From Selaginella moellendorffii (Eukaryota > Plantae > Lycopodiophyta): 64,000 nt of DNA. A model generated the notes under the pieces. The model ran no database searches. It was not told where the DNA came from and was given only the letters and a program-made list of their open reading frames with translations. The translations under genes were made by a program, and so were the position numbers. This document shows, piece after piece, positions 1-64,000 of this stretch (position 1 is its first letter; each line of letters opens with the position of its first letter). The stretch is taken from the NCBI RefSeq assembly GCF_000143415.4, contig NW_003314319.1, positions 710,365 through 774,364 of the forward strand, in the 5' to 3' direction.

Positions 1-3000
1 GAAATACTCCCGGACAATTTTTTCGATAGTCTCAAAAGCCAGAAGCACCATACTCTTGTGCTCGTCTGTAGCTGCCGTGGTAAACACCTAGAAAATGACA
101 GTCAGCTTGTGCATGCGAGCTATGAGAAAAACTTACCATGAACATAATCTTCCAGCCGGACTTCACGTTTTTAACGCGCGCAAAAACCATTTGCGACACG
201 CAGCGAATCACCAGCTCCCGAATTTCAACAGAATTACTCTTCCGCATAACCACAACAAAAGGTTTCAGGAACTGGTTCTGGAAGTTGTAATTTGCCAGCT
301 CTTCACGTTCCAGAAACTTCATTGCCAGTTGACGCAATGAATCCATTGCATACATTGCAATGGACAAGTTGTCAGAACACCCAACCGTGACGAAGTAGTC
401 GGAGAGAACGTTCCAGATTCGCGACCAAACGAGTCTGATGCGGTTCATGTTGAAATGCCTGCAAAAAGCGTAATTTAGAAAATTGAGACCAGAAAGAAGC
501 CACAGATTACTTACGATATTTCAACAATTTTGGTGAGGCTGAATACCCGAGGATCAGTTGGAGATCGTAGCTCCTCCATCGAAACTTTACAAAGCGCTTT
601 TACAAAATCCACAATTGCCTCGCCGTTCAATCGGTCGCTGCGGGTAAATATCTTGTTCATCTCGAAGCTGCCAATCTGCTCCAGCATGTTGAGATTCGAA
701 ACCAAGTTGTTCATCTGCTCAGCAGTAACCGACCCAGCCGAATTTCCTCCAACTCCAGCACTTTCATACGATCCTCTTCTTGCGGCAGCAGCAGCATATT
801 GCATTCGTCCAGGCCATTTCCGCTTAAGCACAGGAAGGACAGGCGATTTCAGCTGCATTGTTTTATCGGAGTCGGACTGCGGGGCGGCGAAAAAGGTGGC
901 ATCAGGAGGAGCGCCTTCACCAATAAGATGGAGATGCTCAAAGCGAGAAACACACGTCAGGACGTGCTCCCAGGCTTCCTGTAGATAGTTTCCATCTTCA
1001 TCGGCAATGGATATCACCGCCTGCAGCATGGAATTACATTATGAGTATGAAAAGAGGAGAAAGAAAAAATACCTTAATAGAGTCTATGTTCTTCTGTTTT
1101 ATATCAGCGGGCGAATGAAGATATGTGAATTTCGCTAGCGAAGTCACGAATGCGTCGCGCTCTGTCCGCATAGACATAATAGAAGTAACGCGGATTGCGT
1201 ATCGAAATCCCTCGAGACACTGAAAAGTGATAACTTCGTCTTCACTCTTCTCCAGTGGAACACTGAAGGCTGCAAGCATTGGAGCCCATGTAACTTCGAC
1301 CATGGGCCTTAAGATCTCGACATCAGACGGTGAGTAATAGACAGAGCTGCAAGAACGTTCAAATAAGTTCTCAGAAATATAAGAAATAGAAATGCTCTTA
1401 CCCCGATTTGCCAGCCTTCTCTTTCAGCTGCTGTTGCATGTTCTTTATAATATCATCGCTCGTTTCCTGCAGTCTGTCTTCCTTGGGCCTACGAATAACG
1501 ATGTTCAAAATACTCTCGATGCCGAGTATCCTGTTTGTAGGCTTGTTTGTTGGGACAAGACTGTCGGCCTTCATCTTTATCTCGCACTTAACAATACGAT
1601 CGTATAAAGCACTCATAAACTCCTCGGGTAGATCATTTCCATCGTCAATTCCCCGATTGTTCTTCATAAACTCCGCTTTTGTCATCTGCAGTTAACCGTT
1701 GGCAGAAGTAAAAGGAAAACAGTATACTTACTTTGGATTTAACCATCGGATTGTGTGCGTCAGTGTTCAGCAGAATAACAGAGTATGCAAGCACGTAGGC
1801 GGTATCCGCACTGGTAAAGGCCTTGGGATTACATTTGCAGTATCGCTCTGCAAACTTCTCCATGATACGATCAATTTTTTGTGCTTCTCCTGGAAGTCTG
1901 AATCCTTGCAAAAAGATTCTGATGGCCTCGTCAAACTCCATTCCTTGGAAATTGAAGGAGTCAACGTAGGCATGCATAACCTTTAGAGGCAGCTCGTCAT
2001 TTTCGCCCAGATAGTCTCCGATAACAGTCTTGTCCAGGCCGGTTGAACTTAATAAAAATCCTGCTATCTCCTTCGGCGAATCGCCGATCTTTTTGGCATT
2101 AATCAGGAACTGAATGCCTTTGCTAGGCTTCCGATTGAAAAGGGAAATGCCTTCCTGCAGTTTTCTAGCGTGAGAATATGATAAGAAGCATAGAACTTCA
2201 GTACCTGAAACTCCAACTTGTAAGCACGCCGTTGCTCAAAAGTTGCCACTTCAGACGTTTCTGAAGAGATTTCGGAGACGCGAGACTCAGCACCATCGCC
2301 ATTTTCCTCAAAACCATTGTGACCAACGGAATTAGATTCACTGGTGCTGTCAGTTTGATCCAAACTTCTCAGGTAGGCTGCATCTGACAACCTAAGCTGC
2401 CTGTTGGCCCAGTCCCCCATCGATCGTAGCACGCCAACAAGAGATTTCATTGCAGCAAGCTTCATAGCGGCATCTTGGATAGGAGTCAAACTGCTCTCCA
2501 CGCCCGGAGGTACACCTTGAGCAGTTTTAAGTAGTCCATTTACCAGCCTAGAAAATAGCAAATTATCAGCGAAGAACTTGAATTCAATCGAGGCATACCT
2601 TTCAAAAATGTTGTGGGAATCGACGTCGCAGTCATAGTTAACGAACAGGTCGACGAGAACTTGCGGGTCCACGCAAAGCTTATCTAGGAACCGAATGACT
2701 ATCATCTTCTGCTGGTAGTTTGGTTGAGCCACGTTCTCGAGCACTCTAAGAACGATCGGCGGAAAAAAAACACCCACTTCAGCCTTGAGTCCTGCTCTGA
2801 ATCTCAAAAGCAGACTCATAAAGATCGAGCAGGATAGTTGGAAAATATTCATCAGCTGTATACCACTGTTTCTCAGAAGTGACAAACAGAGGTATTGCCG
2901 TATGGCGCCGACAAACCTGCATTTCCAGCAACCAAAGCGTCAATCGTGAGGAACTCAAAGAGAAAGAGAGAAAACGCCATACCTGTCGCTTGTACGGAAA

Positions 3001-4232
3001 ACCGCACCAGCGTTCTCCAGCAGCAGCTTCAGAAGCTCCAGTGCTAAAATCTTGCCACGCAACGAGACATTATCCATGGCTTCCTGAGGAGCAACCTTCA
3101 TGGAAAGTTTGCAAAGGGCCCGGAACACGAGGAACGCATCTCGCCTCAGCTTGTTCGTTATTTGCACGTCCAAGTCCCCGTCCTTGTCCAAATCCGCGTC
3201 CGCAAACTCCCCCCTTTTCCCCTCGAGAGCGTTCTTGTACATGCTAACTTCCCAGTACTTCGCGTCGAGCATGTCCCTGTCGGTCGACTCCAGAAAATCA
3301 GAGCTGCCGCTATTCTCCGTGGCTGCCGTGGACTCGAAAGCACCGTCGTGCTTCAGAGACTTGAACGACGTAGCGGGACTCAAGGCCACCTCGATGTCTT
3401 GCACCACCTTGGTGATAAAGCTCTGGACAAACTGCGTTGTGTTGGTGTCGGAAGAAGACCTCTCGGCTGGCTCCATGAGATCCGTCACAACAATGGGCTG
3501 GACGGGCACCGTGGACGAATCCGCCTCCATCCTCCTAAACACGATCACCAGCATCTGTGTGAGCGACGCCTTGGCCGTGGTCTGGTTTACTGGTGCCTTG
3601 CTCCCGAGGAAAACGTTGTAGCACGTCCGGACGGCCTTGAGCAAGCAGTCTCCATGGACTCGCAAAGTGGTCGAGGTCACAGCCGTGAGCAGCGTCTTGA
3701 GAACCAGGAGCTCGATCTGCTCGTCACCCAGCTCGTGACACTTGCAGACGTTGTCCATCATCTGGACGAGCACCAAAAACTCAGATCCACTCTCGGCATC
3801 CACCTCTCCCCGCAAGTGGCCGTGAGCGATGAGCTTCTGGATGCAATCCAGCGCTGGATCTGCCAACTTGGCCGACTGGCTGTCGCAGGCAGTGACGAGA
3901 GGCTGTAGAATGAGCTCGGCGGAGCTGGCATTGTAGCACACTGGCCCGTCGAAGAGGAAGCTCTCGAAAGCCCTGGCGTGGAACTTGGAGGATTCCAATC
4001 CCGCGGCGGCGGCGGCAGCTGCGGCGGCAGCTGCAGTGGAATTGCCATTCTCCTTGGCGCTGGGAGCATTGAGGCGCTCCTGCGCGGCCTTGCATTCCTG
4101 GACGAGCTTGCCGTGCCCACGCCACGACGTGTTCTTGACGATCCGGTCCAGCGCCGCGCCGATGAGCTTGGGGAGCCCTAGCCGCGGCTCCGCCACTGCA
4201 TCTGTCGCCTCAGAATCCGCAGCTTCCCCCAT
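1..4232 (-). CDS. BIG: BIG-type (brefeldin A-inhibited) Sec7 ARF guanine-nucleotide exchange factor; multi-exon, 3' part runs off the window start
   Basis: ATG at 4232. The DCB/HUS region includes 'VNYDCD'. The Sec7 catalytic segment reads '[21 protein letters not shown]...[20 protein letters not shown]'. The downstream HDS region reads '[29 protein letters not shown]'. ORF pieces are separated by short GT-AG introns. Confidence 0.95.
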
Positions 4233-5347
4233 GGCTGATAGAAATCCCCTGCGATCTAAACCCTAGCCATCGCTTACATGGAGGATCTGGTAGATCTGTG
4301 GCGCGCCATCACACAGCTCCGCCCTAGCTTCCCATCGCTCCCCGCCTACCACTTAGACGGAATATGCAATTGCTGGAGAAATAGAATTTAGATGTAAAGG
4401 TTTTTAATTCACTGATAGTAAAATGCTATGGCTTCCATTCTCCAGTTCGCTTCATCCTACTTTGCAAGAGCAAGTGCGATTCATCCTACTCAGTGCTTCT
4501 TCATGTTGTCCGCGCGCTCCACGTTCATTATCAGCTCTAGTCCACGATTTAAGTTTGCTATTTTCCTGACGAAATACCTAAAATTTGAAAATTGCGTAAA
4601 GCCCCTATTTGCAAATATGCCGAAGTTTTAGAATTTTGCCTGTTTTTTCTATGAAAGCTAATAAAAAAGGGTTCTGATATGACATCGTATAGAATGCTCT
4701 TGGGGTGTTTGCACAGCAAATCTATCCAGAATTTCGATAGCAATTCCTTTACCGCACCCAGCCCACTGCGAGGAGCACATTCTAAAACTTTCTGTGATTG
4801 CATCACAGGCATTGGATCCAGCAATTAAGAACTCCCTGGTTCGATGGCCACACAGCAGTGTCCTCTCAAGCAAGGCCAATTGTTTCTCTACAACTTAATT
4901 GTCTTACCCATTCAAGACCCCCTACGAAGAGCTTCGAAAGCTTATCGAATAGCCCAGTTTAAGTGTCATCCACGACACACTGCTGTGCTTCTCCATTGGG
5001 TTGAAAACCCGGCGGGCATCAAGAATTGCCATTATACCGCTCCATGGTGAGGAGGTTGAAAGAACATCATCGACTTCGCAGTGATTGATGGCGATACTCC
5101 TCCCGCTGGTAACCACAGTGGCACCGGCCGCAGTAGTGATCGAGGTGATGAGGAGGGTGGCAATGAGTTTTCTTGGGAGTCGCTTTGTTAGCAAGGATGA
5201 AAAGAGAGAGTTGGAGCTCTCTTCCTTGGCTTGGAAGTGATCTTGGTACATTTGGATAAATGGCCAAAGACTCTTCAAAGATTGGATAAGATTACCATAA
5301 CAGTTTTATGCCTTTGCAAAAGCTTACATGGTACTTTCCTCTTTCAA

Positions 5348-7088
5348 TCAACGAGAAGGCCTTGCACAAAACAAAAACCTGGGAAAGTTTGTTGTAACAT
5401 CTAGCTTCACAGACAACCAACCACTCTTATCGTCATCAATCTTTTCCAATTGCTCAGTACTCCACTTCTTTTCCTGCAGCAAGAACTGCACTAACCAGCT
5501 CTTGATAAGCAGATACTTTGCATTCTCCAACTTGATAGTAGATTTGACTTCTTCAAGATCATATGGCCCCACAACAAAGTAAACGTAGTGCATCTCACTG
5601 CCATAAAGAAGTCTGTACCTATCCGACTTGCTAATGTGATCTGCAATAAACTTCTTACTTCCCAGGCACTGAATCTTGAAGCCTTTGGAAGGCCAACCCC
5701 CATTTTTTACGAGAAAATCCACATGTGCCCTTCTTTGGCCATATTTATTCTGCTGCTTCGCTTCCACCGAAATGGTATACTTACATTTTGTGAAGGCGTT
5801 GTCCAATACAAACTTCAGCGCCAATAAGAATTCGCTTCGCAAGATGCACTTCAATAGATGACCATTACTGTTCATGACTTCTAGTCCCATCAAACAATCT
5901 GGCTTCATGTAGGTAAAAGCCAACTGAACAGCCTCGTTGAAGAAATCAGCTTCACAGGGCAGTGTTTCCAAAGCAAGCGAGCAATCCTCAAGGATAGCAC
6001 TCAATAACAAGCTGGGGCTGAGCCCCATGCAGTCTCCAGAGACTTGCAGCACCCCGTCATCAATAGCAGGTCGAAGAGGCCACAAGCCTCTTACAAAGGT
6101 AGAGCCTGATCCAGATTGCACGCACTCTAGAATGACTTGCTTGGTACCCTCGCTGTAGCTGGAGATGTTTGAAAGTGTGTGGCGATACAGCTTCGAGTAG
6201 AAAATGTATCTGGAGACATGCCCCAAGTCTGACATGGCGATCCCACTCTTCAGCCGTCAAGATACCGTTGCATGTGAGATACTCGCAGCAGCTAACTGTC
6301 ATCCCCTTGTGACCACCCGTTAGTCCCAGGATCGACTTGCTGACCCCCCCGACTGCCCCGTCTGGAGAGGTGAGTTTGGAGCTGAAGGATACGTGATACT
6401 CCTGAGAGTACTCGAGTAGCATGTACTGGACGTCCTCGATCCCAAGACAACCGGCCGACCTGACCATCTCCAAGGCAAGGGGAGATCTGCTTCTTGCCAG
6501 CTGCCCGGCTCACACCAGGAGGTCGCGGAGCTGCGGTCGACCCACCAGCACAAAGCTGCTAAGGTACCTTGCCACGGACCCTTCCTTGCATATCCTCAAC
6601 TCGGCCAGTAATGTGTTTAACACAGAGCTCCTTATCTTAAGCCTCGTCGATAAACCAGATAAGTTCCCTTCCATCTGTAGTCGAGCTGAGCGTCTGCAAG
6701 AGGCCCCTCAAGCCTCCATGGGGCAAGCGACGCAATCCTCCACGGCTGTTATCGACCAGATCCTCCGTCAAGATGTCGAAGAACTCATTGGCAGCGTCCC
6801 TGTCCGATTTGGTGGTGTCGCAGGCGGCAGCAGCAGCGACTATGGGCTGGGTGATAGAGGTGACGACGGGCAAGAATCCCTTGTCCAAGGCCGCGCTAGC
6901 TAGAGCGTACACAAGCGACGACTTTTACCCGACTGCCATGGCCCAGTGGTGAGGAAGTACTTATAGCTGGTGATCTCGGTCACCAGGTCTGGCCACTGTA
7001 CGTAGAAATGGACGGATCTACCCGCCAAAAAGATGCATGCTGCTTGTTTTGATTTAGGGCAAAGTAGATATGCGCTTTTATTATACAT
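5348..7088 (-). pseudogene. Degenerate P-loop NTPase + PD-(D/E)xK-like nuclease gene (Crinkler/CR-NTPase-REase or STAND-like architecture)
   Basis: Successive minus-strand frames give Walker A 'FLTTGPWQSGKS', Walker B 'LIWFIDEA', 'SFVLVG' and 'LTGGHKG'. These are followed by a C-terminal 'SEFLLALK...ISVEAK...RAHVDFLVKNGG...GFKI...DHISKSDRY'. Several frameshifts and stops separate the pieces. Confidence 0.6.
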
Positions 7089-7464
7089 TTAAACCAGATC
7101 AAAGGTGCCAGTACGGTTAAAACCGCAATATACGCTATTACTATTAATCGAACTCAAAGAAGTCATGTTGCAGCTGCTCGTGATCTTCCTTGATGAAAAC
7201 TAGATCTCTCTCGGTTGGCAACTTTCACTGTCAGAAATGGCACCTTCAGTGTTGTTTTGTAAAGCTCTGGACAAACTGCACCGTGTTGGTGTTGTGTCCA
7301 GTTCTCGGTGAATAGATACTCAAAGAGATGCCGAAAACCAATGGTATGGTACCTCAATAGAGTTGAAAAAGCCTCGACTCTCAATAGTTCCTGTAACAAT
7401 CATTTTTAAGCCATCTGAAAAAAAGAAAGAGAACTTTACCACACGTTTATTATATCTTTTCCTT

Positions 7465-9959
7465 CTAGTGGATGCTGTGATGAATGCCGTAGAAAATGTA
7501 GACGAGGCCGCCCAAGACAAGCCATACTGAAACTCGAATCCATGTCGCTGCACTGATCACTCGACAAAGAAAGAATTCCAATTGTATAGCAACTTCAATC
7601 CCATACCCCACATTGACGAGGAGGTAGACGTTGACAAAAACAGACGCGGCTGGCAGCCAAGGAACAAGCGGGCAGTGAAATCCTGAAGGACACCACATGC
7701 TGTTAGTTCTATCTAGAAATTCGTAGCGTACCTCCAGGATTTCCAAAAGTTCGGTGAGATTCGTCTTGTTTAGTCATGGAGAGGACGATTACTCCGCCAG
7801 CGAAAAGTAAACCTCCAATCGTCCCACCAATAATTTGCAGCCAGCTGAAGCGAGCACTCGAATTTGTTCATATGTAAGCAAAAAAGAAAGCTTACCGAGG
7901 AAAAATGGCCATAGATAAGAATAGGCTGAGGATGAGACTTCCGAGCACAAATATACAAATGCTCCATCCGGCCACTCCTTGTTTACCTTTGGTCGCTACA
8001 TACAAAAGAAAGATTTTTGTAAATGGAATTGATTGATTTGAGCTTACCATAGATTTCTTCAGTGTCAAGCAATGGATTTTTCAGATCGATAGAACAACCC
8101 TCAGGTGCGTCATTTTCTTCCGGCTCTTCTCGTTCTTCGTTCTCATTGGAGATGTCCACGTCATTTGAGGTGGTCGGCGGAGTGTTCGTTGTTTCTACAG
8201 AAATGGATACTGGAAGGTGGACCGCTGAGTGAGGCGGTGAGTACCTTATGATGAGCACGCAAAGTGCTACAGAAGTAAACGCCATTAGTGTTCCAACACT
8301 CACCTATAGCAACACAATTATAAGCGACGAAGATATTAGAACTTTACCATTTCGGATAGTTGACTGATGTCCATAAACACAGAAACAAACACCGCTATCG
8401 TCCCCGTTGTTACAGCGCCATTAACAGGTACCAAGGTAGATTTGTGAATAATACTGAAGAACTGGGGCAGCAAACCATCTCTTGACATTGCCATGAGTAT
8501 GCGGGGCTGGATATATAAGGAACAACAGTCTATCACGAAAAACAAAGCTAACCACAAACCTGTGGCAAGGAACAGCCCAGTAGCGTCGTGAGCATGGCAG
8601 TCAAGGCTCCAAGCGCTACGATATACCTGTACAAATAGTTTGTGCCAGAAAAACATGTGAGCATGTACTTACGTAGCCCAAGGCAGTCCGTTTTGCGAAA
8701 ACGCAGTCGATATGGGAGTATCTGTGTTGAGTAAGAAGTAAGGGACAATGCCAACGACTACAGCTGAAACGGACATGTACAAGCTCGCGCATACTAGCAA
8801 AGCAAGCCCGATTCCAATTGGAAGATCAACATGTGGGTTTTTAACCTGGCAAAGTTCACAATATCAAAGAAACTCATAACTGCAGAAATCAAGTTATACC
8901 TCCTCGGCCGTAGTGGCAACAGCATCAAATCCAACATACGAAAAAAACAGCATAGCTGCACCTCCAAGCACGCCGCTAACACCAAAAGGTGTGTACCTGG
9001 TCCATGAAACAAGATTGTAAAAAAGCTCAGCGTAGACATGCATACCCGGTTTTCAACTCGTATCCTCTCCATCCTTCTTTGATCCCGATCCACAACCCCA
9101 CGACATCCACGAACAAGAGCACAAGAACGAGAATGACCGTCATGACGACTTGTACCGCTGCACTCTTTAGAAAAGCGAAACCACAACGTCAGTAGCGCGC
9201 CACTGGAAGAATTACCTGCTTTATCCCCGTGCACAGCAAGATCGTTACCATGACGATCAAGAACCCCGCAAACGGATCAGCCAAGATCCCGGTACCAGGA
9301 ATGTTCCTTCGTACTAGCCAGAAAGGCAAATCCTCTCCGAAGAACAATGCCTAGCAGGACAGTCAGTCAGCAAAAAAGAAAACTCTCACAGTCTTACCAG
9401 ATTCGGACTAACTCCACGAGCAACCGTGGCACCGCTCACAGTATACTCCAGTATGAGAGACCATCCGACGAACCATGCCAATCTACAAAACAAGGTTCCA
9501 AATTTAAACTCATCGTCCATAGAAAGAAAGTGAGATACAGATGCAAAGAAGCATTGCTTCTTTGCTTACCCTTCTCCTAGGCATGTGTATGCGTAATGGT
9601 AAGCACTACCAGCAGAGGGCAATCGGCTCGCGAGCTCCGCATAGCTGAAAGCCGATAGCGCCGCGGCGACACCGGCAATAGCGAATGACAGTGGCAGCGC
9701 CGGCCCCGTCCTCTCCTTGGCCACCGTACCAATCAGAATGAAAATGCCAGCGCCGATCGTCGTCCCAATCCCTGCAATCTCCAATCCAGATCGAAATCCA
9801 CCGGATCCAAATCTTACCGATTGCCAGCAGCTGCGGCACGCGCAATTCCCTGGACAGCTGCGCCGGCGCTGGGCTATCCTGATGATCCGGCCGTGAAATC
9901 CCCAGCTGCTTCTTGCGCGCGAGCCGGTCGAATCCGGCGGACCGGACCAGGGACCCCAT
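7465..9959 (-). CDS. Cationic amino acid transporter (APC family, CAT2/3/4-like), multi-exon
   Basis: Motifs include '[34 protein letters not shown]...[19 protein letters not shown]', '[14 protein letters not shown]', '[21 protein letters not shown]' and the C-terminal 'YIFYGIHHS'. Confidence 0.93.
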
Positions 9960-10122
9960 TATTTGCCACACGACGGATTAAACCCTAGAAACTCTTAAGA
10001 AAGATGCCGCCACGTCATCCACTTCGCGCGCAAGAGCCCTAAATTTTAAATTAGAATGGATTTTTCGCCTATCACAATATCATGGTAGAACCACCCCTCA
10101 CTTATTCACACAAGACCACCCC

Positions 10123-12323
10123 TCACGAGCTTTGCATCTTCGCCTTGAGCGACTCGAGCGCCTTCTTTCGCAGATCGTCCTCGAGCTTCTTCTGCTCGAC
10201 ATCACTCTCGGCAGGGCCTCTGGCGGACGCGGAGCTCACGGCGGCGGTAGCAGCGGCGGCCTTGAGCGATCGCTTCTCCTCCTTCCTCTTCCTCTTCTCC
10301 TCCCGCCGCCGCTGCTTCTCCTCCTTCCTCAATCGCTTCTCCTCCCTCCGCCGCCGCTTCGCCTCTCGCTTCTCCTCGCTCAGCGGGCTCGTGTCGTCGT
10401 CGTCCACCTTGGAGCGATTCGGGCTCGCCGCCTCCATGGAGTCTGTGTCATTGCTCGGGCGAGAAGGCTTTTTCACTTCTCCCGTCGTGCTCGAATCCAC
10501 GACGTGGACTCTCTCGGGTGATGGCGAACGATTCCGCTTCAGAGCTTGGCCCTTGTCTTGTGCTGCTTCCTGATTCTTGCCGTTGCTCTGATCGTGCATA
10601 CTGCAACGACACAACCATCAGTCGTGATCTAGGCTAAACATCCAAGCTCTCTCTACCTTTCAGCGGACTCTCCCTTGCTCCGACTCTTTCCGGAGTTCCT
10701 GTGTTTTCACAGAAAAAGTTTCGTCACCTTTCAAACAAAACTTAAAATGCCAACCTCTCTTCTCCTGCGGGAGACTTCTCGCGAGCCGGAGATTTTTCTG
10801 GCGCCGGAGACGGTGAAGACTTTGAGGGCGAAGATGATGGCGACTTGCTGCGCTTGGGAGAGCGTGGATGCGAACGCGACCGCATGCGGCCGGGTGATCT
10901 CGACGGTGGCCTGCGACGAGGTGAATGTCCACGCCGAGGAGGGGACCTCGGTCGCCTGCGAGGTGAATGCCTTCGTCTGGGAGGAGGAGAGCGTGACTTT
11001 CTGTGGTGCCTTGGGGACAGTGGCGAACGGGACCGAGAAGAACGTCCACGCCGAGGTGAACGCCGCCTTGGGGACCGTGACCGAGAAGGACGTCTTTTTA
11101 GGGGCGAGTGTCTGAGCCTTGATGGAGAACGGGACGGTCGGTGTCTCCCTGGAGATGGCCTGCGTCTTCTAGGTGGCGACCGCCGCCGTGGTGGTGATGG
11201 AGAGCGCCTATGCCTGGGAGGTGGTGACCTGCGAGGTCTCGGAGGACGTCGGTGACCAGGAGAACTGCCAAGTTACGGAAGTGAGAGAGAACTCCACAAG
11301 TCCAAAAAACTAAAACTAGCATACCGTGAACGGCTTCGAGAAGGAGAGCGATCTCTTGACCGCCTTCGCGGTAATGCTTCAGGCGCGTTTCGATCTCGGT
11401 TGGGCTCTGCTGGCTTTGACGCAACCACAAGAGCTCCGCCCGCAACACCATCAATTACAGCCTATACATTACCACCACATTCAAAACGCCTGAGGGATAC
11501 AAACAGAGAACGAAATGAACTCACAAGTTTGTTTTGTTGCAAAGAGTCGTTTTTTTCCTTCTCCCGCTCCGTCGTTTGACGAACCGCCGCCAAAATCCTT
11601 TGCTCTTCAGCCTGCATCGGCAAGGGATTAGATATGTTGCTCTACTTTCCTGTAGACAAACGCAAACCGGAAGATAAGAGAACTGCTAGACAGAAAGACC
11701 AGATCGAACGCCTACTTACCTTTTTGAGTTGAGTCTCGAGCGCCTTCTTGTCCAGCAGCGCTTGAGGAATACCGCTCGCGTTGCTCTGTGCGCTGGCAAG
11801 AAGTCCCCAAAGCTCTTTCATGAATCGACCAGTGTTCTTCTCCATGAACCCCGTAAGCTGGATTTGAATGTGCTTGCCATCACCCACCTTGAAAAGAAAG
11901 AACGATATGAAAATCAAGCCACAAGTTCTCCAAAACTCCATACCTTGACGTCCAGAAGACCATAAATAAAATTAATCAGCACTTCATCCTCGAATCCCAG
12001 AAGCTCAGTGACCCGCGTCGCAATCCACGGTCGCATCACATCCATATTCACCTTCGACATGTCGATCTGTCCGAGAAGGAAAAAAAAACTTCGCCTCAGC
12101 TAATCGCTACAAGGAATCCAATTGCTTACCGGCTGGTCCAGCTCCGACGCAAACTTCTGCGTCTTAAGCAGCTTGGCCATTTTGTTGGAGAATCGAGTGT
12201 CCTGCTCCGTGGACGTGCCCTGCATTGACAAAATCTCCGTGAAGAAGAGAGCGAGAGCGAGAGCCAGGTGAGAGAGAGAGGCGCCGCGAAGAAATCACTC
12301 ACCCGGAAGAAGCCGCCCGACAT
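10123..12323 (-). CDS. SRRM1: Serine/arginine repetitive matrix protein 1-like splicing coactivator (PWI domain + RS/SP repeats)
   Basis: The spliced N-terminus reads 'MSGGFFRGTSTEQDTRFSNKMAKLLKTQKF'. The PWI domain includes 'LLGFEDEVLINFI...IQIQLTGFMEKNTGRFMKELWGLL'. A long RSPSP-rich exon follows, and the C-terminus reads 'KKLEDDLRKKALESLKAK'. Confidence 0.92.
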
Positions 12324-12460
12324 CGCGGCTTACGCCCTCACTCCGCCCCTAGGGTTAAAACGACCAAACCCGTACGGTAAACCTTTCCCTGTACGGGACT
12401 CGCGCGGTCAGGGTTCGAATCCAAAGGCAGCCATCGCGAAAAATATCTGGCGGCCACGCT

Positions 12461-12480
12461 AAACCCTAAACCCTAAACCC
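12461..12480. promoter_or_regulatory. Telo-box cluster (AAACCCT repeats) in the divergent SRRM1 / EPL promoter region
   Basis: The sequence 'aaaccctaaaccctaaaccc' lies here. Single AAACCCTA/TAGGGTTT motifs also lie just 5' of other genes (about 4258, 9981, 16675 and 18982). Confidence 0.55.
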
Positions 12481-12904
12481 CTGGTAACTGAAACATAAAA
12501 TACTCTTTGCAGCAAATATCTTCGGGGCGGGGCCCGCCGTTTTACCGCGGGTGAATGCAAGCATGGCACTGCGAACAAGAGGTAGATGGGTGTTTATCCT
12601 CGCGGGTTTTACCGGATGGTAAAAAGAGATAGTGGAAAAAAGAAAAAAGAAAAAAATTCGAGCGTATACATTTCTGGATGAGAGGTTTTGGCGAGGAAAA
12701 TCTGCGAACCCTAGACTAGGGCTTTAGCTCCGCGCGATGAATGCTGCTCCAGTCCATCGTCCCGCTGTGGAAATCCCTCGGAATTTCCAGTCCAGCGCGT
12801 GACGAATCTCCAGCGGCGCGAGCGATAGAATTTTTTTTTTCTTGTGATTTGCATTACTTCGCCAGGGGAATGAGCTCTGGGGTGTTGCGCTGCTGAGGAG
12901 GACG

Positions 12905-15287
12905 ATGAAGGCAAGGAAAAGAAAGGTATGGTCTGCATTGGGCTCTTTTTTTTGTTCTTCCTCGCTGTGGTGAAAAAGAAGCAAAAATTTATCCTCGTTT
13001 TTTCACGCAGGACGAGAGGCACCGAAGTGTATCCGATGCCAAGCGCCGGAAAACCGAGCCACGGAGAGGGAAGGGATTACTGGTGCCTCCTCCTCGCGAT
13101 AACAATGCGGTGAGTTTTAGTTCCATCTCTCGAAACAACCCAGTAACTATTCCTTCGCAGCTCCTGCCATGCAAGGATTTCTTTGGAGCTGGAGGAACAG
13201 TTCTAGCGAGCAACGTTCTTCATCGTTTCCCCGACCACTGCGAGCCCACGTATCCGAAAAGGCCAATTCCAACACCTGGATATCGTCTCGTTGATGGCGA
13301 AGAAGAGATTAACAGGTATCGCGAGGAAAGTGAGAGCGAGGAACGAGAGGAAGAACACGAGAGCGATGACAGGTCTAGCAGTCACCAGGAGGAGATAGAA
13401 CTCGAAAGGAGCCCGAGCTTTTCAAACACTAGAGGCTGCGGAAAGGCTATCTACAAGGGATTGCTGGATAAGAACCGGGGATGTAATTGCAACGTTCTCG
13501 TGGTAGAGTTCGATCGGGGATGGAGAGAGTATGGAGCTACTGTGGAGCTCCACAGTGGTCACAGGGGCTGGTATCTTTGCGTGCTTCTGCAAGGGGAGAC
13601 GTTGTTCGTCCAGGAGATTAGACGAAGGTTTTTCCACTACAGCACCAACGGGTTCTCGGGTTCTTTCATGTGGAAGGCCGACCAGGGATGGATGCTCGAG
13701 TTTAAAAACACCATGCAGCTCAACGCTTTCAAGAGAGTTTTCGAGAAGTGCTATCAGAAGAACTACATGCTTGCGGCTTCTCGAAAACTTCCAACTCCAA
13801 AGTTCCAGGTCGTGAAAGACTTGGATACTCGGTGGAGGGGGCCGGCTTTTATCCGTCCTGCGAATGGATACATTCCGACGCCTGAGGTGAATCTGGAAAC
13901 CCGGGTTCTCTACGACATGGATTGCGAGGACGAGGAATGGCTGTCGAACTTGAACGGGAAGGCTGGCGGTTACACGAAGATCTCGGAGCAGAAGTTCGAG
14001 AAGATGATGTACACGCTGGAGAAGTATTCTCATGATCGGAACGAGCTCTTGTCAATCGACGCGGCAAGTGAGGTTTGTCTACACGTTGCGTCGCTGAAGA
14101 TCATTAAGCTGATCCATGGCTATTGGATTGAGAAGAGACGGAGGAACGGAATATCTTTGGTGAGATATTTCCAGGTATACTCCTCTCTTTTGTTTTCTAC
14201 TGCTTTTTTGCACTAAACTTTCTCTCTGTTTATTTTCGCAGCCAGAGCGCTGGAAGCAGTACCGGGACTCCTCTAAAAAACAGAAGAGGCATTTATTTGC
14301 GTTTTGCCTGCCTCCTCGAGGACTTGAAATTGAGTCTCTACCAGAGACTGTCTCTTCGAGCTCGCCCGTTTTGGATGCTACTGATCAAGATGTTCCAAAT
14401 CCAGTTGGTAAGATATAGCTTTTGCTCTGTGTAGTTTTAACCACCTTTCTTTTCTAGGCGTGGAGAATATCGAGTCTCCTTCACTTCCGGAGGTCTGTGA
14501 TGAAGCATCGGTTCCATCCGATGAAAAAGAAGCTGAAAGTAGAGAGCCGGCGCAAACCGACCTCGGCTTTAAGAAGTTTGTGGGGACGAAAGAGGTTCGT
14601 CCTCAACCAGGAGATCTCGTCTGGAAGAAATACACTGGACGGGCCAATCCGGAGGAGATGAAGAAGCTCAAGGTGATACATCAGATGCGACAGTCGGGCA
14701 TCAAGCACTTCACCAGACGAAAAAAAGTGCCGCAAATCTCGAGATCGAAGTCCTCCAAATCGTCCAAGTCGCCATGCAATGGGAGCCTTACGAACGAGGC
14801 TAGTTCTTCGCAGGAAGGGACGTCGGACTTACTGGCACTGGCAGAAGCGGCAACTCTTTCTCCGTATAGAAAAGAGAGGCCTGCTAGCAGCACCGGCGGA
14901 GAAGACACCGAGATGGAGTCCGAGATAGAGACTCCGGCTAAAGAAACTCTGGTTGAAAAAACCGTTGAGGCTTCAACGATTCAGGAGAGAGTGGATGAGA
15001 TGATCAGGCAGAGGGCGCAACTAGAGAAACTGGCGTTGAAGAAACAGATGAGCAAGCTCAAGCAGCAGATGAAGATGGTGAACCAGCAGCAACAGCAGCA
15101 GCAGCCGCTGGTGGTGGACTCGAGCTTGCCGGAGCTGGAAGATTTTGGAACCTGGAGCGTAGAATTCCAGAAAGCGATCGAGAGGCTCGAGGAGCACAAG
15201 AGGAAGAAGCAGCAACTCCAACAGGTCCGGAGCAAGGACCAACAGCGGGTTGTGTCGGTGAGCGTCAAGCGCACCAATTCAAGGTAG
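12905..15287 (+). CDS. Enhancer of polycomb-like (EPL1/EPC domain) protein with coiled-coil/polyQ C-terminus
   Basis: Contains the EPL motif 'VLYDMDCEDEEWLSNLN...ISEQKFEKMMYTLEK...IHGYWIEKR' and 'FSGSFMWK...WMLEF'. Proposed exons are 12905-12925 (MKARKRK), 13011-14174, about 14241-14407 and about 14458-15287, with GT-AG borders. Confidence 0.8.
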
Positions 15288-15761
15288 GATTTCTACTTCA
15301 TATCTGTGTTCTTTCTCCTGTTTCCTTTGTTCTCTGCACGGTGCATTAGAATTTTTCTGCTTGTATCATACTTGTAGATTCTCAGGAGCTATCTTTTCAA
15401 AGGTTTAGGCTCAGAACGTTCACGTTTTCGTTTTCCATCGCTTTGACTTCTCCTTGTTGGTTGCCTTTTTGTGTGGCTTCTTTTCATATTCTAACGATCC
15501 AAAATCTTTTTTTGGTGGGTGTGTGTGTAGATTTAGCACGCTGTTGCTGGTGGTAGCCAATTCAGCAGCCGAGGTTGAGAGCTCTTAACTTACAAAAAGA
15601 GAATGAGAAGAAATGTAGCGCAAACAATCCTAGTTTGTAAAACATACATAAAAGAAAAAGCCTTTTGTAATGCAAAAGGTGGTGCATTGGAATATACCAA
15701 GGGTTGGGCCTTTATATGTGTGCTTAAGGTTAGGGGAACATTACCTTTCGTTCTTTCGAAG

Positions 15762-16439
15762 ATGAGCGGACAGTGGGATTTCACATTAGAAGTTGTGCTC
15801 AAGGCCGAGAAGACCAAGTTCAAGGAGGACTTTGCTGCGTCTCTTTTACCGCCACCTCTGGATCCAAGCAAGCCAACGCTGGTTTTGGACATGGACGACA
15901 CCCTCGTCCACAGCCGACGGGGGAAGGCAACGCTCAAGCTCGTCAGCGGGAAAGTTGTGGCAGTGCAGCGCTACATGGTGGCTAAGCGGCCCGGCGTGGA
16001 CAAGTTCCTGCGGGACATGGCAAAGCTCTACGAGATCGTGGTGTTTACCGCGTCGAAGCAGTATTATGCGGACACGATTCTGGACAAGCTCGACCCGGAG
16101 GGATTGATCACTCACCGCCTGTACCGGGAGTCGTGTGTGTCCTGCGATGGGGAAACGATGATCAAGGACTTGTCGCGCTTGGGTCGCGACTTGAAGCGGG
16201 TGGTGATTGTGGACGACAAGCCCCACTACTTTTCCCTGCAACCCAGGAATGGAATCCAGATCCCAGCTTTCAGGAATGTCAAAGGGAAGAAGTATTTGCA
16301 ACTCAAGCATATTGGGTTCTTCCTTGAGAAGGTCGCTGGAGCGAAGGATTTGACACTGGAGCTTGAGAGGGCGAAAATAATTAAGAGATCTAGGAAGGTT
16401 TATGAGATCTTTCAAGAACTCTTCTGTATCAAGCCGTAA
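15762..16439 (+). CDS. CTD small phosphatase-like / NIF (FCP1-type HAD) phosphatase, intronless
   Basis: Motifs include 'KPTLVLDMDDTLVHS' (DxDxT), 'KRPGVDKFL', 'YEIVVFTAS' and 'IKDLSRLGRDLKRVVIVDD'. Confidence 0.9.
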   Translation: MSGQWDFTLEVVLKAEKTKFKEDFAASLLPPPLDPSKPTLVLDMDDTLVHSRRGKATLKLVSGKVVAVQRYMVAKRPGVDKFLRDMAKLYEIVVFTASKQYYADTILDKLDPEGLITHRLYRESCVSCDGETMIKDLSRLGRDLKRVVIVDDKPHYFSLQPRNGIQIPAFRNVKGKKYLQLKHIGFFLEKVAGAKDLTLELERAKIIKRSRKVYEIFQELFCIKP

Positions 16440-16689
16440 AACCTTGTCACTCTTTTGCAACAATGGTTAGAGTTAGACTGCAGTGGCGCTTAATTCTTTT
16501 TGGAAAATGGAAATCAAGTTCTCTCACAGCTATGTATTTCTGCCATCTTTGTGCAAGATACATCTATGATTTTAAAGAACAAACTTCATCGAAAACTACC
16601 CTTTTCTTAGACAACCAAAAGCGTGCGTTTCTTGATTAAGCCAAAAGCGTGCGTTTAGCTTAGATGCCTGGGTTTAGGGTTTGGCAGCT

Positions 16690-18277
16690 ATGGAGGAGGA
16701 CGATGGCGCTGCTCCCAGCACCAGCAGCGCCAAGAGGAAGAAGCGCTCTCGCCAAAAGGTAACGCTGGATGTGCTGGCGAGGGAGGAAGGCGCGCAGCTC
16801 CCGATTCTGGCGTATTTTCCCACGCCATTCGATCCCTGCGCGCAGCAGTCGACCAAGGACGATCAATCGGATCCGCCCGAGCTCTACGCGAGCACCAAGA
16901 ACTCGCAAATGCAGCTGGTGGTCCGGCCGCCGGGGGGAAATGTGGATTTCGTTGGAGCGAACGCGAACAGTGAAGCCGGTGCCTGGAATCCGACCATGTT
17001 TGCTCTCGGGGTTTTCGATAAGGAGGAGGGAACTCTCAAGATCGTGCCAGTAGTCTCGAATAAGGTACCGCATTCTCGTCCAGGATCTCGCGAATGGTCG
17101 ACCATCTTCATTCTTTTTTTGCTACTTTTCCTTCACAGGTTTTAAGAATGGAACCTAGAGTTCGTGGTGTCTCGTACATGATGGATTACGGCAACCAGGA
17201 TGACACGGAGGTGGATAGAGAAATGAGGATCGATCGGAAGAACACGCTCGTGAATAGATTTGGAACGAAGAAGGCCAAGAACGCGGTAAGTCTTCTGTTG
17301 TTTCTATTGTTCTTTGTTTTTCTTTCTTACAACTTCTTTTCCAGCTGCAAAGAATGTCGAGAGCTGTGGTGAAAGAAACTGCGCTGGGAGGATCTGACGA
17401 GCAATTCAAAGGCTACTTACAGGACGCTGTGCAACAAGAGGGGCTTGTGATGACGAGAAAGGAGGTGGAAAAAGCAGCAAATGCCGCGATGGTGAGAAGA
17501 ATACCGCCTTACAATCTCGACGCCAAGGCTCCCGACGATGCCTATCCTCTCAACAAGATCATAACAAAAGAGGAGTGGCAATCCATGGACTCGAGCGATC
17601 TCATGAAGGCGGCCAAGAAGGCGGCAGAGCTCGAGGCTCTACGCTCGCAAGAAAAATACTGGAACTTTATCCTCGATCGGATACACCGCCTTCGCGTCGA
17701 CGTAAGCAAGTTTTTCTTTCGTTTTCTTTGGCTCGGCTGACACTTTTGTGCACAGGGAGATCGAGAAGGAAATGCCAAGCGGAGTTTCATCATGGTCTAC
17801 CTGAATTACCTCCTCTCGATGTTCCACGCGACGAGGGGCCGCGTGGTGAGCGGCCGCAATCCATTCTTCGACGAGAAGGTGAACCTGGACATGCCGCAAG
17901 TGATCTACGACAAGCTCAGCTCGATGTTCCTGCAAGACGCGCCGCCGCAGACCGAGAAGCGAGGCTCCGGCGGCAGTGGCAAGCTCCTCCACAGGGACTA
18001 CCTCCTGAGCTACATCCTGGTGCTGGCCATGAAACTGGACGGCTTCACGTCCGACGCGCAAGACATGGCTACGGAGCTCAAGATGACCGTGACGGACTTG
18101 CAGCCACACTACGCGCAGCTGGGGTGTAAGGTGGAGGCACCGCATTTTCGAGGCGCGGCAAAGGCAGTGAAACCAAAGGTGACGATGCCGCTGCCATTGA
18201 ATCTGGATGAAGAGGACCCGGCGAACGCCAGGAGAGGCGGAGGAGGAGGTGGTCGGGGCCGAGGTAGAGGACGGTGA
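16690..18277 (+). CDS. RPA49: RNA polymerase I subunit A49 / PAF53-like protein (copy A, intact), 4 exons
   Basis: Motifs include 'VDFVG...FALGVFDKEEGTLKIVP', 'LVNRFGTKK', 'RIPPYNLDAKAPDDAYPLNKII' and 'LLSYILVLAM...ELKM...HYAQLGCK'. Introns are GT-AG. Confidence 0.85.
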
Positions 18278-18336
18278 AATCCTGGAAGTGGACTCGTAAT
18301 CTCCTGGTCGAACCACTTTTGGTTCGAAGATCTTTG

Positions 18337-18495
18337 TTACTTCCAATGCGGAACTCCAGGAACTTTGTTACTTCCAACTTGAAATCCAGGATTCCAACGT
18401 GAAAGTCCAGGAACTTTTTTACTTCCAACGTGAAAATCCAGGATTCCAACGTGAAAGTCCGGGAACTTGTTTCCTTTCAACGTGAAAATCCGGCA
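18337..18495. repeat. Degenerate tandem minisatellite (core TTCCAACGTGAAAATCCAGGA; about 50-bp higher-order unit)
   Basis: About six copies of 'ttccaacgtgaaa(a/g)tccagga', alternating with 'acttttt(g)ttac' spacers, just 3' of RPA49. Confidence 0.8.
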
Positions 18496-19206
18496 TTTCT
18501 ACAAGGTACCAGGTTTCGTCGAGATCGTCTCTACGTGGATAAGCGGTGTGATTTGTTGACATATCCGAATCTTAGCAATCGATTTCAATAAAAGGCGACA
18601 CGTAATGTAGATGTCTTTCTTACTCCTCCTCCACCACCTTTCGGTTCTTAATGGAAAAGATGGCCCTTACCGATAAGAGGATGCGATAGCGCACGCCGCC
18701 TTTCTTGAGCGAGAAAATAAAAAATAAAAAACCAAAGCACCACCGGCACGGAACATTCAAGAAAAAACTATAGCTTTTTTTTAATCGCTAATCGCCCACA
18801 AGCTTGGGCCGGTCCAAATATTTTAAAACGGCCAACGTACGGCCCCGCCAGATATGCCGATCTGATTCCTTTCTTGTGGCCTCAAATATATAACAGCCTT
18901 CTCTCTCACACAATGTGGTGTGTGGTTTTTGATTTTGGGGGGAGAGAGGATGTGAGGGCGATTCTTCCAAGATTGGCGTGTTAGGGTTTCCATCAGGGGA
19001 TCGATCGATCGGGCGCGCACAATGCGAGCGCAGCAGTGGATCGATCGACAGTGGCCGCGGCGGGGCCGCCGCGCAAGAGATTCTTCTCGCGGAATCTCTT
19101 TCCCTGTTGCGGCTTCGTCCTGCATTGTCCCTCCTTTAGTGCTCGCCCGGAAAGGGACCGAAATGGAACTACTTTAGGACTCGGGGAGGGGTATTTTTGG
19201 CGATCG

Positions 19207-22200
19207 ATGATCATGGATCAGGTACGCATCCTTTTTCTCTTCTCTTGAAGTTTTTGCGATTTGATTCTCGGTGTATGCGCAGAAGCAGCACAAGGAGGGC
19301 GATCATCTTCTCATCCTCGAGGGCGACGGCATCACGTATGTGGCCGTCCCGGACAAAGGTAGGATCTGTTTTGTGGATCACCACACGGGGACTTGGGCGC
19401 CTCTCCCCGAGTCCGAGCGATGCTGCCTCCGAGAGAGCCAGCACGTCCACGCGCATGTCCATCACGGAGAGATCACCGAGGATGTCTTGCTCGAACAGGT
19501 TTGGAATTGCCGTTCGTGGACGATTTACAAGCTGCCTTTTTTTTTTTCCTTTGTTTGTTAGTGCTTGGAGGAGACTTGTTGGGCTCTCCCGATGTCCTGG
19601 GACGGGCTGAGTTCATCGCTCAAGGACGAGCACAAGCATAACGACGACTGTGGCCACAACCAAATCGCTCACGGTGATCACTATGACTTTCTAGTCCCCA
19701 AGCAGGATGGATCATACATGCTCATCCGAGATGCCGGGGACTCTCAGTACGAGCATGGCCGCCTGGTTAAGGTGGGGGAATCGCTGGGAAAGCTCAAGAG
19801 GCGGCCGAAGCAGCTGATGGATATCTTCAGCTACCAGGGCCCCGAAGGCAAAGGTTACGAGATTCTTGCCGAGGAAGACGATGCTGTGGTAGCTCCCAGG
19901 CTTGCCGAGGACATCCTAAACATTCCAGAGAATTTCCAGCAAGTTGCACGGACGGTTTTAAACGTCATGGGTATTTGCTGCCCCTCGGAGGTTCCTCTCG
20001 TCAGGAAGATCTTGGAACCTTTACCGGGTGTCAAGGAGGTGTCTGTGAACTACACGTCGCGGATTGTGACAGTTCTTCACGACAGGCTCTTGACTCCTGA
20101 AGGACGTCTAGGTAGAGCTTTAGCTTTCGTGCTTGCTCTGTTTTCTTCTCACACCCGTTTTTTCCTTTCCTTTATTGCCTTTTCTTCAGTCAAAGCACTC
20201 AACGAAGCTAGACTAGACGCAAGTTTACATCATCGTGGAGAGCTAAAGAGGTCTAGTAACTGGCCCAGTCCCTGGACCATTTGTTGCGGTATTCTACTGC
20301 TCGTATCCTTCTTCAAACATTTTTGGAACCCTTTGAAATGGTTCGCTATCGGAGCGGTGGCTGTTGGTATACCGCCGATTTTTATGCGGAGCATAGCGTC
20401 TCTAAGACGATGGATTCTAGACATCAACATTCTTATGCTCATAGCAGGTATGATGAGTTAAAATGGCTTTTCAGTGTCTGATGATAAAACTATATCAGTC
20501 GGCGGTGCTATTGCTCTAACTGACTACATTGAAGCTGGATCGATCGTATTTTTGTTTACTCTAGCTGAATGGCTAGAAGGACGATCGAGCGAGCAGGTAA
20601 ATGTTATTGTTTTTCTTTTCGTTTGTCCTTACCCTTTATGACACTCGTCGTGGTGTCTCAGGCGCGTTCCGCATTGGCGTCCGGTCTGGATGTCCCTCGA
20701 AACGCCATCCTTGCCGAAACCGGGGCGATGGTCCCCGTTGACGAAGTTAAACTTGGATCATCAATTGCGGTCAAAGCTGGGGAGATGATTCCGGTAGACG
20801 GGATTATCATGTCAGGAGAGTGCTCTTTGGATGAAAGCAGCTTGACTGGTGAATCAAAGCCTGTCGAGAAGGCTTGCGGAAGCGAAGTTTGGGCTGGAAC
20901 AGTGAATTTGGCTGGTACGCGCGCTTATTCTTCAAGTTCTCGTTCAAAACTAACTTCATCTCTGTCTACAGGCTACATCACCGTTCAAACCACTGCACTT
21001 GCTGAAGACTCGGCCGTCTCAAGAATGATCAAACTCGTGGAGGAAGCCCAAGCAAAACGATCTCACTTCGAGCAGCTAGTGGAAAAGTTTGCAAAATTCT
21101 ACACTCCTGGTAAGTCCACAAATTTTCTGTGCGATTGCTAATGTAGCATTGCTATGCAGCTTTGGTAGCGACAGCTCTTGGTCTAGCACTCATTCCGTTG
21201 ATAGCGCACACTCACCATGAGAAACACTGGCTGTACTTAGCTCTCATTTTGCTGGTTGTGGCTTGCCCGTGTGCTTTAGTCCTTTCGACGCCCGTCGCAG
21301 TAGCCTGTGGAATACAACACGCAGCAAGACTTGGAGTCGTGATCAAGGGTGGAAGCTACCTTGAAATCCTTGCCAAGATCAAGTGCTTGGCAATGGATAA
21401 GACAGGAACCTTGACAGAGGGACACTTCCGCGTTTCCGAAGTTGTACCTGTTGGTGAAACCGAAGACCTGCAACAAATTTTGTATTGGTAAGTTTGACTT
21501 TTCTGCTGTGTGTCGCTGATAAATATTTTTTGTTGCGCAGGTTAACGAGTGTTGAAAGTAGATCGAGCCATCCAATGGCCGCTGCACTCGTCACATACGC
21601 TAGCTTACAAGATGTTGTTCCATCGAAATCCGTTACAGACTTTCAGATTATTGAAGGCGAAGGTGTTTCCGCCGTTGTGGATGGGCACTTGGTAGAGATT
21701 GGTAACGCGCGATTAGCATCTCGCCTTGGCTGGAGCAGTACAGGTTTCCATCGGCTCCTCCTTCAGTGGACTTGTAATCTAACTGTTCGTATTTCTGCAG
21801 CCATTACGAAGCTAAAGAATCAAACAGGAACCGTCGGCTGGCTTGGAAAGGATCACCAGCTCCTGGCAGTTTTTAGCCTCGAGGATCATGTACGGGAGGA
21901 AGCGGCAGAAGCAGTGTCGAGTCTAAAGGTTGGGCTTGGAGCGTTCTTCCCGTGTTCCTTACAAGCTTTATTTTGTTTATGGCAGCGTATGAAGGTCCAG
22001 ATCCATATGCTAACTGGGGATAACCATGAGACGGCCCAGAGTGTCCAGAGAAAAGTAAGCTTCTATTTCCATCTTCGAAGTGTCACTAAATTATCTCCAT
22101 TGCAGTTGGGAGGAGTTACTGTACACGCCGGTCTTCTCCCCCAGGACAAAGTCAGAATCATCCAAGAGCTGAAAGAAAACCACGGTGTGACGGGAATGAT

Positions 22201-22831
22201 AGGCGACGGGATAAACGACGCCCCGGCTTTAGCAGCGGCGGACGTAGGATTCGCCATGGGTCTAGCCGGATCAGCAGTGGCAATGGAGACATCGGACGTT
22301 TTCCTCATGACCGACGATCTCCGGAAGCTGAGCATGGTGGCGAGTCTGGGAAGGAGAGTCCGCACCAAAGTTATACAGAACGTTGTCATCTCGGTGGGTC
22401 TCAAAGTCGCGATGCTGGCACTCTCGTTCGCTGGCTATGGCTACCTGTGGATGGCGGTCCTGGTAGACGTCGGGGCGTGCTTGCTGGTGATCTCAAACAG
22501 CACGCTTTTACTCCGAGGAACAGGGAAGAAGAGATCATCGGGCCACCACCATCACCACGGAAAGAATTGCAAGGATCACGACCACGATCACGACGGTGGT
22601 AAACAGTGCTCCAAGGACGACGATCACGCCGGAAGAACACAGTGCTCTGATCACGAGCATGGCGCTGAGAAGCACCAGCACCATCGCCATCCCAGCCACG
22701 ACCATGGTCACAACCATAGTCACGAACATAGCCACCACAGTCACGACCATCACCACCACCAGGATCAAGGCCACTCACACTGCAAGAAGAAGCACGCTTG
22801 TGGCAAAGGCCACTCACACGCTCACTGCTAA
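19207..22831 (+). CDS. P1B-type Zn/Cd-transporting heavy-metal ATPase (HMA2/3/4-like) with a His/Cys-rich N-terminal extension and a His-rich C-tail (copy A)
   Basis: Motifs include the metal-binding domain 'GICCPSE', '[10 protein letters not shown]', '[11 protein letters not shown]', 'DKTGTLT', 'SSHPMA' and '[11 protein letters not shown]', plus a C-terminal poly-His/Cys tract. The start exon is inferred (MIMDQ, intron, KQHKEGDH). Confidence 0.93.
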
Positions 22832-23067
22832 CGTTTGACAGAATCTAATTTAAACGCTGAGAATATGCTTGGTGATTGTTATTGGCCTAGGCTCTGTAAC
22901 ACGTGGCAGGCGGTAAAAATAAAACCCCCGCCATTGTGGTTTTAGGTTGGAGGAGGGTTGTGGGTGGATATGCTAGATCGCGGCGATGGCGAGGGCGGCA
23001 GCGTTCTCGCGGAGGATTCTTGATTGTTTTGAGTGATCTGGGGACTCGCATTTTGATTCTGGAGGCC

Positions 23068-25279
23068 ATGGAAGGCGAGGACACGACTTGCCGATCGCTG
23101 CTGCGGGAGCTCCAGGTAACCTCGCGGAATATTGCCTCTGGAGTTTCTCACGATCGCGGTGGATCGGCCGCGCGCAGACCATCTGGGAGGAGATGGGGGA
23201 GAGCGACGAGGAGAGGGACAGAATGCTGCTCCAGCTGGAGCAAGAATGCCTGGATGTGTACCGGCGAAAGGTGGATCAAGCGAATTGCGCGAGGGCTCGG
23301 CTGCACCAGCTGCTGGCGGATTCCGAGTCGGAGCTCGCGTCGCTCCTGTCACTCCTGGGTGATCGCCCTTGCATGGTACGCGTTGTTTGATCCATCTCAG
23401 CTTTTCTAATGCCCGTTGTTCTTCCTTTCAGTTAGAGAAGAGGTCGGGCACTACTCTGCGAGAGCAGCTCTTGTCCGTCTCACCTCAGTTAGAATGCTTA
23501 CGTCTGAGGAAAGAGGAGCGGCTGAAGCAATTTGAGGACGTCCAATGCCAGATACAAAGGCTCTCTCGGGAGATATCGCCGGGGACATTGCAAGAGGCCG
23601 AGAATGGAGCTCTTTGTTGGAAAGATTTATCGCTGAGAAAGCTGCATGAGTACCATTGCCAGCTTCAAGAGCTTCAGGATGAAAAGGTTGGTTTGTATTG
23701 GCACGGTTGGCATTCTTTTTTCTTACAAGCGGCTTTTCCAGAGTAGCCGGCTTCACAAAGTCTCAGAGCTTCTCGAGGTTCTGCAGGGATATTGCGTCCT
23801 TTTGGGGATAGACTACACCGAGGCTGTCAAGGAAGTGCATCCGAGCCTTTGTGATCCAGGCCAGAGCAGAAGTATTAGCGATGAGACGCTAGAGAAATTA
23901 GGCAAGGCGATCGAGGACATGGAGAACGAGAAAAGTGAAAGACTGCAAAAGGTGATAACGGTTTACCTTTTGACAATGACGCGTTAGTTTCATTGCAGAT
24001 TCACAATCTTGTTGCTCTCTTACGCGAGCTGTGGAATCTAATGGATACACCTTTCGAAGAAAGGCAACCATTTCGAAATATCATCCGCAATCTTGCGGCA
24101 CCAGAGCACGATCTAGCGGAGCCTACTTCTCTTACTTTGAAAACCATCGCACAGGTTCTTTCTCATGCGTTTTGTTCTTTCTGATACTTCGCTTGTACAG
24201 GCCGAAAAGGAGGTGGTTAGGCTAAATCAGTTGAAAGTAAGCAGAATGAAGGAACTTGTGCTGAAGAAGCAGGGAGAGTTAGAAGAAACTTGCAACATGG
24301 CTCACCTGGACTGTGATCCAAATCTAACTCAAGAAAAAGTGGCAAGGTTACTGGAGTCAGGTATAAATTTATTCTGTTTACATTTCTTGGCTGATGTGTC
24401 GTGTGCACAGGGATAGTGGACTTGTCGGAGCTACTTGCTACAATCGAAAGTAGTATCGCGGAGGCGAAGGAAGAATCACTCGGTAGACAAGATATAATGG
24501 AAAGAATGGAACGATGGATTAGTGCATGTGAAGAAGAAAGTTGGCTTGAAGAATACAATAAGGTATGAGCGTTACGCTATTTCACTTATTCATTTTCGAT
24601 TGTAGGATGAAAGCCGCTTCAATGCAACCAGAGGAGCACATTTGAGTCTAAAACGTGCAGAAAGAGCTCGTGTCATCGTGGCCAAACTCCCCAGTGCGTT
24701 TGAATTCTTCGTTTGCTATTTCCTTTTCTCAGTTTTCACAACCCGTTTGCAGATCTTCTTGAATCATTGAAGTCCAAAACGCGGTCTTGGGAGGACGAAA
24801 GAGGCAGGCCCTTCTTATATAACGGGGTACGTAAGTGATTTTCGTAGACGCTTCTGAAAGTGCTTTGCAGATTTCTCTACTGGCAATTCTAGAAGAATAT
24901 AGCTTGCTACGACGAGAGAAAGAAGAAGAAAAGCGCCGACTGAGGGTAACTCTGCAGTTTAGTGCCTGTTAAGACGTTAACTGGCTAAATGCAGGAGGAG
25001 AAGAGAATGCAGGAGCAACTGCAAACTGAGCAGGAACTGCTCTACGGCACAAAGCCGTCCAAAAAGGGACAGGTGGGACTTCGCGTGAGTGGAAACAATG
25101 CAAACCGACGACTTTCGATAGTCCCTGAGCCCTTACCCGCACCTAAGGCTAGCAATCAGGGTCCTCAAAAGGGTAGCCGGGTGAAACGCTACTCTCCGAT
25201 GATGAATTACGTTGCCTTGCCTAAGGATCCCGAAGCTTCTTCAATTGGATCAGCTCCGGATTCTCCTGTTGCAGCATGA
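23068..25279 (+). CDS. MAP65: Microtubule-associated protein 65 (MAP65/ASE1) (copy A, intact)
   Basis: Motifs include '[11 protein letters not shown]|[32 protein letters not shown]' and '[21 protein letters not shown]...[14 protein letters not shown]', and the C-terminal 'NYVALPK'. Confidence 0.95.
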
Positions 25280-25672
25280 AGGTCAGGTTTTTGTTAGAAT
25301 GGACCCTTGCGTGATGTTTTGCCTGTGGTGGCCACAGCGGTTTTGAAAATTAGGACGATAAGCGGGGTTTATACTGTAAGTAGAGTTTGTTTCTTTGCTA
25401 TCAAGGGTAATCGCGTATCCTTTCTCCAGTGCTCCGTGTTTTGTGTATTGGGAAAGCGTAGGAGCGTGTGCTATTTGTTCAAAGCTTTGATTGGTGTAAA
25501 GCATCGAACTAATTGTTTCGTGTTAAGTTACATTCAAGGTACATACAAGTCTTGGTTTGCTTACACTTGGAACTTTAAATTCTTTGCGGAGCTTCTGCTG
25601 TCGAGAATTGACGCAGACAAGTTTCACACAGGTGATGCTCTCAAATGATTCAAAGGCTCGCAAGCTTGACAT

Positions 25673-28367
25673 CAGCGTTTGACAAACCCTTTCACCTTCC
25701 AAAGCAAAAATCCTCCTCAGAGTTTAACCTCCAAGGATTTTTCAAAATTCCCAGGATTAAACCTTCTAATCAAAATTTTCTCAAGTAAAAATCCTTTTAT
25801 TAATAAAAACATAAGGTTAAACAAGCTTACAACTGTGAGAAAATTTGTCGATAGTGTGCACTTTTGGTCCACAACTTCATCAAAGTTAAACTTCTGAATT
25901 TCAAGACCTTCAACTGAAATCCTTACGAGAGGATCAATTGTTTCAATACTCATTTGATTTCTGTATTTGTTCTTGATCAAGTTTATTCTGCTAAAACCTC
26001 ACTCGCAACTTGCAATGCTAACACACTGCACCATCCCAATTTCACCAACTCGAAGCAAGTTTGGAAAGCTCTCTGCCCAACCTGTTTGACTATGTATGAT
26101 GCTCCACATATCAATAAAATTTCGTCCTTTCCATTCCTTTGAGGCAAGTAGCTTCCAAGTCAAATACTCTTCCATGAAGGCTGAAGGATCCACAATGCCT
26201 TTAACAAGAACTCCATCCACCTCTAAATGCCTTCCATAAAATTTTGCAAGCTCCCTTGCCTCTGTAATCCCAAATTATTTGTTTTCCTTGACAAGGATTG
26301 GCAAATTAACCGGAGCTAGAACCTGCATCTTGGAGAGTATCCCTGTGTCTTGTAGTCGTTGTCTAATATTTGCAATGAGAGCAAAAGTAAAGGAGATTTG
26401 AAACTGCATAGCTTCTTGAAGATCACTTCCATCTTCTGATCGGATCAATTGCATAGTTTTGTAAGCATCTCCTTTAACTGAAACTCTCAAAGCATGGAGG
26501 AAGCCATCCTTACTACCACCATCAGGGATGCATGGATATGATTTGTTATCCATGGGATTACCATTCAAATCAATCTCATCACTAATGTAATATTTGTTCA
26601 GCTTCACAATAGTCTCTCGGCACAAGGGTCCAACCATGGTGATGTCGATTAGCTTCTCTTGGAATTTCTGATTGAGACTACTCATCACCTGTAAAATATC
26701 AGCCAAAAAATGCAAGACATACTTGTTCTTGAGAGTTCTCAGCTTGTTGTAAAGTTGCAGCTTGCCACTTCGTTTGAAAAGCTCAGCTATTGGCTCCAAA
26801 CATTTGCAAAGCTTAGGAAAAGCCCCTCCACGACTTAGCCATCTCGTATCCTGTATGCACTACAGCTTAAGCTTGGCATGATCGTGTTCCATCTCAATTT
26901 CCATCAACTGAGCCAACCTTTTCAAGCTTTTGCTGAAGTAAGCTGCTACCTTATTCACTAGTTTATCAATCGTCATGCATTGTGTAGCACATTCTCCATC
27001 CCCATAAGCATCTTCCACACATAAATTGGCTCAATGTGCCATACAATGAACACTACTTAAGAAGGGATTAATCTCCTTTAGCCTAGTTGCTACCCCTGTC
27101 CTGCTACCAGCCATAACATTACATCCATCTGAACCAAAACCTATGAACCGCTGCATATCTAAGTTCCACTGCTTAAGCATATCACTAATGCAGTTAAAGA
27201 TACTTGCTGCACCACTATCACCAATGTTGACAATCCCCAAGTAGCTTGTCTTCACACAACCACATTCGATGTAAGTCACATAAAAAATAGTGCTGAAAAT
27301 AGATCAAATCGTAAGAAAACTAATTCATCCACCATCAATCCAAAATAAAGACTTTCCCTGACTTTTTGTAAAATATTTTTAACCATAACCTGAAGTGAAA
27401 CATGAACCATATTAGAATCAATTAACATGGTCTCATAAACATACCTTGTTAATAGAAGTTATCAGTCGTGAACAACCTTTGTCACTATCGTAATATCTTG
27501 GAATGTTCATCCCATTAAGTCGATGAAGTTCAATCAACTCTAGAAAACGAGTGAATGGAGCAAATCCTTTTGCAATATAATAAGCAGAACGAAATAACAC
27601 AAACACCCCTTGTTCAGTATGGTGTAGATGCTTAATTGTAACTTTTAAAATTGATTGTTACTTCCCACGACGCACGTCCTTAGCAAATACAGACTCCTTG
27701 TGATCTTCAGAGTTAGCATGACTGCGTAAGGCACTTTTTCGAAAATTACTACTACCTTGTTTGCCAAAAATATTCTTAGTTCGTGGATTTCCCTTGCAAA
27801 TCCTGCAAAACATTGTGCCTTCAGTCACATCAAATTCTAACTAACAGTAGCTTTGCTTCTAATGCTCCTTAAAATGCCCTGATGCTGCATCACCATCTAG
27901 TTCCTCAATATCATTCTCAATCTCTGTTTGCACAACAACCTTCCAAAAATTTAGAGTTAATTGCCTCCCAAAAGCAAGATCAGTAGCTAAAGGACACTTC
28001 TTTTTACCTGGAGGTAATTTTAGCATTCTACCATGTTTAATTAAGTAGCACGCAGTGTCTCACCCGAGTGGGCTCTCGCTCCGGAAAATGACCTACCTAC
28101 TCCGCTGACAGGTGGTATGTAGTATATTTTACTAACATCTTTAATACTAAGTTAAATGTACTTATATTTCAATTAATTAATATGGGTTAACAAAAAAATC
28201 TTTTTCTTATTAAAATACCCAAGATAAAATCCTTTTGATATCAAATAACCAAAGTTAAATCCTTATACATGATTTTTTTCCCGGGCCGTAGATCCTTCAT
28301 GGTTTGATCTGCCCAAGAGTTTTAAAAAAGTTCCAGGTTTTTATATGGAGGCGTTTGTCGACCACTG
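25673..28367 (-). mobile_element. hAT DNA transposon (ZNF862-like transposase, degenerate), 2695 bp, with TIRs and an 8-bp TSD
   Basis: The TSD CTTGACAT lies at 25665-25672 and 28368-28375. The imperfect TIRs are CAGCGTTTGACAAAC and (reverse complement) CAGTGGTCGACAAAC. Transposase remnants include 'GFGSDGCNVMAG...SVHCMAH', 'DTRWLS' and the dimerisation region 'SIASCE*GFS...KNKYRNQM', with stops. An empty site is present at about 55852-55859. Confidence 0.92.
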
Positions 28368-28439
28368 CTTGACATGCTATGTACCGAAACAACGCTTTTA
28401 AAAGGACTCCATACCTTGGCAGCGGGCAAGGACCAAAGC

Positions 28440-28932
28440 ATGGCCGGGGCTAGCTTCTTCCTGTCCTTCTCGTCTCTTTTCTCTGCCTTCTCAGGTAAGC
28501 ACATCTTTTGAGCTCGCAGCTCTCTTCACTAACAGCTGATCTGCAGGAATGCTTCACCAAAAGCGGCTACGCGCTCTTCATCCCAGGCTACAACATCTTC
28601 CCTGTTGCAGGCTGCAAGAAAGACATCGGGCCACCTTACAAAGACGGCTGCAGCCTCGCATTCTCCAGATCCACACTCGCAGCACGTTGCAAAGTACCGG
28701 GGAGTGGAGTTCTTCGTGGACAACGTGACCATCGCGCATCTGACCCTGGATGATCTCCAGTGCACGGTGAGCTTCCAAGGTCCCATCGACCTGGACCGGG
28801 GCTATGGAGACTACGCTTGCCGGGGGAACTGCATCCTTGTTTAGAACCTCTGGAAGTGTCCAGGACAAGGACATTTGCTCCAGCGGGTCCAAGAGACTCT
28901 GGTACCTGACTGCCAACCTGGAGACCACGTGA
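28440..28932 (+). pseudogene. Possible remnant of a small secreted Cys-containing protein gene (family not recognised)
   Basis: A hydrophobic first exon 'MAGASFFLSFSSLFSAFS' ends at a GTAAG donor. Protein-like segments follow in three frames: 'ECFTKSGYALFIPGYNIFPVAGCKKD', 'YRGVEFFVDNVTIAHLTLDDLQCTVSFQGP' and 'DKDICSSGSKRLWYLTANLETT*'. Confidence 0.35.
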
Positions 28933-28982
28933 CGACGTAAGAACTGTAGCATTTTAGCTGAAGCGGACAGGATTTTTTCATC

Positions 28983-31900
28983 ATGGAGGTGAGCGGCTTG
29001 GTGAGCCCGCTGTGTGTCTTGGGTCTGGACGCTGCCAAGAAGGTATGGGACTGCAATGCCAACATTGAAAGGCTGGAGAATGCCATGGCACCCCACATCC
29101 AGGCCAAGATCAAAGCTTTCAGTGAGCACAAGGAGCGAAATGGACCTGGCTTTATGTTCTCTGAAGCGGCCGAGGAATGCTTGGAGCGTGTCAGGACATG
29201 GAATGGCAGGGCGCAAGAACTCTTAGGGTCACGCAACAACAGGATCTGGAGCCCCGTTAGACGGTATGTTGTGCAGCATTTTTGTGCAAGAAGGCTGAAT
29301 TTATTTCTCCCTATAGGTACAAGCGGAGTGGCAAGATCATGGAGTGCATAAGCTCCTACCAGGATCTCCTGTCGCAGATCGAAAGTCACGGGCACGAGCT
29401 GAATGTGGACATTGCGAAGCTGGCAAAGAGGGCGACCAGCATCCAGGCCATGCTTAATAAGTTTCATACTCACAAGCACCGGAATCCAGAGTTCCGCTAC
29501 TCTGATGGAGCCGAGGAGTGTCTTGATCTTGTCACAAAATGGAACGACAAGGCGCAAGCACTGCTGGGATCACAGTAAGCATATACACTTGAGAGCTTTA
29601 ACAGTACAGCTAAATGATCTATGGATGTTTCACAGGGAGAAGCGTTATGGCGAGATCTCGGAGCTCATTCACAGCTACGAGGGCGATCTCCTTCCGATAA
29701 CTGAAAGGTACGAGCGAGAAGAGTTGAGAGTGATACAGCCGAGCACTAGCTTCGCCGTACGGAGTTTCCCGCAAGACAGAGGCCCTGCAAAAAAATATGT
29801 ACGGCGTGTTGTTCCTGATGCCATGTTTGGGGACCATGAACTACTGGATGAGGTAGTGAATGCCCTCTTGGATCCTGAAGCCCGTAGCAAATGGGTTGGA
29901 CTGTTGGGAATGGGAGGGTGTGGAAAGACCACCCTCGCAAGCTGCGCGCACAATGACCCGAGGGTGCGCCAGCATTTCCATGACAACATTGTGTGGATCA
30001 CTGTGAAGAAAGATGCTTCGGAGGACGATCTCAAGGCCCAGCTCCTCAACGCTCTTGAATGGGGTGAATTGAAAGAGAGGGCCAAACGAAGCCTTGACGA
30101 CATGCAGCACTTGGCACGCGATGTTGCTGGTGGTAGCCGTGTCTTGCTGGTACTGGATGATGTGTGGGACTGGAGCTGGGCAAAGGAACTGGATTTTATA
30201 GCACGGCCATCCTCTGGCCGGATCCTGGTAACAACCAGAAAGGAAGGCATTTTGCGCAGCCTGGATGCAAAGGCATTTCCTGTGCATCAGCTATCAATGG
30301 ACGAAAGCAAAAAGATGTTTTGGAAGTTTGCCTTCGGTGTGCATGATCCACAACCCAGTGACCCTGATGTTGTGGGACTTGCCAAGAAAATAGCTCGAAA
30401 ATGTGAGGGACTTCCTCTCGCTCTGGAAGTGATTGGCAGTGCCATGGCTGTCCACAGAAGTGAAGGGCCACATGTGTGGGAAGAACGATATAAAAGGTTG
30501 CACTTGTCCAATGATCCAGACGTTGAGAAGCAGATGTTCAAGCGCTTGAAGTTCAGCTATGACGAGCTGGGAAACTATGAGGGTGAAAAGCTGCAAGAGT
30601 GCTTTCTCTATGTGGCCGCATTCCCAGAAGATAGGTGGATTGGGTTTACTGAGTTGAGGAACTGTTGGATGGAGGTTGGGTCAGAACTCTCACCCACAGC
30701 GATTGTCAATGAACTGGAACGGAGATGCCTGGTGAAGATATCTAAGTCTTGGAGGGATGAAGAAGCTCCTGGTTATATAACAGTACACGATATGCTACGC
30801 AAACTGTGCATAAGAATCTTAAAAGGGAAGTACAGCCCACAGCAAGAGCACGAGAAGGGATGCCTGTTTGGATATGAGTGGACAAGTGGCATTCAGGATG
30901 CAACATTTGCTAAAGTCTCACTCATCTCAAAGAATGTTGGCAGCTTTCTATCCGATAATCATGTGCGAGATGCCTTGCTTATTGCTCACTCTATAGGACT
31001 TTCTAATGTGGATGACAGTCTTATCGATCACATACAAGGTGTCAAGGTATTGAGCTTGCTGGAATGCTATATGATCCATTTTATTCCAGAGAGCATATCC
31101 AAGCTGAAAAACCTTCAAGTGCTTGACATTCGACGAACAAAAGTGAGTCAACTACCAGATGCGCTTTTCAGCCTGACATCACTGAAATATCTAAAGTGTA
31201 CTGAATATCTTGAGTGTAACATTGCATTACTGCCCCAGCTCTCCAACTTGGAAGAGCTGGTGCTGAAGGTTGATTCAAAAGAGGACTCATCAGTTGTGGA
31301 TTTCACTGGAATTTCGCGTAAACTAAGAATTCTAAAGCTAAGAATAAGACAGGGTACAATGAAGGTGCCAGAAAGCATGGGGAAACTGGAGCACATTGAA
31401 ACATTGGTTTTACATGCAAAGACCATCGACTTTACCAGTGTCGTTGGGCTATGGGAACTTGTCAACCTAAGAACATGTGAAATTTCTGTGTTATCCGTTA
31501 GTAGAGCTCCCTGGAAGCGAATGTTTAAGAAATCAATCAGGCTTCGACGTTTATCCATCACTCGGGTAGAAGACAGTGAAAATAATGGTGAAAGCGTTGA
31601 ATGGTTGCAACTACGATATTTACGCATCCGTGATATTATAAACCTATCTTTGTTGCCCCATCGCCTAGAAACACTTGACATTGACTGCGGTGGTATCCAC
31701 TTGTTCAACCTGGATGGATCATTCCCACATCTTGGAGATCTGCGTCTTACGAATCTACACATTGCACAGTCAGAATTCAAGGATGATTTGGCTGCCAGTC
31801 TTACAAATCTGAATAAGTTGGAGTTTGAGCTAGCTCCTGATATTGAATGGGAGCACTTGCCTCTCTTTGTGGCACAGCTCCCCAATCGCCTCGAGTATCT

Positions 31901-32252
31901 GACATTAAAGGGTTGCATAAAGAGACTGTTGTTGCCAACCGAGAGTTCATCACTTCAGGTTAAAGATATTTTAGTATCGAGCAAGAAGATGCAAAATGAT
32001 TTCTTTGAGCCATCAGATCAAATGGCTGATATAGATACCGTGTGGTTGAGGTGTCATGAGAGTATCGTTCCATCGTCCATTGCATCACTGCCAGGTTTGA
32101 AACGTCTTAACATTTTACATAACGATGCACTGTGGTCCCACAATCACAGCGAGGCCGCATTTCCCAGGCTGGAATCGCTATCCTGCCCGAAAGACATGAA
32201 ATTTCCACCTTGGCTTGAGGACCGCCCCAAACTCGAGATACGTAAGTTTTAA
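28983..32252 (+). CDS. NLR immune receptor (NB-ARC-LRR) with a tandemly duplicated N-terminal helical CC/RPW8-like domain; intact, 1051 aa predicted
   Basis: Exons 28983-29263, 29317-29574 and 29636-32252 splice in frame (3156 nt). Motifs are the P-loop 'GMGGCGKTTLA', kinase-2 'LLVLDDVWD', RNBS-B 'GRILVTTR', 'CEGLPLAL', 'LKFSYDEL', RNBS-D 'CFLYVAAFPED' and the MHD variant 'VHDML', followed by LRRs. Confidence 0.93.
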
Positions 32253-32337
32253 TTTCCAAAGCGTTTTGGTATTCGAACGTCTGTTGTTTGACATATTTCT
32301 CCTCTAAATCAATATATACAAAACTGCGACCGCACCG

Positions 32338-35300
32338 CTACTCTTCCACCAGGAGAGCTTCGCCTCTCACGTCCCTGGCAACCTCTAGCACCTCGGGTTT
32401 GCTCCTTGTCAATTCCAATTCTTGTTCAGCTGCTACCTCGGTTTTGCGCACAGCAGCACCACCTTTGCCGGCTCTTATCCTCGCCAGGAAACCTCTCACG
32501 AGAGCCTGCATTTTCGTTGCAGCGCCCTGGACGTACACGGCCTGGATCCGCTTCGCACGCTCGATGCGCAGAGTGAGAGGCAACCCCTGCGTTAATCCGA
32601 GCCAAACGTTAGTATCAAAAGCTTGGAATAGCAGCTACTTACAGTTGGTCCGATCTTATACAGCGTCAGCGTTTCCAGCAGCTCCTTGAAAGGGACTCCT
32701 TTGTTTGGAACTCGAAAACTCATCACCTCGTACTCTATTCTCATGTCAGAACAAAGAAAAAAACGAGTGAGAGACAAAGAGCGATTGAGAGGAACACGCC
32801 AAACCATTGGGTCGTGTATTTGTAGTGCCGGCCCAACGGATCCCCGAGGGCATTTACAAATCGTCGGAGTTTGTGCATGCCAATGTATCCCGTAGCACTG
32901 GACGATTGTAAAGTTAGTTCCACAAGGACTTGAACGTAAGTAAGTGGCTTACTTGGGATCGAATGGTTCTTGGCTCCACAAGTTTCGATATGCTAACAGG
33001 TGCTCCGGCATGACTAGAGTTCTCGTTCACAAGGCCGAAACAGCATCCAGTATGACAGCCACAAACAAGTTCATGAATATGTGACTCCCGACCAAGACCA
33101 AGAAGGCGAAGATACTTCGGCCCTCTGGATAGCCACAATCATCGCCGAGTAGTGTTTTACCGTTGGTGCAGGCGGGTGCATCAATTGTGGTATCCATCAT
33201 AACACAAGACCAGTTATCAAGATTTGTATCCTGTAAAAGAAAAGCAAAACTGAAAGTGATAGAAAAGCCAAGCCTTTACCTGAAACACCGGGATGAAAGC
33301 ATTGACGAAAGTGCGAAAGTTGACAGACGGGCCAATGCAGGTCCCTTCCTTCATTGCACTGAAGAGTTGGAACGCCATCCCCGCGAACATATACATGAAA
33401 ATTGCGAGAAGAGCGAGTATCTCAGCTACAGTTGGCAAACAGATGAACATTGTTCGCATAATAACCTGTGCTCTCGCTACGTGAGGAATGATGCAGAAAA
33501 CTTGAGCAATGTAGGCAGTGCGGCCGACATAGCCCTTCACCGTTCCCTTCTTTCCCATGAGACCAATGGCGGCCATTATGGAGAGTCCAAACTCCATCTG
33601 CCGTGCAACCTCGTTCTTATAGACCTTCCACTGGAGAAAGGAAAAACCAGGTGGTCAAACAAAAAACAATCGAGAAAAAGATGAATGAGGTACGTCGTCA
33701 CCAAGGAACTTCATCACGGATAAGCAGGAAATATGTTGTAATCGCACAGTGAGCCATCTGACGCCGGTCCGAAACAACTGCCGACTGCCCAGCATAGTTA
33801 GTCGCAAGTAGCCCGGGGTAGCCAAGGAGTGCGAGGATCATGCACTTTTGATATGTCGGATTACGAATCAAGTAGAAGCACATCCCCCGGATGGGATTGC
33901 TTGGTCGTCGAGCCAGCGGAATAGCATAAGTTTTCTGGATGATACGGTTCATGTCCCTCCGCAGCTTCTGCCTCTCTGTGAGAAGAACTGCTCCAGAATT
34001 TTTTCCAAACTCGTTGATAAACACCCCGATGAAAACTCTGACGATATAAAATCCCCCGATACAGCAGAATGCCACGAAAAACAAGGCGTTGACAGGACTC
34101 GCGTTCCGAACAGGCTGGTGGTCTTCCCTAGTGATGTCCATGACAGGATACATGAAGTGCATCAGCCAGTTCTCGAAAGTGGAGCAGACGAACATACTGA
34201 GCAGGGCATTCTGAATGTTGTCGAAGTGGAAAACGTTATTAACCCAGGCTCGTGGAGCAAGGATGCCGATGTCATTAACATAGAGGCCGGTACAATATGC
34301 TCGGTGCGTGATTGTCGGGTCATTGCATTTCCAGAGAAGTTCCCCGAAACTGCTGCAGCCCGATGGTTCCAAATATCAGGAGAATTGAAAATGTGAAGAG
34401 AATAACCGACACAATTGCTGGAATAGTCCGAAAAAGATTTGATAATAATGACCTCAGTCCTGTAAACCGAACCACGAAACGAAATGGCCAAAGAGAAGTA
34501 AACGCACCGACGGTTGGTATGGAAGTTTCACCCTCAGCGTTATACTTCAGAAGAATAAGCGCATTGGTGACGAGAATAAACAAGTCCAAGATGTTGTACC
34601 AGTCACTCAGGTATGCGTCTGGCGCAAAAATAAGTCCCTGTGCAACGATCTTCATCAAACAGTCTAGCAAAAAGACCTGCTTCAAAACAATGTACAATGT
34701 CAGGCAAAATAAGATAAGCATGTGCTTACCACAAAGTTGATCTTATGCAGACTACAGATGAAATCGGGGACAATTATCGGCTCTCCATCATCTCCCATCT
34801 CAACTACGAGCCAAGTATTGATGACTATCCAAACTATCACAAACCACAAGTACGGTTTACTGCCGATGATCTTCCTAGACAGGATCCTTATCGTGTTGCC
34901 CTCTCCAAATAGAAGAAGCGACCCTTCTCGCAAGTACCACGGTCTCTGTATGGTTGTAAGAGTTCTCTCGAGCTCTTCGTACTCCGCAAGCTGGAAAGAT
35001 TTCCTGTTGCTAGAGGCCCTGCTTAGATTTCTGCCAATTTTTGGACTGCTGAGAATCTTGTCGAGAGTTATCACGGCATCTTGAAGTGCGGTCCTTGAAC
35101 CCCTCCTTTCACCGATATTAGAGAAAACCAGAAACCTGTAAAACTTGGGAAGAACGCCTGTGGCGCGACGGCGGTGCTTCAGAAAACTCTGCAGCTGGAA
35201 CGACCGACGATGGGGCCTCTAAAGCGGATCCAGTAGTACCCCCATCAGACTTAGCAGCAGTTACTGCCGGGCGTTGACGACCCTGGGACCCCTTCTCTCT

Positions 35301-38300
35301 TGGCCCGGTCTTACGTGATCTTTGACGTTTAACATGCGAGTTGTCATCCGTCGCAAACCTTTCATTTCTTCTACCGCACCCACAACCCAGCTTCTGCTTC
35401 TTGTGAGTGCCTGACTTTGCATTCTCCTGATTAACTTCATGTGCTCCATCTGAAAGAAAATAGTTCTTAGATGCAGTTCTCATTTTTTACCTTACTCACC
35501 CGTTGGATTCGCTTCTTCTGGTTGTCAGTAAGCTCGTTTCTCTCGAGCAAGACAGCAATGATAAGATTCATAACGACGTAAACTGTCACGACGAAGTAAA
35601 AGACGTATAGAAACGGCGCCACTACGCTGCAAACACGAATGCGTCAATACTAGAGATACGTGAGTGGCTGCTTACTTGTATTGAACTCCAGGTCGCAGGG
35701 AATTCCACATTTGGTTTACCCAGGATTCAGCCATGGTTACTGTAAACCAGACGAGCATGGCTTCCAGTATGGAATCATGATTTCCTCGCGGATACTCTTC
35801 AGGAAAGCTGTAATACTGCCCACTGTACAATTCCATGCTGATGATAGAGATTACTATGATAACCAGAAGGAAAAAGAAAAAAACCCCCGCCAAAGAGCCA
35901 ACACTTTCCATGCAAGTAGCCTGCATCACGTATTAAAATCAATCAAAGTGAATGCAGCAACTCACCACTACACTGGGATATTTTGCAACATACTTCTTCG
36001 AAGAGTAAAACCACCGCTTAATTCTTATGGATGTTAAATTTGGAAACGAATGAGAACTGAGTGCCACAATAGATGTCAAAAAAACTATCAAGTCCAAAGT
36101 ATTCATTCTTGAAAATTTCAGGATCAGACCAGAAGACAACATGAAAACAAAGAACTCACCATCGTCAAGAAAATCGCCAGGACCGTATGCTAGAAAGCGC
36201 AGCAGAAGTTCCCCGCTGAAAGCAAAAAGCATTACTGCTTGCAACCCGTCTGCATACAAAATTTATCATGCTGAACGAATAGAAAGGAAGTCGTGAAATG
36301 AATACCGAGCGTATGCAGCAACCGTTTTGACATCCCATACTTGAGGGACGATAAGAGCACGACGTTAATGGTGACACTGAGAAGTACTCCCCACTGAAAC
36401 TTGGGATGTTCGACGATGTCGCGGCTTTTTTCGGAAACTGTCAACGCTGCTTGAACTCCTAACGTCATACTTCGACTGAAAGACCTACTGGACCGCACTC
36501 TCATTGATCTGGCTTGAAGGGCAGTCCGCCGGGAGGTCCGTGTCCGATTTTATGCTCTCGCGACATTCTGCTGCACCTTTCTTGACCTGTCGAGTAAGCG
36601 GTTATACCATGGCATGTGCGAGTCGGCTTTGACGATATTGTCTTTCAGCACTTGTGCCATCATCGTTGCATCGTAAAAGGACACCGAGGTTCTACGGGCT
36701 TTCCTCAGCAAAGCCTGGATAATAACAGCTTAACTTAACCCAAATCAGTCGGTCATTAAAAACAAGTGTGCACCTGATGCTCTGATCGAACACGAAGAAA
36801 TACACCACTGATACCGGCGATGAAAACGTTCGCCAGGAAATATGTACCCAGAACAGTTAACGTCATAAAGTAAGTATCTGTGGTGCAATGGCTTGTGTAA
36901 GCAATAAAAGAAACAATGTCAACGCCTTACTGGCTCGCTCCCCTTCAGCATCCTTCACATCATGCATGACGAGGCTCCATCCTTCCAAAGTTATCACCTG
37001 CAGAGTGACCACTTTGAAGTGTGCTAAGGCGATAAGATGCTATGAAGTGACACAAACCTGAAACATGGTAAGCAGCGAATACCAGAGATAATCAAAAGTT
37101 GTCGCTCCATGGTTGGGATTCTCGTATGTCTACAAACAAAGAGATGGATAAGGAATGAGCTTATAGAAAAAACTCACCATACAGTTCTGAAAGGTAGACA
37201 TACGTAGCCGCCAGCAGCTTTTAGTCACAAAAGCGCATGGGATAAGCAAGTTGCTTGTCCGCTGTTCGAAAGCACCTGCCCAGGAGGATTTTGATTTCAC
37301 GTGATAAGAACTATCGAGATTACCTTTGATTCAACGAGTTTTGCAAGAACTGCGTGCCGAGTAGAGAATAGAAAACCAACAGAAAAAACGTCGAAAGGAT
37401 AACGTTTTGGAGAGGACCAACGCCCTTTTTCACGGCCGCCATGATGGTCTATTGTAAAGTGTTAACAATGCATAGATCAGAAATTTACAAACCATACTAT
37501 GACATCGGCAAAAAATATGATGTGCTTCAACGCTAGCAGGCCCCGAAACATGCGGAACACGGCTATCCACGCGAAAAAATCATGTGCAGTTATGCACCTC
37601 CCAAAGAGCTGGTGAAACACTTACGACCATCAAATACAAAACCTCAACATTACCAGGAATCGAAAACAATGACAAAGTCGAGCCTATTGTATGGATTCCG
37701 CATGTAGCAGTGACGACCTCTGATAAAACCAAGAGCCAAAATTCGTAACACCATTTCAATCCTACAAACACAAGTGTGAGGGGAAACCTCGAAGAGGGAA
37801 ACAACAATTACGTATAAAGCGCTGTGATGAGCCCGTCCAGGAAATCGATGTTGAAACTCCACACATGTGTCCATCGTTCATGCCTAGACCCCGCCATCGC
37901 TTGAAAGACAAGCACTGCCATACGGAGCATATGAGAAACACAAGAATATACTCGGCTCTCCTGCCACCATAGCAGGAAGGATGGTAAACTTCTATCCACG
38001 TACTGATTGTAGAGAAGCCTGAAATGTATAAGCGTGACGGGCTGTAGAAGCTCCAAATTCCAAGCTCCAGTCCCGACAGCACTCTGCCTCGCCTTTCTTC
38101 TTATATCTTAAACAGAACATAAGAACTCTCCAAAGTCGAAGGAAGTAAAGTTACCATGAGCCTCTTGATCGCAGTGTAAGCCCTCTTCCAGTTCTTGGTT
38201 GCCCGGGAATCGGGAATCGCTCGGGCCAGTTGATCCAGTGCGGCAATCAATGCGGCAGACGAAGACGATGACGCTGCTCGGTCACAATCCGGCGCTGCTT

Positions 38301-38400
38301 TGCTCAAGCCGTGAATCGGAGGCAGCCATGTCGGATGCGGAGCTATGAAATCGTGATCTTCTTGCGGGACGGGATCAGTGGAAGAAGTATTCGATCAATC
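32338..38400 (-). pseudogene. Four-domain voltage-gated Ca2+/cation channel (Cav-like) with a C-terminal IQ motif; copy A, 5'-truncated and frameshifted
   Basis: The four pore loops are 'VITLEGW', 'VTMAESW', 'CSTFENW' and 'DTNLDNW'. Other segments are 'RNPYNRLDF', 'HFDNIQNALLSMF', 'FIGVFINEF...LLTERQK' and the IQ motif 'ATKMQALVRGFLAR'. Lesions relative to the sister copies are a frameshift near 33720, a small deletion near 33040 and a lost splice acceptor near 32746. Confidence 0.85.
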
Positions 38401-38785
38401 ACTAGCTAAGCTACATTATGCCTCTTTGTAGGACATCCCTGATGTAGAGGGAGATCTTCATAGCTTGCCACTCAAGCTTTCCCTAGGGCTTCGTGTGTAG
38501 ATTAGATTACGCCATGTACCAAGATAGAGAAAGAATATCCATTTAATTGTCACTTTTAGTCAAAAAGCTTTTGGCCTCAGAAAGGAGAACAACGCTTTTA
38601 AAGAATTTTATCCACACTGGAGCACGGCGACAATGGAGTTAAACCCGCGACCGTTGCTAGTAGCTGTCAGGATTCGAACTCCCGATGGTTTGAACACTGG
38701 ACTGGATTGATGGGCCTTCACGGCGGTGCGTGTGTGTGCCATGCCAGGAGAAGCGCATTGAGCAAGACCAAGATCGGCGCACTGA

Positions 38786-39160
38786 TGTGGATTTGTTGGA
38801 GCGAATGCGAACAGTGAAGCCGGTGCCTGGAATCCGACCATGTTTGCTCTCGGGGTTTTTTATGAGGTGAGGATCGTGCCAGTAGTATTGAACAAGGTAC
38901 CGCATTCTCGTCCAGGATCTTGCGAATGGTCATCTTTCGTTTCTTTTTGCCGCTTTTTCTAGAGTTCGTGGTGTTTCGTTACATGATGGATTACGGCAAC
39001 GGGAGGTGGATCGAGAAATGAGGATCAATCGGAAGAACACGCTCGTGAGTAGAGTTGGAACGAAGAAGGCCAAGAACGCGGTAAGTTTTCTATTGTTTCT
39101 GTTGTTTCTTCGTTTCTTTTCTTACAACTTTTTCTCCAGCTGCAAAGGATGTCGAGAGCT
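38786..39160 (+). pseudogene. RPA49 internal fragment (copy B)
   Basis: Near-identical to parts of 16940-17365 ('GANANSEAGAWNPTMFALG', 'DREMRINRKNTLV'), with deletions. Confidence 0.85.
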
Positions 39161-39164
39161 GATT

Positions 39165-39214
39165 GATATGGGGACGCGCATTTTGATTCTGGAGGCCATG
39201 GAAGGCGAGGACAC
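39165..39214 (+). pseudogene. MAP65 5'-end fragment (copy B)
   Basis: 'gggacgcgcattttgattctggaggccatggaaggcgaggacac' matches 23041-23084. Confidence 0.75.
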
Positions 39215-39227
39215 CACAAGAAGAAAA

Positions 39228-41243
39228 GCGCCGTACGGAGTTCCCCGCAAGACAGAGGCCCTGCAAAAAAATATGTACGGCGTGTTGTTCCTGATGCCAG
39301 GCCATGAACTGCTGGATGAGATGGTGAATGCCCTCTTGGATCCTGAAGCCCCTAGCAAGTGGGTTGGACTCTTTGGAATGGGAGGGTGTGAAAAGACCAC
39401 CCTCGCAAGCCGCGCGCACAATGGCCGGAGGGTGCGGGAGCATTTCCATGACAACATTGTGTGGATCACTGTGAAGAAAGATGCTTCGGAGGACGATCTC
39501 AAGGCCCAGCTCCTCAACGCTCTTGAATGGGGTGAAAGGAAAGAGAGGGCCAGAGGAACCCTTGACGACATGAAGCACTTGGCACGCGATGTTGCTGCTG
39601 GTAACCGTGTCTTGCTGGTACTGGATGATGTCTGGGACTGAAGCTGGGCAAAGGAACTGGATTTTATAGCACGGCCATCCTCTGGCCGGATCCTGGTGAC
39701 AACCAGAAAGGAAGGCATTTTGCGCAGCCTGGATGCAAAGGCATTTCCTGTGCATCAGCTATCAATGGACGAAAGCAAAAAGATGTTTTGGAAGTTTGCC
39801 TTCGGTGTGCATGATCCACAACCCAGTGACCCTGATGTTGTGGGATTTGCCGAGGAAATAGCTCAAAAATGTGAGGGACTTCCTCTAGCCCTGGAAGTGA
39901 TTGGCAGTGCCATGGCTGTCCACAGAAGTGAAGGGCCACATGTGTGGGAAGAACGATATAAGAGGTTGCACTTGTCCAATGACCCAGACGTTGAGAAGCA
40001 GATGTTCAAGCGCTTGAAGTTCAGCTATGACGAGCTGGGAAACTATGAGGGTGAAAAGCTGCAAGAGTGCTTTCTTTATGTGGCCGCATTCCCAGAAGAC
40101 GAGGAGATTGAGTTCACTGACTTGAGGAAATGTTGGATGGAGGTTGGGTCAGAACTCTCACCCACAGCGATTGTCAATGAACTGGAACGGAGATGCCTGG
40201 TCAAAGATAAATAAGTCTTGGGATGACGATGATCGTATAATCGTACACGATATGCTACGCAAACTGTGCATAAGAATCTTAAAAGGGAAGTACGGTCCAC
40301 AGCAAGAGCACGAGAAGGGATGCCTGTTTGGATATGACTGGACAATTGGCATTCGGGATGCAACATTTGCTAAAGTCTCATTCATCTCAAAGAATGTTAG
40401 CAGCTTGCTATCCGATAATCATGTGCGTGATGTCTTACTTCTGGATAAATGTGAAGGACTTTCTAATGTGGATGACAGTTTTATCGATCACATACAAGGT
40501 GTCAAGGTATTGAGCTTGTGGTGATGCTCTAAGATGTGTTTTATTCCAGAGAGCATATCCAAGCTGAAAAACCTTCAAGTGCTTGACATTCAAGGAAATA
40601 TCTAAAAGGTACTACCCAGTGGATGCCGACGAAGTGTAACATTGCATTATTGCCCCAGCTCTCCAACTTGGAAGAGCTGGGGCTGAACGTTAGTTCAAAA
40701 GAGGACTCGTCAGTTTTGGATTTGACTGGAATTTCACGTAAACTAAGACATTTAAATCTAGAGGTACAATGAAGGTGCCAGAAAGCATGGGGACACTGGA
40801 GCATTGAAACATTGGTTTTATGGGTAGACAGCATCGACTTTGCCAGTGTCGTTGGACGATGGCAACTTATCAACCTAACAACATGTGAAATTGATGTGGA
40901 GTCCGTCAGCAGAGCTCCCTTGAAGCTAATGTTTAAGAACTCAGGCTTTAACAGTTTTACATCAATGGGGTAGAAGACAGTGAAAATAGTGATGACAGCT
41001 TTGAATGGTTGCCCCACCGCCTAGAAACACTTGACATTGACTGCGGTGGTATCCACTTGTTCAACCTGGATGGATCATTCACAGTTCTTAGAGATCTGGG
41101 TCTTACTAATCTACACATTGCACAGTCAGAATTCAAGGATGATTTGGCTGCCAGTCTTCCAAATCTAGAGTGTTTGTTCTTTAATCTAGCTCCTGATATT
41201 GAATGGGAGCACTTGCCTCTCTTTGTGACACCAATCGCCTCGT
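39228..41243 (+). pseudogene. NLR copy B, NB-ARC and most of the LRR (N-terminal domain deleted)
   Basis: Paralogue of 29752-31893. The P-loop is mutated (GCEKTT), a TGA follows 'DDVWD' (39639-39641), and there are frameshifts and deletions in the LRR. Confidence 0.92.
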
Positions 41244-41329
41244 AATTCTTTGGGCCTGATGATCATCGGGGGAATGAGTGGGAACCTACCTCATCGGAAA
41301 AACCAAAACAAGGTCCTGGAAGTAGGAAG

Positions 41330-41830
41330 AGGAAAGTGCAATGTGGGGAAACAAACAAGTGAGGATGCATGTGTAACTTCTCCATCAAAATGTTTGTGTT
41401 GTGTCTTCAAATGGATGTATTGTTGTATGGAACACGATGATGCTCAAGGAAGGATATGTCACGGGCCAGAACATGTTACAGCTCCTATCTCTGCCACTGT
41501 AGCTCCACGACTATCAAAGCAGAAGATCAAGTGGGTTGAAGAGCGTCTTTGGAGAGGCTTCAGTGCCGCACAGGTTTATAAGGAGCATCAACAAATTGTA
41601 GTTGCTACAGAAGCCCGGGATGCCTCTAAGTAGGGACGATTGCATGGTCTTTCGAGATGTGAAGAATATCTATGATAGAACTATCGGCGATATTTGGAAG
41701 CTGCACGAGGATGATAGTACTAGCGTGGATATGTAGACGGAGCAAAATCGTGAGAATGTGGTTTTTTATCAACGTCAGGTTGGAGAGGCAACTCTTATAC
41801 TAATGATTCAGACACCAACGCAACACAAAA
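41330..41830 (+). mobile_element. MULE/SWIM-type transposase-like fragment (degenerate)
   Basis: Segments read 'CHGPEH...APRLSKQKIKWVEERLWRGFSAAQVYKEH' and 'DVKNIYDR...WKLHEDDSTSVDM*TEQNRENVVFYQRQ...LILMIQTPTQ'. They resemble the region preceding the MULE catalytic domain; recognised from memory only. Confidence 0.5.
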
Positions 41831-41899
41831 CGTTGGGAACGAAACAGGACAGCTTCATAATTCCCAGTGGCCTCTGAAGGGGAAAACCGTCATGGCTTG

Positions 41900-42180
41900 C
41901 GATTCCCAGTGTCTAAGGTAACATGCATCAGGAGATGGCTTCAAGATTCACAGCAAGGGTTTCATTGTTCTTTTGGTGGCAGATCTTGCAGCGAGCGGAC
42001 ATCCTTTCGGCTCTAGCACTTGATTCCCAGTGTCTAGGGTAACCTGCATCAGGAGATGGCTTTACGATTCACAGCAAGGGTTCAGTCTTTTCATCTTTTG
42101 CAGTATTGTGGCTTCAGATCAGTTTCTAGGGCAACATGCAGCAGGAGATGGCTTCAAGATCACAAATTCAACAAGGGCTC
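41900..42180. repeat. Degenerate tandem repeat, about 3 units of 100-120 bp
   Basis: 'cagtgtcta(a/g)ggtaac(a/c)tgcatcaggagatggctt...attcacagcaaggg' recurs at about 41907, 42028 and 42120. Confidence 0.7.
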
Positions 42181-43270
42181 CGTCTTTTGTCTCTTTGGAC
42201 CGGCAACGGCATTTCTTTATCTACATCGCACATGTTGGGGGTGAGGAGCAGGTTTGTGAGGAATGAGAGCTGCGGGCAATCATGCTGATGCAGTATCTAG
42301 GGTTGATCTGGTTCTTCGATTTTGCTGGTTGGGGTTTGTGGGCACAAAAGGGATTCAGTTTGCACGGATTTTTCCACAGTTCAGCATCTTTCGACCGTAG
42401 TAATCTTCGACACATGATTCCACAGCCCTTAGGGTTTCTTCTCGAGCTTGGCAGTGTTTAGTGGAAATGCATCTCTGCATGGTGTTTTGGCAATCAGTAT
42501 TCGGTTGGAGCATGGTACGTATGTACAGCACGGCTGAACTAGCATCGTACTTTGCTTTTGGAGAACTCACATCAACAATCAATGATCTCAAGATGAACTG
42601 GAGGAGTTCGGGATCACACCAAGGGTTTGTGAGAGTAGCTTATCAGGTACTTCTTGCTTGTTTTCTTTTCCCTAGACTAGAGCTTAGGTGGTTAAAACAA
42701 GCCTTGTGAATTGATGTAAGCATACACAAATTATATGCAAAATACATACTGGATAACTGTACTTTTTTTATTATATCAATTTAGGATCTTAGAACATTTT
42801 TTGTGGTGACTAAGTGTGGGCTATAAAATCCATGGGAAGGAATCTAAATGGCATAGGCAAGGAACACTAATGTGTTAGATGTTAAACCAATTTTATTTTC
42901 TTTTGTAAGTGAGGAAGGCAGAAAACTTTTCATTTGTGGGCCATAGGAAGGATTGTGATGCAAGTCTCATGGGAAGTTTTGTGGAGATAAACCTAGTTGA
43001 CTTTGTTATTTAAAATCTGAGCTGGTTATTCACTCCAAGATTCAAAGAAAATGAAGTGTAGTAGGCTTGAATTTGATAATAAGAGTTGGGTATAGTGCTT
43101 TAGTAGGCTTGACTTTTACTGATTGATGGATGATAACAAAATGTATTAAAATGAATTTGATCAGTTACAAGAATATTCTACCAACTGCATGCCTGCTCCC
43201 TCTCTGTTAAATAGGGGCAAACTATTTTGATAAATTACAATAATTCAAAATAGAAGATATTACTCTTCTT

Positions 43271-44296
43271 ATGTTCATGATTTGCTCTTCTCTCATACTA
43301 TTTCCATCTGCAGCTGTAGAACTTTGCAATTACACCATTGAGTTTTATGATTTGTCAAGCGGCCTTCGTATCAGATGCAATGAACAGAGTGCTTCAGTCA
43401 AGCTCTCAAATCTCAATGGCAACTCTGCCCAAGTCACTGGCTTGAAAGGCTCTTTCTGTGGAGGGAATTCTGCAACAGTCATGGCACCTTGTTACTACTG
43501 CATTATCACTATAAACGTCTCCCCTCAAAGAATGGTTCCAGGCTTGGTGATGGTTTCTGGCGAAGGAATGTTGGAAAATGAGTACTTCTTCCGTTTTTCA
43601 AGTGAAGTGCTCACTAAGTGTCCCGGTTTCAACGTCGCTAGTGATTTTGCCATTGGCTTCAATCGGCAGTTTTTCCTCTTTCCAACAACATGCATGTACA
43701 ATTCAAGATCAAATCTCCTGATGTGTCCTGGTTGCTCAGCTTCGGGGACAGTAAATAATTCTTTATCATATCCTTCACAAATTCAAACTAACATTTTTCA
43801 ACTTTTTTTGGCTTATATTTCAACTTAGTGCTCGTATTCCATCAAGCTGGATGCCCAGACATTGTTCCTATGTGTCACAAGTTAGAAGATTGAGGTGTCA
43901 ATCTACAACAATTACGATAGAAATGTTGGGTGGGGATCTGGGGAGTCTGCAGCTTATGTAGCATCTCACAGTGACTTTCAGCAAGGAATCACCGTCGTTG
44001 GGCGATGCGTGGATTTTTGTGCAGTCAGGGTTCAGATATATGATACAAGTTGCTCATATCAAGTGAATCGGGTGAATGTTATGGGTTCAAACAACATCTC
44101 TCGTACTTTCCAGGTTGGTGAAACCTTAAGCCCAAACCAAGTCATCTTCCAGAGGAACTATGCTTCAGTATACAGAACTCAGTGCAATCGGCCTAATCCA
44201 TACCCCATCATGATTGGTGGAACAACTGTACTCGTTCCAAGGGCCTGTGAAACTAACTTTACTGCTACACCAACTAGAATCACATGTCTATGCTAA
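43271..44296 (+). pseudogene. Secreted Cys-rich protein with two tandem ATS3 (embryo-specific protein 3)/PLAT-like domains; one in-frame stop
   Basis: Signal-like N-terminus; exons 43271-43750 and 43829-44296 with a phase-0 GT-AG intron. The domains start 'CNYTIEF' and 'CSYSIKL', and each has an internal 'APC..C/GRC...C' Cys pair. An in-frame TAG lies at 43883-43885. Confidence 0.55.
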
Positions 44297-44374
44297 GGAA
44301 ACTTAAGCATGGAAATAATAAAAATAATGGGGGGCCAGTCCTACGAAAACAGTCAGACCTGAATTTCAGTATAA

Positions 44375-45164
44375 TGTTGAGTATTTAGGTCATCCTAGTG
44401 TGCCATGTGGAGTGGACACATCAGCTAGTTAAGAGTTGTGACCTTTTGTTCATTGCTGAATATACTTATTATAATGCATCAGAGACTTCTTCCAGAATTC
44501 CTACATGGTATCAGAGACTGAGTTTTGCTGATATTTAGAGAGCCCTATGGAGAAATAAGATGGTAGCGATCCAGATGAACCACCCGATGTGGTGGAAAGA
44601 TGAAAGCATAAAGATGAAAGCATTCAGATGATGCTTTCAGCATGAGGAACAACTCAGATTCTGGCCTGGTGAGTGATTTGAGTTAACAGAGGATCTAGGC
44701 AATGGAGGATTCCCTTTTCTGGTAGATTGTTTGCATCCCATGTGCTAGAAGCCGAGAACGAGATGGTGCTGAGATTGCAATTGGTGGCAGGAGAGAAATG
44801 CCAGGGCCACGGAGTGCTCAGACTGGTCACACGGGGGAATGTCAGCCAAAGGAACAGTGACATCCAATTGGGTAGGAACCCATCAGGTGCCCTAATAGAA
44901 AGAGGGAGAGAGCAGCAATGAGAGATGAATTGCCCACAATCTGCAGAGCATAGATACAGTTTCTTGAAAGCTGCATGTCATAAGGATTTTCCCAGGCTCA
45001 TGTCAGATGAGGATTTAGGCCCTCTTATGACATGAGTGTATCATGTGGAATGGACACATCAACAATCATGGTAATTAAGAGTTGTGACATTTCGTTAATT
45101 GCTGTATATACTTATTATAATGCAATGATGATCGAATTGTGACCCTTCATCTAGATTTCCAACA
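44375..45164 (+). mobile_element. Small non-autonomous LTR retroelement (TRIM-like or internally deleted), about 790 bp
   Basis: The 5' LTR (44375-44505, TG...CA) is immediately followed by the tRNA-Met PBS TGGTATCAGAG (44506-44516). A diverged 3' LTR (about 45005-45164) shares 'catgtgga.tggacacatca...ttaagagttgtgac...tatacttattataatgca' and ends in CA. The flanks TATAA/AATAA match 4 of 5 bases as a TSD. Confidence 0.8.
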
Positions 45165-45444
45165 AATAAAACTTTGTGTGATGTTATGTTCTATCATTCA
45201 AAATGATAAAGCTTATTAAATTTGAATATTCATCGAATTTCTAGCAACTAAAACCAGAGTTAATGAACCATAATGAGGATAGATTGATTTTTGTTTTTGA
45301 AAATGCCGGACAATAAAACTAAAATCATTGACTTATAAATCTTAAACCCTAAACACTTAATTAATCCACTTTTAATTTGTTTAGCTTTTTCAGATTTTGC
45401 TTAATTTAAATAAACACATTTAAGCCTTAAAGCAGCTTTACATT

Positions 45445-46209
45445 AACCTTCTACCGATGAGATAATTAGACCCTGAGTGCAAAACAGCGGAACATTAGTA
45501 TCATCAAACGGGTAAGTCTTTGCCCGAGGACAACACTCCTTGAACAGCAAACTGAACTGATTTGGATGGCATTTATCCTCCCAAGAACTCATCCTCGCAG
45601 CAAAACTCATCAGCGCCAAACGCTAAGCAAGGACTGTTGCAAGCAACTGGAGTTCCCCTCGAATTCCAAACCAGCAGCTCCGAAGGACACCGCGAATTCA
45701 AGTCGCAGCTGCAGCCACCACTGAGGCAAACCGGATTGCTGCTTGAAACTTTCACCGCCAAGTTGTAGCCTTCGACCAGAGAGACGCTGTACTCGTCGAT
45801 GAAATCGCGATGGAGCTCGAACTCGACTGTGGTGGCCGGGGGCGAATAAGTGCTATTGCATCCGATTGCGTTTGAGCAATCTCCTGTTTCGCAGCAGCCT
45901 GTGCCTAGAACTGTGTCAAACTGACAATTGGGGCGTCCCCAGAACTTGCCTGACCATCCCGTCGAAGCATAAACGTCAAAGAGTTGCCATGAGTCTAGCT
46001 TTGATCCTCCCTTTCCCAGCTGCGGATGACCGGAGTTTGGTAACCACGCAGGCCAAACGGGGAATGGACATGCGTTCTAGAGACGAATCCTTGTTGCTTC
46101 GGTTGCTGGTAACGACGATTGAGTGAACACAGAAAACAGAAGCAGGGAGATGCTTACCACTTCCGAAGATCAAAAGCTGAAGAAGCTTGAAGCTTGAAGG
46201 CGATTTCAT
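45445..46209 (-). pseudogene. Thaumatin-like (PR-5) gene, disrupted
   Basis: Segments include 'NACPFPVWPAW', 'WSGKFWGRPNC...CETGDC', 'YSVSLVEGYNL' and 'VACNSPCLAFGADEFCC'. There is an in-frame TAG near 46078 and further frameshifts and a stop. Confidence 0.88.
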
Positions 46210-46402
46210 TGCTTCCGTAATGCCTCCTCTTCTGCAAAAGCTTTTGTACCAGGGGAAAGGAAAAGTAAAGCTGCTGATGCTGTCGTTCACTTGTAGCTAG
46301 AGTTGTCTCCACGTAAAGCACCTGAAACCACAAACACCTGAAACTTCAGTCACAAGCATTACCGTAGTTTAAAGGCTTCCAAATGCAAACTCCAGAATCC
46401 AA

Positions 46403-47264
46403 ATGGCTTCCTTCCTCCCTCCTTCTGCCTTGACTAGCGTATGACGATGAAAAATTATAACTCTTCTTGTAGATCTTTGTCCAAGTTCTTTGCCGTTCGA
46501 AGTTCTTGTTTGCGATTCCTTTTCGTTACTGACTTCAGCCTGTTCTTGCAGGAGCTGCAGAAGGAGCCCGCTTCAAGGTTAGCCTTTACAACAACTGCCC
46601 TTACCCCATGGGTTTCCGCAACAGACGAGGTTGCTCTTTGTCCAGAAGGAACTCTGTTGAACGTTTCGCAGTCTTACACTCTGTATCCATCGACTCGTTG
46701 GTCGGGGAGTTTCTGGGGACGCACTGCACTGATTGCATCTTCAACATGACTTCCGGCCATGGAAGCTGCGAAACTGGGGACTGCAACGGAAGCTTTGGAT
46801 GCCGGAAGCTCGGAACAAGTCCAATAACCATCGCCGAGTTTGCACCATATTCAACTTCCACGCTCAGATATCACGTCTCCCTTCTCAAAGGATTCAACGT
46901 TTCCATGGGATTCTCCACAGACAACACCACCACCATTCCCATCTGCAAATCCGTAGGCTGCCCCTGCGATGCCACACAGCGTTGTCCCGAAGCGCTGAAC
47001 TTCAACGTGAAAAATCAGAAAATCGGCTGCTTCAGCCCCTGCGATCTTCTCAAAGATGACAGGTTCTGCTGCAGAGGCAACTTCACCGATGCAGCTTGCC
47101 AGGCTAATGAATACTCAGAGTATTTCCAGGATACCTGTAAGGACGCAGTTACATATCCCAACGATTTCAACAATACCAGGATCACTTGCAGTACGAGCTC
47201 GAGCTATATCATCACCTTCTGTCCGGACGAGACAATTCCAAGCCTTCGAGTGGCTGCAATATAA
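46403..47264 (+). pseudogene. Thaumatin-like (PR-5) gene, probably disrupted (compensating frameshifts)
   Basis: Segments include 'YNNCPYP', 'GSCETGDCNG', 'YHVSLLKGFNV', 'GCFSPC...RFCCRG' and 'YIITFCP'. The conserved 'WSGSFWGRT' lies in a different frame, and the first-exon phase does not match the best acceptor. Confidence 0.8.
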
Positions 47265-47559
47265 CTGCTCAGGAACAAATTGTGTGTTGTATCTGGTGGT
47301 AAAATAAGTGGGAATACAGATTACTGTGAAAAACACAGTATCGTAAAAAGAAAATTCAGAGTAATCCTTAGAAAATAAGCAAGCCTGTAAAACGCGCACA
47401 GTTCAGATCAAAGATCAAGAGATTCAAGCAAACAGACCTTTCAGACTATCGTCAATTCAAAAACCGGAGTCACGGAAAATATGTCCATCAGAACCGCGCA
47501 TTATCCAAAGCCTTCTATGGAAATGGGAAACAAAAAACAGCTTGAAAAATAAACAGTTT

Positions 47560-48745
47560 GGCATCTTTCGACCGTAGTAATCTCGACACATGATTCCACG
47601 GATTGTACTTCGCTTTTGGAGAACTCATATCAACCATCAATGATCTTGAGATGAACTGGAGGCGTTCGGGATCACACCTTGATGCTGTACTTGGGGGTTT
47701 GTGAGAAAGGCTTATCAGGTACTTCTCGCACTTGTTTTCCTTTTCCTCAGCAGCAATTCCCCCCTTCGGGCATCTTTATGACATCCTCCACGGTACGAAC
47801 ACGTTTGATTTATGCTCGTCGGAAGTGGTGCTCCAGTTTGGGTTTACCAAAGTGGCAGTGTGGTAGGATTTTTGGAGGGGTGTTGCAAGTTTAGTGAGCT
47901 CTGAACATGTGTCTTTGTACATGGAGATATTCGCTGTGGTGGTGCATGAAGTTGTTGAAGACTTGGCCACAGTTTTTTTGAGAAGTTTACAACAGTATCC
48001 TAGTATCCTGTCGAAGAGCGGTAAAGGTCTGAAGTAACTTAGCTAAAATCCATAGAATATCTCGTCACTGTTTCTACGAGTGCAGTGTATCATTTAATTT
48101 TTATGGAATTATACACACTTCACTTGAACAGCAAACTAAACTGATTTGGATGACATTTCTCCAGCCTGAAGAACTCATCCTCGCAGCAAAACTCATCAGT
48201 GCTGAACACCAAGCCAGGGCTGTTGCAAGCAACTGGAGTCCTCAGATCAAAGATCAAAGATCAAAAGATTCAAGAACCTTTCAGACTATCTTCATTTCAA
48301 AAAGTAACGGTCGTGAGCTGATCAAAAGCAGCGATTGGTGAGCAAGCCATATCCACTGGAAAAACACTTATACTTCGGAGGGATACCATTAGCGACTAGA
48401 GCTTCGGTGGTTAAAACAAGCCCTGTAATTCTGAATTGACGTAAGCATACACAAATTATATGCAAACTATATACTGGATAACTGTACTTTTTTAATCATA
48501 TCAATTTGGGATCTTGGAACATTTTTTGAAGCCTAGTTGACTTTGTTATTTAAAATCTGAGCTGGTTATTCAGTCCAAGATTCAAAGAAAATGAAGTGTA
48601 GTAGGCTTGAATTTGATAATAGGAGTTGGGTATAGTGTTTTAGTAGGCTTGACTTTTACTGATTGATGGATGATAACAAAATGTATTAAAATGAATTAAT
48701 AGATCAGTTGCGAGAAGATTCTGCCGGCTGCATGCCTGCTGCCTG
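47560..48745. repeat. Patchwork local duplication of pieces from 42384-43197, 45540-45655 and 47404-47450
   Basis: Examples: 'gcatctttcgaccgtagtaatc' at about 42384 and 47561; 'cctagttgactttgttatttaaaatctgagctgg' at about 42992 and 48532; a thaumatin 3' piece re-occurs at about 48124-48240. Confidence 0.8.
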
Positions 48746-48766
48746 CCTGCCCCCGTCTAAGTAAGT

Positions 48767-49123
48767 GGTTGCATAAAGAGACTGTTGTTGCCAACCGAGA
48801 AGTCATCACTCAAAGCTCAAAAACTTTCACTATCGTGCAGGAAGATGCAAAATGATTTCTTTGAGCCATCAGATCAAATGACTGATATAGAAGACGTGTG
48901 GTTGAGCTGTGATGAGAGTATCGTTCCATCGTCCATTGCATTGCTGCCAGGTTTGAAACGTCTTGGAATTTTTAGGCCAAGCATGATACTTAACGATGCA
49001 CTGTGGTCCCACAATCACAGCCAGGGCGCACTTCCCAGGCTGGAAGGGGTAAACTGCCCGGAAGGAATGAAAATTCCACCTTGGCTTGAGGACCGCCCCA
49101 ATCTCAAGAGACATAAGTCTTAA
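48767..49123 (+). pseudogene. NLR copy B, C-terminal LRR fragment (continuation after the 7.5-kb insertion)
   Basis: 'GCIKRLLLPTEKSSL...MQNDFFEPSDQM...PPWLEDRP' matches 31911-32252. Confidence 0.92.
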
Positions 49124-49208
49124 TTTCCGAAGCATTTTGTTATACGAACGTCTGTAGTTTGACATATTTCTCCTCTAAATCAATATATACAAAACTGTGA
49201 CTGCACCA

Positions 49209-51910
49209 TTATTCTCCCACCAGGAGAGCTTCGCCTCTCACGTCCCTGGCAATCTCTACCACCTCGGGTTTGCTCCTTGTCGATTCCAATTCTTGCTGAG
49301 CTGCTACCTCGGTTTTGCTCACAGCAGCACCACCTTTGACGGCTCTTATCCTCGCCAGGAAACCTCTCACGAGAGCCTGCATTTTCGTCCCAGCGCCCTG
49401 GATGTACACGGCCTGGATCCGCTTCTCACACTTGATGCGCAGAGTGAGAGGCAACCCCTGCGTTAATCCGAGCCAAACGTAAGTATCACAAGCTTGGAAT
49501 AGCAGCTACTTATAGTTGGTCCGATCTTATACAGCGTCAGTGTTTCCAGCAGCTCCTTGAAAGGGATTCCTTTGTTTGGAACTCGAAAACTCATCACCTC
49601 GTACTCTATTCTCATGTACCTGAGCAGAACAAAGAAAAAAACGAGTGAGAGACAAAGAGAGATTGGGAGGATTCCGCAAACACACGCCAAACCATTGGGT
49701 CGCGGACTTGTAGCGCCGGCCCAGCGGGTCACCGAGAGCGTTTACAAATCGTCGCAGCTTGTGCATGCCAATGTATCCCGTAGCACTGGACGATTGTAAA
49801 GTTAGTTCCACAAGGACTTGAACGTAAGTAAGTGGCTTACTTGGGATCGAATGGTTCTTGGCTCCAAAAGTTTCGATATGCTAACAGGTGCTCCGGCATA
49901 ACCACCGAGGTTCTACGGGCTTTCCTCAGCAAAGCCTGGATAATAGCAGCTTAACTTAAGCCAAATCAGTCGGTCATTAAAAACAAGTGTGCACCTGATG
50001 CTCTGATCGAACACGAAGAAATACACCACTGATACCGGCGATGAAAACGTACGCCAGGAAATATGTACCCAGAACAATTAACGTCATAAAGTAAAAATCT
50101 GTGGTGCAATGGCTTGTGTAAGCAATAAAAGAAACAATGTCAACGCCTCACTGGCTCGCTCCCCTTCAGCATCCTTCACATCATGCATGACGAGGCTCCA
50201 TCCTTCCAAAGTTATCACCTGCAGAGTGACCACTTTGAAGTGTGCTAAGGCGATAAGATGCTATGACGTGACACAAACCTGAAACATGGTAAGCAGCGAA
50301 TACCAGAGATAATCAAAAGTTGTCGCTCCATGGTATGTCGACAAACAAAGAGATGGATAAGGAATGAGCTTATAGAAAAAACTCAGCATACAGTTCTGAA
50401 ATGGTGGACATACGTAACCGCTGGCAGCTTTTTTGTCACAAAAGCGCATGGGATAAGCAAGTTGCTTGTCTGCTGTTCAAAAGCACCTGCCCAGGAAGAT
50501 TTTGAGTTCACGTGATAAGAACTATCGAGATTACCTTTGATTCATCGAGTTTTGCAAGAACTGCGTGCCGAGTAGAGAATAGAAAACCAACAGAAAGAAC
50601 GACAAAAGGATAACGTTTTGGAGAGGACCAACGCTCTTTTTCACGGCCGCTATGATGGCCTATTGTAAAGTGTTAACAATGCACAGATCAGCCAAAAGGA
50701 AATTTACAAACCATACTATGACATCGGCAAAAAATGTGACGTGCGTCAACGCTAGCAGGTCCCGAAACACGCGGAACACGGCTATCCGGGCGAAAAAATC
50801 ATGTCCAGTTACACCTCGAGCAATGATATGTACCCTGCACCTCGCAAAGAGCTGGTGAAACACTTACGACCGTCAGATACAAAACCTCAACATTACCAGG
50901 AATCGAAAACAATGACAAAGTCGAGCCTATTGTACGGATTCCGCATGTAGCAGTGACGGCCTCTGATAAAACAAAGAGCCGAAATTCGTAAAACCATTTC
51001 AATCCTGCAAACACAAGTGTGAGGGGAAACCTCGAAGAGGAAACAACGATTACGTATAAAGCGCTGTGATGAGCCCGTCCAGGAAATCGATGTTGAAACT
51101 CCGGACGTGTGTCCACCGTTCGTGCCTAGACCCAGCCATCGGTTGAAAGACAAGCACTGCCATATGGGAGCATATAAGAAACACAAGAACATACTCGGCT
51201 CTCCTGCCACCAAAGCCTGTTAGAGGAAGGATGATAAACTTCTATCCACGTACTGATTGTAGAGAAGCCTGAAAATGTATAAGCGTGACGGGCTGTAGAG
51301 GCTCCAAATTCCAAGCGCAGTGCCCTCCATTCTTGCTCCAGTCCCGACAGCACTCCGCCTCGCCTTTCTTCTTATATTCTAGAAACAGAACATAAGGACT
51401 CTCCAAAGTCGAAAGAAGTAAAGTTACCATGAGCCTCTTGAACTCTTCCAGTTCTTGGTTGCCGGGGAATCGGGAATCGCTGGGGCCAGTTGATCCAGTG
51501 CGGCAATCAATGCAGCAGACGAAGATGATGACGCTGCTCGGTCGCGATCCGGCGCTGCTTTGCTCACGCCATGAATCGGAGGCAGCTGATCCTCCCATGT
51601 CGGATGCCGAGCTATGAAATCGTGATCTTCTTGCGGGACGGGATCACTAGAAGAAGTATTTCGAGGCGATCGATCAATCACTGCATCAACCCTCCGAGCG
51701 AGCGGCGGTGGGGAAACGATGAGGATGATCCAATCTTGATCGGCGGCATTCTAGTATTCCGAGAATCGAGGCGCTGCGCGCGTCTTGTTCCCGGCGCTGG
51801 CATCACATCGAAGGGTATTGTGGATATTTCGGAGCTGGTAGTCTCGATCCGGTTCGTGGCGCCCCAAATTTCCTGGCGTCTTCCGCGCGGCCGATGCATG
51901 ACGACGGTGT
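49209..51910 (-). pseudogene. Voltage-gated channel copy B: IQ tail fused to domain I by a large internal deletion; retains the 5' region missing from A and C
   Basis: Contains the IQ segment 'KMQALVRGFLAR'. The junction at about 49903 joins sequence matching about 33010 to sequence matching about 36683. Domain I 'RIAVFRVFR' and 'ITLEGW' are present, and similarity extends upstream past the A/C truncation point. Confidence 0.85.
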
Positions 51911-52177
51911 AGCGGCATCGGGTGTCGACAAGAACGCTGCTGATCACTATTCCAGGTCTCGCGTTTTCATGTGTACAGGAGGATTGGACAGAATTGATGA
52001 GGAGATAGATCGCTCGCCGGTATGCTCAGCAGGCGCTATGATCCACCGTTACCAGTAAAACATCCTACTGGAACATCGCCAACGCGCAGATCAAGAAGGT
52101 TATGTATTCTCCTCTACAGGAAGAAGACTCGCAGCTTGTGCTTCCACCGCTTTGAGCAAGACCAAGATCGCCGCATC

Positions 52178-52550
52178 GATGTGGAGCGAATGCGAACAGT
52201 GAAGCCGGTGCCTGGACCGACCATGTTTGCTCTCGGGGTTTTTGATGAGGTGAAGATCTTGCCAGTAGTATTGAACAAGGTACCGCATTCTCGTCCAGGA
52301 TCTTGCAAATGGTAATATTTCATTCCTTTTATGCTGCTTTTTCTTCACAGGTGTTCGTGGTGTTTCGTACATTATGGATTATCGCAACCAGAATGACACG
52401 GGGGTGGATTGATAAATGAGGATCGATCGGAAGAACACGCTTGTGAGTAGATTTGGGACGAAGGCTGGTAAGTTTTCTTCTATTGTTTCTTCTTTTTTTT
52501 TCTTACAACTTTTTCTCCAGCTGCAAAGAATGAGGGACGTCTCGAGCTGA
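52178..52550 (+). pseudogene. RPA49 internal fragment (copy C)
   Basis: Matches parts of 16940-17400, with deletions and stops. Confidence 0.85.
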
Positions 52551-52701
52551 GGATCTGGCAGCAGCCCTGAGAGTAAAACAAGAGCCTCAAGTGACCACTA
52601 TTCCAAATCGTCAAGCAATTGCCTCTTTTTCAATTGGCTTGAGGGGAGAAAGATAGAGTGAAGGCAAGGACACGACTTGCAGATTGATGCTCGAAATATT
52701 G

Positions 52702-53548
52702 CCCCTTGTTTCCTTACAAGCTTTCTTTTGTGTATGGCAGCGTATGAAGCTCCAGATCCATATGCTATCTGGGGATAACCATGAGACGGCCCAGAGCGTC
52801 CAGAGCAATGTAAGCTTCTATTTCCATCTTCGAGGTGTCACTGAATAATCTCCATTACAGTTGGGAGGAGTTACTGTAGACTCCGGTCTTCTCCCAAGTC
52901 AGAATCATCCAAGAGCTGAAAGAAAACCTCGGTGTGGCGGGAATGATAGGCGACGGGATAAACGACGCCCTGGCTTTAGCAGCGGCGGACGTAGGATTTG
53001 CCATGGGTCTAGCCGGATCAGCAGTGGCAGTGGAGACATCGGACGTTTTCCTCATGACTGACGATCTCCGGAAGCTGAGCATGGTGGTGAGTCTGGGAAG
53101 GAGAGTCCACACCAAAGTTATACAGAACGTTGTCATCTCGGTGGGCCTCAAAGTCGCGATACTGGCATTCTCGTTCGCTGGCTATGGCTACCTGTGGATG
53201 GCGGTCCTGGTCGACGTCGGGGCGTGCTTGCTGGTGATCTCAAACAGTACGCTTTTACTCCGAGGGACAGGGAAGAAGAGATCATCAGGCCACCACCATC
53301 ACCAGGGAAAGAATTGCAAGGATCACGACCATGATCACGACGGTGGTAAGCAGTGCTCCAAGGACGACGATCACGCCAGAAGAACACAGTGCTCTGATCA
53401 CGAGCATGGTGCTGAGAAGCACCAGCACCATCGCCATCCCAGCCACGACCATGGTCACAACCATAGTCACGACCATCACCACCACCAGGATCGAGGTCAC
53501 TCACACTGCAAGAAGCACGCTTGTGGCAAAGGCACACGCTCAATTTAA
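52702..53548 (+). pseudogene. HMA P1B-ATPase 3' fragment (copy C)
   Basis: Near-identical to 21948-22830 ('[20 protein letters not shown]', His-rich tail). The 5' two-thirds are absent and there is a frameshift at about 52895. Confidence 0.92.
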
Positions 53549-53720
53549 ACGCTGAGAATATTTGTCGTTGGTTTAGGCTCTGTAACACGTGGCAGGCGTA
53601 AACTCCGCCATTGTGGGTTTAGGTTGGAGCAGGGGGCGATGGCGAGGGCGGCGGCGTTCTCGCGGAGGATTCTTGATTGTTTTGAGTGATCTGGGGACTC
53701 GCATTTTGATTCTGGAGGCC

Positions 53721-55462
53721 ATGGAAGGCGATGACACGACTTGCCGATCACTGCTGCGGGAGCTCCAGGTAAGCCTCGGCTCCTCGCGAATTATTGCCTC
53801 TGAAGTTTCTCACGATCGCGGTGGATCGCCCGCGCGCAGAGTATCTGGGAGGAGACGGGGGAGAGCGACGAGGAGAGGGACAGAATGCTGCTCCAGCTGG
53901 AGCAAGAATGCCTGGATGTGTACCGGCGGAAGGTGGGCTCGGCTGCACCAGCTGCTGGCAGATTCCGAGTCGGAGCTCGCGTCGCTCCTGTCGCTCCTGG
54001 GTGATCGCCCTTGCATGGTACACGTTGTTTGATCCATCTCACAGTGCTTTTCCAATGCCCGTTGTTCTTCCTTTCAGTTAGAGAAGAGGTCGGGCACTAC
54101 TCTGCGAGAGCAGCTCTTGTCCGTCTCACCTCAGTTAGAATGCTTGCGTCTGAGGAAAGAGGAGCGGCTGAAGCAATTTGAGGACGTGCAATGCCAGATA
54201 CAAAGGCTCTCTCAGGAGATATCGCCAGGGGCATTGCAAGAGGCCGAGAATGGAGCTTTTTCTTGGAAAGGTTTGTTGCTGAGAAAGCTGTATGAGTACC
54301 ATTGCCAGGTTCAAGAGCTTCAGGATGTAAAGGTTGGTTTGTATTGGCACGGTTGGCATTCTTTTTTCTTACAAGTGACATTTCCAGAGTACCCGGCTCC
54401 ACAAATTCTCAGAGCTTCTCGAGGTTCTGCAGGGATATTGCGTCCTGTTGGGGGCAGACTACACCGAGGCTGTCAAGGAAGTGCATCCGAGCCTTTGTGA
54501 TCCAGGCCAGAGCAGAAGTATTAGCGATGAGACGCTAGAGAACTTAGTCAAGACGATCGGGAGTCAGGTATAAATTTATTCTGTGTGCATTTCCTGGCTG
54601 ATGTTTCGTGTGCACAGGGATAGTGGACTTGTCAGAACTACTTGCTACAATCGAAAGTAGTATCGCCGAGGAGAAGGAAGAATCACTCGGCAGACAAGAT
54701 ATAATGGAATGAATGGAACGGTGGATTAGTGCGTGTGAAGAAGAAAGCTGGCTTGAAGAATACAATAAGGTATGAGCGTTATGCTATTTCACTTATTCAT
54801 TTTCGATTGTAGGATGAAAGCCGCTTCAATGCAACCAGAGGAGCACATTTGAATCTAAAACGTGCAGAAAGAGCTCGTGACATCGTGGCCAAACTCCCCA
54901 GTGCGTTGCTATTTCTTTTCTCAGTTTTCACAACCTTTTTGCAGATCTTCTTGAATTATTGAAGTCCAAAATGCGGTCTTGGGAGGACGAAAGAGGCAGG
55001 CCCTTCTTATATAACGGGGTACGTAAGTGATTTTCGTAGACGCTTCTGAAAGTGCTTTGCAGATTTCTCTACTGGCAATTCTAGAAGAATATAGCTTGCT
55101 ACGACGAGAGAAAGAAGAAGAAAAGCGCCGACTGAGGGTAACTCTGCAGTTTAGTGCCTGTTAAGACGTTAACTGGCTAAATGCAGGAGGAGAAGAGAAT
55201 GCAGGAGCAACTGCAAACTGAGCAGGAACTGCTCTACGGCACAAAGCCGTCCAAAAAGGGACAGGTGGGACTTCGCGTGAGTGGAAACAATGCAAACCGA
55301 CGACTTTCGATAGTCCCTGAGCTCTTACCCGCACCGAAGGCTAGCAATCAAAAGGTTAACCGGGTGAAACGCTACTCTCCGATGATGAATTACGTTGCCT
55401 TGCCTAAGGATCCCGAAGGTTCTTCGATTGGATCAGCTCCGGATTCTCCTGTTGCAGCATGA
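53721..55462 (+). pseudogene. MAP65 copy C (deletions, frameshifts, premature stop)
   Basis: Paralogue of 23068-25279, with an internal deletion at about 54560 and AGA>TGA at about 54710. Confidence 0.92.
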
Positions 55463-55910
55463 AGGTCAGGTTTTTGTTAGAATGATGTGATGATTCGTGC
55501 GTGATGTTTTGCCTGTGGTGGCCAGAGCGGTTTTGAAAATTAGGACGATAAGCGTTTATACTGTAAGTAGAGTTTGTTTCTTTTCTATCAAGGGTAATCG
55601 CGTATCCTTTTTCCAGTGCTCCGTGTTTTGTGTATTGGGAAAGCGTAGGAGCGTGTGCTATTTGTTCAAAGCTTTGATTGGTGTAAAGCATCGAACTAAT
55701 TGTTTCGTGTTAAGTTTCATTCAAGGTACATACAAGTCTTGGTTTGCTTACACTTGGAACTTTAAATTCTTCGCGCAGCTTCTGCTGTCGAGAATTGACG
55801 CAGACAAGTTCCACACAGGCTATGCTCTCAAATGATTCAAAGGCTCGCAAGATTGACATGCTATGTACCAGAGAGCCGAAACAACGGTTTTAAAAGGACT
55901 CCATTCCTAT

Positions 55911-58268
55911 TATGGAGTGCATAAGCTCCTAGCACGATCTCCTGTCGCAGATCGAAAGTCACGGGCACGAGCTGAATGTGGACATTGCGAAGCTGGACAA
56001 GGGGGCGACCAGCATTCAGGCCGTGCTTAACAAGTTTAGTTCCGCTACTCTGATGGAGCCGAGGAGTGTCTTGATCTTGTCACAAAATGGAACGACAAGG
56101 CGCAAGCACTGCTGGGATCACATTAAGCATATACACTTGAGAGCTTTAACAGTACAGCTAAATGATCTATGGATGTTTCACAGGGAGAAGCGTTGTGACA
56201 AGATCTCGGAGCTGATACACAGCTACGAGGACGATCTCCTTCCGAAAATTGAAAGGTACGAGCGAGAAGAGTTGAGAGTGATACAGCCGAGCACTAGCTT
56301 CGCCGTACGGAGTTCCCCGCAAGACACAGGCCTAACAACAAAATATGTACCCCGTATTGTTCCTGAGGCCATGTTTGGGGGCCATGAGCAACTGCTGGAT
56401 GAGGTGGTGAATGCCCTCTTGGATCCTGAAGCCCGTAGCAAATGGGTTGGACTGTTGGGAATGGGAGGGTGTGGAAAGACCACCCTCGCAAGCTGCGTGC
56501 ACAATGATTGGAGGCAGCATTTCCATGACAACATTGTGTGGATCACTGTGAAGAAAGATGCTTCGGAGGACGATCTCAAGGCCCAGCTCCTCAACGCTCT
56601 TGAATGGGGTGAAATGAAAGAGAGGATTTTATAGCAGGGCCATCCTCTGGCCGGATCCTGGTGACAACCAGAAAGGAAGGCATTTTGCATCCGGATGCAA
56701 AGGCATTTGCTGTGCATGAGCTATCAATGGACGAAAGCAAAAAGATGTTTTGGAAGTTTGCCTTCGGTGTGCATGATCCACAACCCAGTGACCCTGATGT
56801 TGTGGGATTTGCCAAGAAAATAGCTCGAAAATGTAAGGGACTTCCAGTGATTGGCAGTCAGAGGTGAAGGGCCACATGTGTGGGAAGAACGATATAAGAG
56901 GTTGCACTTGTCCAATGACCCAGACGTTGAGAAGCAGATGTTCAAGCGCTTGAAGTTCAGCTATGACGAGCTGGGAAACTATGAGGGTGAAAAGCTGCAA
57001 GAGTGCTTTCTCTATGTGGCTGCATTCCCACACAAATTAATTGAATTTAGTTCCTTGAGCAAATGTTGGATGAAGGTTGGCTCAGAACTCTCACCCACAG
57101 CGATTGTCAATGAACTGGAACGGAGATGCCTGGTCAAGATAGATAAGTCTTGGGGGTATGAAGAAGCTCCTGGTTATATAATCGTACACGATATGCTACA
57201 CAAACTGTGCATAAGAATCTTAAAAGGGAAGTACGGTCCACAGCAAGAGCACGAGAAGGGATGCCTGTTTGGATATGAGTGGACAAGTGGCATTCAGGAT
57301 GCAACATTTGCTAAAGTTTCATTCATCTCAAAGAATGTTGGCAGCTTTCTATCCGATAATCATGTGCGAGATGTTATACTTATGGATGAATGTATAGGAC
57401 TTTCTAATGTGGATGACAGTCTTATCAATCACATACAAGGTGTCAAGGTATTGAGCTTGTGGCGATGCTCTAGGATCCATTTTATTCCAGAGAGCCTTTC
57501 CAAGCTGAAAAACCTTCAAGTGCTTGACATTCGAGGAACAAAAGTGAGTCAGATGCGCTTTTCAGCCTGACATCACTGAAATATCTAAAATCTACTTAAT
57601 GGACGCCCATAAAGTGTAACATTGCATTACTGCCCCAGCTCTCCAACTTGGAAGAGCTGGAGCCGAGCCTTGATTCAAAAGAGGAGTCATCAGTTGTGGA
57701 TTTGACTAGAATTTCACGTAAACTAAAACTTCTAGATCTAAGAATGACACATGGTACAATGAAGGTGCCAGAAAGCATGGGGACACTGGCGCACATTGAA
57801 ACATTGGTTTTACATGCAAACAACATTGACTTTGCCAGTTTCGTTGGGTTATGGCAACTTGTCAACCTAACAAAATGTCTAATTCGTGTGAGAACCGTCA
57901 GCAGAGCTACTTGGAAACAAATGTTTATGAAATCAATCAAGCTTCAACATTTTTCCATCGTTGGGGTAGAAGACAGTGAAAGTAGTGATGACAGCTTCGA
58001 ATGGTTGCAATTACGATATTTAGACATCCGTGATATCATAAACCTATCTTTGTTGCCCCACGGCCTAGAAACATTTTTTAATTAAATGCAATCGTATCCA
58101 CTTCTTCAACCTGGATGGATCATTCCCAAGTCTTGAAAGGCTGTGGCTTACTAATCTACGCATTGCACAGTCAAAATTCAAGGATGATTTGGCTGCCAGT
58201 CTTCCAAATCTGAAAGAGTTGCACTTTTGGCTAGCTCCTGATATTGAATGGGAGCAATTGCCTCTCTT
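55911..58268 (+). pseudogene. NLR copy C (first N-terminal repeat, kinase-2 region and C-terminus deleted)
   Basis: Paralogue of 29339-31866. The P-loop is intact, but there are deletions and frameshifts at about 56625, 56845 and 57550. It is fused to the channel 3' end at about 58265. Confidence 0.92.
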
Positions 58269-61200
58269 CACGAGAGCCGGCATTTTCGTCGCAGCGCCCT
58301 GGATGTACACGGCCTGGATCCGCTTCTCACGCTTGATGCGCAGAGTGAGAGGCAACCCCTGCGTTAATCCGAGCCAAGCGTAAGTATCAAAAGGTTGGAA
58401 TAGCAGCTCCTTACAGTTGGTCCGATCTTATACAGCGTCAGCGTTCCAGCAGCTCCTTGAAAGGGATTCCTTTGTTTGGAACTCGAAAACTCATCACCTC
58501 GTACTCTATTCTCACGTACCTGAGCAGAACAAAGAAGAAAACGAGATTGGGAGGACTCCACAAACACACGCCAAACCATTGGGTTGCGGACTTGTAGCGC
58601 CGGCCCAGCGGGTCACCGAGGGCGTTTACAAATCGTCGCAGCTTGTGCATGCCAATGTATCCCGTAGCACTGGACGATTGTAAAGTTAGTTCCACAAGGA
58701 CTTGAACGTAAGTAAGTGGCTTACTTGGGATCGAATGGTTCTTGGCTCCACAAGTTTCGATATGCTAACAGGTGCTCTGGCATAACCATAGAGTTCTCGT
58801 TCAAAAGGCCGAAGGTTACAGCATCCAGTATCACAGCCACGAACAAGTTCATGAATATGTGACTCCTGACCAAGACCAAGAAGGTGAAGAAGATAGTCCC
58901 GCCCTCTGGATAGCCACAATCATCGCCGAGTAGTGTTTTACCGTTGGTGCAGGCGGGTGCATCAATTGTGGTATCCATCATAACGCAAGACCAGTTAATG
59001 AAAGCGTTGACGAAAGTGTGAAAGTTGACAGACGGGCCAATGCAGGTCCCTTCCTTCATTGCACTGAAGAATTGGAAAGCCATCCCTGCAAACATATACA
59101 TGAAAATTGCGAGAAGAACGAGTATCTCAGCTACAGTTGGCAAACAGATGAACATTGTTCGCATAATAACCCGCGCTCTCACTACATGAGGAATGATGCA
59201 AAAAACTTGAGCAATGTAGGCAGTGCGGCCGACATAGCCCCTCACCGTTCCCTTCTTTCCCAAGAGACCAATGGCGGCCATTATGGAGAGTCCAAACGTC
59301 ATCTGCCGTGCAACCTCGTTCTTATAGACCTTCCACTGGAGAAAGGAAAAACCAGGTGGTCAAACAAAAAACAATCGAGAAAAAGATGAATGAGGTACCT
59401 CGTCGCCAAGGAACTTCATCACGGATTCGAGCAGGAAATATGTTGTAATCTCACAGTGAGCCATCTGACGCCGGTCCGAAACAACTGCCGACTGCCCAGC
59501 ATAGTTAGTCGCAAGTAGCCCAGAGTAGCCAAGGAGTGCGAGGATCATGCACTTTTGATATGTGGGATTGCGAATCAAGTAGAAGCACATCCCCCGGATG
59601 GGATTGCTTGGTCGTCGAGCCAGCGGAATAGCATAATTTTTCTGGATGATACAGTTCATGTCCCTCCACAGCTTCTGCCTCTCTGTGAGAAGAACTGCTC
59701 CAGAATTTTTTTCAAACTCGTTGATAAACACCCCGATGAAAACTGACGATATAAAATCCCCCGATACAGCAGAATGCCACGAAAAACAAGGCGTTGACAG
59801 GACTTGCGTTCCGAACAGGCTGGTCTTCCCTAGTGATGTCCATGACAGGATACATGAAGTGCGTCAGCCAGTTGTCGAAAGTGGAGCAGGCGAACATACT
59901 GAGGAGGGCATTCTGGATGTCGTCGAAGTGGAAAACGTTATTAACCCAGGCTCGCGGAGCAAGGATGCCGATGTCATTAACATAGAGGCCGGTACAATAT
60001 GCTCGGTGCGTGATTGTCGGGTCATTGCATTATTATATTTCACAGGTAATTCGATAATAATGACCTCAGTCCTGTAAACCGAACCACGAAACGAAATGAC
60101 CGAAGAGAAGTAAACGCACCGACGGTTGGTATGGAAGTTTCATCCTCAGCGTTATACTTCAGAAGAATAAGCGCATCGGTGACGAGAATAAACAAGTCCA
60201 AGATGTTGTACCAGGCACTCACGTATGCGTCTGGCGCAAAATAAGTCCCTGTGCAACGATCTTCATCAAACAGTCTAGCAAAAAGACCTGCTCCAAAACA
60301 ATGTACAATGTCGAGCAAAATAAGATAAGCATGTGCTCACCACAAAGTTGATCTTCTGCAGACTCCAGATGAAATCGGGGACAATTTTTGGACTGCTGAG
60401 AATCTCGTCCAGAGTTATCACGGCATCTTGAAGTGCGGTTCTTGAACCCCTCCTTTCACCGATATTAGACGGAAAACCAGAAACCTGTAAAACTTGGGAA
60501 GAACGCCTGTGACGCGACAGCGGTGCTTCAGAAGACTCTGCAGCTGGAACGACCGATGGTGGGGCCTCTAAAGCGGATCCAGTAAGACCCCCATTTTTGC
60601 AATATACTTCTTCGAAGAGTAAAACCACCGCATAATTCTTATTGATGTTAAATTTGGAAACGAATGAGAACTGAGTGCCACAATAGATGTGAAAACAACT
60701 ATCAAGTCCAGCAAATTCATTCCTGAAAATTTCGGGATCAGACCAGAAGACAACATGAACAAAGAACTCACCATCGTCAAGAAAGTCGCCAGGACCGTAT
60801 GCTAGAAAGCGCAGCAGAAGTTCCCCGCTGAAAGCAAAAAGCATTACTGCTTGCAACCCGTCTGCATACAAAATTTATCATGCTGAACGAATAGAAAGGA
60901 AGTCGTGAAATGAATACTGAGCGTATGCAACAACCGTTTTGACATCCCATACTTGAAGGACGATAAGAGCACGACGTTAATGGTGACACTGAGAAGTACT
61001 CCCCACTCAAACTTGGGATGTTCAACGATGTCGCGGACTGTCAACGCTGCTTGAACTCCTATCGTCATACTTCGACTGAAAGACCTACTGGACCGCACTC
61101 TCATTGATCTGGCTTGAAGGGCAGTCCGCAGGGAGGTCCGTGTCCGACTTAATGCTCTGCTACACCTTTCTTGACCTGTTGAGTAAGCGGTTATACCATG

Positions 61201-63020
61201 GCATGTGCGAGTCGGCTTTGACGATATTGTCTTTCAGCACTTACCGAGGTTCTATGGGCTTTCCTCAGCAAAGCCTGGATAATAACAGCTTAACTTAAGC
61301 CTGATCATTTGGTGATGTCAAGCGTTGATATGTGAACTCCATGCTAGGGACAGGGGGTGATGGGAAATCAGTAAACAAGTGTGCACCTGATGCTCTGATC
61401 GAACACGAAGAAATACACCACTGATACCGGCGATGAAAACGTCCGCCAGGAAATATGTACCCAGAACAGTTAACGTCATAAAGTAAGAATCTGTGATGCA
61501 ATGGCTTGTGTAAGCAATAAAAGAAAAAATGTCAACGCCTTACTGGCTCGCTCCCCTTCAGCATCCTTCACATCATGCATGACGAGGCTCCATCCTTCCA
61601 AAGTTATCACCTGCAGAGTGACCACTTTGAAGTGTGCTAAGGCGATAAGATGCTATGAAGTGACACAAACCTGAAACATGGTAAGCAGCGAATACCAGAG
61701 ATAATCAAAAGCTGTCGCTCCATGGTTGGGATTCTCGTGTGTCTACAAACAAAGAGATGGATAAGGAATGAGCTTATAGAAAAAACACATCATACAGTTC
61801 TGAAATGGTGGACGTACGTAGCAGCCAGCAGCTTTTTCGTCACAAAAGCGCATGGGATAAGCAAGTTGCTTGTCCGCTATTCGAAAGCACCTGCCCAGGA
61901 GGATTTTGATATCACATGATAAGAACTATCGAGATTACCTTTGATTCATCGAGTTTTGCAAGATCTGCGTGCCGAGTAGAGAATAGAAAACCAACAGAAA
62001 GAACGTCAAAAGGATAACGTTTTGGAGAGGACCAACGCTCTTTTTCACGGCCGCCATGATGGTCTATTGTAAAGTGTTAACAATGCACAAATCAGAAATT
62101 TACAAACCATACTATGACATCGGCAAAAAATGTGACTTGATTCAACGCTAGCAGGACCCGAAACACGCGGAACACGGCTATCCACGAAAAAATCATGTGC
62201 AGTTATGCACCTCCCAAAGAGCTGGTGAAACACTTACGACCATCAAATACAAAACCTGAACATTACCAGGAATCGAAAACAATGACAAAGTCGAGCCTAT
62301 TGTATGGATTCCGCATGTAGCAGTGACGACCTCTGATAAAACCAAGAGCCAAAATTTGTAACACCATTTCAATCCTACAAACACAAGTGTGAGGGGAAAC
62401 CTCGAAGAGGGAAACAACGATTACGTATAAAGCGCTGTGATGAGCCCATCCAGGAAATCGATGTTGAAACTCCACACATGTGTCCATTGTTCATGCCTAG
62501 ACCCCGCCATTGCTTGAAAGACAAGCATTACCATATGGGAGCATATGAGAAACACAAGAATATACTCGGCTCTCCTGCCATCATAGCAGGAAGGATGGTA
62601 AACTTCTATCCACATACTGATTGTAGAGAAGCCTGAAATGTATAAGCATGACGGACTGTAGAGGCTCCAAATTCCAAGCTCCAGTCCCAACAGCACTCTG
62701 CCTTGCCTTTCTTCTTATATTCTAGAAACAGAACATAAGAACTCTCCAAAGTCAAAGGAAGTAAAGTTACCATTGCAGTGTAAGACCTCTTCCAGTTCTT
62801 GGTTGCCATGGAATCGGGAATAGCTTGGGCCAGTTGATCCAGTGCGGCAATCAATGTGGCAGACAAAGACGATGACGCTGCTCGGTCACAATCCGGCGCT
62901 GCTTTGCTCAAGCAGTGAATCGGAGGCAGCCATGTTGGATGCCGAGCTATGAAATCATGATCTTCTTGCGGGACTGGATCAGTGGAAGAAGTATTTCCAG
63001 GCGATCAATCAATCACTAGC
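58268..63020 (-). pseudogene. Voltage-gated channel copy C (multiple internal deletions)
   Basis: Paralogue of 32495-38400, with deletions at about 58997, 60035, 60385 and 60592. Its 5' truncation junction is the same as in copy A ('atcaatcactagctaagctacat'). Confidence 0.85.
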
Positions 63021-63030
63021 TAAGCTACAT

Positions 63031-64000
63031 CATAGTTGCAGCTAGACGTGCAAACGTTACAACGTGTTGACGTTTAAATGCCGTTTAAAACGTTTTTTTC
63101 AGGACAATCCAACGTTTACATATTAAAGCCTAAAATGATTAAGAAAACATTAATATGATATTAAGTTTATAAAACCTAACCGAATAACATACTAAAACAA
63201 ATGAAAGAAGAAGCCGTTTTAGTCGTCTTCCGATTCCAAATCATCTTCCATTCCTTCATCGATGCTAAACTCCTCAGCAGCCTGATTTGGTTCCTCAAAA
63301 ACTTATTGCAGATCCAAAATCCTCTTCCAATGAGGCTCCAACTCCAGCTTGTCTATATCAATCTCTAGCATCCTCAAACCTTCACTCTCCAGCTTCTGAG
63401 CAACCCGCAAGTTTGTGTGAATGTAAACCAGCTTCTCAGCATTTGTGGGAAGCAAGCGGGACCTGTGCTTTGTTTGTATCAAGCTCCATGAGCTCAATTC
63501 CTCTCGCATGGAGAAGTGCAAACAACCTAGCTTAAAATCCAGAGAGCCATGCGACGTAGATCAGGCATCTCTAAACCAAAAGAACTCCACTAGGTTACTA
63601 GAAACTTTCTAGTCTCCCGATCTTTGGCAACAGGTAACTTTATTTGCCGTCCAAGCTATTGCTGAAACCTCTCAAACTGTGCCTGCAATCTCAGCTGCAA
63701 GTCCAGATCACCTCCACTATAAATATGCATGTACTCCAGCCAGTTCCCGCGTGCCTCATTGTCCAGCTTGTCGTTCTCTGGGTTATCCCCCAGAAACAGA
63801 GGATGAAGAGCAAAAGCAGCTCCATGAATGACGTTGTGCATTTGATACCACCTTGCCTCCTTCAGACCATGTGATTCAAGTAGGAAATCCTTGATTTGTC
63901 CCACTTCCTCATGTGCATAAATTCTGTTTCGAGCTCCCTATCTTCTCGATCAGCCGATCAACAACTTTAAAGATGAGGCTTGAAGTCACCTCCTCCCGAT
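63031..64000 (-). mobile_element. hAT (Ac-like) DNA transposon, 3' end; continues beyond the window
   Basis: Contains the hAT dimerisation-like 'SWSLIQTKHRSRLLPTNAEKLVYIHTNLR' and 'IHGAAFALHP'. The terminus CATAGTT at 63031 has clustered AACG/CGTT subterminal motifs. The paralogous site at about 38416 continues without the element. Confidence 0.8.

Follow-up and report, generated by a model that had tools for sequence, protein, structure and literature searches.

In plant resistosomes the CC is the pore-forming end, and in those resistosomes that are known the funnel is formed by its first helix, alpha1. A MADA/MAEPL-type motif in alpha1 is needed for cell death triggered by CNLs. Variants found in nature, such as that described below, bear on the extent to which the geometry of the CC tolerates change. 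Two NLRs of the liverwort Marchantia polymorpha, Mp3g09180 and Mp3g09210, are predicted to be tandem CC-CC-NLRs; their CCs were each assayed, and an HR was obtained with no CC other than the internal one of Mp3g09210 (Chia et al. 2024, PMC11218826). Non-angiosperm CC-NLRs have been placed in a "Cbl-N" group (Castel et al. 2025, PMC12512272). A G10/ANL clade was not found in Selaginella, and two Selaginella NB-ARCs have been used as an outgroup (Lee et al. 2020, PMC7756659; New Phytol 229:532).

The gene considered here is found in a stretch of 64,000 nucleotides of the Selaginella moellendorffii genome (contig NW_003314319.1), referred to below as the window, and all positions are those of the window. 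Nucleotides 28983-32252 constitute an intact CC-NB-ARC-LRR immune-receptor gene of S. moellendorffii, the features of which are collected in Table 1. The limits of exons and introns were determined by direct reading of the DNA and by a script that threads the public protein P0001 onto the genome. This protein, which carries the NCBI name "probable disease resistance protein At1g15890" (Selaginella moellendorffii), is 100% identical to the translation of exon 3 (29637-32249, + strand), and its length of 1051 aa equals exactly the sum obtained from the splice model, i.e., 93+1+85+1+871. Analyses of the whole N-terminus were made with P0001; the exons were otherwise searched singly.

Table 1. Features of the S. 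moellendorffii NLR gene (positions in the window)
Feature	Position	Strand	Basis or remark
NLR coding region, 3 exons, 1051 aa, protein P0001	28983..32252	+	DNA reading and protein threading
Exon 1	28983-29263	+	
Intron 1	29264-29316	+	53 nt, GT..AG, phase 2, splits R94 codon
Exon 2	29317-29574	+	
Intron 2	29575-29635	+	61 nt, GT..AG, phase 2, splits Q180 codon
Exon 3	29636-32252	+	
Helix alpha1 region, residues 1-24, single copy	28983..29054	+	ZAR1 alignment covers model 3-120
Unit 1, residues 25-118 (alpha2, alpha3, alpha4), intron 1 inside	29055..29389	+	Unit comparison
Unit 2, residues 123-205 (alpha2', alpha3', alpha4'), intron 2 inside	29402..29711	+	Unit comparison
NB-ARC	29841..30563	+	Pfam PF00931, E 5.5e-39
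P-loop GMGGCGKT	29907-29930	+	
Kinase-2 LLVLDDVW	30144-30167	+	
GLPL motif (EGLPLAL)	30405-30425	+	
MHD-type VHD motif	30783-30797	+	Just downstream of the Pfam NB-ARC match
Leucine-rich repeat region	31029..32249	+	Pfam LRR_14, E 7.4e-17, and other LRR families

The gene is transcribed, as seen from spliced contigs in public runs that are only tentatively taken to be RNA. The joint 29574->29636 (GT..AG) is found in contigs of four such runs from four studies, and the junction 29263|29317 is represented by two loose ends in run X1, with letters matching 29320-29334 and 29252-29262. Comparison of the contigs of the four runs with positions 28800-32400 showed that they cover the gene from about 28918 on; none of these contigs on its own joins both units and the NB-ARC. 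The two junctions had been proposed previously on the basis of the DNA letters (hereafter the sequence-only reading), and the spliced contigs, together with the length of P0001, bear out both of them.

The NB-ARC harbors a P-loop, kinase-2, GLPL and an MHD-type motif and is followed by C-terminal LRRs, as is characteristic of a CNL. Its best match in the PDB is an RPW8-NLR (8zf0, E 3.7e-31), with ZAR1 nearly equal (1e-29); overall it is about equally near to RNLs, ZAR1 and NRCs, where the matches of the ZAR1/G10/Sr35/NRC type have E-values of 1e-23 to 1e-29. This NB-ARC of the CNL/RNL type directly follows an N-terminal helical region, which is the position expected of a CC.

Within this N-terminal region, a part of the sequence is present twice. 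The translations of exons 1 and 2 are 49% identical over 59 aa (E 3e-16), and when whole units are compared (P0001 residues 20-120 with 121-215), the identity is 42% over 97 columns (E 4e-19). An alignment of 25 paralogue units showed that unit 2 is shorter by 10 residues of the alpha3-alpha4 loop, just before intron 2. Once the 10-residue gap is set upstream of the intron, both introns, each in phase 2, are found two codons ahead of the conserved K-R of helix alpha4. The exonic DNA of the two units can still be aligned while the two introns no longer align, and the duplication is therefore old. The duplicated block is composed of the alpha2-alpha4 codons and the phase-2 intron within, which corresponds to about 330 bp of genomic DNA and about 83-94 aa.

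The alpha1 region (residues 1-24) has no counterpart ahead of unit 2. The sequence found at that place is the tail of alpha4 of unit 1, which in the AF2 model is part of one helix that runs into alpha2'. The order of elements in the protein is alpha1 - [alpha2 alpha3 alpha4] - [alpha2' alpha3' alpha4'] - linker - NB-ARC - LRR and, because alpha1 is present once, two complete four-helix bundles would exist only if the end of alpha4 in unit 1 served as the first helix of unit 2. Inspected by eye, alpha1 is hydrophobic and rich in small residues, with spaced leucines; the pLDDT is low at its start. The sequence-only reading correctly recognized the tandem duplication of an exon+intron module, as well as the fact that the ORF track hides the duplicated units. 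Its "double four-helix" layout holds for the presence of two homologous units, but it is only alpha2-alpha4 that are doubled, with a single alpha1.

The duplication is not confined to this gene. About 20 paralogues were identified on five S. moellendorffii scaffolds, and both units are found in at least 13 full-length paralogues, i.e., the duplication is the norm in the NLR family of this species and is shared by most of it, rather than being a feature of a one-off gene. Threading of six two-unit genes onto the genome revealed, in all six, two phase-2 introns at the same codons, and the two-unit, two-intron layout was seen in paralogues on four scaffolds. The most divergent paralogue, P0021 (45% identity), harbors one unit, in which a single phase-2 intron occupies the corresponding position, and is distinguished from the two-unit paralogues by a clean 87-aa indel. 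The unit of P0021 has 25 states that are shared only with unit 1 and 13 that are shared only with unit 2, and these are interspersed along the sequence, which rules out a simple unit1/unit2 recombinant. Its single unit may represent the ancestral state or the result of a later loss of unit 2. The duplication predates the expansion of the family.

Comparison of subclades using the Nei-Gojobori method (82-94 codons per region for the two units) yielded dN/dS ratios of 0.31-0.54 for unit 2 and 0.63-0.85 for unit 1. The corresponding values for the NB-ARC are 0.39-0.52, with 0.24 in one pair that has just 79 mappable codons. Unit 2 is conserved and not decaying, i.e., it is under purifying selection as measured over these short regions, and both copies of the unit are retained under selection.

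The fold of the N-terminal region was addressed using AF2 with alignments that are shallow (14 close paralogues). The model of residues 1-120 (pLDDT 81, pTM 0.68) displays helices at 9-53, 61-84, 91-106 and 108-119. Among 48,161 PDB chains, the highest-ranking match to this model is the CC of the ZAR1 resistosome (Z 10.1 over 103 residues with 18% identity, where model residues 3-120 are superimposed on 5-134 of the chain in 6j5t), followed by the CC of the wheat G10 resistosome (9h2l, 36-141; Z 9.2, rmsd 2.3); Z-scores of 9-11 are within the range that helical bundles reach by chance. The best 50 structural matches do not include an RNL chain. In a Foldseek search, the highest TM-scores in the list were those of the NRC3, ZAR1, Sr35 and NRC2 resistosomes, at E >0.5. 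The helical-bundle fold of an N-terminal CC is thus seen in the AF2 model, at Z-scores that are modest for helical proteins. A model of the first 240 aa (pLDDT 72) displays helices at 7-53, 61-85, 91-106, 108-149, 157-178 and 184-210. Here, residues 2-120 again gave ZAR1 as the best match (Z 10.7), residues 120-212 matched only generic three-helix bundles, and the model as a whole resembles EzrA/spectrin-like repeats. A Foldseek search with the 240-aa model gave nothing at E <0.2, and a shape search of the ESM Atlas returned only unrelated bacterial helical proteins.

At the level of sequence, the relation to known CCs is faint. Neither unit gave a Pfam match when the single exon translations were searched at E up to 1. 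With whole N-termini, the commonest Pfam family was Rx_N (PF18052), which was found in 12 of the 14 paralogues with a best E of 8.9e-6 and with alignments that are colinear with helices alpha1-alpha3; all these matches fall below the curated threshold (20.8-25.2 bits in the members shown, with a gathering cut-off of 27.7; P0001 reached 13 bits and P0021 gave no match), and an Rx_N match above that threshold, by which a CNL would be recognized, was not obtained. In the group-B paralogues the Rx_N match is located at about 107-175, corresponding to profile positions 8-70 (E 1.7e-5 to 4e-4), and P0004 displays a weaker match at 4-70, corresponding to profile positions 2-62. Weak Spectrin and EzrA matches were also seen. 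Neighbours identified with a language model belonged to Rx_N clusters in 28 of 30 matches. The hhalign alignments to a set of 22 angiosperm Rx_N CCs and to two N-termini from Capsicum were colinear without being significant (probability <5% for the 22-CC alignment), and the unit-1 alignment, when used as a profile against PDB sequences, gave no matches except chance ones to SNAP-25. Residues 1-215, used as the query in a word-based comparison with 5.8 billion proteins, matched nothing but paralogues. A profile HMM built from both units and alpha1, and run exhaustively against 1.84 billion representative proteins, recovered three S. moellendorffii clusters and a repeat artefact, P0121, and nothing else; Cbl-N/MAEPL relatives in other non-flowering plants were not among the results. 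A Cbl_N match is likewise absent from the Pfam families listed (25 of 35), and inspection by eye revealed neither an evident MADA motif nor an evident EDVID motif.

Taken together, the predicted fold and the sub-threshold Rx_N matches lead us to conclude that the N-terminal domain is a CC of the Rx_N/ZAR1 kind that has diverged strongly; it may also resemble RPS5-like CCs. The sequence-only reading had suggested a signalling domain that is CC-like or RPW8-like. The former is in line with the fold and the Rx_N matches, but has no match above a curated threshold. The latter finds no support in the data: RPW8 (PF05659) was not found with the translated exons (E up to 1), with P0001 residues 1-240 at E up to 10, or among the paralogue N-termini in the 25 commonest of 35 Pfam families (E up to 10), and the best 50 structural matches do not include the CC of an RNL. 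A practical consequence is that this CC is missed by Pfam and probably also by NLR classifiers, and the Selaginella NLRs may be classified as if they had no CC.

How a receptor with such an N-terminus would operate can be considered in terms of the known resistosomes. The sequence-only reading had suggested that unit 2 could be an autoinhibitor, a spacer or a decoy. We propose, with a probability of about 0.5, that alpha1 and unit 1 form the executioner and that unit 2 serves beside the NB-ARC as an adaptor or rigid spacer. The receptor would act as a canonical CC-NLR where activation leads to oligomerization of the NB-ARC, and the part acting on the membrane would be unit 1 with the N-terminal alpha1, of which there is one. 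Unit 2, with neither a free N-terminus nor an alpha1 of its own, would form a rigid, spectrin-like three-helix element adjacent to the NB-ARC. It would probably have taken over the surface used for docking of the CC to the NB-ARC-LRR, and would increase the distance between the ring and the executioner bundle by one module.

The most serious alternative, which we nevertheless hold to be unlikely, is a "double-decker" arrangement of two interlocked CC bundles. Here, the C-terminal half of alpha4 in unit 1 and the whole of unit 2 would make up a second, masked Rx_N-like four-helix bundle that either clamps alpha1 at rest or is a latent executioner, which acts once cleavage or a transcription start inside the gene has released it. 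The Rx_N matches of the group-B paralogues extend over the alpha4 tail, alpha2' and alpha3' as though these formed a complete CC, and fit this arrangement at least as well as they fit a spacer; however, their scores are below the gathering cut-off. The continuous AF2 helix 108-149 is reminiscent of helix 9-53 (alpha1+alpha2) in unit 1, but the alpha4 tail displays no evident likeness to alpha1 when the sequences are judged by eye, and an internal helix lacks the free N-terminus that a funnel requires. Two gene models, P0005 and P0014, begin inside intron 1 and would release exactly the internal bundle, unless they are annotation artefacts resulting from intron retention. The HR elicited by the internal CC of Marchantia Mp3g09210 alone offers a parallel (PMC11218826). 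If true, this arrangement would add a regulatory layer that is undescribed for resistosome-forming NLRs. A role of unit 2 as an integrated bait, i.e., as a CC-core decoy for effectors that target CCs, the binding of which activates the receptor, is improbable. Conservation is higher in unit 2 than in unit 1, and NLRs are known in which an additional domain has been integrated between CC and NB-ARC, e.g., the HMA domain of Pik-1; however, unit 2 is found in all of the at least 13 paralogues and not in one sensor, and to our knowledge the known integrated domains originate from host targets, never from the signalling domain of the receptor itself.

Two further alternatives concern the nature of the repeat. 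The N-terminal region could be a lineage-specific, spectrin-like helical repeat that is not homologous to CCs and has another role, e.g., in scaffolding or localisation. Such an origin would account for the restriction of the profile matches to S. moellendorffii, for the lack of matches above threshold in Pfam, PDB sequences and hhalign, for the weak Spectrin/EzrA matches and for the unrelated helical proteins returned from the ESM Atlas. We regard it as improbable, as the two top-ranking structures of 48,161 are CCs of CC-NLR resistosomes with the same N-terminal position, no Pfam family was matched by the paralogues as often as Rx_N, the language-model neighbours are Rx_N clusters, and a location immediately before a CNL/RNL-type NB-ARC suits a CC. 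A doubled unit that arose in the assembly or annotation deserves mention since the S. moellendorffii assembly is composed of two haplotypes and its NLR clusters include fragments. This explanation is very improbable: at an identity of just 42% the units are old and are not a collapsed or duplicated read pile, the layout and both introns recur in paralogues on four scaffolds, and four studies provided spliced contigs that extend across the junctions.

A variant of the CC that is natural and selected has been fixed across most of the NLR repertoire of an early-diverging vascular plant. It offers a ready-made test of the distance from the ring at which alpha1 can be placed, of the use of a CC core as a spacer or clamp, and of the remodelling of NLRs by exon-plus-intron duplication. 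An incomplete search of the literature returned no published description of this CC duplication in Selaginella. The partial duplication is unusual, but the class of tandem CC-CC-NLRs has a precedent in Marchantia (PMC11218826).

The resemblance of the N-terminal region to EzrA and spectrin repeats is that of shape only: 178-185 residues could be superimposed (Z 8.8-8.9) and a continuous helix connects the bundles, at an rmsd of about 5 A and with no relation in sequence. The likeness to ZAR1 (6j5t), wheat G10 (9h2l), Sr35 and NRC2/3 comprises an N-terminal CC ahead of the NB-ARC-LRR and the predicted fold of residues 3-120. The Selaginella CC differs from these in having no significant CC sequence similarity and an extra copy of alpha2-alpha4 before the NB-ARC. 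With Marchantia Mp3g09180 and Mp3g09210 it shares the occurrence, in an NLR of a non-flowering plant, of two CC-type modules ahead of the NB-ARC. The modules of the two plants are taken to be unrelated, and their duplications independent, as the profile had no matches beyond S. moellendorffii. As the Marchantia proteins are described, each has two CC domains (PMC11218826), whereas in Selaginella three helices are doubled and alpha1 is single.

Synonymous divergence between two paralogue subclades of the NLR protein P0001, the product of the main gene, differs along the 5' part of the coding sequence. For unit 1 of the duplicated coiled-coil (CC) block (residues 25-118), dS is 0.17-0.26, about half of that for unit 2 (residues 123-205; 0.44-0.64), and it is also lower than that for the NB-ARC domain (0.31-0.39); the values derive from small numbers of codons. 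Because the unit-1 value falls below both of the others, the data hint at gene conversion, or swapping of the 5' end, among paralogues.

The NCBI models of two paralogues on other scaffolds, P0005 and P0014, place the first methionine within intron 1 and then read through the 3' end of the intron into exon 2, i.e., the predicted proteins lack helices alpha1-alpha3 of unit 1. The counterpart of this start in the window is found at 29282-29316, where the matching frame is open from 29282. These models are either intron-retention artefacts or represent transcripts whose product would consist of the internal module (the alpha4 tail of unit 1 with unit 2) released from the sequence that normally precedes it.

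Two further NLR copies are found in the window (see the table). The second copy, which displays frame changes, starts only at the linker that precedes the NB-ARC domain and lacks CC units upstream; residues 2-223 of an annotated 577-aa protein, P0019, are 97% identical to 39540-40205. The third copy is a 5'-truncated pseudogene that has retained unit 2. It starts within helix alpha4 of unit 1 and therefore lacks exon 1. Its alpha4 is interrupted by an in-frame stop, the reading frame shifts within unit 2, and NB-ARC has a gap.

Features surrounding the main NLR gene in the window
Feature	Position	Strand	Remark
Short ORF, C-x2-C ... H-x5-H pattern	27658-27828	-	just upstream of main NLR gene
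ORFs like voltage-gated ion channel, IQ-like tail	32338-38400	-	directly 3' of main NLR gene, opposite strand
Second NLR copy	39230-42270	+	likeness to P0001 from residue 220 onward
C-terminal LRR fragment, separate	48715-49126	+	
Third NLR copy	55876-58272	+	

Ion_trans genes also adjoin the NLR at the locus of another paralogue, P0004, and because genes or ORFs of ion-channel type lie beside an NLR on both scaffolds, the two scaffolds are syntenic, as haplotypes or through block duplication. The annotated P0004 model spans 13.6 kb, and near its C-terminus the protein carries the segment 'PSDQMTDI..IPSSIASL' three times. When the protein was threaded onto its locus, the alignment stalled at residue 330, and the model is therefore probably a composite, its pieces joined across a gap or across another gene. 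The DNA around the short upstream ORF is AT-richer (GC 0.39), and the ORF itself resembles a transposase remnant with a zinc finger of the BED/TTF type.

What the first reader, a model, noticed from the sequence alone, without database searches (positions are those of the whole stretch)
32338..38400. Four-domain voltage-gated Ca2+-type channel in a land plant, with an E/E/E/D filter and IQ tail
Seen: four pore loops TLEGW, MAESW, TFENW and NLDNW, S4-like segments, a III-IV linker 'LLTERQK' and a C-terminal IQ motif. Established: four-domain Cav-like channels occur in animals and green algae but are absent from angiosperms. Inference: retention here may relate to flagellated sperm. All three copies in this window are damaged, so the window records either loss of the family in progress or debris from an intact locus elsewhere. 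Lesions differ among copies, so a near full-length ancestor can be reconstructed (5' end from B, domains I-IV from A and C).
Basis: partly seen in the sequence, partly recalled or inferred. Interest (0 to 1): 0.7.

Follow-up and report, generated by a model that had tools for sequence, protein, structure and literature searches.

The report
Dead copies of plant calcium-type channel
The stretch holds three broken, non-functional duplicates of an animal-style four-repeat calcium-type channel gene whose intact original lies about 0.2 Mb away on the same spikemoss (Selaginella moellendorffii) scaffold, so this locus is wreckage and only the gene family behind it is of interest.

Summary
All four pore loops, the S4-like segments, the III-IV linker and an IQ motif lie on the minus strand of window 32338-38400, colinear in one four-domain gene whose best solved relative is Cav1.1.

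The window is Selaginella moellendorffii scaffold GL377623.1. Copy A (32053-38424) is 94% identical in DNA, introns included, to an intact 23-exon gene (XP_024544215.1, 1695 aa) about 0.2 Mb away on that scaffold.

All three copies start inside intron 1, so they lack exon 1 and the start codon. Beyond that:
- Copy A has 11 frame-breaking indels, two deleted splice acceptors and one stop codon.
- Copies B and C also carry large deletions.

Substitutions private to A and C fall evenly over codon positions. Those on the intact gene's side favour third positions.

The E/E/E/D filter is an artefact of decay. The intact gene, copy C and all land-plant relatives compared carry D in repeat III, so the family filter is EEDD.

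The copies sit in a roughly 21-kb unit that also holds an NLR gene and was triplicated in tandem.

The family is not being lost.

This scan had already flagged the family in this genome on other DNA. Reviews say land plants lack such channels, yet public annotation shows them in land plants with swimming sperm.

The parts
32053..38424 (-). Copy A: non-processed pseudogene of the four-domain channel. It matches the parent from intron 1 to about 315 nt past the stop codon. Exon-2 to exon-23 equivalents span 38385-32341.
   Evidence: blastn shows 94.0% identity over 6513 nt to L001:10091-16588. Spliced alignment to P0187 keeps all parental intron positions from intron 2 on.
48877..51688 (-). Copy B: pseudogene with a 3688-nt internal deletion that removes exon 12 to exon 20 (junction near 49903). 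It also has a 13-nt frame-breaking deletion at 51442.
58268..63033 (-). Copy C: pseudogene with deletions of 745, 264, 89, 75 and 126 nt and several small frameshifts. Its 3' end is cut off and abuts NLR copy 3.
36977..36991 (-). Repeat I pore loop, TLEGW (filter E)
   Evidence: same as the parent
35720..35734 (-). Repeat II pore loop, MAESW (filter E). The parent has TAESW.
34166..34180 (-). Repeat III pore loop, TFENW. The E comes from a substitution private to copy A at 34172. The parent and copy C encode D (TFDNW).
33210..33224 (-). Repeat IV pore loop, NLDNW (filter D). The parent has TLDNW.
33965..33985 (-). III-IV linker motif LLTERQK, conserved in paralogue P0002 as well
32341..32586 (-). 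Last-exon equivalent, holding the IQ-like motif
   Evidence: Pfam IQ scores 21.7 bits here, 19.0 bits in the parent tail and 24.7 bits in P0002.
38025..38066 (-). 20-nt deletion (at 38066) and 1-nt deletion (at 38025) in the exon 3 equivalent. Both break the frame and both are shared with copy C.
37593..37593 (-). 24-nt deletion that removes the intron 5 acceptor and the start of exon 6. Shared with copy C.
37193..37224 (-). Two 1-nt deletions in the exon 8 equivalent, private to A. There is another 1-nt deletion at 37926 (exon 4).
   Evidence: In DNA run X1 both forms are present at 37922.
36550..36552 (-). In-frame stop codon replacing parental Leu479, private to A
35123..35306 (-). 10-nt deletion (35306) and 2-nt deletion (35123) in the exon 17 equivalent (II-III linker)
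   Evidence: The DNA run X1 contig at 35122 lacks the two bases, as the window does.
33722..34341 (-). 1-nt insertion (34341) and 2-nt deletion (33722) in the exon 18 equivalent (repeat III to repeat IV S2)
   Evidence: The insertion is confirmed in DNA run X1.
32747..33040 (-). 4-nt (33040) and 2-nt (33016) deletions in the exon 20 equivalent, and a 7-nt deletion over the intron 21 acceptor (32747)
29403..32252 (+). NLR gene 1: an intact 949-aa ORF with NB-ARC and LRR domains, tail-to-tail with copy A. Its last roughly 66 codons lie in the block that is also homologous to the parent locus.
16940..38424 (.). Tandem unit 1 (P-type ATPase gene, NLR, channel pseudogene). Unit 2 is 38754-51688 and unit 3 is 52148-63033, both shortened by deletions.
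   Evidence: self-blastn

Best explanation
Window 32053-38424 (copy A), 48877-51688 (B) and 58268-63033 (C) are non-processed pseudogenes. They are DNA-level duplicates, with introns, of the intact S. moellendorffii four-domain channel gene encoding XP_024544215.1. That gene lies about 0.19-0.22 Mb away on the same scaffold, GL377623.1.

Shown:
- The shared block runs from the parent's intron 1 to about 300 nt beyond its stop codon, ending inside the 3' end of an NLR gene that lies tail-to-tail with the channel.
- The copies therefore have no exon 1, start codon or promoter.
- The block sits in a roughly 21-kb unit (ATPase, NLR, channel remnant) that was triplicated in tandem.
- B split off first, and A and C share later lesions.
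- The copies have since drifted, gaining frameshifts, a stop codon, splice-site deletions, losses of S4 arginines and, in A, a D-to-E change in the repeat III filter.

Inferred:
- The copies make no channel.
- The parent family (EEDD filter, four voltage-sensor-like repeats, IQ-like tail) probably forms a voltage-gated, Ca2+-permeable channel.
- Its restriction to land plants with swimming sperm suggests a role in sperm flagellar signalling, as for Chlamydomonas CAV2.
For: Locus:
- The window is identical to GL377623.1 over 20.7 kb, and the parent gene lies on the same scaffold.
- The parent's 23 exons translate exactly to the 1695-aa protein, which has four Ion_trans repeats.

Duplication and truncation:
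- Copy A matches the parent at 94.0% over 6513 nt, introns included.
- Exon divergence (3.9%) is about the same as intron divergence (3.5%).
- Homology starts in intron 1 in all three copies.

Lesions:
- Four indels are shared by A and C. Site patterns give 31 for A+C, 13 for B+C and 4 for A+B.
- An independent DNA run confirms the indels at 34340 and 35122.

Selection:
- Private substitutions fall 21/16/23 over codon positions in A and 23/18/29 in C.
- On the parent side they fall 13/7/26.

Expression:
- Spliced contigs in three RNA-like runs carry the parent's base at 34 of 40 differing sites and lack A's indels.

Filter:
- EEDD is seen, where the repeat is present in the model, in every land-plant relative compared except Ceratopteris (EDDD). 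Controls behaved as expected: Cav3 EEDD, Cav2 EEEE, Nav DEKA.

Context:
- The tandem units were mapped by self-blastn.
- An NLR C-terminal relic lies in the parent's 3' flank (E 1e-16).
Against: - dN/dS between the dead copies is about 0.55, not 1 (Nei-Gojobori without a transition correction). Some constraint early on, or gene conversion from the parent, is not excluded.
- The copy A to copy C distance (6.6%) exceeds the copy A to parent distance (5.1%) although A and C share lesions. This suggests rate differences or conversion.
- Only some of A's indels were covered by copy-specific DNA contigs.
- Transcription of the copies is not excluded, because the contigs cannot show absence.
- GenBank calls short gene models inside copy A.
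- Which of the two loci is the ancestral site is unresolved.
Confidence: 0.93

Rival explanations
1. Copy A is a working gene, and the apparent lesions are assembly errors or unusual introns.
For: The exon-intron layout is fully kept and protein-level identity to the parent is about 94%. GenBank has short gene models here.
Against: - Copy A has eleven frame-breaking indels, one stop codon, two lost acceptors and no exon 1.
- The indels at 34340 and 35122 are reproduced in an independent DNA run.
- Four lesions are shared with copy C.
- Its private substitutions fall evenly over codon positions.
- Spliced RNA contigs carry parental alleles, not A's alleles.
Confidence: 0.02
2. The window records the loss of the whole channel family from this plant.
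For: There are three decayed copies in one window, and an earlier scan note reports more decayed copies elsewhere.
Against: - The intact parent and its 98.3%-identical second allele both exist.
- At least five further annotated paralogue groups exist in the same genome.
- The parent side shows a third-position bias.
- The parent is transcribed and spliced.
Confidence: 0.02
3. The dead copies are transcribed and act as RNA, for example as a source of small RNAs or antisense RNA that regulates the parent channel or the neighbouring NLR genes.
For: The copies lie tail-to-tail with NLR genes, so read-through would give antisense RNA. At 94-96% identity to the parent, cross-targeting would be possible. 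A few RNA-run contigs carry the window's base at single sites, such as 33788.
Against: - No promoter or exon 1 is present.
- No contig was clearly specific to a copy.
- Decay looks neutral.
- CpG decay is about twice the background rate in A and C, which suggests silenced DNA.
Confidence: 0.05
4. A transposon captured a fragment of the channel gene and spread it, as in Pack-MULE or Helitron transduplication.
For: All three copies end at almost the same point in intron 1, and the DNA just beyond that point differs between copies. A dispersed repeat lies 330-460 nt beyond the ends of A and B.
Against: - The copies lie within larger head-to-tail units that carry other host genes.
- The block shared with the parent locus ends inside an NLR coding relic, which points to a segmental duplication of a gene pair.
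- Terminal repeats were not looked for.
Confidence: 0.04

Closest known systems
S. moellendorffii XP_024544215.1 (RefSeq name 'voltage-dependent L-type calcium channel subunit alpha-1F-like isoform X1'), GL377623.1:963,499-969,771; second allele XP_024534439.1
   Same: Copy A shares 94% DNA identity with it, introns included, and the same intron positions. It has the same four repeats, III-IV linker and IQ-like tail.
   Different: The window copies lack exon 1 and carry frameshifts, a stop codon and deletions. Copy A has E instead of D in the repeat III filter and has lost four S4 arginines, read from the alignment.
Animal Cav3 (T-type) channels
   Same: Four-domain architecture and an EEDD selectivity filter. 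The Argopecten Cav3 control shows EEDD in the same alignment columns.
   Different: In the quick tree the land-plant clade (support 1.0) groups with unnamed environmental sequences, apart from Cav3. The PDB score to Cav3.2 (283 bits) is below that to Cav1.1 (331 bits). Cav3-specific features such as the gating brake were not tested.
Animal Cav1/Cav2 (high-voltage-activated) channels
   Same: These are the best solved-structure matches: Cav1.1 at E 1e-97, then Cav1.2 and Cav2.2. There is also a C-terminal IQ-like motif.
   Different: The filter is EEDD, not EEEE. No Ca_chan_IQ or GPHH Pfam domain was found in the parent. The clades are separate in the tree.
Chlamydomonas CAV2, a flagellar four-domain Ca2+ channel (Fujiu et al. 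2009, as cited in PMC5111745)
   Same: It is a green-lineage four-domain channel tied to flagellar waveform control, which makes it the functional analogy for a sperm role.
   Different: Its sequence was not at hand, so its relationship to the land-plant clade was not tested here.
Duplicated (non-processed) pseudogenes carried along in tandemly expanding NLR clusters
   Same: Introns are retained, the 5' end is truncated, decay is neutral, and the copy number follows the repeat unit.
   Different: The passenger here belongs to a channel family that reviews say land plants do not have.

Membership tests
[quoted passage not shown] | Four homologous six-helix Ion_trans repeats in one polypeptide | tested here: met
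   The parent P0187 has four Ion_trans stretches (E 4e-123). Copy A holds remnants of all four repeats, colinear with the parent.
[quoted passage not shown] | One pore loop per repeat carrying a filter residue before a conserved W | tested here: met
   The parent has TLEGW, TAESW, TFDNW and TLDNW. Copy A reads E/E/E/D. The control filters for Cav2, Cav3 and Nav fall in the same alignment columns.
[quoted passage not shown] | S4 helices with spaced Arg/Lys | tested here: met
   Read directly from the alignment and located in the parent at residues 242, 615, 1065 and 1370. Copy A has R-to-W changes in repeats I and III and two R-to-Q changes in repeat IV. Voltage gating itself was not tested.
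Functional gene of that superfamily (for the window copies) | An uninterrupted reading frame with a start codon and usable splice sites | tested here: not met
   Exon 1 is absent. Copy A has 11 frame-breaking indels, one stop codon and two lost acceptors. B and C also have kilobase-scale deletions.
Non-processed (duplicated) pseudogene | Introns and flanking DNA of the parent are retained, and disabling lesions are present | tested here: met
   All parental introns from intron 2 onward are kept, along with about 315 nt of 3' flank.
Animal Cav3 (T-type) | Placement inside the Cav3 clade | tested here: not met
   In the FastTree LG+G tree on 1252 columns, the land-plant clade sits with unnamed environmental sequences (support 1.0), apart from Argopecten Cav3. 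This is a quick tree with sparse named sampling.
Animal Cav1/Cav2 | An EEEE filter and the Ca_chan_IQ / GPHH C-terminal module | tested here: not met
   The filter is EEDD. Pfam finds only Ion_trans and a borderline generic IQ motif.
Two-pore channels (TPC) | Two Ion_trans repeats per polypeptide with EF-hands in the linker | tested here: not met
   The parent is a single 1695-aa ORF with four repeats. One spliced RNA contig runs from the II-III linker to repeat IV S1 (record 17).

The most novel reading that the evidence does not exclude
The parent family forms a conserved land-plant clade of EEDD four-domain channels. It was found here in lycophytes, ferns, mosses, a liverwort and Ginkgo, and in no angiosperm protein returned by the searches. 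Several reviews say that embryophytes have no such channels. The clade may be the voltage-gated Ca2+ entry pathway of swimming plant sperm, lost together with flagella in the other seed plants. The window copies themselves would remain dead passengers of an NLR cluster.
Probability: 0.4. Interest if true: 0.65.

Novelty: new member of a known kind. Interest (0 to 1): 0.3.

Why it matters
This locus matters little by itself. It is a clear case of a truncated gene duplicate that was carried along and multiplied by a tandemly expanding NLR cluster. It also shows a gene pair (NLR and channel) that decayed in opposite ways at its two copies.

It matters more as a pointer. The intact parent and its paralogues contradict the statement, repeated in reviews, that land plants or vascular plants lack four-domain Cav/Nav-type channels (PMC5824947, PMC6259924, PMC6509283, PMC5111745). 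The taxa in which relatives were found make a sperm-flagellum role testable in Marchantia (Mp2g23520) or Ceratopteris.

The work also warns against reading channel properties from pseudogenes. The E/E/E/D filter that gave the finding its title is one neutral substitution in a dead copy.

Tried and rejected
- **Distant guide protein.** The first spliced alignment used paralogue P0002, about 50% identical. It misplaced several frameshifts and missed an intron in the II-III linker. I replaced it with the 94%-identical parent P0187 and a DNA multiple alignment.
- **Tree alignment.** I used MAFFT FFT-NS-2 plus FastTree instead, so the tree is quick rather than careful.
- **Placing the window by exact protein.** The NLR1 and NIF-phosphatase ORFs were not on record. 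The thaumatin ORF was on record and placed the window.
- **Prior reports.** Searches for the family in land plants, Marchantia Mp2g23520 or sperm found none.
- **Sister clade.** An atlas search for its taxonomy was inconclusive, returning a few Oomycota and Chlorophyta records.
- **Two TPC-like genes.** Rejected.
- **T-type identity from the EEDD filter.** Rejected on the tree.
- **Processed retrocopy.** Rejected because the introns are retained.
- **Spliced models.** I built no joined, spliced or repaired model of copies A to C and sent none to any search tool. Window sequence went to the searches only as single ORF references.


Full report
**1. What is there**

- TLEGW at 36991-36977
- MAESW at 35734-35720
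- TFENW at 34180-34166
- LLTERQK at 33985-33965
- NLDNW at 33224-33210

The ORF pieces between them match Pfam Ion_trans, and the last ORF (32338-32583) matches the IQ motif at 21.7 bits against a cutoff of 20.3. The longest ORF (33698-34372, 224 aa) aligns to repeat III, the III-IV linker and repeat IV S1 of Cav1.1 at E 3e-30. Other Cav, Nav and NALCN structures follow behind it.

Self-comparison shows three copies:
- A around 32-38.4 kb
- B at 48.9-51.7 kb, missing the middle of the gene
- C at 58.3-63.0 kb, with several gaps

**2. Where the window comes from and what the copies derive from**

An exhaustive profile search with the 224-aa ORF gave land-plant proteins as the best hits. These came from Selaginella moellendorffii, Marchantia polymorpha (Mp2g23520) and Ginkgo.

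A word-index search with the full-length Selaginella paralogue P0002 added several more:
- further Selaginella paralogues
- Diphasiastrum
- Ceratopteris
- Sphagnum
- Ceratodon

One of the Selaginella paralogues, P0187, is XP_024544215.1 (1695 aa). It is 94% identical to the 224-aa ORF, against 55-69% for the other Selaginella paralogues.

Its gene lies at GL377623.1:963,499-969,771 (locus L001). My spliced aligner recovers 23 exons there with canonical introns of 45-72 nt, and they translate exactly to the 1695-aa protein. The protein has four Ion_trans repeats.

The thaumatin ORF of the window (46608-47261) is an exact product on the same scaffold. The fetched 20,657 bases are 100% identical to window 36608-57264. 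The window is therefore S. moellendorffii GL377623.1, and the intact gene lies about 0.19-0.22 Mb from copy A.

**3. The copies are DNA-level duplicates, truncated at the 5' end**

Copy A matches L001:10091-16588 at 94.0% over 6513 nt. The match includes every intron from intron 2 onward and about 315 nt beyond the stop codon. It is therefore not a retrocopy.

Homology begins inside the parent's intron 1 in all three copies. Exon 1, with the start codon, is found nowhere in the window.

At the other end, the shared block runs into the last roughly 66 codons of the neighbouring NLR gene (29403-32252, an intact 949-aa ORF with NB-ARC and LRR domains). The parent locus carries, on the opposite strand just downstream of the channel gene, a relic of that same NLR C-terminus. 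This relic lies at L001:16380-16553, is 60% identical over 58 aligned positions, and scores E 1e-16.

An NLR-channel pair lying tail-to-tail was therefore duplicated. One site kept the channel and lost the NLR. The other kept the NLR and holds a headless channel. Which site is ancestral cannot be decided from these data.

**4. Lesions**

Relative to the parent, copy A has:
- a 20-nt deletion at 38066
- 1-nt deletions at 38025, 37926, 37224 and 37193
- a 24-nt deletion at 37593, across the intron 5 acceptor
- a stop codon at 36552-36550, replacing Leu479
- a 10-nt deletion at 35306 and a 2-nt deletion at 35123
- a 1-nt insertion at 34341
- a 2-nt deletion at 33722
- a 4-nt deletion at 33040 and a 2-nt deletion at 33016
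- a 7-nt deletion at 32747, across the intron 21 acceptor

The 20-nt, 38025 and 24-nt lesions, and a 9-nt in-frame deletion, are shared with copy C. B lacks them but has its own 13-nt deletion and a 3688-nt deletion. C has further deletions of 745, 264, 89, 75 and 126 nt.

Site patterns give 31 for A+C, 13 for B+C and 4 for A+B. B therefore branched first.

An independent 2024 DNA run reproduces the window at the 34340 insertion and the 35122 deletion, and shows both forms at 37922. The lesions covered by that run are thus not assembly errors. The other lesions were not covered by copy-specific contigs.

**5. Selection**

Exon and intron divergence from the parent are about equal: 3.9% and 3.5% for A.

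| Lineage | Substitutions at codon positions 1/2/3 | Non-synonymous : synonymous |
|---|---|---|
| Private to A | 21/16/23 | 37:22, plus 1 stop |
| Private to C | 23/18/29 | 42:26, plus 2 stops |
| Parent side | 13/7/26 | 20:26 |

They indicate neutral drift in the copies and purifying selection on the parent.

Pairwise dN/dS between dead copies is about 0.55 rather than 1. I attribute this partly to the simple counting method, but it leaves room for early constraint or gene conversion.

CpG transitions run at about twice the background rate in A and C, but not in B or on the parent side. This suggests methylated, silent DNA, but no more than that.

Copy A has also lost four S4 arginines: R-to-W in repeats I and III, and two R-to-Q changes in repeat IV, read from the alignment.

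**6. The filter**

Plus-strand base 34172 makes the repeat III residue E in copy A. The parent and copy C both have the base that gives D.

I aligned 45 family members. The parent and P0002 read E/E/D/D, as do:
- Selaginella P0184
- both Diphasiastrum proteins
- Marchantia
- Sphagnum

Ceratopteris reads E/D/D/D, and partial models agree where they are present. The unnamed sister clade reads E/E/D/E.

The controls behave as expected in the same columns: Cav3 EEDD, Cav2 EEEE and Nav DEKA.

The E/E/E/D filter in the finding's title is therefore a post-mortem change in one copy.

**7. Expression**

Three RNA-like runs contain contigs that skip exactly the predicted introns, with GT..AG ends on the minus strand. 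The skipped lengths are 56, 53, 45, 59, 60 and 48 nt.

These contigs carry the parent's base at 34 of the 40 listed differences. They also lack A's indels at 34340, 33722, 35122 and 37218.

They therefore come from the parent, or its allele, laid onto the look-alike copy. This shows that the parent is transcribed and spliced as modelled. It gives no evidence that A is expressed, and contigs cannot prove that it is silent.

**8. Local context**

The copies sit at the end of a head-to-tail repeat unit. Unit 1 is about 16940-38424 and holds a P-type ATPase gene, the NLR and the channel remnant. Unit 2 is 38754-51688. Unit 3 is 52148-63033. Units 2 and 3 are shortened by deletions.

The pseudogene was thus multiplied as a passenger of a tandem triplication in an NLR cluster.

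GenBank has only short fragment models inside copy A. No protein encoded by this window appeared in the family search.

**9. The family and what is known**

The parent's best solved relatives:

| Structure | Score (bits) |
|---|---|
| Cav1.1 | 331 |
| Cav1.2 | 317 |
| Cav2.2 | 317 |
| Cav3.2 | 283 |
| Nav1.7 | 270 |
| NALCN | 234 |

I built a quick FastTree (LG+gamma) on 1252 columns. In it:
- the 13 land-plant sequences form one clade (support 1.0)
- the six Selaginella paralogues form a lineage-specific expansion (1.0)
- the sister group is unnamed environmental sequences (1.0)
- animal Cav2, Cav3 and Nav lie elsewhere

The channel therefore resembles a Ca2+-type four-domain channel with a T-type-like filter, but it is not a member of Cav1, Cav2 or Cav3.

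Named sampling was thin. Chlamydomonas CAV2, Cch1, NALCN and Cav1 proteins were not available to the tree, so deep placement is provisional.

Reviews state that embryophytes or vascular plants lack such channels (PMC5824947, PMC6259924, PMC6509283, PMC5111745). I found no paper reporting them.

RefSeq nevertheless annotates them in Selaginella, under inconsistent automatic names: L-, T- and R-type calcium channels and sodium channels.

Every named land-plant hit is from a lineage with swimming sperm. A further search with the Ginkgo fragment added only a fern, Adiantum.

**10. Relation to earlier scan notes**

The scan had already noted an intact EEDD four-domain channel gene in this genome (s1-402732). 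It had also noted decayed copies near an intact gene on another scaffold (s1-344439).

The second note may describe the allelic haplotype of this region. XP_024534439.1, which is 98.3% identical to the parent, lies on a 2.03-Mb scaffold together with a 149-aa fragment model, XP_024534454.1. I did not examine those loci.

**11. Handling**

I built no joined, spliced or repaired model of the broken copies and sent none to a search tool. Window pieces were searched only as single ORF references.

**Verdict**

The locus itself is ordinary, three duplicated pseudogenes. The interest belongs to the parent family, which this scan had already found.

Noticed in passing
L001:16380-16553 (GL377623.1, just downstream of the intact channel gene, opposite strand): This is a relic of an NLR C-terminus, 60% identical to the last 53 residues of the window's NLR1 (E 1e-16). 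The two loci descend from a tail-to-tail NLR-channel pair and decayed in opposite ways.
   Followed up: partly
window 16940-38424, 38754-51688, 52148-63033: A unit of about 21 kb is triplicated head-to-tail. Fragments of the P-type ATPase region (21955-25672) recur at 52710-55859 at 89-94% identity.
   Followed up: partly
window 41243-48767: A 7.5-kb insert separates NLR copy 2 from its last roughly 140 nt. It carries two thaumatin-family genes (46608-47264 on the plus strand, and one near 45573-46076 on the minus strand) and has internal repeats (42544-43201 matching 47602-48744).
   Followed up: no
window 35053 joined to 37065 (runs X8 and X13): Contigs in two RNA-like runs skip 2011 nt with non-canonical ends. 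That would remove repeat II and most of repeat I's pore. It could be a parental splice form or an assembly chimera.
   Followed up: no
window 36608-38157 (L002:1-1550): The GenBank annotation calls short gene models (143 aa with Ion_trans, and 111 aa) inside pseudogene copy A.
   Followed up: no
copies A and C against the parent (alignment): CpG transitions run at about twice the rate of other changes in A and C, but not in B or on the parent side. This may be a mark of methylation.
   Followed up: partly
P0003 (Ginkgo Gb_09885) in the tree: The partial Ginkgo model sits on a long branch next to Diphasiastrum rather than outside the lycophytes. Its placement and origin deserve a check.
   Followed up: no
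RefSeq proteins: Isoforms and alleles of the same Selaginella genes carry mutually inconsistent automatic names, such as L-, T- and R-type calcium channel and sodium channel types 1 to 9. This hides the family from keyword searches.
   Followed up: no
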